Shown here: piece by piece, positions 1-42,653 of the stretch | How the letters are laid out: each line of letters opens with the position of its first letter | Numbering within the stretch: position 1 is the stretch's first letter | Origin: a virus | Strand: one strand, 5' to 3' | DNA length: 42,653 nucleotides | Virus record (IMG/VR): IMGVR_UViG_3300002059_000001 | Location: 1-42,653 of that record | Notes under the pieces: generated by a model | The model's database searches: none | What the model was told of the DNA's origin: nothing | What the model saw: only the letters and a program-made list of their open reading frames with translations | Made by a program: the position numbers and the translations under genes

Positions 1-49
1 TCAAGATCCGGACAGAAGAGGACGCCGAAGTCGAGGCTTGGAAGTTCCG
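1..49. repeat. 49-bp terminal direct repeat, copy 1 (circular-assembly overlap)
   Basis: Bases 1-49 (tcaagatccggacagaagagg...cttggaagttccg) are repeated exactly as bases 42605-42653. The repeat lies inside an open reading frame. Confidence 0.97.
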
Positions 50-191
50 GATCGACTATGTGAACCAGAACGGGGGAACATGGCCTCCCGGAAGCCCGTC
101 TCCTCGCCATATCCCAAGGGAGCTTAGAGATTTAGTCGAAGAACGTTATAGGGGTCCACTTTTTGGAAAAACCTCTCAGGGAGGCTTATAA
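1..191 (+). CDS. 3' end of the wrap-around winged-helix replication-initiator-like gene (continues from 41926..42653)
   Basis: Frame 3 is open from base 3 to TAA at 189-191 (..KFRIDYVNQNGGTWPPGSPSPRHIPRELRDLVEERYRGPLFGKTSQGGL*). Once the 49-bp overlap is collapsed it is in phase with the ORF that runs off the 3' end. Confidence 0.8.
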   Translation, partial: KIRTEEDAEVEAWKFRIDYVNQNGGTWPPGSPSPRHIPRELRDLVEERYRGPLFGKTSQGGL

Positions 192-430
192 TGGCTCTTT
201 TACGGACAGTTAGCGGCTCTGCGACGGTTTCACACTCAGTTCCCGTCGCCGGCGAGAAGATAAACGCGAAAAACAGTCGAGGAACCTATAGAACGCTTCC
301 CGGCGGAACATGGACTTATATCGCGCTATGTGGAGCGGACACGAAAAAGGGTTTTGAAGCGAAGGAGCTCGCTCAACAGACGAGAGCTTGTAAGAGGTGT
401 CTTTCGATTATCTCAAAGCTCTACGACTGA
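191..430 (+). CDS. hypothetical protein (79 aa)
   Basis: The ATG overlaps the upstream stop (TAATG). It lies in the same strand block. No motif was recognised. Confidence 0.55.
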   Translation: MALLRTVSGSATVSHSVPVAGEKINAKNSRGTYRTLPGGTWTYIALCGADTKKGFEAKELAQQTRACKRCLSIISKLYD

Positions 431-514
431 GAGGAACCCAAATACAGGGAAATTAGGAAAAACCAATAAAACACGCTAAGGCGGAATTATCGAGATCTCA
501 GGAAAGACCTTTTT

Positions 515-856
515 ATGCATAGAACACATAATTTAACACCGAAACAAATCGAACTTAAACGCGCTCTAATCTCCTCGGAGAGAGAGAACGGATATATTCC
601 GTCCTATGACGAACTCGCCGAAAAGCTCGGATATGCGTCTAAATCAGGTATTCACCGCCTTATGTCGGCTCTCGAGGAGCGAGGACATGTCTCCCGGCTC
701 CCGAATAAGTCTCGAGCGATAAAGATCCTCGATTATAACCTTCCGGGAGCGGCCGTCCCTGTTTCAGAACCTAAGCCTTACGCTTACGAGATCCCATTCC
801 TCGGCAAGGTCTCAGATCTTGGCAAGCGTTTGAAGAAGTCGAGATATGCAGCCTAA
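515..856 (+). CDS. LexA N-terminal DNA-binding-domain-only protein (no S24 peptidase domain)
   Basis: LTPKQIELKRAL...GYIPSYDELAEKLGYASKSGIHRLMSALEERGHVSRLPNKSRAIKIL closely follows the alphaproteobacterial LexA winged-helix signature (SKSGIHRLI.ALEERGFIRRLPNRARA). It continues to IPFLGKV and then stops. The SD-like tcaggaaagacc lies 5 nt upstream of the ATG. Confidence 0.8.
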   Translation: MHRTHNLTPKQIELKRALISSERENGYIPSYDELAEKLGYASKSGIHRLMSALEERGHVSRLPNKSRAIKILDYNLPGAAVPVSEPKPYAYEIPFLGKVSDLGKRLKKSRYAA

Positions 857-1244
857 CGGATGGACAAGAGACCAGATTGTTAAGGCCTCTAAAATGTGGA
901 GGCGCGGAGCGTCTGTAAACGATATCTCTAACGCTGTCGGTAAGACGATCCAGTCGATCTATGGATATGCTCGAGATAATCGAGAGATCTTCCCAAAACG
1001 GACGAGAGGCGCGCGGAAGAAGAATATCGACCGAACCCCTCTCCCTCCTGTCGAGCCTCTCCCTGTCGAGGATCTGCGAGGAACCTCCGGCCGCAAAGCG
1101 AGATCTCTTAGATCCTCGGCCGCCATAAACGACCGTCTAGCTCGGAACGCCGAGAAGATGAAACAACCCGAAGCGGCCGAGGGATATCGCCGCGCGTCCG
1201 CATTAAACCGGCAAGAGCTTAAAATTATCGAGGAATTAAAATGA
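846..1244 (+). CDS. HTH protein, GcrA-like N-terminus (tentative)
   Basis: GWTRDQIVKASKMWRRGASVNDISNAVGKTIQSIYGYAR resembles the GcrA pattern W-T-x-E-x6-W-x-G-x-S-x3-I. A basic Pro-rich tail follows. It overlaps the upstream gene by 11 nt. Confidence 0.45.
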   Translation: MQPNGWTRDQIVKASKMWRRGASVNDISNAVGKTIQSIYGYARDNREIFPKRTRGARKKNIDRTPLPPVEPLPVEDLRGTSGRKARSLRSSAAINDRLARNAEKMKQPEAAEGYRRASALNRQELKIIEELK

Positions 1245-1681
1245 AAAGAGAACCCGACTTTCTTATAGGTCCGTCGAACGATCCATATATTCGCCGTTTT
1301 TGGTTAATCCCCCGAAACCGAGTTTTTAATGTATATCTTCATAATATCCGCCGCGACGACGACGAGCGCGCTCTTCACGATCACCCTTGGGTTAATGTCT
1401 CGATAGTCCTAAAAGGACACTTGGAAGAGGTCCGTCCCAACGGAAAGCGGACTTTAAGGAAGTTCTTCCCATATTTCCGGCGCTCTACAGATTCGCATAG
1501 ACTTGTCGTTAATTCAAAAAGAGATACGGCCGACCTTCCTAAAAACGTTTGGACCTTGTTCCTCACAGGTCCGCGCATAAGAGAATGGGGCTTCCATTGT
1601 CCGAAGGGTTGGGTCCATTGGCTTAAATTCGTTAATCCCGAAAGTATTGGTGAAATTGGCTCGGGTTGTGGAGAGGACTAA
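1241..1681 (+). CDS. conserved hypothetical protein, possible cupin-like metal site (HDHPW...H)
   Basis: ATGA overlap with the upstream stop. 146-aa ORF with an LHDHPW motif and later His residues. Function not recognised. Confidence 0.6.
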   Translation: MKREPDFLIGPSNDPYIRRFWLIPRNRVFNVYLHNIRRDDDERALHDHPWVNVSIVLKGHLEEVRPNGKRTLRKFFPYFRRSTDSHRLVVNSKRDTADLPKNVWTLFLTGPRIREWGFHCPKGWVHWLKFVNPESIGEIGSGCGED

Positions 1682-1980
1682 TGGCTAAATCTGTAGGTTT
1701 CGAAGGCGCGAATAAGATCTTCCGCGCGCCTCCCGGCGACGATAACTGTAACGACCTCGAAACGTGGCAACATGAAGGAGGGATCGTTTCGTGTTGGCGT
1801 CTGGACGAAGAAGAGCTCGCCGAGATCAATAAGACCGGCGTCGTATGGTTACAAGTCGTAGGATCTGGAACTCCCCCGGTATTTATAAGCGGGAAGGCTC
1901 TCGTTCTAATCGACGGCCGTCCAGCTCGAGCGGAGCCGGCTATCCCGAAGGCTCGATACGGGAACGCGGCCGGTGACTGA
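1681..1980 (+). CDS. hypothetical protein (99 aa)
   Basis: The ATG at 1681 overlaps the upstream TAA (TAATG). The track ORF 1666..1980 is in the same frame. Confidence 0.6.
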   Translation: MAKSVGFEGANKIFRAPPGDDNCNDLETWQHEGGIVSCWRLDEEELAEINKTGVVWLQVVGSGTPPVFISGKALVLIDGRPARAEPAIPKARYGNAAGD

Positions 1981-2149
1981 TTTACTCTCTTGTCCCTTTT
2001 GTGGAATTAAACCCATCGGCGCGACGCATGGAGACTTTAAGCACCCGCTCGATTTCACAACCGAGCACGACGACGACATATGTCCGTTAAATGGCCTGAA
2101 TTTTGACCATTCGCAGCGCCTCTCGTGGAACAAGAGGATCAAAAAGTGA
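1973..2149 (+). CDS. small Lar-like zinc-binding protein (58 aa; absent from the ORF track)
   Basis: A GTG at 1973 overlaps the upstream stop. Translation is VTDLLSCPFCGIKPIGATHGDFKHPLDFTTEHDDDICPLNGLNFDHSQRLSWNKRIKK*. The N-terminal CPFCG and C-terminal WN.R are the hallmarks I associate with Lar-family restriction-alleviation proteins. Confidence 0.45.
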   Translation: MTDLLSCPFCGIKPIGATHGDFKHPLDFTTEHDDDICPLNGLNFDHSQRLSWNKRIKK

Positions 2150-2478
2150 CTGATTACAGAGAAGGAACACATAGAGAGAAGAAGTCTCGGAAGGTCCACT
2201 CTTGCGACGAGTGTAAACAGAAGATCTCGAAGGGAGAGGTCTATATCCGCCTCTCGATATTTCAGAACGGCCGATATACCTCTGTCGCTCGGCATAAGGA
2301 ATGCGTCGAGGTTGCGGCCGTCCTCCGGGATCGTCTTATGACGCCGGAGGGATATCCTCTTACAATGTCCGCCGGTCTTAAGGCGAAGCCGAGGCTATGG
2401 ATAAACATTAGAGCAAAGCTCGGGGCAAAGTACCCGACGACCTATAGCCGGCTTATATTATCGGGGCTCCCGTTTTGA
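2146..2478 (+). CDS. hypothetical protein with CxxC...HxxC motif
   Basis: The GTG at 2146 forms a GTGA overlap with the stop of the Lar-like ORF; the track start at 2125 is the in-frame alternative. Contains CDECKQKI...HKEC. Confidence 0.55.
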   Translation: MTDYREGTHREKKSRKVHSCDECKQKISKGEVYIRLSIFQNGRYTSVARHKECVEVAAVLRDRLMTPEGYPLTMSAGLKAKPRLWINIRAKLGAKYPTTYSRLILSGLPF

Positions 2479-2786
2479 CCTCTCAGACCGACCTTAAAGG
2501 ATTAAACTCGCTCTTCCTGTCGTTAGCGCGCAACCTTCCGCCGGAGTTCACGATCCGGAACCTCTCGATCCTATTAGCCGTATATATGGACAGGGAGGCT
2601 TATACGGTTAGATCTCTCGCCTTAAGATTAGATATCTCGAAGGGAGCTGTCTCCCGAGCTATCGACACGCTCGAGAAGATGGATCTTATAGTTAGGCTTC
2701 CAGATCCGAGAGACGGTCGATCTATCACTCTCGGCCGTACCCCTCGAGGAATAGAAGACCTCCGACATATCTCTTCGATTATATGA
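2475..2786 (+). CDS. MarR-like winged-helix transcriptional regulator
   Basis: The TTG start overlaps the upstream TGA. YTVRSLALRLDISKGAVSRAIDTLEKMDLIVRLPDPRDGRSITLGRTPRG is a typical MarR HTH-plus-wing pattern. Confidence 0.65.
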   Translation: MTSQTDLKGLNSLFLSLARNLPPEFTIRNLSILLAVYMDREAYTVRSLALRLDISKGAVSRAIDTLEKMDLIVRLPDPRDGRSITLGRTPRGIEDLRHISSII

Positions 2787-3166
2787 AGCGCCGTTATCAG
2801 AGGTATAACAACGATTGCGCGATAGCCGCGGTCTCTATGGCGTCCGACCTTCCATATCGCCAAGTCCTTAAGACGGCGAAGTCTCGGGGTTTCAAACCGA
2901 ATAAGAAGGGACAGGGTTTCTATATCCATATCCTCTTAGATCTCCTCGGCCTTAGCTATCAGGAGACGGCCGATATCGAGGACGAGTACGTCGAAGGTCC
3001 GGCTATATTCCTATTCCCTGCTAATGATGGATCCGAGGAGTGGCATTGTGCGGTCGTGTATAAGGGCAAGGTCTACGACCCCTCTATCTGTCGACCGGTC
3101 TCGCTTGGCTATGTTATTAAGACGGCCTCGTTCATGTATTCGGAGATCCGTTCGAATGAAGAATAA
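2783..3166 (+). CDS. papain-fold (C39-like) cysteine peptidase
   Basis: The N-terminal NNDCAIAAVSMA holds a candidate catalytic Cys. The downstream WHCAVVYKGKVYDP holds a candidate His/Asp. Size is about 127 aa. Confidence 0.5.
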   Translation: MKRRYQRYNNDCAIAAVSMASDLPYRQVLKTAKSRGFKPNKKGQGFYIHILLDLLGLSYQETADIEDEYVEGPAIFLFPANDGSEEWHCAVVYKGKVYDPSICRPVSLGYVIKTASFMYSEIRSNEE

Positions 3167-3461
3167 ACCCGCTTGGGCTAATTGGTACGGCCTCGCAAGG
3201 TGGAAGAAGCTCCGACGCCGACACCTGTCGAAGGATCCTCTCTGTCTGTATTGTAAGAAGGAAGGCCTCATTACGGCCGCGAACGTCGTCGACCATGTCA
3301 CCCCACACCGCGGCGACCCGGCTCTCTTCTGGTCGGAGGATAATCTACAGTCCCTATGCAAGAGACACCACGACAGCGATAAGCAGCGGTTCGAAAAGAC
3401 CGGCCGCATTAAGAAGGTTATAGGTCCGGACGGTTGGCCTATCGAAGAGACAGGAGCCTAA
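3156..3461 (+). CDS. HNH endonuclease (terminase-associated type)
   Basis: CLYCKKEG...VDHVTPHRGDPALFWSEDNLQSLCKRHHDSDK is an HNH motif. It sits just upstream of the non-coding region and terS, as in HK97-like cos phages. The ATG at 3156 is preferred over the 3024 track start, which would overlap the upstream gene by 143 nt. Confidence 0.85.
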   Translation: MKNKPAWANWYGLARWKKLRRRHLSKDPLCLYCKKEGLITAANVVDHVTPHRGDPALFWSEDNLQSLCKRHHDSDKQRFEKTGRIKKVIGPDGWPIEETGA

Positions 3462-3463
3462 TC

Positions 3464-3664
3464 ATGTCAGAGATCTATCACCCGCTCACATTATCGAACC
3501 CCCTCCGCCTCTGCTATATGGATATGCGAGGGAACATAGACCCGTCCTCGTCCTCTCCCTCGAGCGAGGATCCTCTGTCTATTCTGGATCCAGTGACGGA
3601 GACAGATACTCCGACCGAGTTCGAAGCCTCGGTCTCTCTCGACCTCGGCGTCGGTTCCTCCTAA
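3464..3664 (+). CDS. small acidic Ser/Pro-rich protein (66 aa)
   Basis: AGGAG lies 7 nt upstream of the ATG at 3464. Low-complexity acidic product. No homology recognised. Confidence 0.4.
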   Translation: MSEIYHPLTLSNPLRLCYMDMRGNIDPSSSSPSSEDPLSILDPVTETDTPTEFEASVSLDLGVGSS

Positions 3665-3921
3665 ACCCGCAACCCTTCCTACTCTCGGCCGTCCTCCGAC
3701 CTATCGACCGACCCTCCCGACCCTATGAGCGACCATAGAGGCCGAAGGACGCTCGCTCCCGCGCGCCGGACCGCGGAATAAAATTTTTTTTTGGCCTTTT
3801 AGAGACAATATGGGGAGGGGGGAGGTGTAAAGTTGTGGGCTTTTCGGGGTTCTAGCGGCGGCACTCACAAAAACTCACGTCCACAGTTGAAAAATCACCG
3901 ACCTAAATTCTAAGGGAAAGC
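3665..3921. other. non-coding region between HNH and terS; candidate cos/packaging-recognition site
   Basis: This 257-bp region is the largest non-coding gap in the genome. It holds a GC hairpin (ccgcg 3759-3763 / cgcgg 3772-3776), an A4T9 tract (3780-3792), a G-tract ggggaggggggagg (3812-3825) and cgacc-type short repeats (3700-3735). Confidence 0.45.
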
Positions 3922-4332
3922 ATGGGAAACGCTAGAACACCGAGAGCGAAGGCCGCCGTTACAGGAGCCGCGAAGAAGAATCCCGCTCGACAGAAGAAGA
4001 AGACAATCGTAAAAACTCCGCCGGTCGGAGCTCCGCCGGCTTGGCTCTCGGCCGACGCTAAGAAGGCGTGGAAGTTATTTCAGAAGGAGCTCCCTTGGCT
4101 TAAACAAAATCACCGCGCGTTCATGGAGGCGATATGTGTTCTCCGCGGAAAGCTAATGTCTAAGGAGGGATTATCCTCGACACAGACGACGACCTATCAG
4201 GCTATGCTCTCTAAACTCGGCGCGACACCGGCCGACGAGAGCAAGATATTAGCCGGAGATTGGAGCGGAGCTTCGGCTTCCTCCGGATCCAAAGGTCCAG
4301 CGAACGACAAAGACCCCTACTTCGATGACTAA
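3922..4332 (+). CDS. terS: terminase small subunit (P27 family-like)
   Basis: Basic N-terminus, then PPAWLSADAKKAWKLFQKEL...AICVLRG pattern. It lies immediately upstream of TerL and overlaps it. Confidence 0.75.
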   Translation: MGNARTPRAKAAVTGAAKKNPARQKKKTIVKTPPVGAPPAWLSADAKKAWKLFQKELPWLKQNHRAFMEAICVLRGKLMSKEGLSSTQTTTYQAMLSKLGATPADESKILAGDWSGASASSGSKGPANDKDPYFDD

Positions 4333-6190
4333 GAAGAGGACCGGTCCAGCTCTCGCGCGTCTGAATAAATACGCTCGCGCGGTTATTAAAGGGAAGATCG
4401 TCGCCGGGCCCCACGTCCGGAACGCATGTCGCCGACACTTGTCCGACGTGAAGATAGGATCTCAGCGCGGTTTATACTTTAACGAACCCGAGGCCGCGCG
4501 CGCTCTCGGCTTCTTTCCCGACCGTCTCAAATTATCCGAGGGACAGTTCGACGGCGTGCCGTTCAAACTCCACGACGCGCAAGCCTTCATTATCGGATCG
4601 ATCTACGGATGGTATAAAAAGAACACAGATACTCGCCGCTTCCGCCGAGCCTATATCGAGCAAGGGAAGGGGAACGGGAAATCTCCACTCGCCGGAGGGA
4701 TAGGTCTCTACGGTCTTATGGCAGACCGAGAACCGGGAGCGCAGATCTATTCCGCGGCTTCAAAGAAAGATCAGGCCGAGATCCTCTTCCGCGACGCCGT
4801 CAATATGGCGAAGAAAGCTCCGGAGATTGCGCGCCGGCTTACCGCTTCCGGCGGGCCCGGCCGTGAATATAACCTCGCCTATCTTCGGAACGGATCCTTC
4901 TTCCGTCCTATCTCTCGGGAAGCCGGGAAGTCTGGATCCGGGCCCCGACCGCATTACGCGCTCGTCGACGAGCTCCACGAATTGCAAGATCGTAAAATTA
5001 TCGAGATGCTCGAGCGCGGCTTTAAGTCGAGACGACAGCCTCTCTTGTTTATGATTACGAACTCCGGCTCCGACCGTAACTCGATATGTTGGGAGGAGCA
5101 CGAACACGCGGTTAAGGTCGCCGCGGGAAACCCGACCGCGACCGACGCCGACCCGCATTATCTCGGAGAGGTTCTGGACGACTCGACCTTCTCGTATGTT
5201 TGCGCTCTGGATCCCGACGACGATCCTCTTACGGATCCCTCGTGTTGGGCTAAAGCGAACCCGCTCCTAGGGACAATCCTTACAGAAGAATATCTCGCCG
5301 GCGTCGTCGCGCAAGCTCGAGCAATGCCGGGGAAGCTAAACGGGATCCTTCGTCTCCACTTCTGCCAATGGACCGACGCCGCCTCGGCATGGATAACCCG
5401 AGATCTTCTCGAACCTTGCCTCGGCGAGTTCGATCCTCTGGACTTGTATCGCGACGAGACAGTCTATCTCGGCCTCGACTTGTCTCAGAATAAAGACCTT
5501 ACGGCGAAAGCGTCTATCGTGAAGACGGGAACCGTTACCCGCGGGAAGCATAAAGGGAAACCGACTTACGACGCATGGGTCGAGATCTGGACGCCGGGAG
5601 ACACGGTCGCCGCTCGAGCTATCGAGGATAAAACAGATTACGAGCTATGGGTTCGACAGGGACATATCTCGGCTCCGTCCGGGAAGTCGATCTCCTATAC
5701 TCACGTCGCGCAAGCTATCGCCGAGGACGCTCACGCTTACGATATCGGACTTCTCGCGTTCGACGCTTACGCCTTCCGGAAGGGTCTCGTCCCCGAGATC
5801 GATAAAACCGGGATAGATATCGAGGCCGCATATATCGAACACCCGCAAGGCGGAACCAAAAAAGGACGGCCGAATCAAATCCTAATCGAGGCGGCCGAGG
5901 AGGAAGACCGGGAGCCCGAGGGTTTATGGATGCCCGGATCGGTTCGACAATTAGAGGACTTACTCTTAGAGAAGCGAATAAGGATCAAAACTAACCCGGC
6001 CGTTATCTCTGCTATGATGTCGGCCGCAATAGATACGGATCGATGGGAGAACTCTTGGCTCGCTAAGGGTCTCTCGACAAATAGAATCGACGCGGCGGTC
6101 GCGTTGTGTATGGCCGTCGGGGCCGCCTCTGCGATGGAAACCGTCGAGACAGTGGACACCGACGAATGGCTCGAGGGTTTTAAGGAATGA
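4325..6190 (+). CDS. terL: terminase large subunit (Terminase_1 / HK97-like)
   Basis: 621 aa with Walker A-like EQGKGNGKSPLAGG, a VDELHE Walker B region and a C-terminal nuclease region. Positioned before the portal gene. Confidence 0.93.
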   Translation: MTKKRTGPALARLNKYARAVIKGKIVAGPHVRNACRRHLSDVKIGSQRGLYFNEPEAARALGFFPDRLKLSEGQFDGVPFKLHDAQAFIIGSIYGWYKKNTDTRRFRRAYIEQGKGNGKSPLAGGIGLYGLMADREPGAQIYSAASKKDQAEILFRDAVNMAKKAPEIARRLTASGGPGREYNLAYLRNGSFFRPISREAGKSGSGPRPHYALVDELHELQDRKIIEMLERGFKSRRQPLLFMITNSGSDRNSICWEEHEHAVKVAAGNPTATDADPHYLGEVLDDSTFSYVCALDPDDDPLTDPSCWAKANPLLGTILTEEYLAGVVAQARAMPGKLNGILRLHFCQWTDAASAWITRDLLEPCLGEFDPLDLYRDETVYLGLDLSQNKDLTAKASIVKTGTVTRGKHKGKPTYDAWVEIWTPGDTVAARAIEDKTDYELWVRQGHISAPSGKSISYTHVAQAIAEDAHAYDIGLLAFDAYAFRKGLVPEIDKTGIDIEAAYIEHPQGGTKKGRPNQILIEAAEEEDREPEGLWMPGSVRQLEDLLLEKRIRIKTNPAVISAMMSAAIDTDRWENSWLAKGLSTNRIDAAVALCMAVGAASAMETVETVDTDEWLEGFKE

Positions 6191-7416
6191 AATTAGACCT
6201 TAAATCAGTGGGGGGTTATCTTAAATCGAAGCTCTCTTTAAGGGATCCCGAACATTGGGAAGAGAAGGGATCTCGGTCCCACACCGGGGAGGCCGTCACG
6301 CCGGCGAAGATAGAGGGTCTCGGGACAGTTTGGGCTTGTGTTAATTTGCTCGCCGGGACTGTCGGGTCTCTTCCGCTCGGCGTCTATCGTAAGAACGGCC
6401 GCCTCTTGCAAGCTGTCCCGGAACACCCTCTTTACAATATCCTCGGCTTCTCTCCGAACTTCGATCTCTCGGCCGACGAGTTTATCGAGTTCCTCGAGGC
6501 TTCCCTCGAGCTCCGCGGGAACTCATACGCGGAGATTAAGCGGAACACCGCGGGAAGAATTATCGCGCTGGATCCTATCATGCCGGACACAATGTCCACC
6601 CGGAGAACCTCTCGAGGACAAATCGAGTACCGATGGACGGACGAGAACGGGAAGCGTCGGGTCGAGGTAGACGAGAAGATATGGCATATCCGCGGACCTT
6701 TCGGAACCGCGCTCGGAGGAAAGTCCCCTCTTACAGTTTGCCGGAATGCCTTCGGCTCCGCGCTCGCTAGTGAGAAGGCCGCCGGCTCTGTCTTCGCGAA
6801 CGGCCTCGCTACTGTCGGCGGCGTCAAGATGGACAAGGCTCTAAACAAGAAACAAAGGAAAGAACTCCGCGAACACTTGCGCGAAGATTACTCCGGCGCG
6901 AAGAATGCCGGCACTCCTATGATTCTCGATAATGGTCTCGATTGGGTCTCGATCTCTCTCTCTCCGGAGGATTTACAGCTTCTCACTTCTCGGAAGTATA
7001 GCGTCGTCGAGATATGCCGGATCTTCGGCGTTCCCCCTCACCTCGTACAGCATACCGAAGGGAATACGACGCTCGGCTCTTCTATCAGCGAACAAACCCT
7101 CGGCTTCGAGAAGTTCTCTCTTCGCCGTCGATTAAAGAGGATCGAAGGCGCGGCCGAGAAGCAGCTCCTTACGCCGGAGGAATATGCGTCCGGTCTTCGG
7201 ATTAAATTTAATATCGACGGCTTGCTCCGCGCGGATCCGAAGGGCCGCGGCGAGTATTACGAAAAAGGTCTCAGGAACGGATATTTAACAATTAACGAGG
7301 TTCGCGAAAAAGAGAACCTTCCACCTGTAGAGGGCGGCGACATGCCTCGCGTCCAGATGCAAAACGTTCTCCTAGTCGACGCCGACGGGAACATAACCAA
7401 ACCGGGAGACGAGTAA
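6187..7416 (+). CDS. portal protein (HK97 family)
   Basis: 409 aa with an ATGA overlap with terL. Conserved ..CRIFGVPPHLV.. portal motif. Gene order is TerL-portal-protease-capsid. Confidence 0.92.
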   Translation: MKLDLKSVGGYLKSKLSLRDPEHWEEKGSRSHTGEAVTPAKIEGLGTVWACVNLLAGTVGSLPLGVYRKNGRLLQAVPEHPLYNILGFSPNFDLSADEFIEFLEASLELRGNSYAEIKRNTAGRIIALDPIMPDTMSTRRTSRGQIEYRWTDENGKRRVEVDEKIWHIRGPFGTALGGKSPLTVCRNAFGSALASEKAAGSVFANGLATVGGVKMDKALNKKQRKELREHLREDYSGAKNAGTPMILDNGLDWVSISLSPEDLQLLTSRKYSVVEICRIFGVPPHLVQHTEGNTTLGSSISEQTLGFEKFSLRRRLKRIEGAAEKQLLTPEEYASGLRIKFNIDGLLRADPKGRGEYYEKGLRNGYLTINEVREKENLPPVEGGDMPRVQMQNVLLVDADGNITKPGDE

Positions 7417-8087
7417 TGTCTAAACAGTTCCACAGTTCCAAGCTCGAGCTTAAAGTCGACGACGACGGCGTCGGCGAGTTCGAAGGTTACGCCGCGAAGT
7501 TTGGCGAGGTAGACCTCGGAGGAGATACTATCGTCGCCGGCGCGTTTAAGAAGACAATCGCCGACGCCGCAAAGCAGGGGAGAATTATTCCGTTCCTTAA
7601 CATGCACGATCAAAGCGACGTTATGGGCGGCTTCCATGAAATGAAGGAGGATAATTACGGCTTATTCGTTAAAGGCCGCATTATTCCGGATCTCTCGGCC
7701 GCCGCGACGAAGACCTATAGGCTTCTTAAGTCGGGCCTCTCGACCGCTCTGTCTATTGGATATCGAGTTCCCGAAGGAGGGGCTTCCAAAAAAGACGGGA
7801 TTCGAACTATTAAAGAACTCATGCTCTACGAGGTTTCGTATGTCGGCGTCGGGATGGATCCCTTCGCGCGCGTTACGGCGACGAAGAGCATAACAGATAT
7901 TCGCGCCAAGCTCGCGGCCGGGGACCGGCTCACAGTTCGCGAATGGGAGGTCGTTCTTAAAGGGATGAACCTCACAAACTCAGAGGCCGAGCGCGCAGTT
8001 CGGGTTAATCTGAAAACAGGCGGGGGGGATCCTCGCAACTCTAAAGACGACGAAGTTCTATCGGAGCTTAAGCGTTTAATTAACTAG
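7416..8087 (+). CDS. prohead serine protease (HK97 / S78 family)
   Basis: FEGYAAKFGEVDLGGDTIVAGAFKKT, the NMHD His motif and the LSIGYR Ser motif. TAATG overlap with the portal gene. Confidence 0.9.
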   Translation: MSKQFHSSKLELKVDDDGVGEFEGYAAKFGEVDLGGDTIVAGAFKKTIADAAKQGRIIPFLNMHDQSDVMGGFHEMKEDNYGLFVKGRIIPDLSAAATKTYRLLKSGLSTALSIGYRVPEGGASKKDGIRTIKELMLYEVSYVGVGMDPFARVTATKSITDIRAKLAAGDRLTVREWEVVLKGMNLTNSEAERAVRVNLKTGGGDPRNSKDDEVLSELKRLIN

Positions 8088-8126
8088 GGTATAGGAACCC
8101 GCTCACTTTTGAAAAGGAGACATGAT

Positions 8127-9506
8127 ATGTCCCGCAAATTCCTACTTTCGGCTTCGGCCGCTATTTTGTTCTCGGCCGCTATGTTTGCGCCGGCGACAGC
8201 TTCCACCGCTCCCGAGCTCGCCGTTACGTTTAACGTCGACGGTCTCGTTAAAGGCGTCGCGCGCCTATACGACGCTCCCACTCTCGAATTGAAAGACGGC
8301 GAAGACGGCGAAACAAAGACCGGCGCAGAACTCGCGAACGAGATTAAGACCGCTCTCGACAAGTCTGTCGACGAAGTAAAAGAGCTCGCTCAAAAAGCTG
8401 TCGCTATGGCGGAGAGCGGCGAGAAGGCTCGTAAGGGCGAGACTGAAAAAGTCGACAACGCTGTTAAAACTATGAACGAACTTAAGACCGCGTTCGACGC
8501 ATTCCAACAAAAGATGGAACGCGACGGATCCGAAGAGAAGACGTTCAAAACCGCCGGCGAGCGGTTTATCGACTCGGACGAGTTTAAGGCTTTGACGGAC
8601 GGAACGGTTACGCAAGGCCGGGTCGCCTCTGTCGGCATGAAGACGATTACGTCTCTAACGACCGACGCCGACGGCTCCGCCGGAGATCTTATCCGGACCG
8701 AGCGCGTTCAATCTCAAATGCCAACGCTCCCGGATCGTCGTATGACTGTCCGAGATCTTATCGCTCCGGGACAGACGAACTCGAACGCTATCGAGTATGT
8801 TCAAGAAACAGGCTTTACGAATAACGCCGACATGGTCGCGGAAGCGACGCTTAAGCCCGAGTCTTCTATGAAGTTCGATCTTAAGACGGCTCCGGTTCGT
8901 AAAATTGCACACTGGATGCTCGCTTCCGCCGAAGTCCTAAACGACGCTCCCGGCCTTCGGTCCATGATCGATTATCGTCTACGCTACGGCGTCGATTATA
9001 AGGAAGAGGCGCAACTCCTTAACGGCGACGGTACAGGACAGAACCTATTCGGGATCCGTCCACAGGCTACGGATTACGCCGCGGCCTTCGCTGTCGACGC
9101 CGAGACCGAGATCGATAAGGTCCGCCTTGCTATCTTGCAAGCTGTCCTCGCCGAATATCCAGCGACCGGGATCGTTATTCATCCTACAGATTGGGCGAAG
9201 ATCGAAACCACGAAGGACACACAGGGTCGCTACATTATCGGCAATCCGCAGGGGACACTCTCTCCGACATTGTGGAGCCTTCCTGTCGTCGCCACTCAGG
9301 CGATGGAAGTCGATAAGTTCCTCGTCGGCGCGTTCCGTCAAGGCGCGCAGGTCTTCGACCGTATGGCGTCTACGGTTATGGTCTCGACCGAGGACTCCGA
9401 TAACTTCCGGAAGAACCTCGTAACGATCCTCGCCGAATCTCGGTTGGCTCTTACGGTTTATCGTCCGGAAGCCTTCGTCGAAGGCGACTTCGGAAACGTC
9501 GCTTAA
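8127..9506 (+). CDS. major capsid protein (HK97 fold) with N-terminal prodomain
   Basis: The ATG at 8127 lies 6 nt after AAGGAGA; the track start at 8109 is an in-frame TTG. A coiled-coil delta-like region is followed by capsid-type sequence (..LLNGDGTGQNLFGI.., ..HPTDWAKIE..). Confidence 0.92.
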   Translation: MSRKFLLSASAAILFSAAMFAPATASTAPELAVTFNVDGLVKGVARLYDAPTLELKDGEDGETKTGAELANEIKTALDKSVDEVKELAQKAVAMAESGEKARKGETEKVDNAVKTMNELKTAFDAFQQKMERDGSEEKTFKTAGERFIDSDEFKALTDGTVTQGRVASVGMKTITSLTTDADGSAGDLIRTERVQSQMPTLPDRRMTVRDLIAPGQTNSNAIEYVQETGFTNNADMVAEATLKPESSMKFDLKTAPVRKIAHWMLASAEVLNDAPGLRSMIDYRLRYGVDYKEEAQLLNGDGTGQNLFGIRPQATDYAAAFAVDAETEIDKVRLAILQAVLAEYPATGIVIHPTDWAKIETTKDTQGRYIIGNPQGTLSPTLWSLPVVATQAMEVDKFLVGAFRQGAQVFDRMASTVMVSTEDSDNFRKNLVTILAESRLALTVYRPEAFVEGDFGNVA

Positions 9507-9531
9507 GCGGCCTCCCGAAGGTAAAATATCG

Positions 9532-9557
9532 AGCGGGGGCTACGGCTCCCGCTTTTT
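9532..9557 (+). terminator. Rho-independent terminator after the capsid gene
   Basis: agcgggggc / gctcccgct forms a 9-bp stem (one G-U pair) with a tacg loop, followed by TTTTT. Confidence 0.8.
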
Positions 9558-9580
9558 GCTAACAACACTAAGGAAAGACC

Positions 9581-9976
9581 ATGTCAGAGAAGACCTATAT
9601 CGTTAAACGCTCCCACGGCCGCTATACCCCCGGCGACGAACGCAAAGCACGACCGAACGACGTCGCACATCTTGTTCCCCGCGTTCTAGCGGAGAAGGGA
9701 TCTAAGGAGGCCTCCGAGTTCCTCGAGGCTCGCAAGAAACGCGCGGCCGATATCGAAAAGAAGAATAAGGCCAAGGCCGCTCCCAAGGCGAAGGCTAAGT
9801 CGAAGACGGCTCCGAAGAAGGCGACCCCTGCAAAAAAGCCCAAGCCGTCGACGGGAAAGAAGCCGAACGGCTCCGCTCGACGGGCAAAGCCGAAGACGGC
9901 CGCACAGAAGGAAGCCGCGAACAAAGCTCGCCGCGACCGGTACGCAGCGCGGAAAGCGGCCGAGAGCAAAAAGTAA
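9581..9976 (+). CDS. highly basic Lys/Ala/Pro-rich protein (histone H1-like tail)
   Basis: The C-terminal half is KNKAKAAPKAKAKSKTAPKKATPAKKPKPSTGKKPNGSARRAKPKTAAQKEAANKARRDRYAARKAAESKK. The aggaaagacc SD sits directly before the ATG. Confidence 0.6.
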   Translation: MSEKTYIVKRSHGRYTPGDERKARPNDVAHLVPRVLAEKGSKEASEFLEARKKRAADIEKKNKAKAAPKAKAKSKTAPKKATPAKKPKPSTGKKPNGSARRAKPKTAAQKEAANKARRDRYAARKAAESKK

Positions 9977-10065
9977 AGACCGGAATGTTCGGGAGGCTCT
10001 TCTCCCGGAAGTCCAGTAAACCCAAATCCCGGCCTTCTCGCCGGAGATAATATCGGATTAAGAAT

Positions 10066-10587
10066 ATGAGCGTCTCTCTCGAAACCGCAAAACTACAACT
10101 CCGCGTCGACCATCCCGACGAGGACGCTCTTATTCAAACCATGATAGCCGCGGCCGCGCGGCGTATCGAGAACTATATCGGGATCCCTCTCGTCGCTCGA
10201 GACGAGAAGTTCTCCTTCGATTGCTTCTCCTCCTCGGGGCTCGAGCTTCACCTCCGGCCGGTTAACTCTGTCGATAATATCGCCTACGTCGATCAGGACG
10301 GCGAGAACCAGACCTTAGACGCTCACAGGGTCGTCAGGGAGAAGATCTATCCTCTCAGGGGGGAACACTTCCCGACAGCGCTATCCCCTTCTGAGATCGT
10401 CGTAACGGCTAACGTCGGCTATGAAGAAGACGACAATCCTATCCCGGAGACGATCTTACAAGCGCAGCTCCTCCTTCTGTCGCATTATTACACAAATCGA
10501 GAAGCGGTTATTACTGGAACAATCGCTTCGGATCTTCCGCTCGGCGTCGCGGATCTTCTCTCAGAGTTCCGGGATGAAATGGCTTAG
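10066..10587 (+). CDS. head-tail connector (gp6-like)
   Basis: The N-terminal LETAKLQLRVDHPDEDALIQTMIAAAARRIENYIG is the typical gp6-like connector opening. Position is after the capsid gene. Confidence 0.75.
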   Translation: MSVSLETAKLQLRVDHPDEDALIQTMIAAAARRIENYIGIPLVARDEKFSFDCFSSSGLELHLRPVNSVDNIAYVDQDGENQTLDAHRVVREKIYPLRGEHFPTALSPSEIVVTANVGYEEDDNPIPETILQAQLLLLSHYYTNREAVITGTIASDLPLGVADLLSEFRDEMA

Positions 10588-10589
10588 AT

Positions 10590-10931
10590 ATGGCTTCGGG
10601 CAAGTACGACAAAAGGATCTCGGTTATCGGGACAACATTCGACGAGGCGGCGGAAGACGCCTTCGGAGCCGGCGGAACCTCTAAGGCTCCGCCTTTTAAG
10701 TTATGGGCGGAGGTCTCTTATGGATCCGGCGGAGAGCGTCGCGTAGGGGCCGCACAAGAGCAAGCGAACCTCCCGGTTACTGTCATAGTCCGGAAGTCCA
10801 GTCTCTCGATACCTATCACTCCCGGTTCTCACAGTTTGCAATTTGACGCCTTAGAGTGGGATATCGAGAGCGTCGCGCCGAATAGCGGCCGGCCGAAGGA
10901 TCTAATCATTATCGCCCGAGCTCGGGTCTAA
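10590..10931 (+). CDS. head-tail adaptor / head closure protein
   Basis: 113 aa with the ..RISVI....D..G......LWAEVSYGSGGER.. pattern of SPP1 gp16/HK97 gp9-like adaptors. Gene order supports the call. Confidence 0.65.
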   Translation: MASGKYDKRISVIGTTFDEAAEDAFGAGGTSKAPPFKLWAEVSYGSGGERRVGAAQEQANLPVTVIVRKSSLSIPITPGSHSLQFDALEWDIESVAPNSGRPKDLIIIARARV

Positions 10932-10941
10932 GAGGTACGAC

Positions 10942-11223
10942 ATGAAGGTTAAAACTAAAAAGGTTCACGAGAACGGGTACGGAGCGACTTACAAAAAAAA
11001 GAAGGGTTCCGTTTACGAACACCCGGAGCCCTCCGCTTTAATTACACAAGGTTTCGTCGAAGAGGTCGAGAATGATAACGATGCAAGTCGAGACGAAGGG
11101 CTTCCGGGAAATGGAGGAGCTTCTATTCCAGCTAAAAGGGTCGACGGCGAAAAACACGACCGCTCGAGCAATGATAGCGGCTCTGGAACCGGTAAAGCTA
11201 AAAGCAAGAACGCTCGCTCCTAG
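10942..11223 (+). CDS. hypothetical small protein; its 3' part overlaps the next gene by 152 nt
   Basis: AAGAGGT SD upstream of the ATG at 10942. Contains an A8 run at 10993-11000. The C-terminal third is out of frame over the gp10-like gene. Confidence 0.4.
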   Translation: MKVKTKKVHENGYGATYKKKKGSVYEHPEPSALITQGFVEEVENDNDASRDEGLPGNGGASIPAKRVDGEKHDRSSNDSGSGTGKAKSKNARS

Positions 11224-11527
11224 GGAGTACGGCGGCCTTCACGACGGGATCTTAATCTCTCGCCGCGCGACGAAGAAGAAGGCTTTATCTAAAAGCGACC
11301 TCGAGGTCTTTTGTGGACCTCGAAAGGAACTAAGACAGGCGGTCCCGCAAGAGTTCGGAACCGTCAAACATGGACCCTCTCCCTATATGCGTCCCGCTTG
11401 GGACTCGGAGAAGTATAACGTCCTAACGGCTTTCGGGTTCTTGCTCGAAGAGAATATCGAGAAGTCGATAGGACGACAACAACGGCGAGCGGCTCGAGAA
11501 GCGGCTAAATTGAAACGAGGCGGATAA
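11072..11527 (+). CDS. HK97 gp10-family tail-completion protein
   Basis: VETKGFREMEELL...LEPVKLKARTLAP...PQEFGTVKHGPSPYMRPAWD matches the gp10-family pattern. AGAGGT SD before the ATG at 11072, with an alternative ATG at 11081. This frame is closed upstream by a TAA at 11039. Confidence 0.75.
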   Translation: MITMQVETKGFREMEELLFQLKGSTAKNTTARAMIAALEPVKLKARTLAPREYGGLHDGILISRRATKKKALSKSDLEVFCGPRKELRQAVPQEFGTVKHGPSPYMRPAWDSEKYNVLTAFGFLLEENIEKSIGRQQRRAAREAAKLKRGG

Positions 11528-11988
11528 TGGAAGAGGCTCTTATAAAGCGGCTCCGCGCGAAGGAAGGCCTCGCGTCGATCCTCGGTCGCCGTAAAGGGTC
11601 CGAGACCGGCCGGCCGTTAATCGATCTATCGGCTCGGCCTGTAGATGATAAGACGCTTCCGGCCGTGGTTATCTACAAAGTCTCTCCCGGTGTCGATTAC
11701 GATCAAGAGACCCGAGACAGCCTCGAGGGGCCGCGCGTTCAATTCTCGATTATTGGGAAGACCTACGCGGAGTGTAAGTTAATCTCTCGACAGCTCGAGA
11801 AGATCCTCGAGCAACCCGAGACGATCCAGCTCTTCGAAGCAGATACACTTGTCGCGACTGTCGAGTTCGTCCGAGGCTTCCTCGACGCAGAGAGAGATCT
11901 AAACGCGAAAGACTTACCCGGCGGCGAGACGGAGTTCCTTCTCGGCGTCGACTTTATTCTATGGTTCCGGCGGTCGGAACCTGCTTAA
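11527..11988 (+). CDS. tail terminator-like protein (DUF3168-like)
   Basis: TAATG overlap. 153 aa. Lies immediately before the major tail gene. Confidence 0.55.
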   Translation: MEEALIKRLRAKEGLASILGRRKGSETGRPLIDLSARPVDDKTLPAVVIYKVSPGVDYDQETRDSLEGPRVQFSIIGKTYAECKLISRQLEKILEQPETIQLFEADTLVATVEFVRGFLDAERDLNAKDLPGGETEFLLGVDFILWFRRSEPA

Positions 11989-12015
11989 CCCGTCCACTTC
12001 ATAAGGAGACATATC

Positions 12016-12447
12016 ATGTCCACAATCGACGGTATCTTAGGAGGTGGGAACGAGATCCACCTCTCCGACAGCGCGGGGGTTCTTACGAAGATCCTCGGCG
12101 TTAAAACTGTAAACCTACCGAACCCCACGGTCTCGGACGTCGATACGACGGACCAAGATTCGGGATCGGTCGAACATTCGGCTCCCGGTATGGTTTCCCC
12201 CGGAACGTTCTCCTTCGTTATGAAGTACGTCCCCGGATCGGCTTCTGCGACTTTAATCGAAGAACACCTCGCCGCTCGTGCGAAGCGGCCTTTTAAGATC
12301 GTGAAGACCGGCGTTACTCCTAACCGACAAACGACCGGAACGATCCACCTTAACTCCTTCGCGAAAGATACGGCTAACACTCCGGATCTTTGGACTGCGA
12401 CCGTAACCGGCAAGATCTCAGGTCTTCCAACGCAAGCGGACGTCTAG
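12016..12447 (+). CDS. major tail protein
   Basis: AAGGAGA SD. 143 aa. Located directly upstream of the chaperone pair and the tape measure. Confidence 0.75.
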   Translation: MSTIDGILGGGNEIHLSDSAGVLTKILGVKTVNLPNPTVSDVDTTDQDSGSVEHSAPGMVSPGTFSFVMKYVPGSASATLIEEHLAARAKRPFKIVKTGVTPNRQTTGTIHLNSFAKDTANTPDLWTATVTGKISGLPTQADV

Positions 12448-12449
12448 TC

Positions 12450-12761
12450 GTGAAGGAATATCAGCTCGGGAAATATACGCTCGTTTATGACATGAACGCG
12501 CTATGTGAAGCAGAGGAGAAGGTCGGACCTCTCGGCCTCCTCCTCTCAGACACCGCGGCCGCCGGTTCCCTTAAGACGATCCGGTCTCTTCTATGGGCCG
12601 GCCTTCTTCGGAACCATAAGGTAACGCTCGAGGAAGCGGGACAGATTGCCGACGAGCTCGGTATAGCCGAAGCGTCCGCCGGCGTGAAAGCCGCAATCCT
12701 AAAAGCCTACGGGACGGACACGTCCGGAGAAGAAGGGTCGGGAAAGCCGACCCCGGAGTAG
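12450..12761 (+). CDS. tail assembly chaperone (G-like, GTA g10-like)
   Basis: The GTG at 12450 follows the major tail stop. Product begins VKEYQLGKYTLVYDMNALCEAEE... and has an acidic C-terminus. A slippery heptamer lies near its 3' end. Confidence 0.7.
   Translation: MKEYQLGKYTLVYDMNALCEAEEKVGPLGLLLSDTAAAGSLKTIRSLLWAGLLRNHKVTLEEAGQIADELGIAEASAGVKAAILKAYGTDTSGEEGSGKPTPE
12740..12746 (+). promoter_or_regulatory. -1 programmed ribosomal frameshift heptamer G_GGA_AAG
   Basis: In the zero frame of 12450..12761 the codons read tcG GGA AAG. The -1 frame is open from here through 13090. Confidence 0.7.
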
Positions 12762-13090
12762 GAACGAACTATCCGGCGTTGCTCAAAGAATGGGCAGCGT
12801 CGGGCCTACCTCCGGAAGAGTTCTACGTTCAAACTCCCCGAACATATAACGCGATAATGGCCGGCGTCGTCGAACGCGCTCGAGCTCTTCGTAACCATAG
12901 GGTCGAGACCGCATGGAGAACGGCGAACTTCGTCCTCGCCGGCGACAAGCTCCCCGAGTTAAATAAATTCCTAATAGATCCCCGCTCCGGAGAGGCCGTC
13001 GACAATTCGCCGTCTTCCGAGACATATATCGATCCAGATCCAGCGCTCGACGCATGGTTTACAGTTATTGAAAGTCTTAACGGAGATTAG
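12746..13090 (+). CDS. frameshift extension (T-like part) of the tail assembly chaperone; GT-like fusion = 12450..12746 + 12746..13090
   Basis: The track ORF 12779..13090 has only a TTG start and no SD. Its frame is -1 relative to the upstream chaperone and is open back through the slippery site. Confidence 0.65.
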   Translation, partial: ADPGVGTNYPALLKEWAASGLPPEEFYVQTPRTYNAIMAGVVERARALRNHRVETAWRTANFVLAGDKLPELNKFLIDPRSGEAVDNSPSSETYIDPDPALDAWFTVIESLNGD

Positions 13091-13092
13091 GC

Positions 13093-15879
13093 ATGTCGTC
13101 AGGTTCGGCTATTATCGGCGCTCTGAGAGTTGTTTTCGGGGCCGATACGGCCGCCTTCGAGAAGGGCGTCGACAAGGTCGAGCGCGAAGCGAAGAAGATC
13201 GAGAAGCGGCTCGTTAAGCTAGGGAAGAAGTTTACCGACGTCGGGAAGAAAATGTCCGTCGGGATTACGGCTCCTCTCCTCGCTATCGGCGTCGCCTCCA
13301 TAAAAACCGCCGCTTCCATGCAAGAGCTCGAGAGCGCGTTCGACGTTACTTTTAAGGGAGCTTCCTCGAGCGTTCGTAAATGGGCGGAAGAGACAGGGGA
13401 TCTCCTCGGCCGTTCGACGAAAGAGATCCAGACCTCGGCCGTCGCGTTTCAGTCTCTATTCGGGAAGGCTCTCGACCCGGCGCAAGCGACGGAGCTCACA
13501 AAGCAATTTACAGTTTTAACGCAAGATCTCGCGTCCTTTAAGGATCTGTCGAACGAGGTCGCGCAGCAAAAGCTATTCTCTGGTCTAACCGGCGAAGCGG
13601 AACCTCTTAAGTCTGTCGGCGTGTTTATAAACGCCGCGGCGACAGAAGCGAAAGCTCTCGAGCTCGGCCTCGTTAAGGTAAACGGGAAGTTCACAGATCA
13701 GCAGAAGATCCTCGCTCGAGCGGCTCTTATTCAAGAGCAACTCGCCGAAGCGAACGGCGACGTCGTTAAAACGTTCGACAGCACGACGAACCAGCTTAAG
13801 AGATCCGGAGCGGCCTTCGAGGAGCTCCGCGTCGTTATCGGGACACAGCTTCTCCCGGTTATCACTCCGCTAATTGAAAAAGTCGCCGACGCTCTTACGG
13901 CGTTCTCTAATCTCCCGGAGCCGATTGTTAATACGATCCTCGTCGTCGGCGGATTGGCCGCCGCTCTCGGTCCAGTTATTGCGACCGTGGGGACGGTTAT
14001 AACTCTTTTCGCTCCATTAACGGCCGGCCTCGTCGCAGTAACGGGAGCGACGACAGCGTTCGGCGCGGCTATGACTATAGCTCTCGGACCAATAGGTCTC
14101 GTCGTCGCCGCTCTCGGCCTTCTATACATGGCCTATCGGACTCTATCCCCGGCGATAAAAGACAATAAGGAAGCTCGAGACGAGCTATATTCTTTAATCT
14201 CTCAGAACGAAGAGCTCGGGAAAAGGGAGAAGGCCTCCACCCTCGAGCAAGCTCGGGCGAACCTCGAGGACGCGAAGTCTATCAGGGAGCGAATTAAAGC
14301 TCGTTTAGAGGAGCAAGAGATCCTCCTTAAGAAACAGATTAAAGGCTTCGTCGCCGTAAATGCTACTCCGCAGGGGAAGGCTCTCGGAAAAATAACCGGG
14401 ACGAACAAAAGAATTACGGCGAACATAGAGAAGACGGCCGCCGCTATCCGCGCCTCTCGTGAAGCGTTAGAGGAAAACTCTTCCGCTATCGAAGGCGTCG
14501 AGGCGAACCTAGCAAAGCTAGGACAGGAATCCGTCGTCGCCGGCGCGAAGACCGCGGCTCTTCGGAAGGAGCAAGCCTCCGCGACAAAGACAGCGAAGGA
14601 ATTAGAGAAGGCCGCTAAGAAGCTCGCCGAAGCTCACTCGAAGACCGCCGCCGGCGCGAAACAGGAAATCGAGGAGAACGCACGATTAACGGCCGCCCTA
14701 AAGATCTCGAGGGAAGAGTACAACATAACCGCCGAGGAGATCCGTCTCGTAGAGGCCGGGTATCGCGGGACGAAAGAACAAGTCCGCGCTCTCGCCGAGG
14801 AGCTCGTCGCAAGCCGAACGGCTATGGACGAAGTCTCCGAAGCTCGGAAACAGTCTATCGCGGACGAGGAGGAAGCGCAGCGCGCGCTACAGAAGACGGC
14901 CGAGGACAAGGCCGCGGCTCTCGAGAGAGCGGCGGAGGATCATACTCGGACCGTAGAATCAATCCAAAAAGAGATAGAGAATAACCGACTTCTTACCGAG
15001 GCTATGCAGATCTCGACAAGAGAGTACGAGATACAAGTCGAAGTCCTCCGCTCTCTCGAAAGTGGCTTTAACGGATCCGCTCTCGAGGCTCGGGCATTGG
15101 CCGAAGAGTTGTTAAATACTCGGGACGCTTTGAAGGAAATTACAGAGGAAACGGAGAAGGCCGAGGCCGCGCAAAATAAATTGAACAGCTCGACGTCCTC
15201 GAGTGATAACTCCGGATTTAAGTTCGCAGAGGACGAGGCGTTTTTAGAGGACTTCACTAACACACTTAACTCCGCCACAGATACGCTCGAGGCGTTTAAG
15301 GATAAAGACTTCGGCTCTGTTTTTTCAGGTGTTGGGGAAAGTATCTTCGCCGCGTTTGGGAAGGCCGGCGATGCTATAGACGAGAACGGGAAGAAGGCCT
15401 TAGAAACTTTACAGGCGATAGGAACACAGTTCGGTGCTCTCCTAGAGTCTATAAAGAGCGGCGACTGGTTAGATATTTTAACTGAAGGTTTAGGCTTATT
15501 GGGTTCTTTTTTTGGTAAGTCTGGCGGCGGTTTTGGAGCTGGAGAAGGAACTGGTTTCGGCGACATATTAGCAGGTTTCGGCGGTCTTTTTGGAGGCGGG
15601 AAAGCAAAAGGCGGCCCGGTCGCCGCCGGAGTGACCTATCTCGTCGGGGAGAAGGGGCCGGAACTATTCACTCCTCCGGGGAACGGAAATATCGTACCGA
15701 ACGACAAACTCGGCGGAGGGATGGTTAAAGTCGTCGTCGAGGCGAACGATTACTTCGACGCTCGGGTCGACGAGCGCGCGGCCGGTGTTGCCGAACCTGT
15801 CGCGCAGGTCGCGGCGACACAAGGGATCCAACAATACAACACGGCCGGACGCCGGCGTAATAAGCAGAGGCTCGCATAA
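13093..15879 (+). CDS. tape measure protein (928 aa)
   Basis: Long coiled-coil-rich protein with a central hydrophobic Gly/Ala block (ILVVGGLAAALGPVIATVG...) and a Gly-rich C-terminus. Lies after the chaperone pair. Confidence 0.9.
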   Translation: MSSGSAIIGALRVVFGADTAAFEKGVDKVEREAKKIEKRLVKLGKKFTDVGKKMSVGITAPLLAIGVASIKTAASMQELESAFDVTFKGASSSVRKWAEETGDLLGRSTKEIQTSAVAFQSLFGKALDPAQATELTKQFTVLTQDLASFKDLSNEVAQQKLFSGLTGEAEPLKSVGVFINAAATEAKALELGLVKVNGKFTDQQKILARAALIQEQLAEANGDVVKTFDSTTNQLKRSGAAFEELRVVIGTQLLPVITPLIEKVADALTAFSNLPEPIVNTILVVGGLAAALGPVIATVGTVITLFAPLTAGLVAVTGATTAFGAAMTIALGPIGLVVAALGLLYMAYRTLSPAIKDNKEARDELYSLISQNEELGKREKASTLEQARANLEDAKSIRERIKARLEEQEILLKKQIKGFVAVNATPQGKALGKITGTNKRITANIEKTAAAIRASREALEENSSAIEGVEANLAKLGQESVVAGAKTAALRKEQASATKTAKELEKAAKKLAEAHSKTAAGAKQEIEENARLTAALKISREEYNITAEEIRLVEAGYRGTKEQVRALAEELVASRTAMDEVSEARKQSIADEEEAQRALQKTAEDKAAALERAAEDHTRTVESIQKEIENNRLLTEAMQISTREYEIQVEVLRSLESGFNGSALEARALAEELLNTRDALKEITEETEKAEAAQNKLNSSTSSSDNSGFKFAEDEAFLEDFTNTLNSATDTLEAFKDKDFGSVFSGVGESIFAAFGKAGDAIDENGKKALETLQAIGTQFGALLESIKSGDWLDILTEGLGLLGSFFGKSGGGFGAGEGTGFGDILAGFGGLFGGGKAKGGPVAAGVTYLVGEKGPELFTPPGNGNIVPNDKLGGGMVKVVVEANDYFDARVDERAAGVAEPVAQVAATQGIQQYNTAGRRRNKQRLA

Positions 15880-16478
15880 TGAAGATCTTACCGACAACAC
15901 CGGCCCCCTCGGCCGTAACACCTTCTTTAGTAGACTTCGGAAATACTTTAACGCCGGCTCTCGGCGGGTCCGAGCAACGGATTAACCGTCTCGGAAATAG
16001 GTTTCGGCTCTCCGTAACTATGCCGCCGATGCAGAATAAAGAACAAGGAATGAAGTTCGTTAACCGCCTAGTCCGCGGCCGCTCCGAAGGCTTAAGAATG
16101 AAGTTCCCTCTATCTGGATTTAATCCCGGAACTCCCGGCTCGCCGGCCGTCGACGGCGCTAATCACGCCGGCCGCCTTTTAGACGTCGCCGGCTTTACGC
16201 CCGGATATCAAATTAAGGAGGGACAGTTTTTCTCGATAGAGACCGACGGACAACACTATCTCTATATGATCGACGCGGATAACTCCTCCTCGACCGGCGC
16301 TCCGTATGGGGCGAACTTAGTTATCAATCCTATGCTAAGGATCCCTCCGAGCGATGGGGATATATGTCACTTCGCGCAGCCTATGATCGAAGGTTTAATC
16401 GAGGGATCCGAGACACAATGGAATTATGCTCTCGACTATAACGTCGGGATAGAGTTCACAATTAAGGAGCGGAGATAA
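15879..16478 (+). CDS. distal tail protein-position gene
   Basis: TAATG overlap with the tape measure gene. 199 aa. The call rests on position. Confidence 0.55.
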   Translation: MKILPTTPAPSAVTPSLVDFGNTLTPALGGSEQRINRLGNRFRLSVTMPPMQNKEQGMKFVNRLVRGRSEGLRMKFPLSGFNPGTPGSPAVDGANHAGRLLDVAGFTPGYQIKEGQFFSIETDGQHYLYMIDADNSSSTGAPYGANLVINPMLRIPPSDGDICHFAQPMIEGLIEGSETQWNYALDYNVGIEFTIKERR

Positions 16479-17125
16479 TGAGCTTCGACCCGGAATTTAT
16501 AACGACGACGACTTTAGTTCGCCTCGAGCTTCCAGCTCAAACCCTCCGGATCTGCGACGGAGGTTTTGTCTTTTGGGGAGCGGAGCCGAACGGTTCCGGC
16601 GGAACGGCCGCGCAGGGATATCTCTCCGAACATGCAGATTATGGAACGTTATACGCCGGCGGTTCTTTATTGGACGGCGAAGGGGACGAAAGTCCAGCGG
16701 CCGTAATTACATTCCTCGCAAATTCGAACGCGGCTCTCAATTCTCTAACCGGCCCAGAAATGCAATGGAGCCCGGTCGCCATATGGCAAGCCTCTGTCGA
16801 CTCTCAGGACGGAACCGTTATCGCAGCTATTCCTCTCTTCTTCGGCTTCGTCGATATTCCGACCTTACGCGAAGGAGCGGAGGGACGGTTCGTCGATATG
16901 GAAATCGTTTCCGATACGGAGCGAATGTTCCTCGCAAATGAAGGGAACCGTCTATCCGAAGAGTCTCACCAGCGCCGCTATCCGGGAGAGCGTGGATTGT
17001 CTAATATGACAGGCGTCGAACGTCAGGTCGCTTGGGGGACGGAAGACCGCCCTCGAGCGTCCTCGGGTTCTAGCGGCGGCGGATCAAGTCCTTTCGTTCC
17101 CGATATCGTCCGCCATATTTTTTAA
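16478..17125 (+). CDS. tail (hub-associated) protein
   Basis: TAATG overlap. 215 aa. Lies in the GTA g13-like position between the distal tail gene and the peptidase-like gene. Confidence 0.5.
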   Translation: MSFDPEFITTTTLVRLELPAQTLRICDGGFVFWGAEPNGSGGTAAQGYLSEHADYGTLYAGGSLLDGEGDESPAAVITFLANSNAALNSLTGPEMQWSPVAIWQASVDSQDGTVIAAIPLFFGFVDIPTLREGAEGRFVDMEIVSDTERMFLANEGNRLSEESHQRRYPGERGLSNMTGVERQVAWGTEDRPRASSGSSGGGSSPFVPDIVRHIF

Positions 17126-17134
17126 GGTAAGAGC

Positions 17135-17542
17135 ATGAAAACCGAATTAGAAATCCGCCGAGCCGCGACGGCCGCAACGCAAAAGAAGTTCTCCGGCCGG
17201 CCTTTTAAATGGGGAGAGGTCGATTGTATTCGTATGGCTCGCTCTCATGCGGTTAAGATGGGGCATAAGCCTCCGCGTCTTCCGAGATACTCGACCCCGC
17301 AAGCGGCTATCCGTAATATAAAAAAGATGGGCTTCGAGAGTGTCGACGAGATCCTCGCGTCGATGTTCCCGAAGATCTCCCTAGCCTCTGCGAGAATGGG
17401 AGACTTCGTCGTCGCCGAAGGAGAGGCCGGTATAGACGCGGTCTTTATCTCTCTCGGCCGTAAAATAATGGGGTTTCATGCCGAAGCCGACGAGCTTGTC
17501 GTCGTGGATCCCGAAGTCGTTAAATCAGTATATAGAGTTTAA
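17135..17542 (+). CDS. tail-associated NlpC/P60-like (GTA g14-like) protein
   Basis: RPFKWGEVDCIRMARSH provides a candidate Cys/His pair. About 135 aa, directly upstream of the host-specificity gene. Confidence 0.5.
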   Translation: MKTELEIRRAATAATQKKFSGRPFKWGEVDCIRMARSHAVKMGHKPPRLPRYSTPQAAIRNIKKMGFESVDEILASMFPKISLASARMGDFVVAEGEAGIDAVFISLGRKIMGFHAEADELVVVDPEVVKSVYRV

Positions 17543-17544
17543 TC

Positions 17545-20500
17545 ATGGCAAAAGCCCTAAAGACTATCGGAAAAATAGCGTCGGTTGCGGCGGTCGTTCT
17601 TGCTTTCGTTCCCGGTGGACAGCCGTTCGCCGCGGCCGCTTCCGCTATAGCCGGCGTCGCTAATGCTGGAGCTTCACTCCTCGCACAGCCGGAGCCGATA
17701 GGAGGGGAGAGTACAAACGTTTTAATAGATAAGTCCGCTCCGACTCCTTATGTTATGGGCCGAACATTGACAGGCGGCGCGCTCGTACACGACGCCGGCT
17801 ACGGTTCCGACTATAAAAAAATTCCGAACCCTAATAGATCTATGGTGTTCGTCTATTCGGATTGCGGTCCAGTGCAAGAGATCGAAGCCTTATACGCCGA
17901 CGGAGCCTCGGTAGGAAGCGGCGGCGAGATTGGCGGATATTACGACGAGCGTATGCACTACGATAAGCTCTCCGGCTCTCGACCAGAGTCCCGCGCGCTC
18001 TCTGGAAATCAAGGAACAATCCCGGATTGGGGCTCTAGCTATAAATTATCCGGGAAGGCTTCCGGTCTCGTAACTATGAGATGGGATAAGAATCAAGAGG
18101 TCTACGCCGCGGGAACCCCGGACTTCGCGGCCTTGATTAAAGGCGTTCGAGTTTACTCTATTCGCGACGACAGCACATATCCGGGGGGCTCCGGCTCGTG
18201 CCGGCTCGGGGACGAGACGACTTACATCTATAGCGAGAACCCGGCCGACCATGCCATAACATATCTTTACGGCCGGTATGAGCTTGGCGAGCGGATCTTC
18301 GGCGTCGGGAAATCTGTCGACGGGATAGATCTTCCGGCCTTTGTCGAGTGGGCGAATGTTTGCGACGCTAATAACTGGAAAGTCGGCGGCGTAATGTATG
18401 AACCAGCCGACAAGTGGAACAATCTTAAGGTTATTATGCAAACTGGATCCGCTCGTCCTGTCCATAATAACGGACAGCTCTCCGTCGTGTTTGATGCGCC
18501 TAAAGTTCCTCTCGCTGTTTTCACAGAAGACGACCTAGCGAACGGAGATATAACGGTCCCGTCGACTAGAACCTTCCGGAATAGAATTAATTCAATTATA
18601 CCTATCTTCCGTTCAGTCTCTCACGAGTGGCAATTTATTTCCGGGACAGCCGTCACGGTTTCGGATTACGTTACAGAAGACGGAGAGATAAAGAGATCCG
18701 AACGTAAATACTCTCTTTGTCAGGATGCGACTCACGGCGCGCAGCTCGCCGCTTATGAGGTCGTTAATTCTCGAGAGCTCGAGGGGATAACCCTTCCGTT
18801 CAAACCGAAGATCTTACCGTATGGTTCCGGCGACGCTATCGAATTAAATATGCCGAACCTCGGCCTCGTCGGAACGTTCGTTATTCAGACGCGCTCGTTC
18901 AATCCTCTAAATGCTATTACGACCGTCACAGTTAAAACCGAGACCGCGGCGAAACATAGCTTCGCGTTAGGAGCTTCCACAACAGTTCCGACGGCCCCTA
19001 CGCTTATGTTCGGAGCGGACCTTGATAGGATATCTTACAACGCGACCGGACAGGCCGCTATCAACGAAACACAAGTGCAAACTTCGTGGACGAACGGGAT
19101 CCAGATCGACGGAATTTCCGCGTCCGGAACTGCGACCGTAAACGTCTCAGGACATAGTCGAGTATATCCCGACGAGACAGTAACGGTTCAAAGCGGACAG
19201 CTTGTCGGATTGGTGCAAGATACCGACTACGTTATCTATTATGATGATATTCCTCGAGAAGGCGGCGCGGTCGGTTACTCGGCTATTCCCTCGTCGGATT
19301 ATTTAAACGATCCCGACGGCGGTAAAGGCCGACACTTCGTCGGATATATAAAAACGCCGAAGACGGACAGCGCCGCGAATACTGTCGGCGTTCCGCCCAT
19401 CCCTCCTAATGTTGTTCCCGAAACAGTCCCTAACGCTCTCGGCCTTGGCGGCGTCGTCGCGGAAGAGATTATTCAGAACATATCTACGAACGCCTCTTCG
19501 GTCGCGGCATTACAGGCGACCTATGGATCTACGGCTTCCGCCGCCGCTTCCGCCGCTTCCGCCGCGGCCGCACAGTCCGCCGCCGAGAGCGCTCAAAGTT
19601 TATCAGAGGCCGCCCAGTCCGCCGCCGAGACCGCCGCCGCTTCCGCCGATAGTTTCCAAAGTTCCGCGGCCGCAAGTGCTACCTCGGCGTCGACTTCGGC
19701 TTCGGCTTCTGAGACCGCTAAAAATATAGCGACGGCCGCACAGACCGCAGCGTCCGGATCTGCTACAGCGGCGGAGCAACATTCCTCCTCCGCGTCTATC
19801 TCGGCCTCGACGGCGTCTCAGTCCACCGCCGCCGGCCGTCCCTCGACCTTTGAAAGCGGCGGAGAATATTTTGTTTCCGCGCCTCTGTCAGACCCTATAA
19901 CGGGCTCTCCGGCCGACAATTCCTCGAACATTGTTTCGGGATCCGACACCGACGGAAGCTATCTTTCGAACACAAGCTCCGGCGACGCTCCGTCCATCTT
20001 ACAAAGGCTCGGGATCCCTTACGTTCCCGGAGAGAAGTATCGTGTCTCGACGAGGTTTAAGGTTCTGTCCGGATCTCCTTCGTCTGTAATTATCAGAGGT
20101 CGCCGGATTAATGGGGATTATACTCAGTCTCTCTCCGCGCATGGATTAACCGTCCCTCTCGCTTCGACAACGGTCGACGATTACGTCTTCGAATTTACAG
20201 CGAGTCAGGCGAGGTTCGACGAGGGAACGAGAATAGTAAGAGCCGAGGTTGATATAAACCCGGACGAGAACCAAGTCCTCGCCGTTTACAGTTTAAACAT
20301 AGAAAACATTACGGCCGTCGCGGCCGCCGAAGATAGCGCTACGGCCGCCGCTTCGAGCGCTTCCGCCGCCGCCGCGTCTGAGACCTCGGCCGGACAAAGC
20401 GCAAGCGCGGCTCAAACGTCCGAGACCGCCGCCGAGACCTCTCGCTCCGCCGCGGAGACTTCCGAGATAAACGCCGCGACGTCCGAAACCTCGGCCGCCG

Positions 20501-23500
20501 CTTCGTCCGCCGCCGCCGCGACGTCTGAGACGAACGCCGCTAACTCCGCGTCCTCGGCCGGTGGATCCGCGTCTTCCGCGACGTCCTCCGCTTCCGCCGC
20601 GGAAACCAGCGCTTCCGCCGCCGCGACGAGTGCTTCCGCCGCGGAACAATCTTCCGTAGATGCGACGACCGCACAGTCCGCCGCACAGTCCGCCGCGACC
20701 GCCTCGGCTTCGAGCGCTTCCGCCGCGTCCGCTTCTGAGACCGCCGCGGGGCAAAGCGCGACTTCCGCCCAAACCGCGCGGACTTCGGCCGAGACCGCCG
20801 CCGCGAATGCGTCGACAAGTGAGGGGAACGCCGCGTCCTCTGAGACGAGCGCGCAGGGATCCGCCGCTTCCGCCGCTTCGAGTGAAACGGCCGCGGCTAA
20901 CTCCGCAACCGACGCCGGGAACTCTTCTTCGGCCGCGGCGACGTCCGCGACAGAGGCCGCTACGTCCGCGACAGAATCGGAAACCTCGGCTTCCGCGTCG
21001 GAACAATCTTCGATTAATGCGGCGACGTCTGAGACGAACGCCGCTTCTTCCGCTACGGCCGCGTCGTCGAGCGCTTCTTCGGCCGCCGCCTCTGAGACCG
21101 CCGCCGGGCAAAGCGCTAACGCCGCCTCGTCAAGTGAGACGGCCGCGGCGACCTCTGCTTCTAACGCGGCCAACTCTGAGACTTCGGCCGCGACGTCTGA
21201 GACGAACGCCGCCGGCTCGGCGAGTTCTGCGACGTCTTCCGCCTCGAGCGCCGCTTCGAGTGCCGGGAGCGCTGGATCTTCCGCCTCGGCCGCGGCTAAC
21301 TCCGCAACTCAAGCCGCGACCTCCGCGACCGACGCCGGCGTCTCTTCTTCGGCCGCCGCCGCTTCCGCCGTTAATGCGTCCACAGCGCAAGAGTTATCCG
21401 AGGCCGCGACGCGGGAGGCCCGACCTTCTACCTTTGAATCTGGCGGGAAATACTTCACCTCTTCCACTTTATCTCCTCCCGAAACCGCCGCGAATGCCGA
21501 CGCTAATTCTTCCATAGAAGCCGGCTCCGATGCCGACGGATATTTTTTGAAGATAAACGACCCGGACAAACAGCCGTCGATCTTTCAGAAGTTCGGGGTC
21601 TCGTATAATCCCGGAGATAAATATCGGGTATCTGTCCGTCTCAAATCTCTAACCGGAACGCCGTCTCGTGTAATTCTCCGGGGTCGGAGATTAAGCGGAG
21701 ATTATGCTACATCTTTAGGCACAGATGGTCTTATCGTTACTGAAACCGCCACGACGACGGCGACGGATTATGTCTTCGAGTTTTCAGCAACTCAGGCTCT
21801 CTACGATACAGGCGTTCGTATATTGAAAGCCGAGGTCGAGGCTAACCCTCTCGAAGAGCAAACGGTCGCGATATATAAACTTGATATCGAAAATATTACG
21901 GCGCAATCCGAAGCCGAAGACAGCGCCGCCGCTTCCGCTTCGAGCGCTTCTTCCGCCGCCGCTTCTGAGACGGCCGCAGGACAAAGCGCCAACGCCGCCC
22001 AAACCTCTGAGACGGCCGCGTCTACCTCTGCCGCCAATGCCTCCGCCTCGGAAGGTAACGCGGCGACCTCAGAAACGAATGCGGCCGGATCCTCGTCCGC
22101 CGCCGCCGCGTCTGAGAGCGTCGCCGCGACGGCCGCGGCCAATGCCTCGACCTCTGAAACAAACGCCGCCGCCTCTGAGACGAGCGCCGCGTCTTCCGCG
22201 TCCGCCGCCGCCTCGAGTGCTTCGTCGGCTTCGGCCTCGGAGACAGCGGCCGGGCAATTCTCGAACGCCGCTTCGAGTTCTGAGACCGCCGCTTCGACGT
22301 CCGCCGCCAATGCCGCCGCTAGTTCTTCCAGCGCCGCGACCTCCGCGACGAACGCCGCCGGCTCCGCTTCGGCCGCAAGTTCAAGTCAAACCTTAAGCGC
22401 CGCCGCGGCCGATGCAGCGGAAGCCGCTGTCGTCGATACGCTCCCGTCTACTTTTGAAAACCCCGACGCTTACTTCTCCCATAACTTAGGAGGAGCTCCT
22501 TCCGCGATGCCGTCTCTAACTGGCGGTTCGAATTGGGAGGCCATAACGGACCCCACAGAGGGGCCGGGAGTTGCCGTTACACCGGGGGAGACCGGAGATT
22601 GGTTAAGTCAAAAAGGTGTCCTTCCGGCTCTTCCGGGACACACATATAGATTAACTGCGAGGATTAAGGAGACCGCGACTCCTACGAACGATAGAGTTCA
22701 AGTTAGAATGTGGCGATTGGACGCTAGTTATTCGACTTTAGGGCAAGCCGCAAAGACCGCGACCCTAATCTTAAACTCTGTCGAAGAGGTTACGCACGAG
22801 TTCACTTTATCGACTGGACATTACAATTCGGGCGCGCGGTTTATTCGAGCGGCTCTGTCGGTAAACCTGCTTTCCAACGGCTCAAACGATGGATTGTGGG
22901 AAATCTATATGCTTAAGCTCGAGGATATCACAGATCTAAAAACCCTCGAGGCGACCGTTAATAGTAACGCGACCGTCTCCGCAAATAATACGACTTCGAT
23001 AGCTTCCTTAAGTAATACGGTTACGGCGCAGGGAAATTCCCTTTCGGGTCTATCCGCTTCCGCGTCCGCGACACAGACCGCCGTCGATGATATCGAGCAA
23101 GGCCTCCTCGCGTCCATTGGGTTTCGGGTTAAAGCGGGAACAAGCGGAGCGGAGTTTGAATTGTCCGCGCTCGACGGCGGAGATATATCCGGATCGGTCG
23201 CGCGAATTTCCGCGGCCGCTATTATACTCGACGGAACTCTCTCGGCCGCTCACTTCGCCGATGGGTCGATCTTTAATATCGCCGAGGAGGATATCGCGCT
23301 CTCGGCTTATCTAAGCCCGTCGACAGAATACACCGTTCTCTCGAAAGCCTTTACTAGCGCCGGCGGGAAGGTTCGTTTCGATATCAACATAGGAGGCCAT
23401 CTTGGAAACACCGGCGGACCTAGTGTCTCCGACATGCATAGCCAGACTCGACAGCTTGTTTGCAAGTTATATCGAGACAACGTTTTTATAGGTAATTATT

Positions 23501-23733
23501 TTTCTGGAACTTTCTCCACGGTCTACGACGACGTCGCGGATAAGTATGTTAAGAATGGAATTGAAACTATATCTTTTATTGCGACCGATAATCCAGCCGC
23601 CGGGACATATACTTATGATATCCGTCTTATTGAGACCGTGATTATTGAGAACACAATCTCGGGGAATAACGTCGGGGATCCAAGAATAAATATCTCTTCG
23701 GGTTACGCCTATATTACCGAGTTCAACGATTAG
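17545..23733 (+). CDS. host specificity / central tail fibre protein (2062 aa): J/GTA g15-like N-terminus, three [Ser/Ala heptad rod + CBM-like domain] modules, J-like C-terminus
   Basis: The first ~640 aa and the last ~260 aa look like lambda J / GTA g15-type tip proteins. The interior is described under findings. Confidence 0.9.
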   Translation: MAKALKTIGKIASVAAVVLAFVPGGQPFAAAASAIAGVANAGASLLAQPEPIGGESTNVLIDKSAPTPYVMGRTLTGGALVHDAGYGSDYKKIPNPNRSMVFVYSDCGPVQEIEALYADGASVGSGGEIGGYYDERMHYDKLSGSRPESRALSGNQGTIPDWGSSYKLSGKASGLVTMRWDKNQEVYAAGTPDFAALIKGVRVYSIRDDSTYPGGSGSCRLGDETTYIYSENPADHAITYLYGRYELGERIFGVGKSVDGIDLPAFVEWANVCDANNWKVGGVMYEPADKWNNLKVIMQTGSARPVHNNGQLSVVFDAPKVPLAVFTEDDLANGDITVPSTRTFRNRINSIIPIFRSVSHEWQFISGTAVTVSDYVTEDGEIKRSERKYSLCQDATHGAQLAAYEVVNSRELEGITLPFKPKILPYGSGDAIELNMPNLGLVGTFVIQTRSFNPLNAITTVTVKTETAAKHSFALGASTTVPTAPTLMFGADLDRISYNATGQAAINETQVQTSWTNGIQIDGISASGTATVNVSGHSRVYPDETVTVQSGQLVGLVQDTDYVIYYDDIPREGGAVGYSAIPSSDYLNDPDGGKGRHFVGYIKTPKTDSAANTVGVPPIPPNVVPETVPNALGLGGVVAEEIIQNISTNASSVAALQATYGSTASAAASAASAAAAQSAAESAQSLSEAAQSAAETAAASADSFQSSAAASATSASTSASASETAKNIATAAQTAASGSATAAEQHSSSASISASTASQSTAAGRPSTFESGGEYFVSAPLSDPITGSPADNSSNIVSGSDTDGSYLSNTSSGDAPSILQRLGIPYVPGEKYRVSTRFKVLSGSPSSVIIRGRRINGDYTQSLSAHGLTVPLASTTVDDYVFEFTASQARFDEGTRIVRAEVDINPDENQVLAVYSLNIENITAVAAAEDSATAAASSASAAAASETSAGQSASAAQTSETAAETSRSAAETSEINAATSETSAAASSAAAATSETNAANSASSAGGSASSATSSASAAETSASAAATSASAAEQSSVDATTAQSAAQSAATASASSASAASASETAAGQSATSAQTARTSAETAAANASTSEGNAASSETSAQGSAASAASSETAAANSATDAGNSSSAAATSATEAATSATESETSASASEQSSINAATSETNAASSATAASSSASSAAASETAAGQSANAASSSETAAATSASNAANSETSAATSETNAAGSASSATSSASSAASSAGSAGSSASAAANSATQAATSATDAGVSSSAAAASAVNASTAQELSEAATREARPSTFESGGKYFTSSTLSPPETAANADANSSIEAGSDADGYFLKINDPDKQPSIFQKFGVSYNPGDKYRVSVRLKSLTGTPSRVILRGRRLSGDYATSLGTDGLIVTETATTTATDYVFEFSATQALYDTGVRILKAEVEANPLEEQTVAIYKLDIENITAQSEAEDSAAASASSASSAAASETAAGQSANAAQTSETAASTSAANASASEGNAATSETNAAGSSSAAAASESVAATAAANASTSETNAAASETSAASSASAAASSASSASASETAAGQFSNAASSSETAASTSAANAAASSSSAATSATNAAGSASAASSSQTLSAAAADAAEAAVVDTLPSTFENPDAYFSHNLGGAPSAMPSLTGGSNWEAITDPTEGPGVAVTPGETGDWLSQKGVLPALPGHTYRLTARIKETATPTNDRVQVRMWRLDASYSTLGQAAKTATLILNSVEEVTHEFTLSTGHYNSGARFIRAALSVNLLSNGSNDGLWEIYMLKLEDITDLKTLEATVNSNATVSANNTTSIASLSNTVTAQGNSLSGLSASASATQTAVDDIEQGLLASIGFRVKAGTSGAEFELSALDGGDISGSVARISAAAIILDGTLSAAHFADGSIFNIAEEDIALSAYLSPSTEYTVLSKAFTSAGGKVRFDINIGGHLGNTGGPSVSDMHSQTRQLVCKLYRDNVFIGNYFSGTFSTVYDDVADKYVKNGIETISFIATDNPAAGTYTYDIRLIETVIIENTISGNNVGDPRINISSGYAYITEFND
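19490..19839 (+). repeat. Ser/Ala heptad (21-nt periodic) rod 1, about 16 heptads
   Basis: STASAAA SAASAAA AQSAAES AQSLSEA AQSAAET ... STAAGRP, ending in phase at PSTFESGG. Confidence 0.85.
20321..21423 (+). repeat. Ser/Ala heptad (21-nt periodic) rod 2, about 52 uninterrupted heptads
   Basis: SATAAAS SASAAAA SETSAGQ SASAAQT SETAAET ... SAVNAST AQELSEA. Position 1 is Ser/Ala in every heptad. Position 5 is Ala in about 49 of 53. Confidence 0.9.
21907..22443 (+). repeat. Ser/Ala heptad (21-nt periodic) rod 3, about 26 heptads
   Basis: SAAASAS SASSAAA SETAAGQ SANAAQT ... SQTLSAA AADAAEA, ending in phase at PSTFEN. Confidence 0.85.
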
Positions 23734-23804
23734 CCGACGGATAATTGACAGACGCCGGCTACCGTGTAGACTGGAACCGTTCAACAGAAACAGGAAAAGA
23801 GACT

Positions 23805-23930
23805 ATGAAACTTCTATTATTATCGGCGTTCGCGATTGCCTCGCTCGGATATTGCGACCCGATTAACCCGAAAGACTTCGAGCAGCCTCCGGCTTGCAAT
23901 ACCAATAAACCTAACTGCCCTCCCTCTTAG
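23805..23930 (+). CDS. small secreted Cys-containing peptide (41 aa)
   Basis: The ATG at 23805 follows aggaaaagag. Product is MKLLLLSAFAIASLGYCDPINPKDFEQPPACNTNKPNCPPS, a signal peptide plus a 3-Cys mature part. The Cys-proximal LGYC is not a canonical lipobox. Confidence 0.5.
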   Translation: MKLLLLSAFAIASLGYCDPINPKDFEQPPACNTNKPNCPPS

Positions 23931-23959
23931 GTTTTAATTTCGCAGCTTAAGCGTTAGGA

Positions 23960-23987
23960 AGGTCGGTAATCACCGGCCTTTTTTTTT
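23960..23987 (+). terminator. Rho-independent terminator
   Basis: aggtcggt / accggcct forms an 8-bp stem (one G-U pair) with an aatc loop, followed by a T run through 23987. Confidence 0.8.
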
Positions 23988-24002
23988 GGAGCTCTTTAGA
24001 CG

Positions 24003-24266
24003 ATGGACCTCGGACTTCTAAAGTTCCTCGCCGAAGGCGGCGCTATAGCTCTCTCTGTAACGGCGAACGTCGCGCTAGTTCTTTGGGTTCGTAAGGTCCA
24101 CTCTCGGAACGAGACGCTCACCGACAAGTTATTCGACACAATAAAAGAATGTGCCGAGGCTATGACGGAGGCGAGGATCTCTTCTGTCTCTCAGGCCGAC
24201 GAGATGAATCGGAGCGTAACCATGTTAACCAAAGTTATCCAGTCGATACAAAGTAAGGCCAGCTAA
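24003..24266 (+). CDS. single-TMD membrane protein (holin/antiholin candidate)
   Basis: N-terminal TMD LKFLAEGGAIALSVTANVALVLWV, then a helical tail. First gene of the lysis block. Confidence 0.5.
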   Translation: MDLGLLKFLAEGGAIALSVTANVALVLWVRKVHSRNETLTDKLFDTIKECAEAMTEARISSVSQADEMNRSVTMLTKVIQSIQSKAS

Positions 24267-24451
24267 TGAAGTGGCCTCTCAAAAAGAAAAAGAAGACCCC
24301 CCCTATCCCGGAGGAGACCGCCGCCGACGCCGCGCGCGATAGGCTCGAGAATGCTCAGGAACTAGCGTCGAGAGCGAAACACAAGCTCTCGGAGGCGAAC
24401 GATATTCTCGATCAATTATGTTCGGATCTCTTAAAGGAAGTAGCGAAGTAG
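24266..24451 (+). CDS. small charged hypothetical protein (61 aa)
   Basis: TAATG overlap. Lys-rich N-terminus followed by a helical region. Confidence 0.5.
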   Translation: MKWPLKKKKKTPPIPEETAADAARDRLENAQELASRAKHKLSEANDILDQLCSDLLKEVAK

Positions 24452-24452
24452 A

Positions 24453-24917
24453 ATGTTTAACGGTTTCGAATTTTTGTCAATATGGTGGACGTTTCCCGCT
24501 CTCGCCGTTAGCTGTCTTCTTATGAGGCGATACGGTCCGCGCGCGGTTCGCGCAATATTCCGTCTCCGTCGTGAATGCTTCTCCTCTGTTTCTCCGAGCG
24601 AGTGGATTAACGTCGGGATAGCCGTCTGCTTCTTCGGCTCTATCGTGGATAACTCCTATTGGTTTATCCCTTGGTCTCTTAAGTATTCCGGACTTCCTTT
24701 CGGGGACTTGTTCGATACCGGCGTCTATATAAACGTTCCATTCCGACAGACGCCGCTTATTCTCGGCGCGGCTTTGCATGTTATGGCGGAGAGCCTCGCC
24801 CATCCCGAAGAGCTGGAACGCCGCCGTCGCCTATCGGTTTTATGGCGGACGTTCTGGATATCCTCGCTCGTCGGTTTATTCGTTACGCTTGGCCTCACCT
24901 TTATAAAGCTCTCTTAA
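24453..24917 (+). CDS. multi-pass membrane protein (about 4 TMD; holin candidate)
   Basis: Hydrophobic segments FLSIWWTFPALAVSCLLM, INVGIAVCFFGSIV, TPLILGAALHVMAESL and FWISSLVGLFVTLGLTFI. Confidence 0.5.
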   Translation: MFNGFEFLSIWWTFPALAVSCLLMRRYGPRAVRAIFRLRRECFSSVSPSEWINVGIAVCFFGSIVDNSYWFIPWSLKYSGLPFGDLFDTGVYINVPFRQTPLILGAALHVMAESLAHPEELERRRRLSVLWRTFWISSLVGLFVTLGLTFIKLS

Positions 24918-24974
24918 TAGTTTACAGGAGAGGAGCCGGCCGCATTCCGCGCCGGCTTATTTCAGGAGTGACCT

Positions 24975-25268
24975 ATGCAACGACACGAATTTTACACCGC
25001 AATCTCTCAGGCCGATAAGTTCTTTAACACTTCTTCCGCGCAAGTCGCGGACCGAGTTCTTACAATCGACGAACACCAGACATTGTGCAACGAAGCGCAA
25101 GCGAAGGTCCGGGGGATCTTCCCGGCCTACGCGGCCGAGTTATCTATCGTCCCGGTTAGAGATCCAGACGAAGAGTTCGCCGGCTATACCCTCTCGTATG
25201 AAGGGAAACCTTCTCGAACGACGACGCTCGAGTTCGACTTCGGCTCCGAAGGGATCGACGTCCAGTAG
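24975..25268 (+). CDS. hypothetical protein (97 aa)
   Basis: AGGAG SD upstream. Lies in the lysis block. No motif recognised. Confidence 0.55.
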   Translation: MQRHEFYTAISQADKFFNTSSAQVADRVLTIDEHQTLCNEAQAKVRGIFPAYAAELSIVPVRDPDEEFAGYTLSYEGKPSRTTTLEFDFGSEGIDVQ

Positions 25269-25969
25269 TGCTTAAATGGCTTCTCGAGATCCTATTCTCT
25301 CTCGGGAAGCCTTCTCGTCCTCCGGAAGACGTAAAACCGTCCGAAGATCTTCCCTCCGTTTTAAGCTCCACTGAGAGCGATTTGTCTAATGTCGGGTTAG
25401 ATGATACGTCTCCTCCCGTAGAAGAGGCTCTCTCCCTTGAAATTTTAGAGCCTCGTCCAGTTAAAGAGGTTCTTCCGGTGTATCACTTCTCCCGCCGCTC
25501 GCTCCGGATCCTCGAGGGGATCCATCCTAAACACGGCGTTATGTCCCCGGTCTACCCTCCGCTCGCCGAAGCGGTCCGTCTCTGTATTCAGTTCTCCCGC
25601 GTAGATATAACCGTTCTCTCCGCCACTCTCAGGACAGAGGAGGAGCAACGGACGTTCGTTAGAGAGGGGAGGTCTAAGACTATGAGCTCCCTCCACCTTC
25701 CACAAGCCGACGGCTTCGTTCACGCTGTCGACCTCGCCGCGCTCGAGGGAGGTACTGTTTCGTGGAGACCGGACGTTTACTTCGATCTCGCCGAGGCTAT
25801 GCAGACGGCCGCTCGAGAGCTGGATCTTCCTATCGTATGGGGCGGAGCTTGGGCCAAGATAAACGGGAGCCGGGATATCGACGAACTTCACGCGGACTAT
25901 GTCGCGCGGAAGAGATCCGAAGGCCGCCGACCATTCTTCGACGGTCCACACTTTCAGCTTAAAGGTTAG
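25268..25969 (+). CDS. endolysin, peptidase M15 (VanY / L-Ala-D-Glu peptidase-like) with a Pro/Ser/Glu-rich N-terminal extension
   Basis: SLHLPQADGFVHAVDL (H..D zinc ligands), IVWGGAW and FFDGPHFQL (terminal His) match the M15 pattern. Confidence 0.8.
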   Translation: MLKWLLEILFSLGKPSRPPEDVKPSEDLPSVLSSTESDLSNVGLDDTSPPVEEALSLEILEPRPVKEVLPVYHFSRRSLRILEGIHPKHGVMSPVYPPLAEAVRLCIQFSRVDITVLSATLRTEEEQRTFVREGRSKTMSSLHLPQADGFVHAVDLAALEGGTVSWRPDVYFDLAEAMQTAARELDLPIVWGGAWAKINGSRDIDELHADYVARKRSEGRRPFFDGPHFQLKG

Positions 25970-25972
25970 CCT

Positions 25973-26458
25973 ATGTCCTTCTCTACCGTTCAACTCGCCG
26001 GAGCCGGCGTTACTGTCGCCTTCGCGCTCGGCCTTGTCCTCGGGAACTTCCAAGGTCGAGGAGCTATAACTGCGAAGTGGAATAAGACACTTCTCGCGAC
26101 CGAGCAAAACGCCGGGGAGCTCGAGAGTTTTTCCGGCGACGTCGAGGAGGAGCAAGAGGACAGGGTCGAAGAAGGTAAAGAAGAACAACGCGAAGAAGAC
26201 ACGGTTTCGCGTACTCAGTACATAAAACTAGAGAGGAAGCTATCAAGTGAAAGATCTTATTTCGAAGGATTACTCGCGGCCGAGAGGTCTAAAGGCGGCG
26301 AGTGTAATTGTATTAACCTCGATATGCCTGTCGAGTTGCAACGCCGGCCAAGCCTCCGGACGTCTAGTCCCACTGAATCAAACCAGAGTTATATCCCCGG
26401 AACCTATCCCGGCGGATCAGCTCGAGATCCCGCCTTGCGAGGAAGTGGCCGAGATTAA
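25973..26458 (+). CDS. i-spanin (Rz-like)
   Basis: N-terminal TMD VQLAGAGVTVAFALGLVLGNF, then a charged coiled-coil periplasmic region. Immediately downstream of the endolysin. Confidence 0.65.
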   Translation: MSFSTVQLAGAGVTVAFALGLVLGNFQGRGAITAKWNKTLLATEQNAGELESFSGDVEEEQEDRVEEGKEEQREEDTVSRTQYIKLERKLSSERSYFEGLLAAERSKGGECNCINLDMPVELQRRPSLRTSSPTESNQSYIPGTYPGGSARDPALRGSGRD

Positions 26459-26642
26459 GTGGGGAGACGCTCGAAGCGCCTCCGACCATTATCGCCGATG
26501 TTCGGATCTGAGAGGAGAGCGTCTCCGCTCGCTAATCTCTACGGTCCGCGGCCGGTGGGATTGGATTAAGACGGAGGCTCTCAGGATCGACGAGGATAAC
26601 GCTCGGGTCCGAGAGGAGGCGAATAGGCTCTTCGAGGATTAA
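26247..26642 (+). CDS. o-spanin (Rz1-like lipoprotein), overlapping the i-spanin 3' end in another frame
   Basis: GTG start. Product MKDLISKDYSRPRGLKAASVIVLTSICLSSCNAG has a lipoprotein signal with an LSSC lipobox. It overlaps 25973..26458 by 212 nt. Confidence 0.65.
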   Translation: MKDLISKDYSRPRGLKAASVIVLTSICLSSCNAGQASGRLVPLNQTRVISPEPIPADQLEIPPCEEVAEIKWGDARSASDHYRRCSDLRGERLRSLISTVRGRWDWIKTEALRIDEDNARVREEANRLFED

Positions 26643-26657
26643 TGTTCCACAACAATT

Positions 26658-26915
26658 CTAACGCTCTTCGCGGAGCTTTGCGTCGCGGAGTTTTCTTTTA
26701 AGATGATCGACGACCATTAGACAGGTACTCTCTATCCCTGCTTTAGAGGAGCTCGCCCATCCGACAGTTAGGAGATATCCCTCCGCGCGGACTTTAATCT
26801 TACCGTGTTTCTTTCCTCCGCCGGAGGACATGGAGACGAAGACGTAACCGTTATTATCGCAGAACGCCGCGACCGCCCTCCTAACTCTTCGCTTCGCCTT
26901 GCTCTGCGAAGTCAC
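26658..26915 (-). CDS. hypothetical protein (85 aa)
   Basis: The GTG at 26915 forms a GTGA overlap with the stop of the upstream ORF. Last gene of the leftward operon. Confidence 0.5.
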   Translation of the reverse strand: MTSQSKAKRRVRRAVAAFCDNNGYVFVSMSSGGGKKHGKIKVRAEGYLLTVGWASSSKAGIESTCLMVVDHLKRKLRDAKLREER

Positions 26916-27142
26916 CTTAGACCTCGCATTCCGCGAAAGATTTCCCGACAGGCGTCGACATAGCGCGCGCAAGTCGGGTTATCCGAGGAACAATGTCCCT
27001 CCTTAACTGGACCGAACACCGGCTCTATAACCGTTCCGCAAGGCGAGACCTCGCATAACCATAACTTCCCGCTAGGATCTAAAGCTCCTCGGAGATTGCG
27101 ACCGCCGACCTTCTTCGGCTTTCCTATGACTCGAAGTTCCAT
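26912..27142 (-). CDS. Cys-rich hypothetical protein (76 aa)
   Basis: Six Cys plus one His (LWLCEVSPCG...GHCSSDNPTCARYVDAC). Follows the HNH gene with a 1-nt gap. Confidence 0.5.
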   Translation of the reverse strand: MELRVIGKPKKVGGRNLRGALDPSGKLWLCEVSPCGTVIEPVFGPVKEGHCSSDNPTCARYVDACREIFRGMRGLR

Positions 27143-27143
27143 T

Positions 27144-27566
27144 TTACGCCGCCTCCCTTTTTCGTTTCGCTTTCCTAGTAGGACTATTCTCTCCGGTTCT
27201 GGATTTACAATAATCGATATGTTTAGGAGCGTTTAGCCTCTCTCGAAGCGTTCCCCATTTTAGATTATCGGCCTTATTGTTATCCGAGTTCTCGTCTTTG
27301 TGGATAGCACAAGGCTTGTCTTCCGGCGGCGGTCCATGAAACGCCTCACAAACTAGACGAGCTATTTTATAAGTCTTTCCGGATTTGACGACGATTCTCC
27401 GTCGCTCTTCTTTCTCCCATACGCCACGCCAAGGCTTACCGCCGTATGTTCTTTGTCCCCCGTTTGGCATTGTTCCGACTTTTACCGGAGACATAATTCT
27501 CCCTAATGAGGAGACCATTAGAGGACAGCCGATAGCCGGCTTCCATATTTCTTTAGTTTTATGCAT
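27144..27566 (-). CDS. NUMOD4 + HNH_3 homing-type endonuclease
   Basis: EIWKPAIGCPLMVSSLGRIMS is NUMOD4-like. ARLVCEAFHGPPPEDKPCAIHKDENSDNNKADNLKWGT is an H-N-N motif. The ATG at 27566 is preceded by tcaggaaaga; the in-frame TTG at 27623 is the alternative start. Confidence 0.8.
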   Translation of the reverse strand: MHKTKEIWKPAIGCPLMVSSLGRIMSPVKVGTMPNGGQRTYGGKPWRGVWEKEERRRIVVKSGKTYKIARLVCEAFHGPPPEDKPCAIHKDENSDNNKADNLKWGTLRERLNAPKHIDYCKSRTGENSPTRKAKRKREAA

Positions 27567-27630
27567 AAGGTTTTCTTTCCTGAGACCTTCGACAGTTACA
27601 CCTGTTAAGGCTTTTCGCGGCAACTATCGG

Positions 27631-28092
27631 TTAGTTAAAAGGGATTTCGTCGTCGAGATCGAAGTCTTCTTTCGATCTCTGGTTACTCTGAGAGTTCTCG
27701 TCGCGGGAGGTAGAAGATCCGGAAGATCTACGGCCGCCTCCCGAGCCGTCGCCGAGGAGAACGATCTTCCCTCCGAAACCGACGGCGACCTCTGTCGTAT
27801 ATTGATCGACGCCGTCTCGGTTCTGCCACTTCCGAGTCTGTAGCTTCCCCTCGAGGTAGACCTTAGATCCCTTCTTAGTGTATCGCTCGACAATCCCGAC
27901 GAGGCCGTCCCCGGTAATAACGACCTTATGCCATTCGGTCTTAGATCTCTTCTCCCCGGATTGCTTATCCCTCCACTCTTCCGAGGTCGCGATAGACAGG
28001 TTCGCGACCTTGCCTCCGTTCCCGAACGTTCGAACTTCCGGATCGTTTCCGAGGTTCCCGACTAAGATTACTTTGTTAACGCTACCCGCCAT
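27631..28092 (-). CDS. ssb: single-stranded DNA-binding protein
   Basis: [21 protein letters not shown]...TEWHKVV OB-fold signature, a Gly/Ser-rich linker and an acidic [10 protein letters not shown] tail. Confidence 0.95.
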
Positions 28093-28922
28093 TATGAGGC
28101 TCCTCCTTTTCGTTCTGCGATTAGTGTATCGACGTTTTTCGCCTCGACTGCAAACTCGAGCCGGAGGACGTCTGGATTATCCTCCCACGTTTCACCCTCG
28201 GCCGAGTGGAGCGAGTTCCATAAAGAGCGGAAGCTCTCGACTGGATCCAAGCCCGGACCGTCTGGATCCGCATAGTTCCTGTAGGTTACTTCTACGTCGC
28301 CTCCGGACATAGGTCGTCCAGCGGCCGCGGCGAGAACATTGTTCGCGCGACGAATTGGGAAGATCCCTTCTTCGATAGCGTCGGCCGGCGTTATGTTCTG
28401 CAATGGCTCGACCCGGACGCCGATAACCTCGAGGGATATCCGAGAGAAGGATCTCGGCATATGCATGCCCGGCCGGAACCGTCCGAACTTAGCCGGCTTC
28501 TCTCCTCCGTCGGCCGGGAACCACATATCGCAGTCGGAGAACAGCTTCCCCGCGCGGATAGGGTCTAACCCTCCGGAGACATGAAACGCCTCTCGGACGT
28601 AGAGGAGATCGTCGACATGACGTTTCGAGAGAGGAGACGTCGCAAGCCTCCGCGTTTGGGTCTTCCGACTTGCTCGGAGGCTTGTCACCATATCCGGAGA
28701 GAAGAGGATCCCGATAACCGAGATCTCCCGTTTATAGTCGACGACGGTCGAAGCTCTCGCCGTTCGAATAGATCCGTCCTCGAGTTTTATATCGAGGTCT
28801 CCGTTCTGGATCTGAGATAGGTCGACGATCTCTCCGCTTAGAGATATATTCCGGACGCCGGTCGCGGTCGCCATACGGACAGAGACTTCGACCGTCTCTC
28901 CTAGTTCTAATTTACTTCGCAT
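28092..28922 (-). CDS. ASCH/PUA-like domain protein with an extra N-terminal ~65-aa domain
   Basis: [21 protein letters not shown]...YVREAF...[37 protein letters not shown] matches the common phage ASCH pattern (KTQTRR ... MP.w.sR..L.v..vrve.lqdi). Confidence 0.65.
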
Positions 28923-28934
28923 TATTTTAGTCCC

Positions 28935-29762
28935 TTATTGGTTTTTGTGAATAGGTTTTAAGGCGATCCGAAGACCCTCGGCCGCGTTTCTTATGGCTAT
29001 AGAGAAGCTCTCGAGAGACGCTCGAAGGTGAACGAATGAGTTCCGGCGCTCTATCCCGGCTTTAATCTCCTCTCTATGGTTCCGCCGTAAGGCGAGGATA
29101 TATGTCGGCCGATAAAAGACCCTCTTGTCCTCGTCGAGGAAAGCCTCCTTCGCTGTCCACGTCGCAAGCCAACGGGAGACGCGGTCCATAAAACGGATAA
29201 ACCTCGCCGATTCGAGGAGCTCGTTCCATGCTCTCTCGAGCCGCTCCCCGGCGTCCTTAAGAGACTCAGGAGAAGAGCTCTCGTCTCGAGGTTTAGGGTG
29301 TCGTCCTGTCCACGCCGCGCTGTCGTAAACGCCGGCCGAGAGAGTCTTTCCCTTCCTCTTATCGTAGACGACTCTATCTCCCTTTGCGAAGAGATATTCT
29401 AACGGAATAGAGAACTTCTTAGCTATGAGCTTCTTCGCTTCCTCCTCGAATATCGTAGACGTCCAGTCGCTCTCGCCGAAGTTCGTAAGAGTAAAGACCG
29501 TCCGTTCCGTTCCCGGCGTCGCTAAGTCTAATCTTATATCCGCGAAGATCTTCCGGCGGAGATCCTCGGCTTGTTCGTTTATTGGGAAGGTGAAGAGCCG
29601 GTCGTATTCTCCTCGATAGATTAGTTCGTACTCTCCGGCGTTGTTCGTCGATATCATTACCGGCATATATCGCCGGATAGGATTGTCGATAATATCGGCG
29701 CAACGTCGGCCGCTATGCCCCATAGTTTGCGCGACGGTTAAAGGGTATTTATGTCCGGACAT
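28935..29762 (-). CDS. hypothetical protein (275 aa)
   Basis: Long ORF on the operon strand. Overlaps the upstream gene by 14 nt. No motif recognised. Confidence 0.6.
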   Translation of the reverse strand: MSGHKYPLTVAQTMGHSGRRCADIIDNPIRRYMPVMISTNNAGEYELIYRGEYDRLFTFPINEQAEDLRRKIFADIRLDLATPGTERTVFTLTNFGESDWTSTIFEEEAKKLIAKKFSIPLEYLFAKGDRVVYDKRKGKTLSAGVYDSAAWTGRHPKPRDESSSPESLKDAGERLERAWNELLESARFIRFMDRVSRWLATWTAKEAFLDEDKRVFYRPTYILALRRNHREEIKAGIERRNSFVHLRASLESFSIAIRNAAEGLRIALKPIHKNQ

Positions 29763-30672
29763 GATCTGTCTCCTGTTGTTTTGGGAACTCGTTGCAAATA
29801 ACGCCGTCGAGCTTTCGTCCTGCTCTCTTCTTCCCTATTTTAACCATATCGTCAGAACCGACCCTCGAGCCTCTTCTGTCGTCTATAGGGACAATCTCTC
29901 CGACATTACCGACGACACTTGCGGGAGCCCATTCTCCCCACTGTTTAAACAGGAACGGGATCCCCGCCCGGAAGCATTGGTCGCGAAGGCTTCGAAGATG
30001 CCGCGGGATAGAAGACCGAGCGTTAGGACCGCTCTCCCCGCCGGCTATAATCCAGTCGAGGCCGAGCTCGACGTGTCTTAAGGCGTGGAACCCCTCCGCG
30101 CTATCGCTAGGCGAAAGCGGTCCAGAGAAGGGAATACAGGACAAATCTATAGCGCCGAGCATAGGCTCGCAAGAAAGGAACCTTACGGCGCAATCGTGTT
30201 GAACGAGATAGGGGATATTCCTCTCGGCGACCTCCTGATTCTCGACGGTCGTTCCTAACCAGACCCGACCTTTAATCTCGTCCCAAAAGGGAGGAAGCAT
30301 TTTCTCTATATTTTGCGGCCGCTTCGTAAGGAGTAACCAGTCGAGCGACGGCGTCTTCCGGATAAGATCCCATAGGTCCGCGCGCCATTCCTCCGGAACT
30401 TGATTGTCGAACACGTCGGCGAGCGAGGCGCAGAAGACACGCTGTCTCCGACCGAACTCCGCTCCGAACTTATTCGCTTCCCGCTCCCACTTAAGAGGCT
30501 TCTTCCAGTTAGATTCGGAAGTCCGTCTCCGCGGTCCTCCCCATTCGACCGTCTTAAACCTCGCCGCTCTCTCGGCCGCGTAACAAAAGTCGCAAGCCGG
30601 GGAGATCTTCGTACACCCTTCCCACGGATTAAACGTATGGTCGGTCCATTCTATCTTGCTTTGCTCTGCCAT
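29749..30672 (-). CDS. phage Gp37/Gp68 family protein (DUF5131)
   Basis: The N-terminal KIEWTDHTFNPWEGCTKISPACDFCYA is the family hallmark. ..LLLTKRP.. and ..DWIIAGGESGP...WVRSL-like ..FLFKQWGEW also match. Confidence 0.8.
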   Translation of the reverse strand: MAEQSKIEWTDHTFNPWEGCTKISPACDFCYAAERAARFKTVEWGGPRRRTSESNWKKPLKWEREANKFGAEFGRRQRVFCASLADVFDNQVPEEWRADLWDLIRKTPSLDWLLLTKRPQNIEKMLPPFWDEIKGRVWLGTTVENQEVAERNIPYLVQHDCAVRFLSCEPMLGAIDLSCIPFSGPLSPSDSAEGFHALRHVELGLDWIIAGGESGPNARSSIPRHLRSLRDQCFRAGIPFLFKQWGEWAPASVVGNVGEIVPIDDRRGSRVGSDDMVKIGKKRAGRKLDGVICNEFPKQQETDHVRT

Positions 30673-30673
30673 A

Positions 30674-31141
30674 TTAGAGCTCCTTCTTTATCTTACTTAC
30701 GCCGACGAGCTCTTCGTTAAGGAAGAAGGCGGCTAGGTTTGGCGGGATTGCCCAGTGACTTTTAACAGGAACCCCGAAGAGGAAATGCTCGGCCGGTTCG
30801 TTTGACCGTCCTCGAGAGGTCCGGAAGTTATCCGGATATAACTCCTCGAGATCCAACGGCCGGAGACACTTAATCTCGTCGACCGTAGGTTTCGGAATAT
30901 CCGCGATAAGATCTCGAGCGGCTTTGAGTGTTTCGATTGTAAGAGGCTTTGGAGCTTCCAGCTCCTCTACGCATAGGGCCGAATTTAGGAGCCGCTCTGT
31001 CTGGTCGAGGATATCCCTCTTCGCTTCCAATGCCATAAGCTCGGCTCTCGGATCTCCGAACTTCGCTCGAATTAAGTCCTCGCCCTGTTTAAGATACGCG
31101 CGTCCAGTGTGAATTTTAACTCTATAGTCTTTCTTCGCCAT
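30674..31141 (-). CDS. hypothetical protein (155 aa)
   Basis: Operon-strand ORF. GGAGCTCTAATATGGC junction at its start. Confidence 0.6.
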   Translation of the reverse strand: MAKKDYRVKIHTGRAYLKQGEDLIRAKFGDPRAELMALEAKRDILDQTERLLNSALCVEELEAPKPLTIETLKAARDLIADIPKPTVDEIKCLRPLDLEELYPDNFRTSRGRSNEPAEHFLFGVPVKSHWAIPPNLAAFFLNEELVGVSKIKKEL

Positions 31142-31142
31142 A

Positions 31143-31559
31143 TTAGAGCTCCCACGTTTGGCGCTCTTCCGCCGGCTTAGATTTGAATTGATCGAGACGC
31201 TTCTGTCCTATCCCCGTTTCTCCTCCGAAGAAGGCGTCTCTCTGGTCTTCTGGAACGGCGAGGATTTGCTCGACGATCTCGCCATAGGTCGGCGCGTGGT
31301 TCTCGCAGAGGACCGGTTCTCCGTCGAGGAAGGCGTAACCCTTGTCTCCCTCGAAGAGAGTAACGCGACAGGTCTCGCAGTCCCCGACCTTCGGAGGAAG
31401 TTGTTCCATTATCTCGACCATCTTCTCGAGCGCGGCCGCGTACTCTAAGTCCGTATGCGCGACGAGCTCGGCTCTCTTCGCTTCTACGGCCGTAACCATA
31501 GACCGCGCGGATCTATAATCGATCCGTAAGGCCTCGGCCTCTGTTATTGTTTTAGTCAT
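31143..31559 (-). CDS. hypothetical protein with CxxC...CxxH motif (138 aa)
   Basis: GDCETCRVTLFEGDKGYAFLDGEPVLCENH. Operon-strand ORF. Confidence 0.6.
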   Translation of the reverse strand: MTKTITEAEALRIDYRSARSMVTAVEAKRAELVAHTDLEYAAALEKMVEIMEQLPPKVGDCETCRVTLFEGDKGYAFLDGEPVLCENHAPTYGEIVEQILAVPEDQRDAFFGGETGIGQKRLDQFKSKPAEERQTWEL

Positions 31560-31740
31560 GCTCTCTTGTTTCCTTCTCTATTTCGCTCTCGACGATATCG
31601 AGGAGCTCCTTAATTGAACCCCGGATATATCGGAGCCTTCGTTTATAGTGTTCGTGATGTTGCTCGGTCCGGATCCAGTATCTCCGGATCGATAGGATCT
31701 TCGCCATAATCTTACGATATTGCGCTCGGCGTTTTGTCAT
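31552..31740 (-). CDS. small basic hypothetical protein (62 aa)
   Basis: Overlapping start and stop with its neighbours. Arg/Lys/His-rich. Confidence 0.5.
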   Translation of the reverse strand: MTKRRAQYRKIMAKILSIRRYWIRTEQHHEHYKRRLRYIRGSIKELLDIVESEIEKETREHD

Positions 31741-32072
31741 TGCTTCCCCTTCTTAAGGTCTATCTTTAGGACGACGTCGAACGCCTCCCGCATTGCTTGG
31801 ATCGCGGCCGCTCCGTCGACGAAGGGCCAAGCCTCGGACCTCGCAGTATGTCGCTTCCCGACGCTCTCCTCTTCGGCCGTTAGATTATTCGGAACGAGAT
31901 TCGGGATAATGCGATAGGATCCGTCGGCGAATGTCTCCTTCTCGATATCCAGTCGACCGGGTCCGAGAGAGGATCTCGAGACAGCGAGCCGGCCGACCTC
32001 GACCGTAGATCCCGCGGAGAAGATCTCCCACTCCGCCGGCGTCATTCTATCGAGGTCGACTGGACCGCTCAC
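31737..32072 (-). CDS. hypothetical protein (111 aa)
   Basis: The GTG start forms a GTGA overlap with the upstream mini-ORF. Confidence 0.55.
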   Translation of the reverse strand: MSGPVDLDRMTPAEWEIFSAGSTVEVGRLAVSRSSLGPGRLDIEKETFADGSYRIIPNLVPNNLTAEEESVGKRHTARSEAWPFVDGAAAIQAMREAFDVVLKIDLKKGKQ

Positions 32073-32173
32073 TTCGGCCGGTCTTTCCAGCTAATGAGAG
32101 CGAGACATAGAAACGCTATCCCTCCGAGAAGTGTCCCGGTAATAACGACCGCTTGTAAGATTGTGTCTAGCAT
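32069..32173 (-). CDS. 34-aa single-TMD mini-protein (absent from the ORF track)
   Basis: MLDTILQAVVITGTLLGGIAFLCLALISWKDRPK*. TAATG overlap upstream and GTGA overlap downstream, so it exactly fills the gap between its neighbours. Confidence 0.55.
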   Translation of the reverse strand: MLDTILQAVVITGTLLGGIAFLCLALISWKDRPK

Positions 32174-32622
32174 TAGTCTTTCCTCCTCTTCACCTTCTGG
32201 ACCTCGAGGATCTTTGTGTTTGGATGGGAGGAGTTATGGACAAGCCCGATAGAGAAGAGATCTATATCCTTAAGCGTGGGTCTCGACCCTTCGCTCCTAT
32301 TGTCCTTTTTACCGACACGATACCCGATAGAGAGGTCCGACAGACTTCCCCTTTGGACAAGCATAGGGACGGCCTCGTTATTTCCGTCGAGCTCCTCTGG
32401 AATTGTGAACGATACCTTTAGTCCGATAGCGTCCTCTTCCATGTCCGCGACCTTCGCGACGACACCGTTCTTCGAGTCGAACCCGTATAGAACGGGGAGA
32501 TCTTCCCCTGCGAGGAAGTTAGCGACCGCCTCCTTAAAGGCTCCCGGTTCGATTATATCTCCGTCCGAGTAAGGCGTCCGAAAGATAGCCGCATATCCTG
32601 TTATTTTGAGTTTGTTAATCAT
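32173..32622 (-). CDS. HK97/S78 prohead-protease paralog lacking the catalytic His (pseudo-protease)
   Basis: KITGYAAIFRTPYSDGDIIEPGAFKEA...LPVLYGFDSKNG...EEDAIGLKV...LSDLSIGYRV aligns with the genuine protease at 7416 (FEGYAAKFGEVDLGGDTIVAGAFKKT...IPFLNMHDQSDV...KEDNYGLFV...STALSIGYRV). The H of NMHD is replaced by F. Confidence 0.7.
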   Translation of the reverse strand: MINKLKITGYAAIFRTPYSDGDIIEPGAFKEAVANFLAGEDLPVLYGFDSKNGVVAKVADMEEDAIGLKVSFTIPEELDGNNEAVPMLVQRGSLSDLSIGYRVGKKDNRSEGSRPTLKDIDLFSIGLVHNSSHPNTKILEVQKVKRRKD

Positions 32623-33199
32623 GTTCTTTTTTCCTTAAGTTGTTCCTCGACTGGATCTTCTGTCCTTTAGGCCAGCGAGAAGGGCCATTCCCTAGGCGAG
32701 ATCTACCGCCTATAGCCGGCTTCTTCTTTTTCTTAGCTTTACTCCCGTCCTTCGATATCCCTCTGTACGAGGCTCTAAGACGGTTTATCTTCGCCTCTCG
32801 AGGCGTTTCGATCTTCGCAGCTATGAGAGCGTTACAGGCGTAATGCATAGGAGCGCAGTTCTCCGGCGTGTGTCCGCCGTCGTGGGCATAGTTCCGGAGG
32901 TGTCCGAGGACGCAGCTCTCGGGATGGATCCCGGCCTTCGTCCAGTCCACCCGGCGGAAGCAAGCGGGACAAGTCCAGTCCGCGGCGACATATATCTCGA
33001 TAGGATCGAAGTCGACGATCTCTATCATAGGCCGGCGGAGATCCTTCGGGAGCTTCTTATTCAAAGCCTTGCGCGCGACGTTAATCTTCCGCGCTCTCCC
33101 CATATGCGCGCGGCCGTTCTTCCGGAGACGGTCGAGAGTCGCCTTCGGGATATCCTCGAGGAGGACCGGGAGCATAGGGTCGAGGTGTCGGGGAATCAT
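32615..33199 (-). CDS. HNH-type nuclease with a basic C-terminal tail
   Basis: CPACFRRVDW...CVLGHLRNYAHDGGHTPENCAPMHYACNALIAAK gives Cys pairs plus H..N..H/N spacing. Overlaps the pseudo-protease start (ATGATTAA). Confidence 0.6.
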   Translation of the reverse strand: MIPRHLDPMLPVLLEDIPKATLDRLRKNGRAHMGRARKINVARKALNKKLPKDLRRPMIEIVDFDPIEIYVAADWTCPACFRRVDWTKAGIHPESCVLGHLRNYAHDGGHTPENCAPMHYACNALIAAKIETPREAKINRLRASYRGISKDGSKAKKKKKPAIGGRSRLGNGPSRWPKGQKIQSRNNLRKKEHD

Positions 33200-33714
33200 G
33201 AGAAATAAACGAGGCCGTCTTTATTGGCGACTTCCCGAAGTCCTTCGACCCAATCCTGATAATAACTCTTAAATCTATCACCTTCGATTCCTTCGGGAAC
33301 AAGATCGAAGATCCGGCCTCTGTTGTCGAGGAAGTCCTGATATAGCTTCCCTATCGCAGGGTCTAAGATAAAGCCTTCACAGTCTGAGAAGTGGATTAAC
33401 TCATAGAATGGACCTTTGCTGTAATCCCTCCACGCTTTCTCGGCCGAGCCATAGCCGGCGTATCTAGCGAGATCGTCTCTCCACCTATTGTAAGAACTAT
33501 AAGCTCGAGAAGGGAGGTCCGTCTCGGCGGCTGTCACATGGAAGACACCCTCCGTTAATTTGGGAATATGCGGGAAGTGAAGGCCTTGGAGCTCCACCTC
33601 TCCCGGCGAGATCCAGATAGCCTCGTTCTCTTCCGCCCATTCTTGAAGGCACTCGGTCCCCTCCGGAGCGGCCGCGGGTTTCATGCTATGATAAAAAGTT
33701 ACGTCGAGTCCCAT
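33196..33714 (-). CDS. hypothetical protein (172 aa)
   Basis: ATGA overlap. Contains ..YSSYNRWRDDLARYAGY.. and ..ELIHFSDCEGFI.. motifs that I do not recognise with confidence. Confidence 0.6.
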   Translation of the reverse strand: MGLDVTFYHSMKPAAAPEGTECLQEWAEENEAIWISPGEVELQGLHFPHIPKLTEGVFHVTAAETDLPSRAYSSYNRWRDDLARYAGYGSAEKAWRDYSKGPFYELIHFSDCEGFILDPAIGKLYQDFLDNRGRIFDLVPEGIEGDRFKSYYQDWVEGLREVANKDGLVYFS

Positions 33715-33716
33715 TG

Positions 33717-34943
33717 TTAGGATCCTTTCTTTTTCGGTTTAGTTTTAGGAGTTGGTTTAGAGGCCGCCTTCTCAGTCGCCACAATACGCGCGCTCTCGAT
33801 CTGGATAAATTCCTTCGTCTTCTCGTCGAGCTCGAGGAACCACTTCTCGGCTTGCTCGGAGGCGAGATCCTTTTCGAAGGTGGATATATCGAAGTCCGAG
33901 GATCTGAGATAATCGAACCAGTCGACCGCCAAGCGTGGGAGATCTATCTCCTCCTCGCTCGCCTCGGACGAAGTCGGGAGAGTGGGGTCTCCCTCTGTTT
34001 CGTCCGAGGCGGCGTCCGCCGAAGAAGGAGAGGCTTCCTCCGCGGGAACTTGTTCTTCTTCTGGAATGCATATCCGACCGAAGACACCTTTACACCCCTC
34101 GACGTCACAACCCGATTTCGGTCCCGCTCCCGTCTCGTCCCATATCCTATCTCTACAATTCGCCGGCCGCTCGTCGACGTCTACTTCCTCGGGCTCGAGA
34201 TCTATTTCGATAATGATATCGCCCTCGTCGTCGTTCGGTCCCTTTAGAGCTTTGATCTTATCCCCGAGCTTAGATCCTCGAGGTTCTCTGGACTTTCGGA
34301 TCGTCTCCGCATGGTCGGCTTGCTCCTCGGCGATTTGGAGGCCGTACATCTGGTCGGCGAGCGCGTCGCGGACAGCCCATCCGATAGCCCGTCGCCATAT
34401 CATACGCTTAGGGTACTTCCACCACGGCGAGTCGTTCTTCGTTTCGTAAGGGCCGTTCCGGCCGTCCTTCATAATCATAGGCTCCGTTTGCCATAGGTCC
34501 GCGCGGATAGCGTCCTTAACTGAGAAGGAGCGAATTACTTCGGATCCACTGTCGGACCGCACGATCTGGATAGTCGCCGTATAGGTCTCGTCCTCGATAG
34601 TTCCGGAGAAGTCTTCCATAAAGAAGTGACCAGACCGAAGGAGGATAGCAGGAAGCCCGTCCGCATAGACCGACGGCTTCCCGTTTATTATCGTGATGCA
34701 GGCGAGGGATTGCGTGTTCGTAAACCCGAGATCCTGTCCCATCCCGAGCGCGTACATAACCTCCTTATCGTTCTGGAACGCCTTCGGGACTAGACCCGAC
34801 TGGAACAATAGTTGCGCGGCTCTGTAGAGCTCCTCGACGTTCTGTCGCTCTCCCCATCCGGGAGGCGGAGACATATCGATCTCCCCGGTCTTCGCCGGAA
34901 GGGTCTTAAGGTCTTTATTCAATTCGGGATCTTGCTCGGACAT
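33717..34943 (-). CDS. recT: RecT-family single-strand annealing protein with a long acidic C-terminal extension
   Basis: LFQSGLVPKAF...ALGMGQDLGFTNTQSLACITIINGKPSVYADGLPAILLRSGH...KYPKRMIWRRAIGWAVRDA follows the RecT pattern. The last ~150 aa are Asp/Glu/Ser-rich. Confidence 0.8.
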   Translation of the reverse strand: MSEQDPELNKDLKTLPAKTGEIDMSPPPGWGERQNVEELYRAAQLLFQSGLVPKAFQNDKEVMYALGMGQDLGFTNTQSLACITIINGKPSVYADGLPAILLRSGHFFMEDFSGTIEDETYTATIQIVRSDSGSEVIRSFSVKDAIRADLWQTEPMIMKDGRNGPYETKNDSPWWKYPKRMIWRRAIGWAVRDALADQMYGLQIAEEQADHAETIRKSREPRGSKLGDKIKALKGPNDDEGDIIIEIDLEPEEVDVDERPANCRDRIWDETGAGPKSGCDVEGCKGVFGRICIPEEEQVPAEEASPSSADAASDETEGDPTLPTSSEASEEEIDLPRLAVDWFDYLRSSDFDISTFEKDLASEQAEKWFLELDEKTKEFIQIESARIVATEKAASKPTPKTKPKKKGS

Positions 34944-35398
34944 TATGCTCCGCTCCTTTTAGGTGTTGTTCTGTCGCCGCTTGTGTCGGTATCTTCGAGG
35001 TCGTCCAGCTCTAAACGAATAAGCCGGTCCAGATACCAGCGAGCTTTAACGAGATCCTCGACCCCGTTTTTATTCTTATAGCGCGCGACGTATTTAACGA
35101 CATTCCCGGCATGGAAGGCGAGTTCTAGTCCTTCGATTAGATCGATAACCTCGACCCCGTTTCCTTTGTAATGCGAAGGGTTCGCCGCCTTTGTTCCCCG
35201 AACCCGTCTCTCTAACGGATCCGATAGGCGGAGGAGATCTCCCCGAAACGTCGCCGACCCTGTCCGCGTCGCCGCGGCCTTCCATGAAATATAAACCATT
35301 TTATCGAGGTCGTCGCTCCCGTCGGGATTAGGGCAAACGACCCCGGCGTAAGCTCCGTCCGTCGTCTCGACGAGGTCTCCATACTTGAAATACGACAT
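34943..35398 (-). CDS. DUF3310 (SaV-like) protein with an N-terminal extension
   Basis: NPSHYKGNGVEVIDLIEGLELAFHAGNVVKYVARYKNKNGVEDLVKARWYLDRL is the DUF3310 signature. Confidence 0.8.
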   Translation of the reverse strand: MSYFKYGDLVETTDGAYAGVVCPNPDGSDDLDKMVYISWKAAATRTGSATFRGDLLRLSDPLERRVRGTKAANPSHYKGNGVEVIDLIEGLELAFHAGNVVKYVARYKNKNGVEDLVKARWYLDRLIRLELDDLEDTDTSGDRTTPKRSGA

Positions 35399-35401
35399 AG
35401 T

Positions 35402-35569
35402 CTATTCTCCCGCTTCGGTTCTAAGAGTGTCGACGGCCGCTTCTAGCTCTTGAACGACGACCTCTATCGAGACGTTATTCGTATCACTTGCGAGGAGGTC
35501 GACCGTCTCGATAATGGCTTCGATCTCGGAAGCGAGAGCGAGAGCCCGGTCTCTATGGTCCTTCTTCAC
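35402..35569 (-). CDS. 55-aa acidic helical mini-protein (absent from the ORF track)
   Basis: The GTG at 35569 forms a GTGA overlap with the exonuclease stop. Product is VKKDHRDRALALASEIEAIIETVDLLASDTNNVSIEVVVQELEAAVDTLRTEAGE*. It fills the gap before 35398. Confidence 0.5.
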   Translation of the reverse strand: MKKDHRDRALALASEIEAIIETVDLLASDTNNVSIEVVVQELEAAVDTLRTEAGE

Positions 35570-36627
35570 GACCGAGCCTCCACGACGCGGAGCTTGCTAT
35601 CGAGCTCCGGATATGTCCCCGAGTCGATCATCTTTTTAAGGTCGTCCATAAAATGCCCGGACGGCGTATAGCGGAGGATCTCGGTAACATATCCCTCCCA
35701 CTCGCCGGTTACGGGGGCGATACCCTTCTCGAATTGGTGGATCCCGTAAATCGCCTTCGCGACCATCTTATGCATATAGTCGCCGTATGGATCGACCTCG
35801 ATAGCCGTTATTCCCCAAGGGGTCTTAGACTTCTGGAACACAAGGCCGAAGGTTAGATCTGCGAAGTTCACGTCGTATAGACGGGTCGAGGCGAGACCGA
35901 CGTTAGCGAGCTTTAGATCGTAACCCCACTTCGCAATCGCGTAACGACAGAGAGCCGGCTTATTATTGTCTATCGTTTTGAAGTCGCTAATTAGGGTCGA
36001 GCCGAGAGCGTATCGCGTCGCCGAGGTTATGAGCGACCGCTTCTTAATTACCTTCCCCTTCGCGTCGACTGGACGAACCGGGAGGATATCCGGCCGCGTC
36101 TTAACGTAAGTCGGACCTTCCTTAAAGATCATAGATAGTTCGGGGATCCCGTACTCGAAGAGCGCGTTCGCCTCGGGATGGTCTATAATCCGCTCCGCCA
36201 TAGCGTCGACAGCCGCGACCTCGTGTTCGAAGATTGCGATTAGACCCTTCCGGACCTCTTGCATCCATACCCACTCGGCGAGATCCTTCGTCCGGAATGT
36301 TTTGTTACTCCACTTCTTCGGGATTAGGATAAAGTCTTCCTTATGCCAGTCCTCCGCTCCCATTAGGATTCGAGCGTGGGCCGCGTGTCCGAATTTGAAG
36401 TGTCTCGTATGAGCTTTATATTCCTCGAGGGGATTATACTCGGGATTGTATTTACTCGTCGCGAAGTATTCCTCGCCGCTCTCCGCGCACGTCGCGACCT
36501 CGCTCGAGGACAGAGACGGAGCCGCGCATATATCGGAATGGTATCTCCACAGCGGAATATCGTAGACCCCTTCGTCGTGGATCTTCTCCGACAGAGGAAG
36601 CGTTCTAATTGGTAAAGCCTTGGGCAT
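35566..36627 (-). CDS. PD-(D/E)XK exonuclease (RecE / exonuclease VIII-like)
   Basis: ..FKFGHAAHARIL.., ..VKTRPDILPV.. (D) and ..LISDFKT.. (D-x-K), placed directly upstream of recT. Confidence 0.7.
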   Translation of the reverse strand: MPKALPIRTLPLSEKIHDEGVYDIPLWRYHSDICAAPSLSSSEVATCAESGEEYFATSKYNPEYNPLEEYKAHTRHFKFGHAAHARILMGAEDWHKEDFILIPKKWSNKTFRTKDLAEWVWMQEVRKGLIAIFEHEVAAVDAMAERIIDHPEANALFEYGIPELSMIFKEGPTYVKTRPDILPVRPVDAKGKVIKKRSLITSATRYALGSTLISDFKTIDNNKPALCRYAIAKWGYDLKLANVGLASTRLYDVNFADLTFGLVFQKSKTPWGITAIEVDPYGDYMHKMVAKAIYGIHQFEKGIAPVTGEWEGYVTEILRYTPSGHFMDDLKKMIDSGTYPELDSKLRVVEARS

Positions 36628-36629
36628 AT

Positions 36630-36800
36630 CTATTTTTCCTCGAGTGAATCTTTACAGAGGCGAAGGTGTGTAAAGACTTCCCCTCCCACTTTCGACCCTT
36701 TCGGGAAGTATTGATAACCCCCGTCCAGCTCCTTAATTTTCCCGACTGCCTTCCCGTCGAGAATTACTGTCGTTTCGGTTTTGTAGGTTATTCTCGCCAT
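36630..36800 (-). CDS. 56-aa hypothetical protein (absent from the ORF track)
   Basis: The ATG at 36800 is in a TAATG overlap with the XRE gene stop. Product is MARITYKTETTVILDGKAVGKIKELDGGYQYFPKGSKVGGEVFTHLRLCKDSLEEK*. Confidence 0.5.
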   Translation of the reverse strand: MARITYKTETTVILDGKAVGKIKELDGGYQYFPKGSKVGGEVFTHLRLCKDSLEEK

Positions 36801-37081
36801 TATCGAGCCTCTACCAATGTCGCGCGACGATTAGCCGAACGGTTTAAGACACGGCCGAGACAGGCCTTCGGCGTAAGGCCGAGAGCCTCGCAGATCCGAA
36901 CGAACCGCTCGAGCGTTAGCCGATTAGATCCGGTTTCGTACTTCTGGATCTGTTGATAGGTAACGCCGACCTTCGCGGCGAGATCCTTTTGTGTAACGAG
37001 GAGCTTCTTCCTCTCGTCGCGGATAAAGCCTCCCGCTATCTCGTCGAACTCGGTCGCCGAGCGTGGTTTAAGAGTGGGCAT
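36800..37081 (-). CDS. XRE-family HTH regulator
   Basis: LLVTQKDLAAKVGVTYQQIQKYETGSNRLTLERFVRICEALGLTP is a classic XRE/Cro-type HTH. Overlaps the methyltransferase 3' end by 14 nt. Confidence 0.85.
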   Translation of the reverse strand: MPTLKPRSATEFDEIAGGFIRDERKKLLVTQKDLAAKVGVTYQQIQKYETGSNRLTLERFVRICEALGLTPKACLGRVLNRSANRRATLVEAR

Positions 37082-37949
37082 ATTCTAGCCTTTCAAGGTA
37101 GTTAATGAGAGCGACGCCTGTCGCTTGGATTGCCGCTACTGCGACGGAATTTCCGAGCTGTTTCATAGCTTGGGTAGTGGAGACCTCGTCGAAGGAGAAC
37201 CACGTCGGAAGCCCCATCATCTTGCGCGCGTGTCGGGGTTCTAATTGGACGACTTTCCCGTCGACGAGATACGAGTCCCAATTTCGACGATCTGTAATAG
37301 CCGAACCTCGACCTCCTACGCGGACAGTAAACCCGACCTCTCGAGGACAGTCGCCGCGGAAAACGTCCGACATATTAAAAACAAGCGGAGAATGCTTGGC
37401 GAACTCGAAGGAGCTCTCCTCGGTTGTTTCGCCTCGGAAGCCGACCATAAACATACGCGGTCGAAGTTGAGGGAGACCGTGGTCGCAAGCTCTGACAATC
37501 TTATAATGAAACGAGTAACCCTCGGCCTCGAGGGAGTTTTTAATCATGGACAGCGTTCGTCCGCCGTCGTGGTTTTTCAGTCCCCGAACGTTCTCGAGGA
37601 AAAACGCCTTCGGCTTCTTTGTTCGAATGATCTCGAGGATATTATAAAAAAGCGTCCCCCGAGTGTCGTCGAACCCTTTACTCTTCCCCGCATTTGAGAA
37701 CGGCTGGCAAGGGAAACCCCCACATAGAAGGTCGAAGTCTCGAATCGAGCTTGGGTTTATCCGAGTGATATCACCGCGGAACCGTTTCTCCTCGAAGAGC
37801 TTCGGGTCCAGCTTTGATATATTGGCCTCGTAGGTCTTCCGCGCGTTGCGATCCCACTCCGAAGCGAAGGCGCAAGTTCCGCCGAGGTTATGCATTGCGA
37901 TATGGAAACCACCTATCCCTGCGAAGAGATCTATAAAAGTAAACTTCAC
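37068..37949 (-). CDS. DNA (cytosine-5)-methyltransferase
   Basis: Motif I FIDLFAGIGGF, motif IV GGFPCQPFS, motif VI FLENVRGL, motif VIII QLRPRMFMVGF, motif X QLGNSVAV. The GTG at 37949 (GTGA overlap) is preferred over the 38000 track start. Confidence 0.93.
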   Translation of the reverse strand: MKFTFIDLFAGIGGFHIAMHNLGGTCAFASEWDRNARKTYEANISKLDPKLFEEKRFRGDITRINPSSIRDFDLLCGGFPCQPFSNAGKSKGFDDTRGTLFYNILEIIRTKKPKAFFLENVRGLKNHDGGRTLSMIKNSLEAEGYSFHYKIVRACDHGLPQLRPRMFMVGFRGETTEESSFEFAKHSPLVFNMSDVFRGDCPREVGFTVRVGGRGSAITDRRNWDSYLVDGKVVQLEPRHARKMMGLPTWFSFDEVSTTQAMKQLGNSVAVAAIQATGVALINYLERLEYAHS

Positions 37950-38218
37950 GACGCGACCTCTTCGGATGGACAGTAAAGAGGCTTGTCTCCGACCGTCCAC
38001 TCTACGCCGTTCCAGACGCGGCCGTTATATGAAACACGGCCGACACCTTCGCCGTTCTCTGTCTCGATAATGCATAGAGGGGCTCTCGAGCTTCCGACGT
38101 CATAATGCGCGACGAGCTTTCGATATGCTCTCGAGACGTGCTCGAGGCCTTGGAAGACCGCTCTCGAGGATCCTATCCTTACGAAGAGCGGTTCTTTTGT
38201 TGTTAGAGTGAGGGACAA
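37946..38218 (-). CDS. hypothetical protein (90 aa)
   Basis: TTG start 5 nt after AGGAGAGAG. Second cistron of the leftward operon. Confidence 0.55.
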   Translation of the reverse strand: MSLTLTTKEPLFVRIGSSRAVFQGLEHVSRAYRKLVAHYDVGSSRAPLCIIETENGEGVGRVSYNGRVWNGVEWTVGDKPLYCPSEEVAS

Positions 38219-38228
38219 GGTCTCTCTC

Positions 38229-38330
38229 CTATAGTTGCGTTAATATCAGCGCGAACAATAGGGAGATGAAAAGCCCGAGAAGAGATCCCGAAGCTATGTC
38301 GTTTAGGAGTGATTTAAGCCGAGCTTTCAT
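38229..38330 (-). CDS. 33-aa hydrophobic mini-protein, first cistron of the leftward operon (absent from the ORF track)
   Basis: MKARLKSLLNDIASGSLLGLFISLLFALILTQL*. The ATG lies 6 nt after the left arm of the 16-bp inverted repeat, which supplies an AGGAA SD. Confidence 0.45.
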   Translation of the reverse strand: MKARLKSLLNDIASGSLLGLFISLLFALILTQL

Positions 38331-38336
38331 CGTGTA

Positions 38337-38469
38337 TTCCTGTCTGGTCGCACAACCCTAATAAGAGCTCAAAAACAAAATGCAAGTTATTTTTATGCAT
38401 ACTATACATAAAAAATGCTTGCTCTTTTTTATTCCATTCTCTAACGGAGACCCTGCGACCAGACAGGAA
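38337..38469. promoter_or_regulatory. divergent early control region: 16-bp perfect inverted repeat flanking an AT-rich quasi-palindrome
   Basis: ttcctgtctggtcgca (38337-38352) is the reverse complement of tgcgaccagacaggaa (38454-38469). An inner imperfect inverted repeat, gcaagttatttttatg (38382-38397) / cataaaaaatgcttgc (38407-38422), shares the same dyad centre at about 38402/3. Confidence 0.7.
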
Positions 38470-38476
38470 AGAGACT

Positions 38477-38674
38477 ATGACGACCGATTTATCCGATAAT
38501 ATAACGCTATCTTATAGGAAACACGGCGACCGTGTTCGGAAGCTAAAGGCTCTCGCGTCAAACCCCGGAACTCCCGGAGAAGGTATCGCGGCCGAAGCGG
38601 CTCTTGATAGAATCGAGCCGGATTGGCGTATCTCAGACGAGCAATTATTAGCAGACTTAGGAGTTAAGATATGA
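38477..38674 (+). CDS. small hypothetical protein (65 aa), first cistron of the rightward operon
   Basis: The ATG lies 7 nt after the right inverted-repeat arm. VRKLKALASNPGTPGEGIAAEAALDRI is reminiscent of the DUF2786 N-terminal motif (tentative). Confidence 0.55.
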   Translation: MTTDLSDNITLSYRKHGDRVRKLKALASNPGTPGEGIAAEAALDRIEPDWRISDEQLLADLGVKI

Positions 38675-38859
38675 GTAAACGAGACCGCAAGCGGAAGACC
38701 CTAGATCTTCCGACCGACCTTTTAGAGTGGTTCGAAACCCGAGCCGGCCGCAATCAAAGAACCTTAACTGGACAGCTTATCGTCGATATGGACGGCTTCC
38801 GAGAGCGGACAGACAGGAACGACCAGCGGCTCGCCGAGGTCGAATTACAGACAAAGTGA
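38671..38859 (+). CDS. ribbon-helix-helix (Arc/CopG-like) DNA-binding protein
   Basis: KRKTLDLPTDLLEWFETRAGRNQRTLTGQLIVDM fits a beta-strand plus two-helix RHH pattern. ATGA overlap upstream. Confidence 0.6.
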   Translation: MSKRDRKRKTLDLPTDLLEWFETRAGRNQRTLTGQLIVDMDGFRERTDRNDQRLAEVELQTK

Positions 38860-39035
38860 AGACGGATTACGCGCTCGAAGAGTTTATTCTCGCCTCCGGT
38901 TTCAATCTTACGCCGTGGCAAACCGAGATTATCTCTAAGCTCGAGGCTATGGATCCCGCGGACCGAGTAAAAGTCCTCGAGCGTCCACAGCGCGGCTCTA
39001 AATCATATGGATATTTCCCTACGTTAGGGAACTAA
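38856..39035 (+). CDS. hypothetical protein (59 aa)
   Basis: The GTG at 38856 forms a GTGA overlap with the RHH stop. The longer track ORF from 38727 would overlap the RHH gene. Confidence 0.45.
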   Translation: MKTDYALEEFILASGFNLTPWQTEIISKLEAMDPADRVKVLERPQRGSKSYGYFPTLGN

Positions 39036-39083
39036 TGCCCGTCGGGAGGCTATCCCGATATTATCAATCTCAGGAGTTTAATC

Positions 39084-39608
39084 ATGGGAAAAAAAACCAA
39101 CACCGACGACATGCGGGGGCATAATCTCCCGCCTCGGGAAGTTCACGAAGGGTTCCTTAAACGGCTTCTCGTTATCGAGGCCGACAAGCAATCCCAAATG
39201 GCTAAGAACCGCGCGGGGCTTAAATCCTTCGCGGACGATAAAGAAGAAGTTATGAAGGAGGCCAAGGCCGCCGGCGTTTCAGTGAAGGTTCTAAAGCACC
39301 TATTCAAGGTCGAGAACTTCCTCGACAAAAACGTAACGAACGCCGCGCAACGTCTCGACGTCGATATCGCCGACGAGGTCGTCGCCGTAATGGAGCAAAC
39401 GGAAATGTTTTCTTATGCGAAGACAGGCGTCCACCCGTCGGCCGACATTGCGGCCGCGGCGAAGAAAGCTCCGGACGACGGAACCGACGAGATCCAGAAG
39501 CAGAAGCTCGAAGACGCTAAAGCCTTCGACGAGGATCCAGCTCTAAAGAAGAGCTCTACTCCGAAGGGACCGTCCGTGAACGATTCTAAAGCGAAGGCGG
39601 ACGCATAA
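39084..39608 (+). CDS. hypothetical protein; central segment faintly DUF2312/GapR-like
   Basis: FLKRLLVIEADKQSQ...DDKEEVMKEAKAAGVSVKVLKHLFK resembles the DUF2312 pattern (ERIERLEEEK..D.K.VY.EAK..GFD.K.LR). Weak evidence. Confidence 0.5.
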   Translation: MGKKTNTDDMRGHNLPPREVHEGFLKRLLVIEADKQSQMAKNRAGLKSFADDKEEVMKEAKAAGVSVKVLKHLFKVENFLDKNVTNAAQRLDVDIADEVVAVMEQTEMFSYAKTGVHPSADIAAAAKKAPDDGTDEIQKQKLEDAKAFDEDPALKKSSTPKGPSVNDSKAKADA

Positions 39609-40231
39609 TGTCGGGGGAGCCTCTCTTAGACGTTTGGCTCCCTCTCGAGCCTCGGGGCAAGGGGAGGCCTATGTTCCGGTCGATCCCTCGTCCCGACGCT
39701 CCCTATCTCGAGCGGCTTCTCGACGAAGAGACGGGAGCCGTTATAGAGCACGATCCGCTCCTCCCTCGCCGCGGGAAACCCGTTAAGCATTACGCGCTCC
39801 GGAATATCCGTCCAATGGCCTACAGCAACAGTACGGTCGAGCACGAGGCTCAATATAGACAGATCTTTATCCGCTCCGTCGCGGCCGAGGAGAGCTTTAA
39901 GACTATGTCGGGGGCCGTCCGTCTGGATTGGGCCGCGTACTTCCCTCCGCTTATGAGCGACAACAGACGGAAGAAAGAGGCGAAGGTTCGGGGTCTCGTC
40001 TCCCACGTAAAGAAACCCGATAAAGATAATATCGAGAAGCTAATCGCCGACGCTATGTCGGAGATCGTCTTCTTCGACGACTGCCAAATAGACTTTGGAA
40101 CCGGCGCGAAGGTCTACTCTCATAGAGAGGGGATCCGGGTCCGAGTTTATGAGAGCGACCCCGAAGCCGTGAAGGCTTGGGTCGACGCTAACTTCCCTTG
40201 GGCCGAGGAGACATTCCAGCTCGAGGGTTAA
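39608..40231 (+). CDS. rusA: RusA-family Holliday junction resolvase
   Basis: LPLEPRGKGRPMFR near the N-terminus, and KKPDKDNIEKLIADAMSEIVFFDDCQI (catalytic Asp cluster). TAATG overlap. Confidence 0.75.
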   Translation: MSGEPLLDVWLPLEPRGKGRPMFRSIPRPDAPYLERLLDEETGAVIEHDPLLPRRGKPVKHYALRNIRPMAYSNSTVEHEAQYRQIFIRSVAAEESFKTMSGAVRLDWAAYFPPLMSDNRRKKEAKVRGLVSHVKKPDKDNIEKLIADAMSEIVFFDDCQIDFGTGAKVYSHREGIRVRVYESDPEAVKAWVDANFPWAEETFQLEG

Positions 40232-40250
40232 ATTCAGGAAAGACCATTTA

Positions 40251-41726
40251 ATGCCAGTATTCGAAACAGAACCCGACGACCTCGGCCGGCGACAGAGGAT
40301 CGATCCGAGCTCCGCCGAAGCTGAGTCCGCTCTTCTCGGAATTATGCTCCGGGATAACCTCGCCGTCTACGCCGAGATCCGGGATATCATTAAGCCCGAA
40401 CACTTCTATCTCTCGACTCATGTCATGTTGGCGGAGCGAATGTTCGCGCTCTCCCGCAGAGGACAGCTCGCCGACGCTATCGTTATGAAAAACCGCCTAG
40501 CGCAGACGGAAGATCTCGTCGATATCGGCGGCGTCGAATATCTCGCTCTCCTCGTCGATAATGCCCCTCCGGCGAGAACGGCTCCGGAATACGCTCGCCT
40601 CGTCGCGGATATGTTCTCTCGCCGAGCTCTCATACGGTTAACCGAGGACGTCCTTAAGACCGCGAACGATCCAGATTCGGAGGAGAGCGCGGAAGACATG
40701 GTCTCGAGATACGGGGCCGAGCTCGGCGTCGTGCAAGAGACGTTCCCGAGCTCCGCGCGGTTTATCACAATGCAGGAAGCCGCTCGACAGGCGGCCGAGG
40801 CTATCGGCGAGGACCGCGCGATGGGCATAAACACCGGTTACGACGAGCTCGATAATAAGCTCGCCGGCCTCGGTCGAGGGAAGTTAATCGTTATCGCTGG
40901 ACGGCCGTCTATGGGGAAGACCTCCCTCGTTACCAATATCGCGCGCAATGTCGCGAAGGAGATAGCCTTCGAAGATGGATCTCCCGTCCCCGGTAAGGTC
41001 GGGTTCTTCTCTCAGGAAATGCCGGCTCTCGAGCTCGGAGAGAGATCCCTATCGGCCGAGCTCGGTCCGAAGGAGGAGATCGAATATCGAGACATTACCG
41101 CGCACGACCTAACGTCTTCGAAGACAGCTCGGGTCCGTAGCGCGGTCGAGGACGTCTCAGACCATGTTCTAATCGACGAGACCGCGGGTCTTACCTATTC
41201 CGAGCTCGAGAAGCGCGCTCGAGCTATGGAGAAGCAGCTCGGAGGCCTCGACGTCCTCGTCGTGGATTACTTACAGCTTATGGAAGGAACCGACGCTCCG
41301 GACCCTCGCTCCGACGTGAAGTATTACGGCTGGATCTCGAACAATCTTAAGAAGCTCGCTAAGAAGATGAATATCGCCGTTCTCCTTCTCTCTCAGCTCT
41401 CCCGGAAGGTCGAGGACAGAGAGAACAAGCGGCCGCGAAAGGCCGACCTTAAAGGATCCGGAACTATCGAGGACGCGGCCGACGTAATTCTATTCGTCTT
41501 CCGTCCCGAGTATTATCTCGTCGAAGCCGGCGAGCCCGAAGGCCGGGAGAAGAAGGAGGCTTATTTTAAGGCTCTGAATTTTGCCAAAAATAAGATGGAT
41601 ATAATTATCGGGAAGAATAAAGGCGGACCGCTCGGCGTCGTCCCTCTCCGATGTTTCCTACCATATGACATAATTACAGAACTCGCCGACGACGGAGAAG
41701 GACTAGACGAAGAGATAGCGTTCTGA
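40251..41726 (+). CDS. dnaB: replicative DNA helicase (DnaB family)
   Basis: N-terminal PSSAEAESALLGIML, Walker A GRPSMGKTS, VVDYLQLM and LLLSQLSR motifs. 491 aa. Confidence 0.93.
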   Translation: MPVFETEPDDLGRRQRIDPSSAEAESALLGIMLRDNLAVYAEIRDIIKPEHFYLSTHVMLAERMFALSRRGQLADAIVMKNRLAQTEDLVDIGGVEYLALLVDNAPPARTAPEYARLVADMFSRRALIRLTEDVLKTANDPDSEESAEDMVSRYGAELGVVQETFPSSARFITMQEAARQAAEAIGEDRAMGINTGYDELDNKLAGLGRGKLIVIAGRPSMGKTSLVTNIARNVAKEIAFEDGSPVPGKVGFFSQEMPALELGERSLSAELGPKEEIEYRDITAHDLTSSKTARVRSAVEDVSDHVLIDETAGLTYSELEKRARAMEKQLGGLDVLVVDYLQLMEGTDAPDPRSDVKYYGWISNNLKKLAKKMNIAVLLLSQLSRKVEDRENKRPRKADLKGSGTIEDAADVILFVFRPEYYLVEAGEPEGREKKEAYFKALNFAKNKMDIIIGKNKGGPLGVVPLRCFLPYDIITELADDGEGLDEEIAF

Positions 41727-41742
41727 CAGAGAGCACCCCAAG

Positions 41743-41780
41743 AAAAAACCCCTCGACTCGGGCGCGACCAGAACGAGGGG
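41743..41780 (-). terminator. second leftward-oriented hairpin plus T6
   Basis: cccctcg (41749-41755) / cgagggg (41774-41780) with an 18-nt loop. On the minus strand it is followed by TTTTTT (plus-strand A6 at 41743-41748). Confidence 0.35.
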
Positions 41781-41796
41781 CTTAATCAGTCTCAGG

Positions 41797-41820
41797 AAAA
41801 AGACCTTCGACCCGAAGGTC
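41797..41820 (-). terminator. Rho-independent terminator oriented leftward
   Basis: Perfect 8-bp stem gaccttcg (41802-41809) / cgaaggtc (41813-41820). On the minus strand it is followed by TTTTT (plus-strand A5 at 41797-41801). No U-run on the plus strand. Confidence 0.55.
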
Positions 41821-41860
41821 GAACATTAAACAGCTAACCGATGAAAGTAACCGCCTAATG
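41797..41860 (-). ncRNA. candidate ~65-nt leftward small RNA (oop-like) between dnaB and the initiator gene
   Basis: Minus-strand TTGTTA (41895-41890), a 17-nt spacer, then TATATC (41872-41867) form a promoter-like element. A terminator hairpin with a U-run follows about 45-70 nt downstream. No minus-strand ORF is present here. Confidence 0.3.
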
Positions 41861-41925
41861 CAAACCGATATAAAGACCTCTCCCCCTATTAACAAGTCTG
41901 GATATCTATCGAGGAGATCTTCGAT

Positions 41926-42653
41926 ATGAGTATCGCAGTAACGAGCCTCATTCTGTCCCGTAAGGTCGGCGGTCCGACCCGGAAGATCATTCTCCTAATG
42001 CTTGGCGATTGCGCTAACGACGACGGCTCCGGGATATGGCCTAGCAAGTCGACAATCGCCGCGAAGACAGAGGTCCACCGCGACACAGTTAAAAAACACA
42101 TTCGGGAAATGTGTAAGGATGGTCTATTAGTGAAGGTCGGCCGTCGACCGTGTTCGAATGGCTATACGACCGAATACTCGCTCGACGTCGCGAAGTTATT
42201 CTCGTTCCCGACGACGGGGGGAATTTTACACCCCGTAGGCGGAGAATCACCGGGAGGAGGTGACACAGACCCCGAGGACATGGGGGCCGACGACACCCCA
42301 AACCATAATAAACCGTCAATTACCCACCCGTCGGCGGAAGAGGTATTCGAAAAGCTATGGAAAGAAGTTCTAGCTATAACTCCGAACGAGATTAAAGGTC
42401 GACACGCTAAGAAGCCTTGTCTCGCCAAATTTAAGAAGATCTCGTCCCGTAAACGGGAACCTATAGCCGCGTCTCGCATAGCTCACGCCGTTTTATGGTA
42501 TTACGATCAAGATCCGCAGAAGAAGGACGACCGGCGATTTATGAAGGGTCTCGGTCCGGTCCTAAATGGCGAGGCGTTCGCGAATTACCTCGATAAGGGA
42601 CCGTTCAAGATCCGGACAGAAGAGGACGCCGAAGTCGAGGCTTGGAAGTTCCG
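41926..42653 (+). CDS. winged-helix replication-initiator-like protein, 5' part (wraps to 50..191)
   Basis: ATG at 41926 after gaggag. KIILLMLGDCANDDGSGIWPSKSTIAAKTEVHRDTVKKHIREMCKDGLLVKV is a typical phage HTH initiator/DnaD-like N-domain. The frame is open to the window end, so the ORF is absent from the track. Confidence 0.7.
   Translation, partial: MSIAVTSLILSRKVGGPTRKIILLMLGDCANDDGSGIWPSKSTIAAKTEVHRDTVKKHIREMCKDGLLVKVGRRPCSNGYTTEYSLDVAKLFSFPTTGGILHPVGGESPGGGDTDPEDMGADDTPNHNKPSITHPSAEEVFEKLWKEVLAITPNEIKGRHAKKPCLAKFKKISSRKREPIAASRIAHAVLWYYDQDPQKKDDRRFMKGLGPVLNGEAFANYLDKGPFKIRTEEDAEVEAWKF
42605..42653. repeat. 49-bp terminal direct repeat, copy 2
   Basis: Identical to bases 1-49. Confidence 0.97.

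Follow-up and report, generated by a model that had tools for sequence, protein, structure and literature searches.

Truncated LexA homologues are a kind of protein already known from phages. Gp6 of phage GIL01 is described as a truncated LexA homologue and its gene lies ahead of the late genes; it binds a site overlapping the −35 of the late promoter P3 and activates this promoter (PMC6182141). It is primarily a DNA-binding domain, covering the first 75 LexA residues in the published alignment, descends from a LexA of Firmicutes and works as an activator through a palindromic operator that it has evolved for itself. Phages also manipulate the SOS response through proteins such as GIL01 gp7 (PMC4551915) and Listeria AriS (PMC9043618), which are unrelated and act on the LexA or RecA proteins rather than being LexA-derived DNA binders. 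In bacteria, the N-terminal domain of LexA remains able, when free, to bind SOS boxes and to repress (PMC10584840), and cells require ClpXP for clearing the N-terminal fragment (PMC10584840, PMC10055390).

The locus described here lies in the IMG/VR virus record IMGVR_UViG_3300002059_000001, whose 42,653 nucleotides were analysed over their whole length (the window). The first 49 nt of the window recur at its end, so that it is a complete circular or terminally redundant genome of 42.6 kb. This genome is siphovirus-like, with terminase, portal, major head protein, tape measure and a 2062-aa tail fibre encoded on the plus strand and RecT-like, exonuclease, SSB, methyltransferase and HNH genes on the minus strand. 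A complete LexA-derived gene occupies positions 515–856 of the plus strand, between the replication module (DnaB, 40251–41726) and the packaging genes (TerL, 4325–6190) on the same strand. As with gp6, a LexA N-terminal domain without an S24 domain is thus found in a phage genome (TerL, portal, MCP, TMP and tail fibre), ahead of the late genes. Among the ORFs tested, neither an integrase nor a CI-type S24 repressor was found, and a role in lytic growth therefore fits better than one in prophage immunity. A DUF5131 gene and a putative regulator, a MarR-family gene at 2475–2786, are also present.

The ORF begins with an ATG, encodes 113 residues and ends with the stop codon at 854–856. Its product matched the Pfam family LexA_DNA_bind (PF01726) over residues 6–68 (E=1e-10; 41.7 bits, against a gathering score of 23.7 bits), and no other Pfam family scored above its threshold in this protein. 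The NCBIfam lexA profile TIGR00498 aligned residues 5–100 with its positions 2–87 of 203, so that homology spans the cleavage-site strand and then ends; the score of 46.6 bits was far under the curated equivalog cut-off of 110.95 bits, which is set for the whole protein. Nothing but LexA proteins was matched when the PDB was searched by sequence. The AF2 model contains a confident winged helix-turn-helix (residues 6–68; 530–718) with three helices (9–25, 31–38 and 43–55) and two strands (59–61 and 69–71) at pLDDT 83–88, and its best Foldseek matches in the PDB were LexA structures (3k2z, 3jso and 1lea; r.m.s.d. 1.2–1.6 Å over 66–71 residues), the top ones being the N-terminal domains of Thermotoga and E. 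coli LexA. Residues 73–113 were unstructured in the model (pLDDT about 50); they begin with a hinge or linker that is predicted to be disordered (residues 73–88; 731–778; pLDDT about 55–70).

In a genome scan that sampled one genome per species and listed at least 80 loci, the best 80 loci listed were all alphaproteobacterial lexA genes (45–58% identity over the N-terminal domain), including those of Hellea, Methylobacterium, Rhizobium, Henriciella and sphingomonads, and no locus other than cellular lexA was among the matches listed. The first-pass annotation had read the first ~70 residues as an alphaproteobacterial LexA winged-helix domain, and the profile matches, the fold and these relatives all bear this out. 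To count residues column by column, the phage protein was aligned with 79 cellular LexA proteins drawn from the best 80 loci listed. The recognition helix (residues 42–55, SKSGIHRLMSALEE; 638–679) opens with S42-K43-S44-G45-I46-H47-R48-L49, each being the residue present in 79 of the 79 cellular proteins. In the wing, R61, R67 and A68 were likewise invariant, and L62, P63 and N64 were the majority residue. Within 250 nt upstream, 71 of the best 80 listed lexA genes carried GAAC-N7-GAAC or its complement, so the SKSGIHRL helix goes with the classical alphaproteobacterial SOS box. Given that the helix and wing with which it reads DNA agree with those of cellular alphaproteobacterial LexA, the phage protein would most likely recognise the same GAAC half-sites.

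In a profile search, the cellular proteins that came closest were LexA proteins of 210–213 aa, the named ones coming from Hellea, Litorimonas and Robiginitomaculum, all members of the Robiginitomaculaceae (Maricaulales). These share 46–52% identity with the phage protein over residues 7–100, an identical SKSGIHRL recognition helix, a hinge of equal length and a rare strand, (V/I)PF(V/L)GK(I/V). In the form (V/I)PFVGKI this strand precedes AAG in 103 of the 117 full-length Robiginitomaculaceae-type LexA proteins fetched, whereas Phe at the position of F95 was rare in the broader alphaproteobacterial sample of 79. The shared PF(V/L)GK strand hence indicates the donor clade, which was probably the Robiginitomaculaceae, likely also the clade of the host. 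Judged by these resemblances, the gene is captured from an alphaproteobacterial lexA, most like those of Robiginitomaculaceae such as Hellea and Litorimonas. In contrast to its cellular relatives, which have the Ala-Gly bond, the Ser/Lys peptidase domain and the dimerisation domain, the phage-encoded protein has none of the three; it is changed at three positions invariant in cellular LexA (F58H, R60S and E70K), and its gene is not preceded by an SOS box.

Residues 89–100 (YAYEIPFLGKVS; 779–814) are the remnant of the LexA cleavage-site strand. I93-P94-F95-L96-G97-K98-V99 aligned column for column with cellular (I/V)P(V/L)(M/L)G(R/K)I, and P94 and G97 were invariant in all 79 cellular LexA proteins drawn from the best 80 loci listed, in agreement with the original reading of IPFLGKV as this strand. 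The following positions are A-A-G in 78–79 of the 79 cellular sequences versus S100-D101-(L102)-G103 in the phage protein, and S-A-L-R-G stands there in the homologue P0003. By this alignment the scissile Ala-Gly bond is removed through substitution and insertion. The first-pass annotation had placed the truncation exactly before the cleavage site. It was right that no intact site and no protease remain; the homologous site is nevertheless present in destroyed form, and the ORF continues for ~10 residues beyond the place where the scissile Gly would stand.

No PF00717/S24 domain was detected by Pfam in this ORF or in the neighbouring ORFs tested. When six full-length LexA proteins were searched by tblastn against the whole circularised window, the sole match was to 533–814 (E 1e-20 to 1e-25), corresponding to LexA residues 2 to 95–101, and queries consisting of the LexA C-terminal domain alone returned only noise from the whole window (best E=0.25). 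As far as homology can tell, the S24 peptidase and dimerisation domain are wholly lost together with the Ala-Gly bond. The absence of S24 from the ORF and downstream of it was thus found as first proposed, and so was its consequence: with neither an Ala-Gly bond nor an S24 domain, RecA*-stimulated autocleavage cannot inactivate the phage protein. Like the cleaved N-terminal fragment of LexA, it is predicted to behave as an SOS-box binder that RecA* cannot remove. LexA(Ind−) mutants (G85D, S119A) offer a second comparison, with a similar RecA*-resistant binding of SOS boxes predicted, although these mutants keep the dimerisation domain that the phage protein is without.

The strand is followed by a variable C-terminal tail (residues 101–113, DLGKRLKKSRYAA; 815–853), which overlaps the start of the next ORF (846–1244, plus strand; 132 aa, matching phrog_16311). 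The -AA end of the protein had been taken for a degron mimicking that of the cleaved LexA fragment, an idea that comparison with the relatives does not support. The end is -YAA in the two closest proteins only, and becomes -YAF in P0003, -RERS in P0012 and -LLKE in P0058; across the last 13 codons dN/dS was ~1.2 between the window and the related locus L003 and ~0.6 between the loci L004 and L003. A conserved, selected C-terminal Ala-Ala of the ClpXP type is accordingly not supported. The ATG of the next ORF at 846 falls inside the Y-A codons (TAT GCn), and this overlap alone accounts for Y-A at the C terminus. Moreover, whereas the cleaved LexA fragment ends in ...VAA and is cleared by ClpXP, the counterpart residues V-S-D of the phage protein are internal and its actual C terminus is variable.

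A gene product that stops soon after the position of the cleavage site and whose last 13 codons look unconstrained could also be a functionless leftover, either a decaying remnant of a full-length phage LexA/CI-like repressor or the product of a sequencing or assembly frameshift in one. We regard this as very improbable. Two close homologues are of the same kind: P0002 (113 aa, 74% identity), on a 2.2-kb contig where it is flanked by homologues of the same neighbouring genes, and P0003 (111 aa, 71% identity), at the syntenic position of a related 31-kb phage contig. Over the whole gene, the codon comparison of the window with L003 gave dN 0.22 and dS 1.08, hence dN/dS ~0.2. Length and position are thus kept in three phages at dS ~1 under dN/dS ~0.2, which rejects the frameshift or pseudogene reading. 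Other phage-like contigs contain four complete short homologues of more distant relationship, no S24 remnant was found in any frame across the whole genome, and the gene has a good ribosome-binding site and signs of translational coupling to the next ORF. The possibility of a frameshift artefact, raised at the outset, thus gave way to that of a genuine gene which, by the codon and synteny comparisons, is old, expressed and constrained. Outside the winged helix-turn-helix, constraint was strongest in the strand, where residues 89–100 showed 5 synonymous and 2 non-synonymous differences between the window and L003 (dN/dS ~0.06).

The gene is preceded by a wrapped HTH_36 gene and then a 79-aa ORF, and an 84-nt spacer lies directly 5′ of it. 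A Shine-Dalgarno-like AGGAAAG (500–506) stands 8 nt before the ATG. The 11-nt overlap with ORF 846–1244, which is conserved in L003 and L004 at 82–87% identity, suggests translational coupling. From its N-terminal sequence this downstream ORF had appeared GcrA-like, an assignment unsupported by Pfam, NCBIfam and PDB searches. The core of the spacer, a non-coding block (433–484, plus strand), is near-invariant across three phages (the window, L003 and L004), which differ in what precedes it; homology with L003 begins at 434. The block is therefore a candidate promoter or 5′ leader travelling with the gene. It has no further copy within the window, contains no repeats or palindromes, gave no supported RNA fold and no Rfam match, and a promoter scan returned nothing in its region. 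Another conserved non-coding block lies upstream of terS (3696–3921).

An exhaustive HMMER search covering 1.84 billion representatives gave 4495 matches at E up to 0.001. The second-best of these, P0011, proved to be a summed-score artefact, a eukaryote-like protein of tandem zinc-knuckle repeats. At only 40–47% identity the strand motif recurs in three homologues: P0012 (112 aa, 47% identity) carries ...YLIPFLGKVSDLSKY..., P0021 carries ...VPFIGKMSAY... and P0058 carries ...IPFGGKL.... The genes of the distant homologues are complete and stand in tightly packed phage-like operons, each after an HNH-like ORF. Only about seven proteins were found to have a cleavage-strand tail (P0001–3, P0012, P0021, P0058 and, in part, P0013), and on this comparison the uncleavable strand has been conserved in a phage subfamily that is small and old. 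The recognition helix varies within it: S42A and H47N in P0012, S44A in P0021, H47N and L49M in P0058, and G45A in P0003. No subfamily member at >41% identity and no megablast match was found in a collection of isolate phages, and two scans of JGI metagenomes yielded no new members.

Beyond this subfamily, the phage protein matched phrog_3502 (E=8.8e-14, residues 3–73) and phrog_362 (E=3.1e-8, residues 5–81), the latter annotated as 'transcriptional repressor'; these two PHROGs already bring together truncated LexA homologues of phages. All 42 relatives in IMG/VR were short (83–163 aa) and without S24, and many keep SKSG(I/V)HRL. The PHROG and IMG/VR proteins resemble the phage protein in being LexA domains without S24, but they bear other C-terminal tails in place of the cleavage-strand tail; those of the IMG/VR relatives are diverse, some of an ELxxRGFxV type and others ribbon-helix-helix-looking. 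F58, R60 and E70, invariant in full-length LexA, are altered in every truncated homologue, which fits a release from contacts that require the C-terminal domain.

In tblastn, the phage protein matched the 'LexA-like protein' gene of the Bacillus tectivirus AP50 at 36% identity (E=1e-4). Compared with the 46–52% identity to alphaproteobacterial LexA, this value argues for an independent capture from a different host phylum rather than for a single lineage with gp6. The two proteins also differ in architecture, as the phage protein keeps a hinge and an uncleavable strand remnant beyond the DNA-binding domain, and in that it has a cellular-type recognition helix and no operator visible in its genome. 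By the alignments, what is distinctive in this rare subfamily of about seven members is the combination of a conserved, uncleavable cleavage-strand remnant with a recognition helix identical to the cellular one.

As the protein is expected to read GAAC half-sites, the phage genome was searched for SOS boxes. Exact GTTC-N7-GTTC or GAAC-N7-GAAC sites numbered 3 against 1.96 expected, all within coding sequence. With a PWM built on 52 distinct boxes found upstream of alphaproteobacterial lexA genes, the best match in the phage reached 14.6 bits compared with a shuffle maximum of 11.9 ± 2.3. Only three intergenic sites with one mismatch were present, none of them convincing. There was thus no SOS box upstream of the LexA-like gene, nor an excess above chance in the phage genome. 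GAAC/GTTC pairs in all arrangements at spacings of 0–20 showed no intergenic clustering in the phage; direct repeats at spacings 5 and 13 barely exceeded every shuffle, with 5 sites each, scattered and nearly all in coding sequence. A dense GAAC/GTTC cluster at 28000–28040 was discarded as an operator because it falls where the SSB gene codes for its conserved N-terminus and was judged a codon effect. SOS boxes were likewise not found in the related phage loci, and around the 42 IMG/VR relative genes 7 sites stood against 5.8 expected. The earlier suggestion that the protein regulates phage genes through SOS boxes is not supported by these counts. This leaves two possibilities: the targets of the LexA-like protein are SOS boxes of the host, or it has a phage operator that cannot be recognised from sequence.

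The second of these possibilities corresponds to a regulator of the gp6 kind, made from an early or middle transcript, which would bind a phage operator, perhaps GAAC half-sites arranged otherwise than in the SOS box, and would serve there as activator or repressor of middle or late transcription, leaving host SOS genes untouched. We consider this nearly as likely as the action on host SOS boxes that we favour. The activation of P3 by gp6 is a direct precedent (PMC6182141). The phage gene stands between the replication and packaging modules on the same strand, among putative regulators such as the MarR-family gene, and its relatives look like ordinary phage regulators: PHROG 362 carries a repressor annotation, and the 42 of 42 IMG/VR relatives that are short consist of the N-domain only and have diverse tails. 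Small DNA-binding proteins of phages mostly have phage DNA as their target, and this base rate, by which phage DNA-binding proteins mostly regulate phage genes, favours a phage operator and counts against host targets. The same holds for the variation of the recognition helix among subfamily members, which looks like co-evolution with phage-specific operators. Against such a regulator stands the lack of a candidate operator, with neither intergenic clusters of GAAC/GTTC pairs nor upstream repeats in the phage. Despite long divergence, the recognition helix of the phage protein has also stayed identical to the cellular type; for gp6, by contrast, the evolution of a distinct specificity is reported. 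Finally, this explanation does not account for why a LexA-specific strand should be the conserved tail.

The conserved tail is addressed by a different proposal, in which YE(I/V)PF(L/I)GK(V/M)S would be, with or without the N-domain, a functional mimic that docks on the catalytic/dimerisation domain of host LexA, on its cleaved C-terminal fragments or on RecA*. As an uncleavable pseudo-substrate or competitor it could block or retune the cleavage of LexA or CI-type repressors, or join with C-terminal fragments from the host into a repressor that resists cleavage. Apart from the winged helix-turn-helix, no part of the protein is under tighter constraint than the strand (dN/dS ~0.06); it persists in the homologues of only 40–47% identity, and in LexA it naturally pairs with the C-terminal domain. 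Two residues of this strand in E. coli LexA, V79 and V82, help to form the pocket into which F203 of RecA fits, and a RecA L2 loop braces the N-domain of LexA (bioRxiv 10.1101/2023.10.30.564768). The two pocket residues correspond to L96 and V99 of the phage protein; however, 4 of the 6 pocket residues, all from the C-terminal domain, are absent from it. Because LexA cleavage is intramolecular, a competitor acting in trans should moreover be weak. The strand may also be just inherited from the donor, given (V/I)PFVGKI in 103 of 117 Robiginitomaculaceae LexA proteins, and be reused for self-association. On balance we think docking of this kind unlikely. If it did occur, a damage-proof repressor would be assembled from host parts, or the SOS signal would be jammed at the protein level, which would represent a novel viral means of taking over the SOS switch.

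Our preferred explanation, which we hold tentatively, is that the protein is a LexA-derived, RecA-blind DNA binder which, in infected cells, sits on GAAC sites of the host type and keeps the SOS regulon switched off. As the phage is without an SOS box, host SOS promoters would be the likeliest targets. During infection, RecA* would arise from phage replication and recombination; an abundant phage protein would then keep the regulon repressed despite RecA* and the cleavage of host LexA. The genes silenced in this way may include SOS-induced suicide or division-block functions and LexA-controlled prophages or defences. A damped host SOS induction is an outcome that the protein would possibly have in common with GIL01 gp7 and AriS.

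Some observations weigh against repression of host SOS genes. The N-terminal domain of E. coli LexA binds operators much more weakly when it is without the dimerisation domain, and the model consequently needs either high expression or tail-mediated dimerisation. The tail YE(I/V)PF(L/I)GK(V/M)S probably supplies a self-association or partner contact that replaces the dimerisation domain, although AF2 predicts no structure for it (pLDDT about 50). By analogy, the sole characterised truncated LexA of a phage, GIL01 gp6, also speaks against this model, as it regulates phage and not host genes.

No published function accounts for the strand that this rare subfamily has kept, uncleavable and conserved, at the former cleavage site. 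If host SOS boxes are indeed occupied, the protein would be a natural, virus-encoded equivalent of LexA(Ind−) and could serve as a simple tool for SOS-blind repression in Alphaproteobacteria. Phages of this bacterial class would then silence the DNA-damage response by copying its repressor, and not by targeting RecA or LexA.

The first 49 nt of the window recur exactly at its other end (42605-42653), and the window is therefore a complete phage genome of ~42.6 kb, either circular or terminally redundant. The junction between the two ends is spanned by a 289-aa ORF of the HTH_36 family, which starts at 41926 and ends at 191. Directly 3' of dnaB lies a GC-rich hairpin (AAACCCCTCG ... CGAGGGGCTT, 41746-41783) surrounded by a 22-nt direct repeat. 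The hairpin is terminator-like and may mark the boundary between the replication operon and the unit that holds the LexA-like gene.

Within that neighbourhood the LexA-like gene is overlapped by 11 nt by a 132-aa ORF (846-1244, phrog_16311), which is 82-87% conserved in the related phage contigs L003 and L004 and has an N-terminus resembling a small HTH. A GcrA-like identity was suspected for this ORF, and searches of Pfam, NCBIfam and the PDB did not support it. The genome also has three notable accessory genes: a strong match (E=1e-47) to phrog_4786, annotated as 'cysteine dioxygenase' (1241-1681), a MarR-family regulator (2475-2786) that is also found in L003, and a DUF5131 protein at 29749-30672 (E=2e-83).

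Ahead of the gene for the small terminase lies a non-coding block (3696-3921) that is strongly conserved between the window and L003. It contains the direct repeats CCGACCTATCGACCGACC and CCGACCCTATGAGCGACC, a hairpin and the G-run GGGGAGGGGGGAGG, and is a candidate for a late promoter or for the cos/pac site. The ~480-nt gap dividing the leftward from the rightward gene blocks contains an AT-rich, imperfect 31-nt inverted repeat (38371-38433) with the internally repeated unit AAAATGCAAG/AAAATGCTTG. This repeat bears no relation to the GAAC boxes of the alphaproteobacterial SOS type; it probably serves as an operator or promoter for early genes, or belongs to an origin of replication.

P0011 ranked second in the exhaustive protein search. 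This 2741-aa protein, eukaryote-like and built of tandem zinc-knuckle repeats, owed its score to the sum of 38 weak stretches and was rejected as a false positive rather than a relative. The cellular contig VGDY01000014.1 (L070), from a lake alphaproteobacterial MAG, carries a normal lexA gene, and blastn found no DNA common to this contig and the window.

More distant members of the LexA-like subfamily are encoded on the phage-like contigs L085, L087 and L088. When P0021 (160 aa, L088 934-1416) was compared with L087 1417-1704, it proved to be a short LexA-like protein joined, by either a fusion or a missed stop, to a counterpart of the small ORF next in line in L087. P0021 and the L087 small ORF have a common tail (...RVRKHLAKVKLMG / ...RVSQHVRKIKLMG). 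In all three contigs a conserved ORF of 157-167 aa with an HNH-like CxxC...DH...ACH motif is always found just upstream of the LexA-like gene; in these distant members the HNH-like ORF and the LexA-like gene may form a conserved gene pair.

Follow-up and report, generated by a model that had tools for sequence, protein, structure and literature searches.

Central fibres of the lambda J, TipJ and F7 pyocin type follow a common plan, in which a tail-tip hub leads into a coiled coil and the coiled coil into a beta-rich tip; towards the C-terminus, a short hydrophobic coiled coil is followed by a beta "seed". An analogue is provided by the trimeric autotransporter adhesins SadA and BadA, in which a long trimeric stalk bears in-register globular domains ("beads on a string") for multivalent adhesion, although these adhesins belong to bacterial surfaces rather than to virions, and their sequences and domains are unrelated to those of the fibre described here. 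In RcGTA g15 and the R4C megatron, the tip protein opens with a hydrophobic N-terminal segment of ~45 aa, an NlpC/P60-type gene lies directly upstream, and there is no separate gpI-like gene. The R4C megatron carries a CBM11-like domain (PMC10276861); it lacks a long distal fibre and binds separate tail fibres. Among side fibres, the proximal shaft of lambda Stf (residues 102-393; PHROGs 3279 and 1419) has SETNAAx-type heptads with small core residues; for Ur-lambda it has been modelled as a coiled coil of three chains (PMC12617516). Carbohydrate-binding modules (CBMs) are likewise known from phage adhesion devices, where they sit in Dit/Tal loops or beside an enzyme: the BppA-type CBMs (PF22637) and the CBM-bearing Tal proteins of lactococcal and streptococcal phages are precedents for sugar binding (PMC7291167). 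The RcGTA head spike fibre Rcc01080 (NCBIfam NF048003), a beta-rich, lectin-like, monomeric head decoration, binds capsule polysaccharide (PMC10218006).

The gene considered here comes from an uncultured siphophage and encodes its central tail fibre, the tip attachment protein. It lies in the window, the whole stretch of DNA analysed (42,653 nucleotides of an IMG/VR virus record), which appears to be a near-complete genome of ~42.7 kb. The reading that we consider probable is that of a trimeric coiled-coil central fibre interrupted by CBM-like nodes, with multivalent polysaccharide binding as their most likely role. The relevant features are as follows.

13093-15879, + strand: tape measure (PHROGs, Pfam)
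15879-16478, + strand: distal tail protein (PHROGs, Pfam)
16478-17125, + strand: tail protein (PHROGs, Pfam)
17135-17542, + strand: DUF6950/NlpC-P60-like protein (PHROGs, Pfam)
17545-23733, + strand: central tail fibre / tail tip gene, ATG start, 2062 aa, stop codon included (ORF list, translation)
17545-17685, + strand: hydrophobic Ala/Gly/Val-rich N-terminal segment, aa 1-47 (Kyte-Doolittle means 1.2-1.65 over aa 1-39)
17545-19464, + strand: tail-tip hub part of J/TipJ type, aa 1-640 (PHROGs, Kronos, IMG/VR relatives)
19477-19836, + strand: rod 1, aa 645-764, 17.1 heptads, Ala/Ser-rich, with a weaker heptad pattern
19837-20319, + strand: D1, aa 765-925, CBM4/9-like beta-jelly-roll (AF2, Foldseek, family HMM 146.6 bits)
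20320-21420, + strand: rod 2, aa 926-1292, 367 aa = 7x52+3, 52.4 heptads, 119-aa (17-heptad) super-repeat
21421-21906, + strand: D2, aa 1293-1454, old paralog of D1 (57% identity)
21907-22440, + strand: rod 3, aa 1455-1632, 178 aa = 7x25+3, 25.4 heptads, 91-aa super-repeat
22441-22938, + strand: D3, aa 1633-1798, distinct subtype within the same domain family
22939-23124, + strand: short C-terminal coiled coil with an ordinary hydrophobic core, aa ~1799-1860 (read from the translation)
23125-23730, + strand: C-terminal tip region, aa ~1861-2062, beginning IGFRVKAG; presumed distal receptor-binding tip

The assignment of the ORF as a tail tip gene with a J-type N-terminal part, made in the original prediction, is borne out by position and profile. 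The gene stands downstream of the tape measure, distal tail, tail and NlpC/P60-like genes, the position occupied by lambda J, TipJ and the F7 fibre; the same order is found in Caulobacter phage Kronos, with a J homologue in the same place, and the window ORF list holds no second fibre-sized ORF between the J gene and the endolysin. PHROG 5616 (tail fibre) matches aa 7-761 (E 2.5e-52) and PHROG 31 ("central tail fiber J") aa 223-441 (E 6.7e-16), while the hub part is 37% identical to the Kronos host specificity protein J and 50-54% identical to two IMG/VR loci, L001 and L002, in which the N-terminal ~50 aa are mostly invariant. A search of 185,579 reference genomes turned up no related prophage. 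The putative g15 likeness that had also been proposed is one of gene layout (an NlpC/P60-type gene directly upstream and, here too, no gpI-like gene) and hydrophobic N-terminus; the window protein has no Pfam Phage-tail_3 or GTA_TIM match. By analogy with aa 1-45/46 of the R4C and RcGTA megatrons (PMC10276861, PMC7296036), aa 1-47 are a candidate membrane-penetration ("iris") helix. Unlike the megatron, the window protein does carry a long distal fibre, and, unlike lambda J, TipJ and F7, it has no detected FN3 domains and its coil is interrupted by CBM-like nodes.

The predicted layout of three modules within the 2062-aa ORF, each a rod followed by a domain of ~161-166 aa, is found where it was placed, and a six-frame HMM scan of the window returns exactly three copies of the domain. 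As the gene is rich in repeats and was assembled from short metagenomic reads (contig name k119_...), its three modules could in principle stem from expansion or collapse of repeats, but we regard this as extremely improbable: exact DNA repeats within the gene reach 26 nt at most, the repeat copies are 60-89% identical, D1 and D2 share only 59% of their DNA sequence with synonymous sites saturated, the reading frame is uninterrupted across 6.2 kb, and the 2062-aa protein is recorded identically on four contigs.

The three domains are, as proposed, diverged paralogs. Each opens with PSTFE (aa 766, 1294 and 1634; nt 19840, 21424 and 22444), and the other motifs named for them are present in all three: PGEKYRVSTRFK / PGDKYRVSVRLK / PGHTYRLTARIK, YVFEF / YVFEF / VTHEF and RIVRAEV / RILKAEV / RFIRAAL. 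The closing motif, given as (L)(N/D/E)IE(N/D)IT, fits D1 (LNIENIT, 917-923) and D2 (LDIENIT, 1446-1452), whereas that of D3 (LKLEDIT, 1790-1796) departs from the strict pattern. D1 and D2 are 57% identical (E 3e-61), D1 and D3 30% (E 4e-16), and D3 is nearer to domains of other proteins (43% and 39%) than to D1/D2 (28%). Between D1 and D2, dN is 0.40 and synonymous change has reached saturation (pS 0.71, dS > 2), and by this comparison of coding sequences both domains are under purifying selection.

An AlphaFold2 model of the domain, built on a 57-sequence family alignment, is an all-beta sandwich (pLDDT 95.7, pTM 0.89). A Foldseek search of the PDB places CBM16 at the top (2zey/2zew, E 6e-8, TM 0.65/0.72), followed by CBM4 (1gu3/1gui), CBM22, CBM61 and CBM28, and also matches CBM-like domains of the phage tailspikes CBA120 TSP4 and K2-2 TSP; against BFVD it retrieves phage tip-attachment, tail-fibre and minor-tail proteins, several of them annotated as CenC-like. 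At the sequence level the relation to CBM_4_9 (CenC-like, PF02018) is remote but significant by reverse profile search. A profile made from the three window domains alone gives matches at E 1.6e-11 to 1e-3 among 1.84 billion sequences; all nine of the low-ranking matches tested (three partial matches each) are Pfam-verified CBM_4_9 proteins, and in five of these the match covers the same segment. In the forward direction, the window domains all fall short of the Pfam gathering score for CBM_4_9 (13-15 bits vs 25.9), the sub-threshold alignments of D1 and D3 overlapping in similar register, while six of the 57 family members match CBM_4_9, the sole Pfam family matched by more than one. Because a confident jelly-roll model, CBM matches in the PDB and profile retrieval of CBM_4_9 proteins converge, the predicted CBM4/9-type jelly-roll is upheld at the level of fold and remote homology, and model and profiles together support classing the domains as CBM4/9/16/22-type beta-jelly-rolls. 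They nonetheless differ from CBM_4_9 and its relatives in a signature of their own (PSxF entry, PGRxYR strand, EDIT exit), and from known phage CBMs in lying within a coiled coil.

Similar folds also occur in Cry toxin domain III, MAM domains, the substrate-recognition domain of Fbs1 and the flagellar sheath protein FlaA1, all of which appear among the Foldseek matches, and GBD-type jelly-rolls such as Cry toxin domain III and MAM domains can bind proteins or serve as spacers. The window domains might accordingly recognise a protein receptor or other non-glycan surface feature, or make fibre-fibre or fibre-tail contacts. We hold this to be rather improbable, since the best structural matches are the glycan-binding CBM16, CBM4 and CBM22, every low-ranking sequence match tested is a CBM_4_9 protein, and the phage precedents bind cell-wall saccharides. 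The family also bears a weak recurrent profile similarity to Rcc01080 (five of 57 members, best E 3e-5) that lies below the curated NCBIfam GTA_spike_fiber cut-off (21 vs 36), and its domains are parts of a tail fibre, not head decorations.

The rods are indeed very different in length, at ~17, 52 and 25 heptads (16, 52 and 26 had been claimed), and Fourier analysis gives strong peaks at periods of 7 and 3.5. Ser occupies heptad position 1 in 46 of 52 repeats of rod 2 and 21 of 25 of rod 3, and Ala position 5 in 48 of 52 and 22 of 25. Their description as heptad rods thus stands, but "Ser/Ala-only" does not: Ser and Ala make up 65-69%, the remainder being T, E, N, Q and G, with large hydrophobic residues at 1.6-2.8%. 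The rods are matched by the tail-fibre PHROGs 3279 and 1419 (E 1e-31), and rod 3 is 53% identical over 55 aa to the lambda Stf proximal coiled coil, with which the window rods share SETNAAx-type heptads and small core residues. As against Stf, the coil here belongs to the central fibre rather than a side fibre, is poorer still in charged and hydrophobic residues, and is periodically interrupted by globular domains; as against F7, it lacks the Leu/Ile/Val positions of the fold-switch pattern SxSxxMxxLxS. We infer that the rods are alpha-helical and the fibre trimeric. A point against this reading is that no solved structure supports a trimeric coiled-coil state for an Ala/Ser-core rod, and a PDB sequence search with rod 3 returned no match. 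That result, together with the low-complexity composition and the abundance of small and polar residues, would also suit disordered Ala/Ser/Thr-rich linkers tethering three independent lectin domains, like those that join CBMs to the catalytic domains of glycoside hydrolases. Such linkers are very unlikely, however, given strict heptads in which Ser fills position 1, and Ala position 5, ~90% of the time, no Pro among 665 rod residues, lengths quantised as 7n+3 across 30 unrelated proteins, and the resemblance to the Stf coil, which is seen as a fibre.

This length rule emerges from the wider family. The claim of an unusual architecture is overstated: the bead-on-rod unit is missing from PHROGs and from the 50,697 deposited phage genomes searched, but it recurs in about 60 clusters of distant metagenomic fibre proteins, in 1 to ~19 copies each and behind differing N-terminal anchors. 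Of the inter-domain rods in these other proteins, 54 of 73 have lengths of 3 mod 7 (20 of 30 when one counts the first linker per protein, p 9e-11, with lengths from 38 to 318 aa). Both inter-domain rods of the window protein (367 and 178 aa) obey the rule, in line with the prediction that rods end in phase.

The strict 7n+3 rule implies tight structural coupling of domain and coil, and it invites the view that the jelly-rolls are ligand-free structural nodes, acting as hinges or as clamps that register a slippery Ala/Ser coil during folding. The best-conserved positions of the family, at the coil-domain junctions (PSxF entry, EDIT exit) and in core strands (PGRxYR), are as easily explained by a structural framework as by binding, and an Ala/Ser-only core with 119- and 91-aa super-repeats would favour mis-registration. 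A purely structural role seems to us unlikely all the same. Pure clamps would not need copies within one protein to diverge as far as D3 has from D1/D2, or as the 19 copies of P0004, spread over different subtypes; characterised members of the family to which the domain is homologous are carbohydrate binders; and L002 forms a long central fibre coil without any such domain. Structural and binding roles are, moreover, mutually compatible. The other relative, L001, has one module, and its J gene is followed downstream by two large ORFs, of 744 and 496 aa.

In the trimeric fibre that we favour, the N-terminal ~640 aa, hydrophobic segment included, would form the tail-tip hub, from which a thin three-stranded alpha-helical coiled coil would emerge, with a core made up nearly throughout of Ala at position a and Ser at position d. 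At three points the chains would exit the coil, fold a ~160-aa jelly-roll and rejoin in the same heptad register; the domains are probably inserted laterally. A trimer would then bear nine CBM-like domains per virion, grouped by threes into three nodes, and at 0.148 nm per helical residue these nodes would lie ~18, 76 and 106 nm from the hub. D1-D3 may bind sugar, engaging surface polysaccharide (capsule, EPS or LPS) reversibly and multivalently, perhaps also at staggered depths as had been proposed; a virion concentrated and oriented in this way would then engage the final receptor through its distal tip or its hub.

Beyond the nodes, the fibre would continue as a short ordinary coiled coil and end in a tip domain of ~200 aa, a C-terminal order reminiscent of lambda J, TipJ and F7. 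The tip had been predicted to be J-like, but no significant sequence relation to lambda J emerges, the best alignment spanning 25 aa at E 0.035, and searches of Pfam, PHROGs, the PDB and deposited phages gave no significant similarity. It resembles only the L002 tip, and that weakly (E 5e-5); the short coiled coil that precedes it aligns with the coiled coil of this same module-free relative.

The ORF at 17545-23733 (+) stays open for 2062 codons, both in the ORF list and on translation, and its product alternates heptad rods with globular domains. That three of these domains, D1 (aa 765-925), D2 (aa 1293-1454) and D3 (aa 1633-1798), are diverged paralogs had been proposed from the sequence alone, and the three are indeed homologous, with 57% identity between D1 and D2 (E 3e-61) and 30% between D1 and D3 (E 4e-16). 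All of the motifs quoted in that original prediction are found in the translation: PSTFE opens the domains at aa 766, 1294 and 1634, and the closing motif, given there as (L)(N/D/E)IE(N/D)IT, is present at aa 917 and 1446 as LNIENIT and LDIENIT and, in a form outside that pattern, at aa 1790 as LKLEDIT. A six-frame scan with the family HMM described below finds exactly three copies in the window (143-158 bits). D1 and D2 are mutually closest relatives within the family; D3 is nearer to domains of two metagenomic cluster representatives, P0002 (43%) and P0010 (39%), than to D1/D2 (28%), and the window protein therefore combines two subtypes. At the DNA level D1 and D2 are 59% identical, with dN 0.40 and saturated synonymous sites (pS 0.71), and the pair is an old duplication with purifying selection acting on both copies. 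This saturation, the recovery of the identical 2062-aa protein on four contigs (among them ERZ27298444:k119_428107, 42,723 bp, nearly all of it covered by the window) and a longest exact repeat within the gene of only 26 nt, in repeat families 60-89% identical, lead us to reject an assembly artefact.

The domains were originally likened to CBM4/9-type jelly rolls, a claim that is borne out at the level of fold and only in part at the level of sequence. Searches of Pfam, PHROGs, NCBIfam and PDB sequences return no above-threshold domain match. Against Pfam CBM_4_9 (PF02018), D1 scores 13.2 bits (E 0.12) and D3 15.3 bits (E 0.027), in overlapping alignments of similar register, while D2 has no match to this Pfam family; none of the three reaches the gathering threshold of 25.9 bits, and six of 57 family members match at E<=0.1 (best 1.3e-3). 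The isolated domains find nothing in PHROGs, nor do the domain profiles in PDB sequences; tblastn of D1, D3 and another family member against deposited phages gives nothing significant (best E 0.06), and a word-index protein search yields no hit for D1 and one fragment for the 57-sequence alignment. A profile made from the three window domains, by comparison, when run exhaustively against 1.84 billion proteins, recovers 90 cluster representatives at E<=1e-3, from which 54 full-length domain instances were combined with the three window copies into a family alignment. The AlphaFold2 model built on this alignment (pLDDT 95.7, pTM 0.89) has nine beta-strands and one short helix, and supersedes an earlier model of moderate confidence (pLDDT 67) made from a three-sequence alignment. 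Its fold is a galactose-binding-domain-like beta-jelly-roll that superposes on solved CBM4, CBM16 and CBM22 modules: Foldseek against the PDB places CBM16 first (2zey/2zew, E 6e-8, TM 0.65 by query and 0.72 by target), with further matches to CBM4 (1gu3, E 3e-6, and 1gui), CBM22, CBM61 and CBM28. Two phage tailspikes, CBA120 TSP4 and K2-2 TSP, are matched as well, through their CBM-like domains. The best BFVD matches are uncultured-phage proteins, 'tip attachment protein J', tail fibres and minor tail proteins, several of them annotated as CenC-like.

The sequence link itself runs through nine lower-ranking matches of the three-domain profile (P0018, P0019, P0025, P0028, P0032, P0037, P0040, P0049 and P0079; library-wide E 1.6e-11 to 2.4e-4). 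All nine carry Pfam CBM_4_9 at E 1e-15 to 1e-25, and in five (P0018, P0019, P0025, P0037 and P0079) the Pfam segment overlaps the segment matched by our profile. Because of this significant reverse profile link to Pfam-verified members, together with the sub-threshold Pfam scores, the domain is regarded as a divergent relative of CBM_4_9 and not as a member under Pfam's criterion. The CBM of the phage protein BppA was likewise originally likened to the CBM4 structures 1GUI and 1GU3 (PMC7291167). A second remote similarity is that of D2 (21421-21906) to NCBIfam GTA_spike_fiber (NF048003), at 21.1 bits (E 3.7e-4) with a cut-off of 36 bits; five of the 57 family members match this model at E<=0.01 (best 3.2e-5), all under the cut-off. 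The similarity may be real remote homology. The head spike fibre of RcGTA has been shown experimentally to bind capsule polysaccharide (PMC10218006).

The domains are preceded by three rods.

Rods of the fibre protein
aa 645-764, rod 1, 17.1 heptads, less regular
aa 926-1292, rod 2, 52.4 heptads
aa 1455-1632, rod 3, 25.4 heptads

Rods 2 and 3 give sharp Fourier peaks at periods of 7.0 and 3.5. With the preceding domain taken to set the heptad register, Ser fills position 1 in 46/52 heptads of rod 2 and 21/25 of rod 3, and Ala fills position 5 in 48/52 and 22/25, respectively; the d and a positions of a coiled coil have this same +4/+3 spacing. The description of these stretches as Ser/Ala-only heptad rods is right as to the rods and overstated as to 'only', since Ser and Ala make up 65-69% of residues, the remainder being Thr, Glu, Asn, Gln and Gly. 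Proline is absent from the rods, and large hydrophobic residues (LIVMFWY) account for 1.6-2.8% of rods 2 and 3. An Ala(a)/Ser(d) core with hardly any hydrophobics over more than 50 heptads is an extreme case of the coiled coil, and one that deserves a structure. DNA repeat spacings are all multiples of 21 nt. Rod 2 (20320-21420) has a super-repeat of 119 aa, or 17 heptads, marked by SETxAGQ at aa 945, 1064 and 1183, and rod 3 (21907-22440) one of 91 aa, or 13 heptads (aa 1474 and 1565), which suggests that rods lengthen or shorten by entire sets of heptads at a time.

It is to the rods that the matches of the full-length protein to tail-fibre PHROGs 3279 and 1419 (E ~5e-31) align, and in an in-register alignment the lambda Stf shaft is 53% identical to rod 3 over 55 aa (E 0.003); rod 3 has no PDB sequence match. 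The rods resemble a lambda Stf-type coil in their SETNAAx-type heptads, small residues at a/d and shaft-family match, and would presumably form a three-stranded alpha-helical structure. Two other readings can be set aside. The fold-switching coil of the F7 pyocin follows the pattern SxSxxMxxLxS, with Leu, Ile or Val at the L positions (PMC12874032); these positions are missing from the long rods, poor as they are in large hydrophobics, and a switch of this type is rejected there. That the rods are disordered linkers is rejected on their heptad composition and on the phase statistics of rod length.

Those statistics take rod length as the distance from the profile end of one domain to the profile start of the next. 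The window's inter-domain rods, at 367 and 178 aa, are both 3 mod 7. Among other proteins, so are 54 of 73 compositionally rod-like linkers and, when one linker is taken per protein, 20 of 30 (binomial p 9e-11), over 18 different linker lengths from 38 to 318 aa. The observation that the rods end in phase thus holds for the window and generalises well beyond it. Exceptions fall chiefly in classes 0, 5 and 6, of which 0 and 6 would be expected from a coil stutter or stammer. What the 7n+3 rule shows is a rigid coupling of domain to coil at either junction. On the simplest reading, the coil would run on essentially without a break, each chain leaving it sideways to fold into the jelly roll, with the first strand (PSxF) and last strand (EDIT) presumably lying side by side at the coil. 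The main rival to a glycan-binding function is that the domains are purely structural 'register clamps'; the two roles may coexist.

In the stronger profile matches the domain is flanked by sequence that is 70-98% S/A/T/E/Q/N/G, and the family HMM counts from one to ~19 module copies (rod plus domain) per protein.

Cluster representatives with many module copies
P0004, 4870 aa, 19 copies
P0006, 5201 aa, 15 copies
P0054, 3019 aa, 12 copies
P0014, 8 copies

The three giants P0004, P0006 and P0054, all metagenomic, each hold 12-19 diverged domain copies; those of P0004 are often spaced by 52-aa (7x7+3) rods, and its PHROG matches are to rod-type tail-fibre families only. The parts to which modules are joined differ. 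A hub of the window type is common to P0005, P0010 and P0052, and the N-terminal part of P0011 is of the same PHROG 5616 type as the window's; the hubs of P0001 and P0002 are of lambda J type, matching PHROG 31 at E 1e-64 and 1e-98, and the N-terminal parts of other module-bearing proteins are neither window-type nor lambda-J-type. The N-terminal parts that bear the module are thus of three or more unrelated kinds, two of which are tail-tip hubs. Since P0001 also carries the window's junction into rod 1 (…TYGSTASAA…), these differing N-termini point to a cassette that is exchanged among fibres. Variation in copy number among relatives of the window protein, for which the original prediction had proposed looking, is found as well: L001/P0005, an IMG/VR relative, has one D1-type module, P0010 has one of D3 type, and the IMG/VR relative L002 has none, with a conventional hydrophobic coiled coil in its place. 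The IMG/VR relatives in this comparison are only L001, L002 and the fragment L005; two genome and two metagenome scans gave no confirmed relatives.

The genomic setting is that of a tail-tip protein. The window has the look of a siphophage genome that is complete or nearly so, with genes for large terminase, portal, major head protein, tail, endolysin, RecT-like, exonuclease VIII-like, methyltransferase and DnaB-like helicase proteins and no tRNAs. Megablast of 13-24 kb finds no close DNA relative among deposited phages, and no related prophage was found in 185,579 reference genomes.

Genes before the fibre gene
upstream, tape measure, 928 aa
upstream, distal tail protein, PHROG 1302
upstream, tail protein, PHROG 2048
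17135-17542, directly before the fibre gene (17545), DUF6950/NlpC-P60-like protein, 135 aa (DUF6950 E 2e-22; NlpC/P60 sub-threshold)

The 135-aa gene corresponds in its place to lambda K or GTA g14. Like a lambda J/TipJ gene, the fibre gene lies directly downstream of the genes for tape measure, distal tail, hub and K-like proteins; tail-tip gene order is the same in Caulobacter phage Kronos. The nearest cultured relatives are the host-specificity J proteins of Kronos and its kin, which share 37% identity over aa 149-487. PHROG 5616 is matched by the first 640 aa (E 3e-52), and a match to PHROG 31 'central tail fiber J' (E 6.7e-16) is confined to aa 223-441; NCBIfam TipJ_rel gives the fibre protein 16.9 bits (cut-off 140), BLASTP of the hub against lambda J gives E 0.69, and the hub has no Pfam match and the N-terminus no PDB sequence match. 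Likeness to GTA g15 and the 'megatron' proteins is one of layout. By hydropathy profile aa 1-40 are hydrophobic, and the first ~50 aa are for the most part unchanged in L001 and L002; RcGTA and R4C megatron proteins have a hydrophobic N-terminal 'iris/penetration' segment of ~45 aa (PMC7296036, PMC10276861). As in RcGTA and R4C, there is no separate gpI-like gene, 17135-17542 leading directly to 17545.

The C-terminus had been called J-like, an idea rejected here as unsupported by sequence: the best BLASTP match to lambda J has E 0.035 over 25 aa, with no match in PDB, PHROGs or deposited phages. Residues ~1799-1860 make up a short coiled coil whose core is hydrophobic in the usual way; it is followed by IGFRVKAGTSGAEFELSA… and then by a ~200-aa region that has no known relatives in Pfam, PHROGs, PDB or deposited phages and aligns weakly (E 5e-5) with the matching part of the module-free L002. 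At 22939-23200 the short hydrophobic coil leads into IGFRVKAG…, a possible beta 'seed', an order reminiscent of the central fibre proteins considered in connection with fold switching in the F7 pyocin (PMC12874032).

Central tip proteins are trimeric in R4C and RcGTA (PMC10276861, PMC7296036), and by analogy the three nodes of the window fibre would together hold nine CBM-like domains. A rise of 0.148 nm per residue would give rod lengths of ~18, 54 and 26 nm and, allowing ~4 nm per node, the fibre would extend ~110 nm, with nodes ~18, 76 and 106 nm from the hub. The R. capsulatus capsule is quoted as 40-130 nm (PMC7296036), comparable to this predicted length. We infer the sugar binding, trimeric state and geometry of the window fibre alike. 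The function with the best support is one in which surface polysaccharide would be bound reversibly and multivalently along the length of the fibre, ahead of commitment by the tip or hub. A separate side-fibre gene that could take on this role is absent from the window phage, and no fibre-sized ORF lies between the fibre gene and the lysis genes.

Phage adhesion devices bearing CBM-like domains, central fibres with coiled coils and shafts of the Stf type have all been described before. A domain family with these junction motifs, the alternation with Ala/Ser rods, the 7n+3 rule and high copy numbers was not found in 50,697 deposited phage genomes, PHROGs or the searchable literature. We propose tentatively, as a reading with something less than an even chance of holding in full, that the PSxF...EDIT jelly roll and its Ala/Ser-core heptad rod are an undescribed, horizontally exchanged fibre construction unit, in which a CBM4/9-derived domain is laterally inserted into an uninterrupted trimeric coil under a strict 7n+3 rule, stringing one to ~19 diverged glycan-binding nodes at defined spacing on fibres of at least 100 nm. 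If true, it would add a new class of architecture to the receptor-binding proteins, suited to penetrating or 'walking' through thick polysaccharide with multiple specificities. Host range in phages is decided by receptor-binding proteins, which are also engineered more often than other parts; a tunable-length rod with a putative sugar-binding node, a 7n+3 rule and defined junction motifs could guide the design of chimeric fibres and set their reach and valency. The family, missed by Pfam at its curated threshold and by PHROGs, gains a name and a fold and, occurring as it does in very large metagenomic 'hypothetical' proteins, offers better annotation of viral dark matter.

Within the rods lie overlapping ORFs of 169-285 aa.

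ORFs in another frame or strand within the rods
20293-21111, - strand
20412-21173, - strand
20660-21517, + strand
21801-22310, - strand
21881-22396, + strand

These are unlikely to be genes and are most likely by-products of GCN/TCN codon repeats; GC content at 20-21 kb rises to 0.64, with negative GC skew, against ~0.54 elsewhere in the window. In the one-module relative L001, a hub-like protein upstream of J (8908-9570) ends in a run of ~20 glycines, and two large ORFs downstream of J (15653-19446; 744 and 496 aa), without counterpart in the window phage, are possibly side fibres or spikes.

Follow-up and report, generated by a model that had tools for sequence, protein, structure and literature searches.

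The longest Ser/Ala-rich segment of a 2062-amino acid fibre protein, encoded in a viral stretch of DNA of 42,653 nucleotides (the window), is likely a parallel homotrimeric coiled coil and the longest of three shaft segments, which would serve as a spacer of ~54 nm in the central tail fibre of a siphophage. We number these segments rods 1, 2 and 3, the longest being rod 2. Judged by its repeat rule, S-x-x-x-A-x-x, rod 2 is an unusually long and pure case of a repeat type that is already known from the side fibres of phage lambda.

Rod 2 lies within a single open reading frame (ORF) that its database matches identify as the J-like central tail fibre gene of a siphophage of ~42.6 kb. Specifically, a PHROG search matched phrog_5616 (tail fiber) to amino acids 7-761 (E 2.5e-52) and phrog_31 (central tail fiber J) to amino acids 223-441 (E 6.7e-16), and the best matches of the protein among cultured phages are in Caulobacter phage Kronos-like genomes, where these matches are annotated 'host specificity protein J'. 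The J-like ORF comes last in a run of tail genes, after those for the tape measure, the distal tail protein, the hub and an NlpC-like protein (13093-23733, + strand; Table 1). J-type tips are trimers. The protein is present in identical form on four contigs, so misassembly of a single contig does not explain its repeat array.

Table 1. Positions in the window of the fibre gene, its parts and the tail-tip genes upstream of it
Feature	Amino acids	Position	Strand	Basis
Tape measure (upstream tail-tip gene)		13093-15879	+	PHROG and Pfam matches
Distal tail protein (upstream tail-tip gene)		15879-16478	+	PHROG and Pfam matches
Tail/hub protein (upstream tail-tip gene)		16478-17125	+	PHROG and Pfam matches
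DUF6950/NlpC-P60-like protein (upstream tail-tip gene)		17135-17542	+	PHROG and Pfam matches
J-like central tail fibre / host-specificity protein, single ORF; houses rod 2	2062 in all	17545..23733	+	ORF list
N-terminal tip-attachment (J-like) domain	1-640	17545..19464	+	PHROG matches
Rod 1, 16 heptads, relaxed rule	655-766	19507..19842	+	Register listing from amino acid 655; composition
D1, CBM-like β-sandwich	765-923	19837..20313	+	Profile match; fold inferred from D2 model
Rod 2, 52 unbroken S-x-x-x-A-x-x heptads, ~54 nm as coiled coil	924-1287	20314..21405	+	Register, composition
Rod 2 super-repeat unit 1, 17 heptads, 357 nt	119 in all	20335..20691	+	Inter-unit identity
Rod 2 super-repeat unit 2		20692..21048	+	Inter-unit identity
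Rod 2 super-repeat unit 3		21049..21405	+	Inter-unit identity
D2, CBM-like β-sandwich; rod helices enter and leave	1293-1452	21421..21900	+	AlphaFold2, Foldseek
Rod 3, 25 heptads, ~26 nm	1453-1627	21901..22425	+	Same rule as rod 2; composition
D3, divergent CBM-like copy	1633-1796	22441..22932	+	Identity to D1/D2; Pfam
Fourth coil, ordinary L/V/I hydrophobic core	1797-1860	22933..23124	+	Composition
C-terminal distal domain	1861-2062	23125..23730	+	Likeness to relatives' ends

From the N-terminus the fibre incorporates a tip domain, three successive pairs of a Ser/Ala rod and a CBM-like β-sandwich (D1 to D3), a canonical coiled coil and, at the C-terminal end, a distal domain. The tip domain shares 57-62% identity with the N-termini of the related proteins P0004-P0012, the C-terminal extensions of which are all different. 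An AlphaFold2 model of D2, built on a 34-sequence alignment (mean pLDDT 92.7, pTM 0.87), was compared with the PDB using Foldseek and matched CBM16, CBM4, CBM22, CBM61 and CBM6 (E down to 2.8e-6, TM 0.55-0.70), while in BFVD it matched phage tail proteins and CenC-like CBMs. D1 is 56% identical to D2, and D3 is 27-29% identical to both, with a Pfam CBM_4_9 match that falls below threshold (E 0.016). The D domains are presumably glycan-binding. The fourth coil contains 23% hydrophobic residues at a spacing of 3-4 residues. The distal domain, whose end resembles by eye the C-termini of P0008, P0009, P0010, P0013 and P0014, is the probable receptor-binding tip; in addition, P0122 matches amino acids 1856-1909 in BLASTP.

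When rod 2 is read in frame, the sequence from SATAAAS to AQELSEA spans amino acids 931-1287 (nucleotides 20335-21405) and is exactly 51 heptads long with no register breaks, and a strict in-phase caller takes in the preceding AVAAAED heptad to give 52. The about 52 unbroken heptads claimed by the first-pass annotation are therefore present in one register, but the interval given for them, 20321-21423, is offset by one base from the frame of the ORF and translates to a Pro/Arg-rich frame with stops. Its description of the heptads holds, as position 1 is Ser in 46 and Ala in five of the 51 listed (88% Ser over all 52, the rest Ala), position 5 is Ala in 47 and Ser in the other four (92% Ala over all 52), and the remaining positions are nearly all A, S, T, E, N, Q or G. 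Across its 364 amino acids rod 2 is 38% Ala, 28% Ser and 12% Thr (S+A 66.5%), lacks Pro, and contains two Arg, no Lys and 30 Asp or Glu, for a net charge near -28. All 12 Gly fall at positions 3, 6 or 7. Hydrophobic residues make up 1.9% and none is at position 1 or 5, which agrees with the core essentially free of them described earlier. Ser and Thr, both poor in helix propensity, together account for 40% of rod 2. Residue identity at lags of 7, 14, 21 and 28 is 0.43-0.47 (z = 8-10.5 against composition shuffles; 10.5 at lag 7) and no other lag stands out in the autocorrelation. Taking S+A as 66.5%, the chance probability of 104 consecutive small-residue core positions is about 4e-19.

The same rule had been proposed for rods 1 and 3. 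It extends fully to rod 3, where position 1 is Ser in 84% and position 5 Ala in 92% of heptads, but only loosely to rod 1, for which we used a relaxed rule of a small residue at both positions: in one phase, its 16 heptads have Ser (7), Ala (7), Phe (1) or His (1) at position 1 and Ala at position 5 in 12, and the lag-7 z is only 2.2. If helical, rods 1, 2 and 3 would be ~17, ~54 and ~26 nm long.

We propose that each chain of rod 2 would form one continuous α-helix of about 364 residues and that three such helices would wrap around one another in parallel as a left-handed coiled coil. The core would then be built from the Ala of position 5 at a and the Ser of position 1 at d, with e and g (positions 2 and 4; mostly Ala, Glu, Ser and Asn) widening the buried seam, and with b, c and f (positions 6, 7 and 3), where Thr, Ser, Glu, Gln, Asn and every Gly are found, facing the solvent. 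Core side chains this small should make the bundle thin, its radius near 5 Å like that of alanine-zipper trimers. Given the absence of Lys and the presence of only two Arg there would be no ionic e-g' pairs, and the register is probably set by the flanking trimeric β-domains.

The first alternative to be considered is that rod 2 folds back on itself. Its 51 listed heptads form exactly three 119-residue units with amino acid identities of 56-62%, as compared to 40-47% for the majority of other in-register offsets. At the nucleotide level, copies 357 nt apart are 59-63% identical and in-register identity is otherwise about 50%, and repeat families show 357-nt spacings. On this evidence a 17-heptad unit was triplicated long ago to give rod 2. 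The three units could in principle form an intrachain antiparallel three-helix bundle of about 18 nm, since small-core helices can pack in this way and Ala at every seventh residue is the signature of the alacoil, an antiparallel two-stranded helix pair. We consider this improbable. The heptad phase is unbroken at both unit boundaries, where neither Pro nor a Gly-rich turn occurs and the nearest Gly are at in-phase b, c or f positions, and AlphaFold2 run on the single sequence gives the rod ends as straight uninterrupted helices. Moreover, the rod-plus-domain modules recur in 29 of 206 related proteins with rods of 6-52 heptads, so that rod length has varied in evolution, in support of the earlier suggestion that it could be tunable, and the relatives' rods of 6-45 heptads between the same domains are not multiples of three units. 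The comparable segments of lambda Stf and DT57C LtfA (see below) are also extended parallel trimers. For rod 2 itself we rejected the alacoil: it shares Ala at each seventh residue and tight helix packing, but the fibre context implies a parallel homotrimer, and the "alacoil-type" label of the first-pass annotation is therefore not appropriate.

It is also very improbable that rod 2 is an intrinsically disordered Ser/Ala/Thr-rich linker, like those joining CBMs in glycoside hydrolases. Rod 2 does join CBM-like domains, is of very low complexity with almost no hydrophobic residues, gives zero domains in a Pfam search, and in single-sequence AlphaFold2 its parts are predicted with low confidence (pLDDT 46-72). 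However, those parts are still predicted as helix, and when an alignment is supplied the heptads adjoining D2 are predicted helical at a pLDDT of 76-96 (about 96 for heptads 1-2 of rod 3) and run straight on from the β-domain. A linker would have no reason to keep a seven-residue register over 52 repeats, to exclude Pro entirely, to confine Gly to three of the seven positions or to hold Ser at position 1 across synonymous and cross-family codon changes, and the same rule is found in Stf and LtfA, both described as trimeric coiled coils. The disordered linker that had been raised as the opposing outcome is therefore unlikely, and these data support the idea of a heptad-periodic helical rod with a Ser/Ala core, most likely a tightly packed trimer.

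In the DNA of rod 2, the 21-nt periodicity noted earlier was recovered (z 11 against codon shuffles), together with a 10.5-nt harmonic (z 25). However, adjacent 21-nt units share only about 50% identity, Tandem Repeats Finder returns only 2-3-copy fragments, and the same codon is kept in just 18 of the 54 columns in which all three super-repeat units share an amino acid. Position-1 Ser is encoded by five codons (TCC, TCT, TCG, AGC and AGT) from both Ser families, so the constraint is on the amino acid and not on the DNA. The only recombination substrates are exact in-register microhomologies of 20-26 nt, spaced at multiples of 21 nt and longer than the position-wise codon-shuffle null (15 ± 2). 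With copies only 50-63% identical, the description of the array as slippage-prone was overstated. That the periodicity belongs primarily to the DNA, as a recently expanded slippage-prone tandem array with the protein pattern as its by-product, is hardly credible: it could account for the 21- and 10.5-nt power and the exact repeats but not for the divergence between units, the codon usage or the presence of the same amino acid rule in Stf.

As segments of a trimeric shaft, the rods would act as spacers that place triads of CBM-like, presumably glycan-binding, domains about 17, 54 and 26 nm apart and hold the distal domain >100 nm from the tail tip. The virion might thereby make contact at several depths within a thick polysaccharide layer. 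Rod length shifts by whole heptads, and rod-plus-domain modules are exchanged between fibres.

The repeat is less unusual than the first-pass annotation implied, as the rods match PHROG tail-fibre families 3279 and 1419 (E about 5e-31) and the rule is found in other phage fibres. In lambda Stf, which is also orf-401 in lambda PaPa, residues 110-353 follow S-x-x-x-A-x-x in one phase for about 35 heptads (Ser at position 1 in 25 of 37 and Ala at position 5 in 31 of 37). Residues 102-393 of Stf have been described as forming the proximal coiled coil of a three-chain side fibre, and the model of a trimeric coiled coil is consistent with cryo-ET (PMC12617516). Both fibres contain short motifs such as TSETNA, and the Stf rod likewise lies between an attachment domain and the distal domains of a trimeric fibre. 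However, the Stf rod has many Lys, Arg, Glu and Asp outside and an occasional Val or Leu in its core, whereas rod 2 is nearly devoid of basic residues, and it belongs to a side fibre without CBM-like interruptions rather than to a J-type central fibre. Composition-corrected BLASTP of the window fibre against Stf detected no significant similarity (E 0.18), so the shared rule could reflect convergence rather than common ancestry with the known members. A second example is the N-terminal shaft of the DT57C L-shaped fibre protein LtfA, of the T5 family, where residues 7-224 match amino acids 911-1143 of the window fibre (E 5e-4, phmmer); the same LtfA region is matched by Stf. LtfA (PDB 8HQZ chain d) is the sole solved structure matched by the fibre sequence, and no long Ser/Ala heptad rods came up among solved structures. 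In LtfA, cryo-EM shows a coiled coil of three helices that begins at residue T40, with only its first dozen or so helical residues said to be resolved (PMC10713586). Its Ala/Ser/Glu-rich heptad region resembles rod 2 but is more charged, and the fibre is lateral, attached via a collar protein.

Outside of lateral and side fibres, rod 2 shares a core of the smallest side chains, from which a very small superhelix radius of about 5.2 Å is expected, with alanine-zippers and other small-core coiled coils, namely Ala mutants of Lpp-56 and honeybee and hornet silk. In the Lpp-56 trimer, alanine cores reduce the radius from 6.1 to 5.2 Å, according to the account of Liu & Lu (2002) given in PMC12284834. 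However, the Lpp-56 zippers are engineered and short, the silks form heterotetramers in which a, d, e and g are Ala, and neither has systematic Ser at d or is a phage fibre. The closest parallel in a J-like central fibre is PA0641 of the F-pyocin, for which a trimeric coiled-coil shaft has been resolved by cryo-EM (bioRxiv 10.64898/2026.02.24.707460). As in the window fibre, a J-like tip is followed by a C-terminal trimeric coiled-coil shaft (residues 907-1084) ending in a β-domain. In PA0641 the shaft runs to about 180 residues, its a/d core is conventionally hydrophobic and contains a stutter, and side fibres dock on it, whereas the shaft of the window fibre consists of three Ser/Ala rods, about 650 residues in total, punctuated by CBM-like domains.

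The only long open reading frame across the rod 2 interval encodes the J-like central tail fibre protein, and within it the Ser/Ala segment that runs from SATAAAS to AQELSEA comprises exactly 51 heptads, all in frame and with no register break. The first-pass annotation had described just such an uninterrupted S-x-x-x-A-x-x array, although its bounds of 20321-21423 need correction, as they lie one base out of the ORF frame and, translated as given, yield a Pro/Arg-rich sequence with stops. Using a strict heptad caller, which required Ser or Ala at position 1 and Ala or Ser at position 5 and disallowed Pro, one further heptad (AVAAAED) is added, giving 52 heptads in which position 1 is Ser in 88% and position 5 is Ala in 92%. 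Counted over the 51 heptads, position 1 holds Ser in 46 and Ala in 5, and position 5 holds Ala in 47 and Ser in 4, with Ala and Glu at position 2, Thr and Ser at position 3, Ala, Ser and Asn at position 4, Ala, Glu and Gly at position 6, and Thr, Ser and Ala at position 7; the residue rule first described for each heptad column agrees with these counts. Autocorrelation of the protein sequence gives an identity of 0.43-0.47 at lags of 7, 14, 21 and 28 residues (z = 8-10.5 against shuffled sequences), and enrichment at other lags was not found.

The composition of rod 2 is extreme. Ser and Ala together make up 66.5% of its residues, from which, by our own arithmetic, the chance of 104 consecutive small core residues is ~4e-19. 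The near-absence of hydrophobic residues that was noted at first is borne out (1.9% of rod 2, with none at position 1 or 5), and the Leu, Ile, Val or Met expected at a and d of a canonical coiled coil is thus missing, a difference which had also been recognised. There is no Pro or Lys, only 2 Arg, and 30 Asp plus Glu; Gly occurs 12 times (3.3%), every time at position 3, 6 or 7. Since the identical 2062-residue protein is present on four contigs, a one-off assembly artefact cannot account for the array. The claim that rods 1 and 3, the two other Ser/Ala segments, follow the same rule holds for rod 3, which keeps it through 25 heptads, but in rod 1 only a relaxed version applies: a single phase runs over 16 heptads with a small residue at positions 1 and 5, but position 1 holds Ser 7 times, Ala 7 times, Phe and His, and the lag-7 signal is weak (z 2.2).

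The window is essentially the whole genome of a siphophage (~42.6 kb); besides the large terminase, portal and major head protein it encodes an endolysin, RecT/exonuclease, a DnaB-like helicase and a methyltransferase. The fibre gene directly follows those for the tape measure, the distal tail protein, a tail/hub protein and a DUF6950/NlpC-P60-like protein; for the last, which adjoins the fibre gene, the NlpC/P60 match is marginal (22 bits against a cut-off of 23). The first ~640-760 residues of the fibre match the PHROG tail fiber family phrog_5616 (E 2.5e-52) and the central tail fiber J family phrog_31, its N-terminal part is 37% identical to the "host specificity protein J" of Caulobacter phage Kronos-like genomes, and homologues of this domain are named 'Tip attachment protein J domain-containing'. 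Both the J-like N-terminus and the gene order are therefore those of a tip attachment protein J, or central tail fibre. The homologues of the J-like domain are phage or prophage proteins of Sphingomonas, Novosphingobium, Sphingobium, Sphingopyxis, Caulobacter and Brevundimonas, with others on ~40-kb metagenomic contigs, and from these taxa the host is probably an alphaproteobacterium. Relatives that are up to 57-62% identical over the N-terminal third have entirely different C-terminal extensions; the distal fibre is mosaic.

Coordinates of the fibre gene, its segments and other features of the phage genome
Feature	Nucleotides	Strand	Residues
Tail-tip gene run	13093-17542		
DUF6950/NlpC-P60-like protein	17135-17542		
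Fibre ORF	17545-23733	+	2062 in all
Rod 1			655-766
D1	19837-20313		
Rod 2, 51 heptads	20335-21405		931-1287
Rod 2, strict caller, 52 heptads	20314-21405		924-1287
D2	21421-21900		
Rod 3			1453-1627
D3	22441-22932		
Fourth coil	22933-23124		1797-1860
Long ORF over rods	20293-21111	-	
Long ORF over rods	20412-21173	-	
Long ORF over rods	20660-21517	+	
Long ORF over rods	21801-22310	-	
Long ORF over rods	21881-22396	+	
RecT-like annealase	33717-34943	-	
Exonuclease VIII-like protein	35566-36627	-	

The J-like domain is followed by rod 1, D1, rod 2, D2, rod 3, D3, a fourth coil and a C-terminal domain of ~200 residues, where D1-D3 are CBM-like beta-sandwich domains, one after each rod. D1 shares 56% identity with D2, and D3 shares 27-29% with either. 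AlphaFold2, using a 34-sequence alignment, models D2 and its flanks with a mean pLDDT of 92.7 and a pTM of 0.87 as a beta-sandwich with helices entering and leaving, and the first two heptads of rod 3 as helix (pLDDT ~96); a single-sequence model of residues 1218-1507 reached a pLDDT of 51, inadequate for a fold search. When the D2 model was submitted to Foldseek, it matched CBM16, CBM4, CBM22, CBM61 and CBM6 (E down to 2.8e-6, TM 0.55-0.70), and also lay near many phage tail proteins and CenC-like CBMs, so that D2 as modelled has the beta-jelly-roll fold of CBMs. No D domain reaches the Pfam gathering score for a CBM family, the only match being a sub-threshold one of CBM_4_9 to D3 (16 bits against a cut-off of 25.9), and Pfam searches with the whole ORF and its pieces found no rod family. 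The relationship to CBMs is thus at the level of the fold only, and sugar binding is putative. The junctions of the D domains are conserved across distant homologues, with 'PS.F' at the entry from the rod and 'L.IEDIT' at the exit into the next rod, a consensus which suggests that the register between rod and domain is fixed. The fourth coil, just before the distal domain, has an ordinary Leu/Val/Ile core, so that a single chain combines Ser/Ala and canonical coils. With 0.148 nm for each residue, rods 1, 2 and 3 would be ~17, 54 and 26 nm long and the fourth coil some 9-12 nm, which would give a central fibre of more than 100 nm bearing, if trimeric, three nodes of three CBM-like domains each.

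Ser/Ala rods are found in only 8 of 120 J-like homologues, the remainder using different coil repeats. A prophage of Brevundimonas sp. LPMIX5 encodes a fibre with such rods (P0110). A tblastn search with rod 2 against 50,697 phage genomes gave no match, the query being masked by the low-complexity filter. Searching 1.84 billion representative proteins with a profile of D1-D3 retrieved 87, many of which alternate a D-type domain with Ser/Ala rods, whereas a homologous-protein search with D2 alone gave no matches. Four giant metagenomic tail-fibre proteins, P0129 (3443 aa, 6 domains, lambda-J-like N-terminus), P0124 (4870 aa, at least 9 domains), P0125 (5201 aa) and P0133 (3790 aa), have at least 6 repeats of a module made of a Ser/Ala heptad rod and a CBM-like beta-sandwich, and point to what may be a widespread beads-on-a-string fibre architecture; P0122, a further relative, carries the same modules on another N-terminal domain without BLASTP-detectable similarity to that of the ORF. 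The suggestion that rod length is evolutionarily tunable is consistent with a comparison of 97 rods in 206 related proteins; the rods span 6 to 52 heptads (median 12), rod 2 being the longest and the next 45 and 41 heptads. As this spread indicates, rod length has clearly changed in the course of evolution, by whole heptads and via unit or module duplication. Related-locus searches returned nothing from viral contigs with D2, one 5-kb contig with the three-domain alignment and nothing from reference genomes with the J-like domain, and no near-identical phage genome in which a recent heptad gain or loss could be seen was found in them.

What kind of structure does rod 2 form? Its two conserved positions alternate at intervals of 4 and 3 residues, as a and d do in a heptad, with position 5 as core a and position 1 as core d; e and g (positions 2 and 4) hold Ala, Glu, Ser or Asn, and b, c and f (positions 6, 7 and 3) hold polar residues and all of the Gly. 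Judged from sequence, a helix that buries one broad seam would be expected to show just such a distribution. J-type central fibres are trimers, and it is this context that suggests a trimeric rod, the monomer AlphaFold2 model giving a helix.

Known shafts offer a comparison. Compared by heptad columns, residues 110-353 of lambda Stf (orf-401) follow the rule of rod 2 in one phase, with Ser in 25 of 37 heptads at position 1 and Ala in 31 of 37 at position 5, and in Ur-lambda residues 102-393 of Stf were assigned as the proximal coiled-coil domain of a three-chain side fibre by segment-wise modelling consistent with cryo-ET (PMC12617516). The only solved structure matched by the sequence of the fibre is DT57C LtfA (8HQZ chain d, residues 7-224; phmmer E 5e-4, with high composition bias), a region that lambda Stf also matches, while a PDB sequence search with one 119-residue unit of rod 2 gave no matches. 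In the cryo-EM structure of LtfA a long helix from T40 forms a three-helix coiled coil, of which only about the first dozen helical residues are described as resolved (PMC10713586). The J-type F-pyocin protein PA0641 has a trimeric coiled-coil shaft, resolved by cryo-EM, after its J-like domain (bioRxiv 10.64898/2026.02.24.707460). Small-core trimers are physically established, going by the work on Lpp-56 as it is cited in PMC12284834, where replacing the core by Ala reduced the radius from 6.1 to 5.2 A (Liu & Lu 2002). These comparisons and this precedent make a parallel homotrimer the best explanation, and rod 2 is most probably a thin parallel homotrimeric coiled coil with Ala at a and Ser at d, the oligomeric state and orientation being inferred from the fibre context. 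The structural reading of the first-pass annotation, a Ser/Ala-core coiled-coil rod, was largely right.

It had also named alacoil-type packing, and the small residue at every seventh place that is expected of an alacoil is found in rod 2 (Ala at position 5); however, 52 in-phase heptads without a turn or loop, in a fibre context that implies a parallel trimer, make antiparallel two-helix packing unlikely. Rod 2 is built of three tandem 17-heptad units, each of 119 aa or 357 nt, with protein identities of 56-62% against 40-47% at most other in-register offsets. Folding of these units back on each other as an antiparallel alacoil-like bundle is improbable and favoured by nothing we found, and against it the heptad phase is continuous across the unit boundaries, turn residues are absent, and in relatives the same domains flank rods of 6-45 heptads.

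A disordered Ser/Ala/Thr interdomain linker, which would have no fixed period and be rich in Pro or Gly, is contradicted by the strict period of seven, by the lack of Pro and the low, phase-restricted Gly, and by codon-level evidence for selection on Ser. The DNA array is degenerate: Tandem Repeats Finder reports fragments of 2-3 copies only, in-register identity between heptads is ~50% at the nucleotide level, and the position 1 Ser residues use the codons TCC, TCT, TCG, AGC and AGT, so it is the amino acid and not the DNA that is constrained. Low nucleotide identity among the copies, with synonymous divergence, contradicts a purely DNA-driven repeat, and for the same reason the argument that the array is prone to slippage was overstated.

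The 21-nt periodicity itself is present, with a z of 11 over 20314-21405 against codon-shuffled controls; the strongest DNA periodicity, at 10.5 nt (z 25), is read as its second harmonic. DNA identity between the three units is 59-63% against ~50% at most other in-register offsets, and of 54 columns in which all three units carry one residue, only 18 also keep a single codon, so the triplication is old. The motif that starts each unit, SAS.A.ASETAAGQSA..A, is found again both at the start of rod 3 and further inside it. The longest exact repeats measure 20-26 nt, exceeding a position-wise codon-shuffle null of 15 +/- 2, and those within rod 2 are spaced by multiples of 21 nt; in-frame, in-register recombination could start from them, and in principle the RecT/exonuclease system of the phage could act on these microhomologies. 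Five long antisense or out-of-frame ORFs over the rods (169-285 aa), which are Arg/Pro/Gly- or Ala/Glu/Val-rich, were rejected as genes and regarded as by-products of the GCN/TCN codon runs; in lambda the annotated 'orf206b' lies antisense to the coiled-coil region of Stf.

We have thus described a phage central fibre, predicted to exceed 100 nm, which is built from a minimal alphabet of Ser/Ala-core coiled-coil spacers alternating with carbohydrate-binding-like domains, and in which spacer length has changed in steps of whole heptads, through unit duplication and module shuffling. This helps to annotate the many low-complexity stretches in metagenomic tail fibres and to explain their spurious antisense ORFs, and protein engineering could draw on the rods for thin, acidic, register-perfect trimeric shafts. 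A bolder proposal is that such rods are a distinct class, namely ultra-thin polar-core trimers. The Ser hydroxyls could then form a continuous ladder on the three-fold axis, perhaps with water or ions, and the rods would be marginally stable, almost without ionic or hydrophobic stabilisation. They might act as length-tunable rulers matched to the thickness of the host capsule or exopolysaccharide, or respond mechanically and pass the signal of receptor binding on to a tail tip more than 100 nm away, and with the CBM-like domains would constitute a widespread family of giant polyvalent glycan-binding fibres of up to ~5200 aa. Taken jointly, we consider these points improbable.

A full-text literature search on alanine-rich coiled-coil tail fibres matched no papers, the paper 'Building coiled coils with polar cores' does not deal with Ser/Ala rods of phages, and no high-resolution structure of a long Ser/Ala rod surfaced in our solved-structure searches; given how little of the LtfA helix is described as resolved, such a structure would fill a gap. 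The novelty implied for the rod was overstated: this type of repeat is already present in lambda, and finding rod 2 does not change current understanding. Rod 2 shows both the heptad rule and the tail-fibre location of the Ser/Ala shaft class (Stf/Ltf), and the rods match the PHROG tail-fibre families 3279 and 1419 (E ~5e-31). BLASTP of rod 2 against lambda Stf is not significant after composition correction (E 0.18), and because the rods are of low complexity, common ancestry with the shafts of Stf and the T5 family cannot be shown. Rod 2 works like these shafts and obeys their sequence rule, but differs from them in belonging to a central J-type fibre whose rods are interrupted by CBM-like domains, and in its extreme length and purity, almost without charged-pair or hydrophobic residues.

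Follow-up and report, generated by a model that had tools for sequence, protein, structure and literature searches.

The proteases that mature phage capsids are viewed as packaged enzymes dedicated to assembly. Why, then, should a phage encode a second protein of this type among its recombination and replication genes? This question is raised by a gene in the 42.6-kb genome of an uncultured phage, here called pp for pseudo-protease, which was examined together with the whole stretch of DNA available (42,653 nucleotides, referred to as the window; Table 1). The genuine prohead protease of this phage is encoded at its canonical position in the head module, flanked by the portal gene and by the major capsid gene at 8109..9506. 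The pp gene is outside the head module, on the opposite strand, between a gene for an HNH-like nuclease and that for a 111-residue protein (w111). The surrounding leftward operon includes genes for a methylase, an HTH protein, an exonuclease, a RecT-like protein, SSB and a DUF5131 protein, and from this content we infer that the operon is early. It is of a lytic type, and the ORF map contains no integrase-sized ORF.

The genes around pp are tightly packed. The start of pp overlaps the stop of the HNH-like gene by 8 nt, reading ATGATTAA, and its own stop overlaps by 1 nt the start of a mini-ORF for a hydrophobic 34-residue peptide. The peptide has a single TM-like segment (peak of 2.5 in a 19-residue Kyte-Doolittle window), and its ORF is annotated as a gene in public contigs as well. 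By its junction sequences the mini-ORF is translationally coupled on both sides, to pp through TAATG and to the gene that follows through GTGA. No promoter-like or terminator-like sites were seen within the segment containing pp and the mini-ORF. The setting is as described in the initial annotation, including the opposite strand, the recombination/replication genes, the overlap with the HNH stop and the TM mini-ORF that follows. The 194-residue HNH-like protein scores 14.1 bits against Pfam HNH, which is below threshold.

Table 1. Positions in the window of pp, its surroundings and the residues aligned with HK97 gp4
Feature	Position	Strand	Product	Remarks
pp, pseudo-protease	32173..32622	-	149 aa	ATG start; predicted S78/HK97-type prohead-protease fold, dismantled catalytic site, no C-terminal extension
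HNH-like nuclease	32615..33199	-	194 aa	Upstream conserved flank of pp; PHROG 338, E=4.8e-9
Mini-ORF	32069..32173	-	34 aa	Hydrophobic, single TM-like; inside the non-homologous segment, part of the exchanged cassette
w111	31737..32072	-	111 aa	Downstream conserved flank; no Pfam, PHROG or PADLOC match
172-aa ORF	33196..33714	-	172 aa	Second variable slot (RecT/HNH); GC 51.1%; absent from relative L009
Resident genuine prohead protease	7416..8087	+	223 aa	His, Ser and Glu intact; PF04586, 80.9 bits
Phe48 codon (TTC)	32479..32481	-		Position of the catalytic His (HK97 gp4 His65), from gp4 alignment
Ser98 codon	32329..32331	-		Position of the catalytic Ser (HK97 gp4 Ser114), from gp4 alignment
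Ser124 codon	32251..32253	-		Position of the conserved acid of the family (HK97 gp4 Glu141), from gp4 alignment
Exchangeable cassette, pp and mini-ORF	32076..32615			About 540 bp; no homology in two close relatives (L009, L010) by blastn

Fold and former active site

The similarity of pp to S78 proteases is far beyond chance. It matches Peptidase_S78 (PF04586) over residues 6-139 with 52.5 bits (E=8.1e-14; the gathering cut-off is 21 bits), and this is the sole Pfam family matched at E<=1. It also matches PHROG 80, head maturation protease (E=6e-21), and BLASTP aligns it with the resident protease at 29% identity over 137 residues (E=7e-12). A sequence search of the PDB with pp returned spurious armadillo-repeat matches alone. 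The AlphaFold2 model of pp has a mean pLDDT of 93 and a pTM of 0.87. Foldseek related this model to predicted phage prohead proteases in BFVD (TM 0.7-0.83) and, in the PDB, to the HCMV protease, a solved herpesvirus assemblin (E=9e-6), and to T4 gp21 (5jbl; TM 0.6), the latter being a fold-level match with 9-11% identity. On the basis of the model, pp can confidently be assigned a predicted assemblin/prohead-protease fold. In addition to homology and predicted fold, it shares the blocks GYAxxF, PGAF, EDxxGL, IG[YF] and DLx with HK97 gp4-type proteases (MEROPS S78, PF04586). Thus, the initial assignment of pp as a second, significantly similar S78-fold protein of this phage stands.

Does this protein still have the residues needed for cleavage? 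A census of the catalytic columns was made in an alignment of 268 sequences; the HK97 gp4 residue numbers were checked against the gp4 sequence itself. The column of the catalytic His is occupied by His in 263 of the 268 sequences, and Phe is found there only in pp and its two relatives. At the catalytic Ser column, 266 sequences have Ser, and both relatives of pp (P0004 and P0005) have Ala. The acid of the E-x-S motif is Glu or Asp in 264 sequences and Ser124 in pp; the second Ser of the same motif, found in 261 sequences, is Gly126 in pp. The acid is presumed to be the third catalytic residue from its conservation and its spacing, the distance from Ser to acid being 26-27 residues here and 25 in SPN3US gp245 (S153/D178). 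These three replacements, His to Phe, the conserved Glu to Ser and the adjacent Ser to Gly, set pp apart from HK97 gp4-type proteases, and the pp clade is the only group in the census with multiple catalytic-column losses. The initial annotation was right that the catalytic His is replaced, since the alignment with gp4 puts Phe48 on His65, but the loss extends further than the His. It had also described the Ser motif as retained, which is true of pp itself but does not hold across the clade, in which both relatives carry Ala at that position. To judge from these columns, pp is almost certainly catalytically dead.

The truncation of pp noted earlier was likewise borne out. It stops at the end of the protease domain and so lacks the last third of a genuine protease: the resident protease runs about 64 residues past this point and HK97 gp4 about 60. 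The N-terminal leader found in HK97 gp4-type proteases is also missing. The C-terminal part of prohead proteases reportedly serves in capsid targeting.

Origin of the clade and selection on it

How widespread is such a protein, and where does it come from? An exhaustive phmmer search of 1.84 billion representative proteins found only two close relatives, P0004 (137 aa) and P0005 (140 aa), and a search with the clade profile shows a score gap from 231 to 98 bits. The clade comprises three sequence clusters, and the metagenome sets in which they occur are few and related. A word-indexed homologue search with pp found pp itself and two weak matches, and no relatives were found in scans of IMG/VR with pp, w111 and the HNH-like protein or in a scan of GTDB genomes. 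Two loci found in a JGI metagenome scan with the clade profile were rejected as false positives, arising from a chance match (AAIFRTPYIDG) in a 433-residue protein of a high-GC organism. Among INPHARED phages, nothing matched the early region by megablast, or the HNH-like protein and w111 by tblastn, and tblastn with pp gave ordinary head proteases alone, at less than 60% identity.

The resident protease ranks only 202nd of the 268 homologues of pp by phmmer score. Given this rank and the 29% identity, recent duplication within the genome was rejected as the origin of pp, and these comparisons indicate that pp is not derived from the resident protease. The term paralog, used initially, is thus correct in the sense of family membership only, because the resident protease is among the more distant homologues of pp.

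The three lineages have intact ORFs of similar length, although their mutual identity is only 37-44%. Nonsynonymous divergence of pp (pN 0.40-0.44) is below synonymous divergence (pS 0.72-0.77), while the dN of pp (0.58-0.66) exceeds that of the HNH-like gene (0.23) and w111 (0.37), so that pp has evolved two to three times faster than its flanks. Polymorphism within a lineage is unusable for dN/dS, because contig pairs have no, or almost no, differing site inside pp. Forty-one positions are invariant in the clade, Phe48 included, and they are concentrated in two stretches, residues 1-29 and 117-141, of which the second is the strand pair on which the presumed third catalytic residue was located. 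All three members have Phe at the His site; the Glu has become Ser or Ala, the next Ser an invariant Gly, and the nucleophile Ser is Ala in two of the three. The motifs DLF[SA]IG and PSHxNT[KR]I are conserved specifically in the clade. On this pattern, the site of catalysis was remodelled and not just lost.

The exchangeable cassette

Variable phage regions with conserved flanks are known to house counter-defence genes. Is pp in a region of this kind? Two close relatives, L009 (Logan SRR24985672; 13.8 kb of sequence read) and L010, align with the flanks of pp at 76-88% nucleotide identity, the DNA of the HNH-like gene itself aligning at 82% and 88%, respectively. The homology ends at the HNH stop codon and restarts at the next conserved gene; blastn puts the left breakpoint at window position 32616/32625 and the right one at 32075/32080. 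In place of pp and the mini-ORF, L009 has a Cys-rich ORF for 72 residues and L010 an ORF for 69 residues, both unrelated to pp. The GC content of the cassette is 50.5%, compared with 56.2% and 59.2% in the flanking genes. Because unrelated small ORFs occupy the same slot in close relatives, the cassette is an exchangeable accessory element and not part of core replication or head assembly, and pp is therefore dispensable for the backbone life cycle. Both this dispensability and its location away from portal and capsid genes distinguish pp from HK97 gp4-type proteases. The replacement also tells against two of the roles proposed initially, namely that pp regulates or inhibits the genuine protease and that it is a scaffold-like factor.

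The slot resembles the accessory regions of phages that carry counter-defence or host-takeover genes in its conserved flanks, its differing small genes, its lower GC, its fast evolution and its location in a recombination/replication operon. It differs from them in that its occupants have no match to known families of this kind: for pp and three alternative cassette ORFs, no defence or counter-defence family was found in PADLOC, PHROG or Pfam. Scans of the alternative ORFs, the 172-residue ORF, w111 and the mini-ORF against PADLOC and PHROG gave no match at all.

The neighbours of pp follow it to different extents. In the third lineage, the HNH-like flank of pp in L005 is 72% identical in protein sequence and its translational coupling to pp is kept; co-occurrence of pp with its HNH neighbour, which had been suggested as worth checking, is thus seen there, but the HNH-like gene also stands beside other cassettes in relatives without pp. 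Similarly, w111 adjoins pp in all three lineages and is also found in relatives without pp. A functional tie of pp to w111 or the HNH-like protein was rejected, because both persist beside other cassettes. As for the mini-ORF, a small hydrophobic ORF overlaps the start of pp in the second lineage (L002/L003), and no TM mini-ORF adjoins pp in the third (L005/L006). The mini-ORFs of the two lineages are not significantly similar, and their positions relative to pp are opposite.

Possible roles of pp

What can a protease-like protein do when it does not cut? Encoded in an accessory, swap-prone slot, pp looks like an optional binding protein and not a head-assembly enzyme. It would keep the capsid-protease fold with its peptide-binding architecture but would be unable to cleave, and without the C-terminal targeting part it would not be packaged into proheads; taken together, these features would make it most likely a cytoplasmic non-catalytic binder. 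Judging by the swap-prone slot, by evolution that is fast and yet constrained and by its low GC, its most probable partner is a factor of the host, for example a sensor or effector of immunity, or else belongs to an HK97-like phage or element that competes with this phage; pp would sequester or block this partner early in infection. We therefore favour, with somewhat more confidence than doubt, the view that pp is a dead, domain-only S78 protein and an exchangeable early accessory, most likely acting as a non-catalytic binder in phage-host or phage-phage conflict. According to one report, variable regions between conserved phage genes are a known home of counter-defence genes (PMC12373910).

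A more specific version of this view can be offered only tentatively: pp may be a purpose-built conflict protein, either an early mimic, titrating out or obstructing some component of host immunity that recognizes the prohead-protease fold or capsid-maturation peptides, or a dominant-negative poison subunit or substrate trap directed against head maturation of competing HK97-like phages, satellites or GTA-like elements. If true, this would in both versions be the first time that a tailed phage has turned an enzyme of structural maturation into a non-catalytic weapon. A decoy for host defence is one form that such a protein may take. Against this, in the one published case of a prohead protease as an immune trigger (type I CBASS, phage Bas13), immunity was set off by the C-terminal scaffold domain, the part that is missing from pp. 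Pseudoenzyme regulators and decoys such as the pseudo-caspase FLIP and the iRhom pseudoproteases are similar to pp in having kept a protease fold under maintained selection after losing catalytic residues, but their folds and cellular contexts are unrelated, so that the likeness is an analogy only.

Several other explanations have to be weighed against a binder in conflict. The common fold of pp and the resident enzyme might point to a regulator of the phage's own protease or head assembly, a dead subunit that heterooligomerizes with the enzyme or occupies substrate sites and so blocks premature cleavage or aids assembly. Herpesvirus assemblins act as dimers, T4 gp21 has been reported to be oligomeric (pentameric), and dead paralogues commonly regulate their active counterparts, as in the case of prozyme. 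Such a role is nevertheless improbable for a protein that close relatives replace with unrelated ORFs, that is only distantly related to the enzyme it would regulate (29% identity, 202nd of 268), that lacks the capsid-targeting C-terminus, that is encoded in the recombination/replication operon away from the head genes and that evolves faster than its neighbours. Alternatively, pp and the 34-residue TM peptide might constitute an exclusion or abortive module, in which pp would detect peptides from the capsid or scaffold of an HK97-like phage or satellite infecting the same cell and the TM peptide would be the effector or a membrane anchor. The two are exchanged as one cassette and are translationally coupled, and in the second lineage, too, a small hydrophobic ORF overlaps the start of pp. 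However, the third lineage has no adjacent TM mini-ORF, the two mini-ORFs are dissimilar and on opposite sides of pp, the operon is lytic-type with no integrase-sized ORF in the ORF map, and PADLOC gives no match; we consider this module unlikely.

Could pp simply be what is left of a head-module gene that was once captured, now decaying and serving no function? The lost catalytic residues and C-terminus, the rarity of the clade, the dispensability in relatives and the low GC would all fit decay, and yet it would have to leave similar-length intact ORFs in three lineages that are 37-44% identical, pN well below pS, an invariant Phe at the His site with clade-specific motifs, coupling to the HNH-like gene in the L005 lineage and a fold that is modelled with high confidence. 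It is accordingly a rather remote explanation. Least probable by far is an active protease using non-canonical residues, for example Ser98 with His133 or His129. It is true that pp keeps Ser98 and that all clade members share His133. However, the column of His133 is not clade-specific (Asn in 172 and His in 19 of the 268 sequences), Ala replaces the Ser in both relatives, and the family His, Glu and second motif Ser have all been replaced; an active enzyme with alternative residues was rejected on these grounds.

In pp, a capsid-protease fold has been captured, deprived of its catalytic residues and targeting part, kept under selection and traded as a cassette; genes of the structural module can thus be recycled into accessory functions, as pp illustrates. 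Should the partner prove to be an immune sensor or the assembly machinery of a rival, pp would represent a new class of phage conflict protein, and a function would be suggested for the short protease paralogues of jumbo phages described below. The practical reach is limited, as the clade is very rare and both phage and host are uncultured.

The initial annotation knew of no described function for such a paralog. Comparable proteins are in fact on record, though with no function assigned: phiKZ-like jumbo phages encode short, diverged prohead-protease paralogues, namely SPN3US gp117, 201phi2-1 gp206 (145 aa) and PhiPA3 gp143 (136 aa) (PMC5694885, 2017), and these are the nearest precedent for pp. 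Like pp, which has 149 residues beside a protease of 223, they are second, short (about 140 aa), C-terminally truncated protease-fold proteins in phages with a real protease, and their catalytic His is not aligned. They differ from pp in belonging to the S80/T4 gp21-like branch, whereas pp matches Peptidase_S78 only in Pfam, and in keeping the Ser and Asp. They are also conserved across a phage group, whereas pp is carried on an exchangeable cassette.

A prohead-protease fold with an altered catalytic site

The product of the pseudo-protease gene belongs to the S78 family by both sequence and fold. It matches Pfam Peptidase_S78 with 52.5 bits (cut-off 21; E=8e-14; residues 6-139) and PHROG 80 (head maturation protease; E=6e-21), and it is 29% identical to the resident protease, the genuine prohead protease of the same genome (E=7e-12). 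With 120 homologues as input, AlphaFold2 gave a model (mean pLDDT 93, pTM 0.87) that Foldseek grouped with predicted phage prohead proteases (TM 0.7-0.83); among solved structures, the model matched herpesvirus assemblins (E about 1e-5) and T4 gp21 (5jbl; TM 0.6). The similarity from which the initial annotation started is thus significant. A short uncharacterised protein of Vibrio phage River4 (BFVD A0A6M9YZZ5, 122 aa) was also matched at the level of fold (TM 0.63/0.74, 17% identity), and may be another domain-only protease look-alike, in this case in a cultured phage.

The protein departs from the family in its His, its acid, its C-terminal part and its gene position. When HK97 gp4 was aligned with it to place the catalytic residues, His65 (FFNH), Ser114 (GMSVGF) and Glu141 (REIS) paired with Phe48, Ser98 and Ser124, respectively. 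In a 268-sequence alignment comprising every homologue retrieved, the catalytic His column has H in 263 sequences, F in all three members of the clade formed by the pseudo-protease and its two close relatives, P0004 and P0005, and N in two others. The catalytic Ser is kept in 266, with A in both relatives; the acid of the E-x-S motif is E or D in 264, with S or A in the clade; and the Ser following it is kept in 261, with G in 3/3 of the clade. This acid would be the third catalytic residue, as its column is conserved and lies 26-27 residues from the Ser. In the HCMV protein, Ser132 and His157 are 25 residues apart. The spacing of S153 and D178 in SPN3US gp245 is also 25 (PMC5694885). The pseudo-protease terminates with the protease domain, lacking about 20 N-terminal and 60 C-terminal residues of the resident enzyme and gp4. 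A targeting role of the C-terminal part of prohead proteases has reportedly been described by Duda et al. Loss of the catalytic His and of the C-terminal part, both suspected at the outset, is borne out by these alignments, and the protein is predicted to be fold-competent, catalytically dead and non-packaged. In two other S78 homologues, P0091 (360 aa) and P0113 (235 aa), the catalytic His is replaced by Asn while Ser and Glu are kept; they may represent independent catalytic loss within the family.

The clade is very rare. Among 1.84 billion representative proteins, searched exhaustively with phmmer, 1815 S78 homologues scored E<=1e-3, and just two of them are close to the pseudo-protease: P0004 (137 aa, 45% identity) and P0005 (140 aa, 36% identity). 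When 5.8 billion proteins were searched with a profile built from the clade, only its three members came back (231-239 bits; next match 98 bits). All three are domain-only, beginning directly at the GYAAIF strand. Their 41 invariant positions concentrate in residues 1-29 (17/29) and 117-141 (12/25), the latter being the strand pair formerly bearing Glu-x-Ser, which now reads DLF[SA]IG...PSHxNT[KR]I. With this clustering and the new motif, the former catalytic site looks rebuilt rather than randomly decayed. By a crude Nei-Gojobori comparison in which pS is saturated, pN (0.40-0.44) is below pS (0.72-0.77), so that coding constraint persists. The dN of 0.58-0.66, against 0.23 for the HNH-like gene and 0.37 for w111 (the conserved gene downstream) between the window and the L005 contig, indicates that the pseudo-protease changes at two to three times the rate of its neighbours.

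Where did such a gene come from? A recent duplication of the resident protease was rejected, since the latter ranks only 202nd of 268 by phmmer score against the pseudo-protease (37 bits), below unrelated proteases (58-62 bits). The pseudo-protease is thus a captured or ancient family member. In INPHARED phages, tblastn with it matched 223 places spread over 221 records, so that two isolated phages each carry a second S78-like place.

An exchangeable slot in the leftward operon

The gene lies in a long leftward operon, on the strand opposite to the head module, with genes for a DNA methylase, an HTH protein, an exonuclease, DUF3310, a RecT-like protein, a 172-aa ORF, the HNH-like protein, a mini-ORF, w111, DUF5131 and SSB. 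An AAGGAA box is found 8 nt upstream of its ATG, which lies within the last codons of the HNH-like gene in an 8-nt overlap read ATGATTAA. Its stop codon shares one base with the ATG of the mini-ORF (TAATG), and the mini-ORF itself runs into the GTG start of w111 (GTGA). No promoter-like or terminator-like site was found within the cassette of pseudo-protease and mini-ORF. The gene is co-transcribed and translationally coupled within this recombination/replication-gene operon; the ORF and its junctions stand as first described, and its early accessory status holds. The mini-ORF product is one hydrophobic stretch (Kyte-Doolittle 19-residue window up to 2.5), and the mini-ORF is also listed in public gene calls. 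The HNH-like gene matches PHROG 338 with E=4.8e-9, and Pfam HNH with 14.1 bits, below threshold.

Coordinates of the features discussed
Feature	Record	Position	Strand	Description
Terminal direct repeat	window	1..49 and 42605..42653		exact, 49 bp
Resident S78 protease	window	7416..8087	+	223 aa
Major capsid protein	window	8109..9506	+	465 aa
Tail-region ORF	window	17545..23733	+	2062 aa
Variable block	window	28923..31139	-	DUF5131 gene (29749..30672), 155-aa ORF, 275-aa ORF
w111	window	31737..32072	-	111 aa
Hydrophobic mini-ORF	window	32069..32173	-	34 aa
Pseudo-protease gene	window	32173..32622	-	149 aa, ATG start
HNH-like gene	window	32615..33199	-	194 aa, PHROG 338
172-aa ORF	window	33196..33714	-	172 aa, between RecT-like and HNH genes, GC 51.1%
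GapR-like match	window	39084..39608	+	174 aa
Slot occupant	L009	7688..7906		72 aa, two Cys pairs (CC..C...C..C, zinc-ribbon-like)
Slot occupant	L010	205..414		69 aa
Small hydrophobic ORF	L002	3..155		...LFIGTGGAAVVTFAGLICGEYKDEI (L002/L003)
Small hydrophobic ORF	L003	1..78		

Two more distant pseudo-protease lineages keep the neighbourhood. Contigs L005 and L006 have the order HNH (72% aa identity), pseudo-protease and w111 (57%) without the mini-ORF; L002-L004 have a small hydrophobic ORF, the pseudo-protease, 280 bp and w111. In L002 and L003 this ORF overlaps the start of P0004; it resembles the mini-ORF in character, the sequence similarity not being significant, and lies on the opposite side of the pseudo-protease. 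The first ~75 bases of L002 translate to FFFQAEDGIRD..., presumably an adapter-derived assembly artefact.

A w111 query found two much closer relatives, L009 and L010 (88% aa identity), which lack the pseudo-protease. By blastn they are 76-88% identical to the window across the aligned operon parts; homology stops at window position 32616 (L009) or 32625 (L010), where the HNH-like gene ends and the pseudo-protease starts, and picks up at 32075 or 32080, just before the w111 start. The ORFs occupying this slot are unrelated to each other and to the pseudo-protease, had no match in the PADLOC and PHROG libraries searched, and are each coupled to the HNH stop codon like the pseudo-protease. GC content is 50.5% in the cassette against 56.2% in the HNH-like gene and 59.2% in w111. 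The homology gap, the other occupants and the low GC content thus make the cassette an accessory, exchangeable element of a hypervariable slot. Co-occurrence of the pseudo-protease with its HNH neighbour holds in L005/L006 but is not strict, as L009/L010 keep HNH next to other slot occupants.

The 172-aa ORF, with no Pfam, PHROG or PADLOC match, is absent from L009, where there is a 236-bp gap; this absence and its GC content make it appear a second variable slot beside the first. The variable block, which gave no blastn homology to L009, is a third in the same operon; the L009 counterpart has two 81-aa ORFs between 140-aa and 277-aa genes.

Possible partners and rival readings

How does the phage use a constrained, accessory and exchangeable S78 fold that is without its targeting part and apparently dead? 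The protein probably acts as a cytoplasmic non-catalytic binder. A host factor, or a component of a competitor, would be a likelier partner than the head machinery of the phage itself: close relatives do without the gene, its product is only distantly related to the resident protease, its sequence changes quickly, and unrelated small genes fill its slot in related genomes, a pattern typical of conflict genes. The first two points also disfavour a regulator or inhibitor of the phage's own protease, which the initial annotation had considered beside a decoy and a scaffold-like factor. As for a decoy, published work identifies prohead proteases as determinants of type I CBASS activation; the active part there is the C-terminal scaffold domain, so this case gives no direct support for a catalytic-domain decoy.

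Three rivals to a binder with a host or competitor partner concern the protein itself. A decaying remnant is at odds with the invariant rebuilt site and with pN below pS. An active enzyme using non-canonical residues is very unlikely in view of the replaced His and acid, and a sensor-plus-transmembrane-effector module formed with the hydrophobic mini-ORF product is a less likely reading than the binder.

The nearest described phenomenon is a short diverged prohead-protease paralogue in phiKZ-like jumbo phages (SPN3US gp117, 201phi2-1 gp206, PhiPA3 gp143), which was reported in 2017 as unprecedented and with no function assigned (PMC5694885). Those paralogues, of the S80/gp21 branch, retain Ser and Asp, whereas the present protein is of the S78 type with its acid replaced. 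Our literature search turned up neither an account of an S78-type pseudo-protease nor one of such a protease gene as an exchangeable early cassette. The finding is conceptually appealing; its reach is limited by the rarity of the clade and by a phage and host that are both uncultured.

Genome and host

The terminal repeat indicates a circularly closed assembly, and thus that the genome (about 42.6 kb, 54.5% GC) is complete. It comes from metagenome ENA ERZ27298444, and an identical phage is present in Logan SRR4188649. The resident protease occupies the canonical module TerL - portal - S78 protease - capsid. The Phage_capsid domain of the major capsid protein begins only at residue 192, leaving a long N-terminal (delta/scaffold-like) region that is probably the substrate of the resident protease. 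An alphaproteobacterial host is hinted at by a sub-threshold match to a GapR-like DNA-binding domain (E=4e-4; 20.2 bits, cut-off 22.6) and by the best phage matches of the pseudo-protease, which include phages of Azospirillum, Paracoccus, Labrenzia, Rhizobium and Bradyrhizobium. The single large ORF in the tail region takes up about 15% of the coding capacity.
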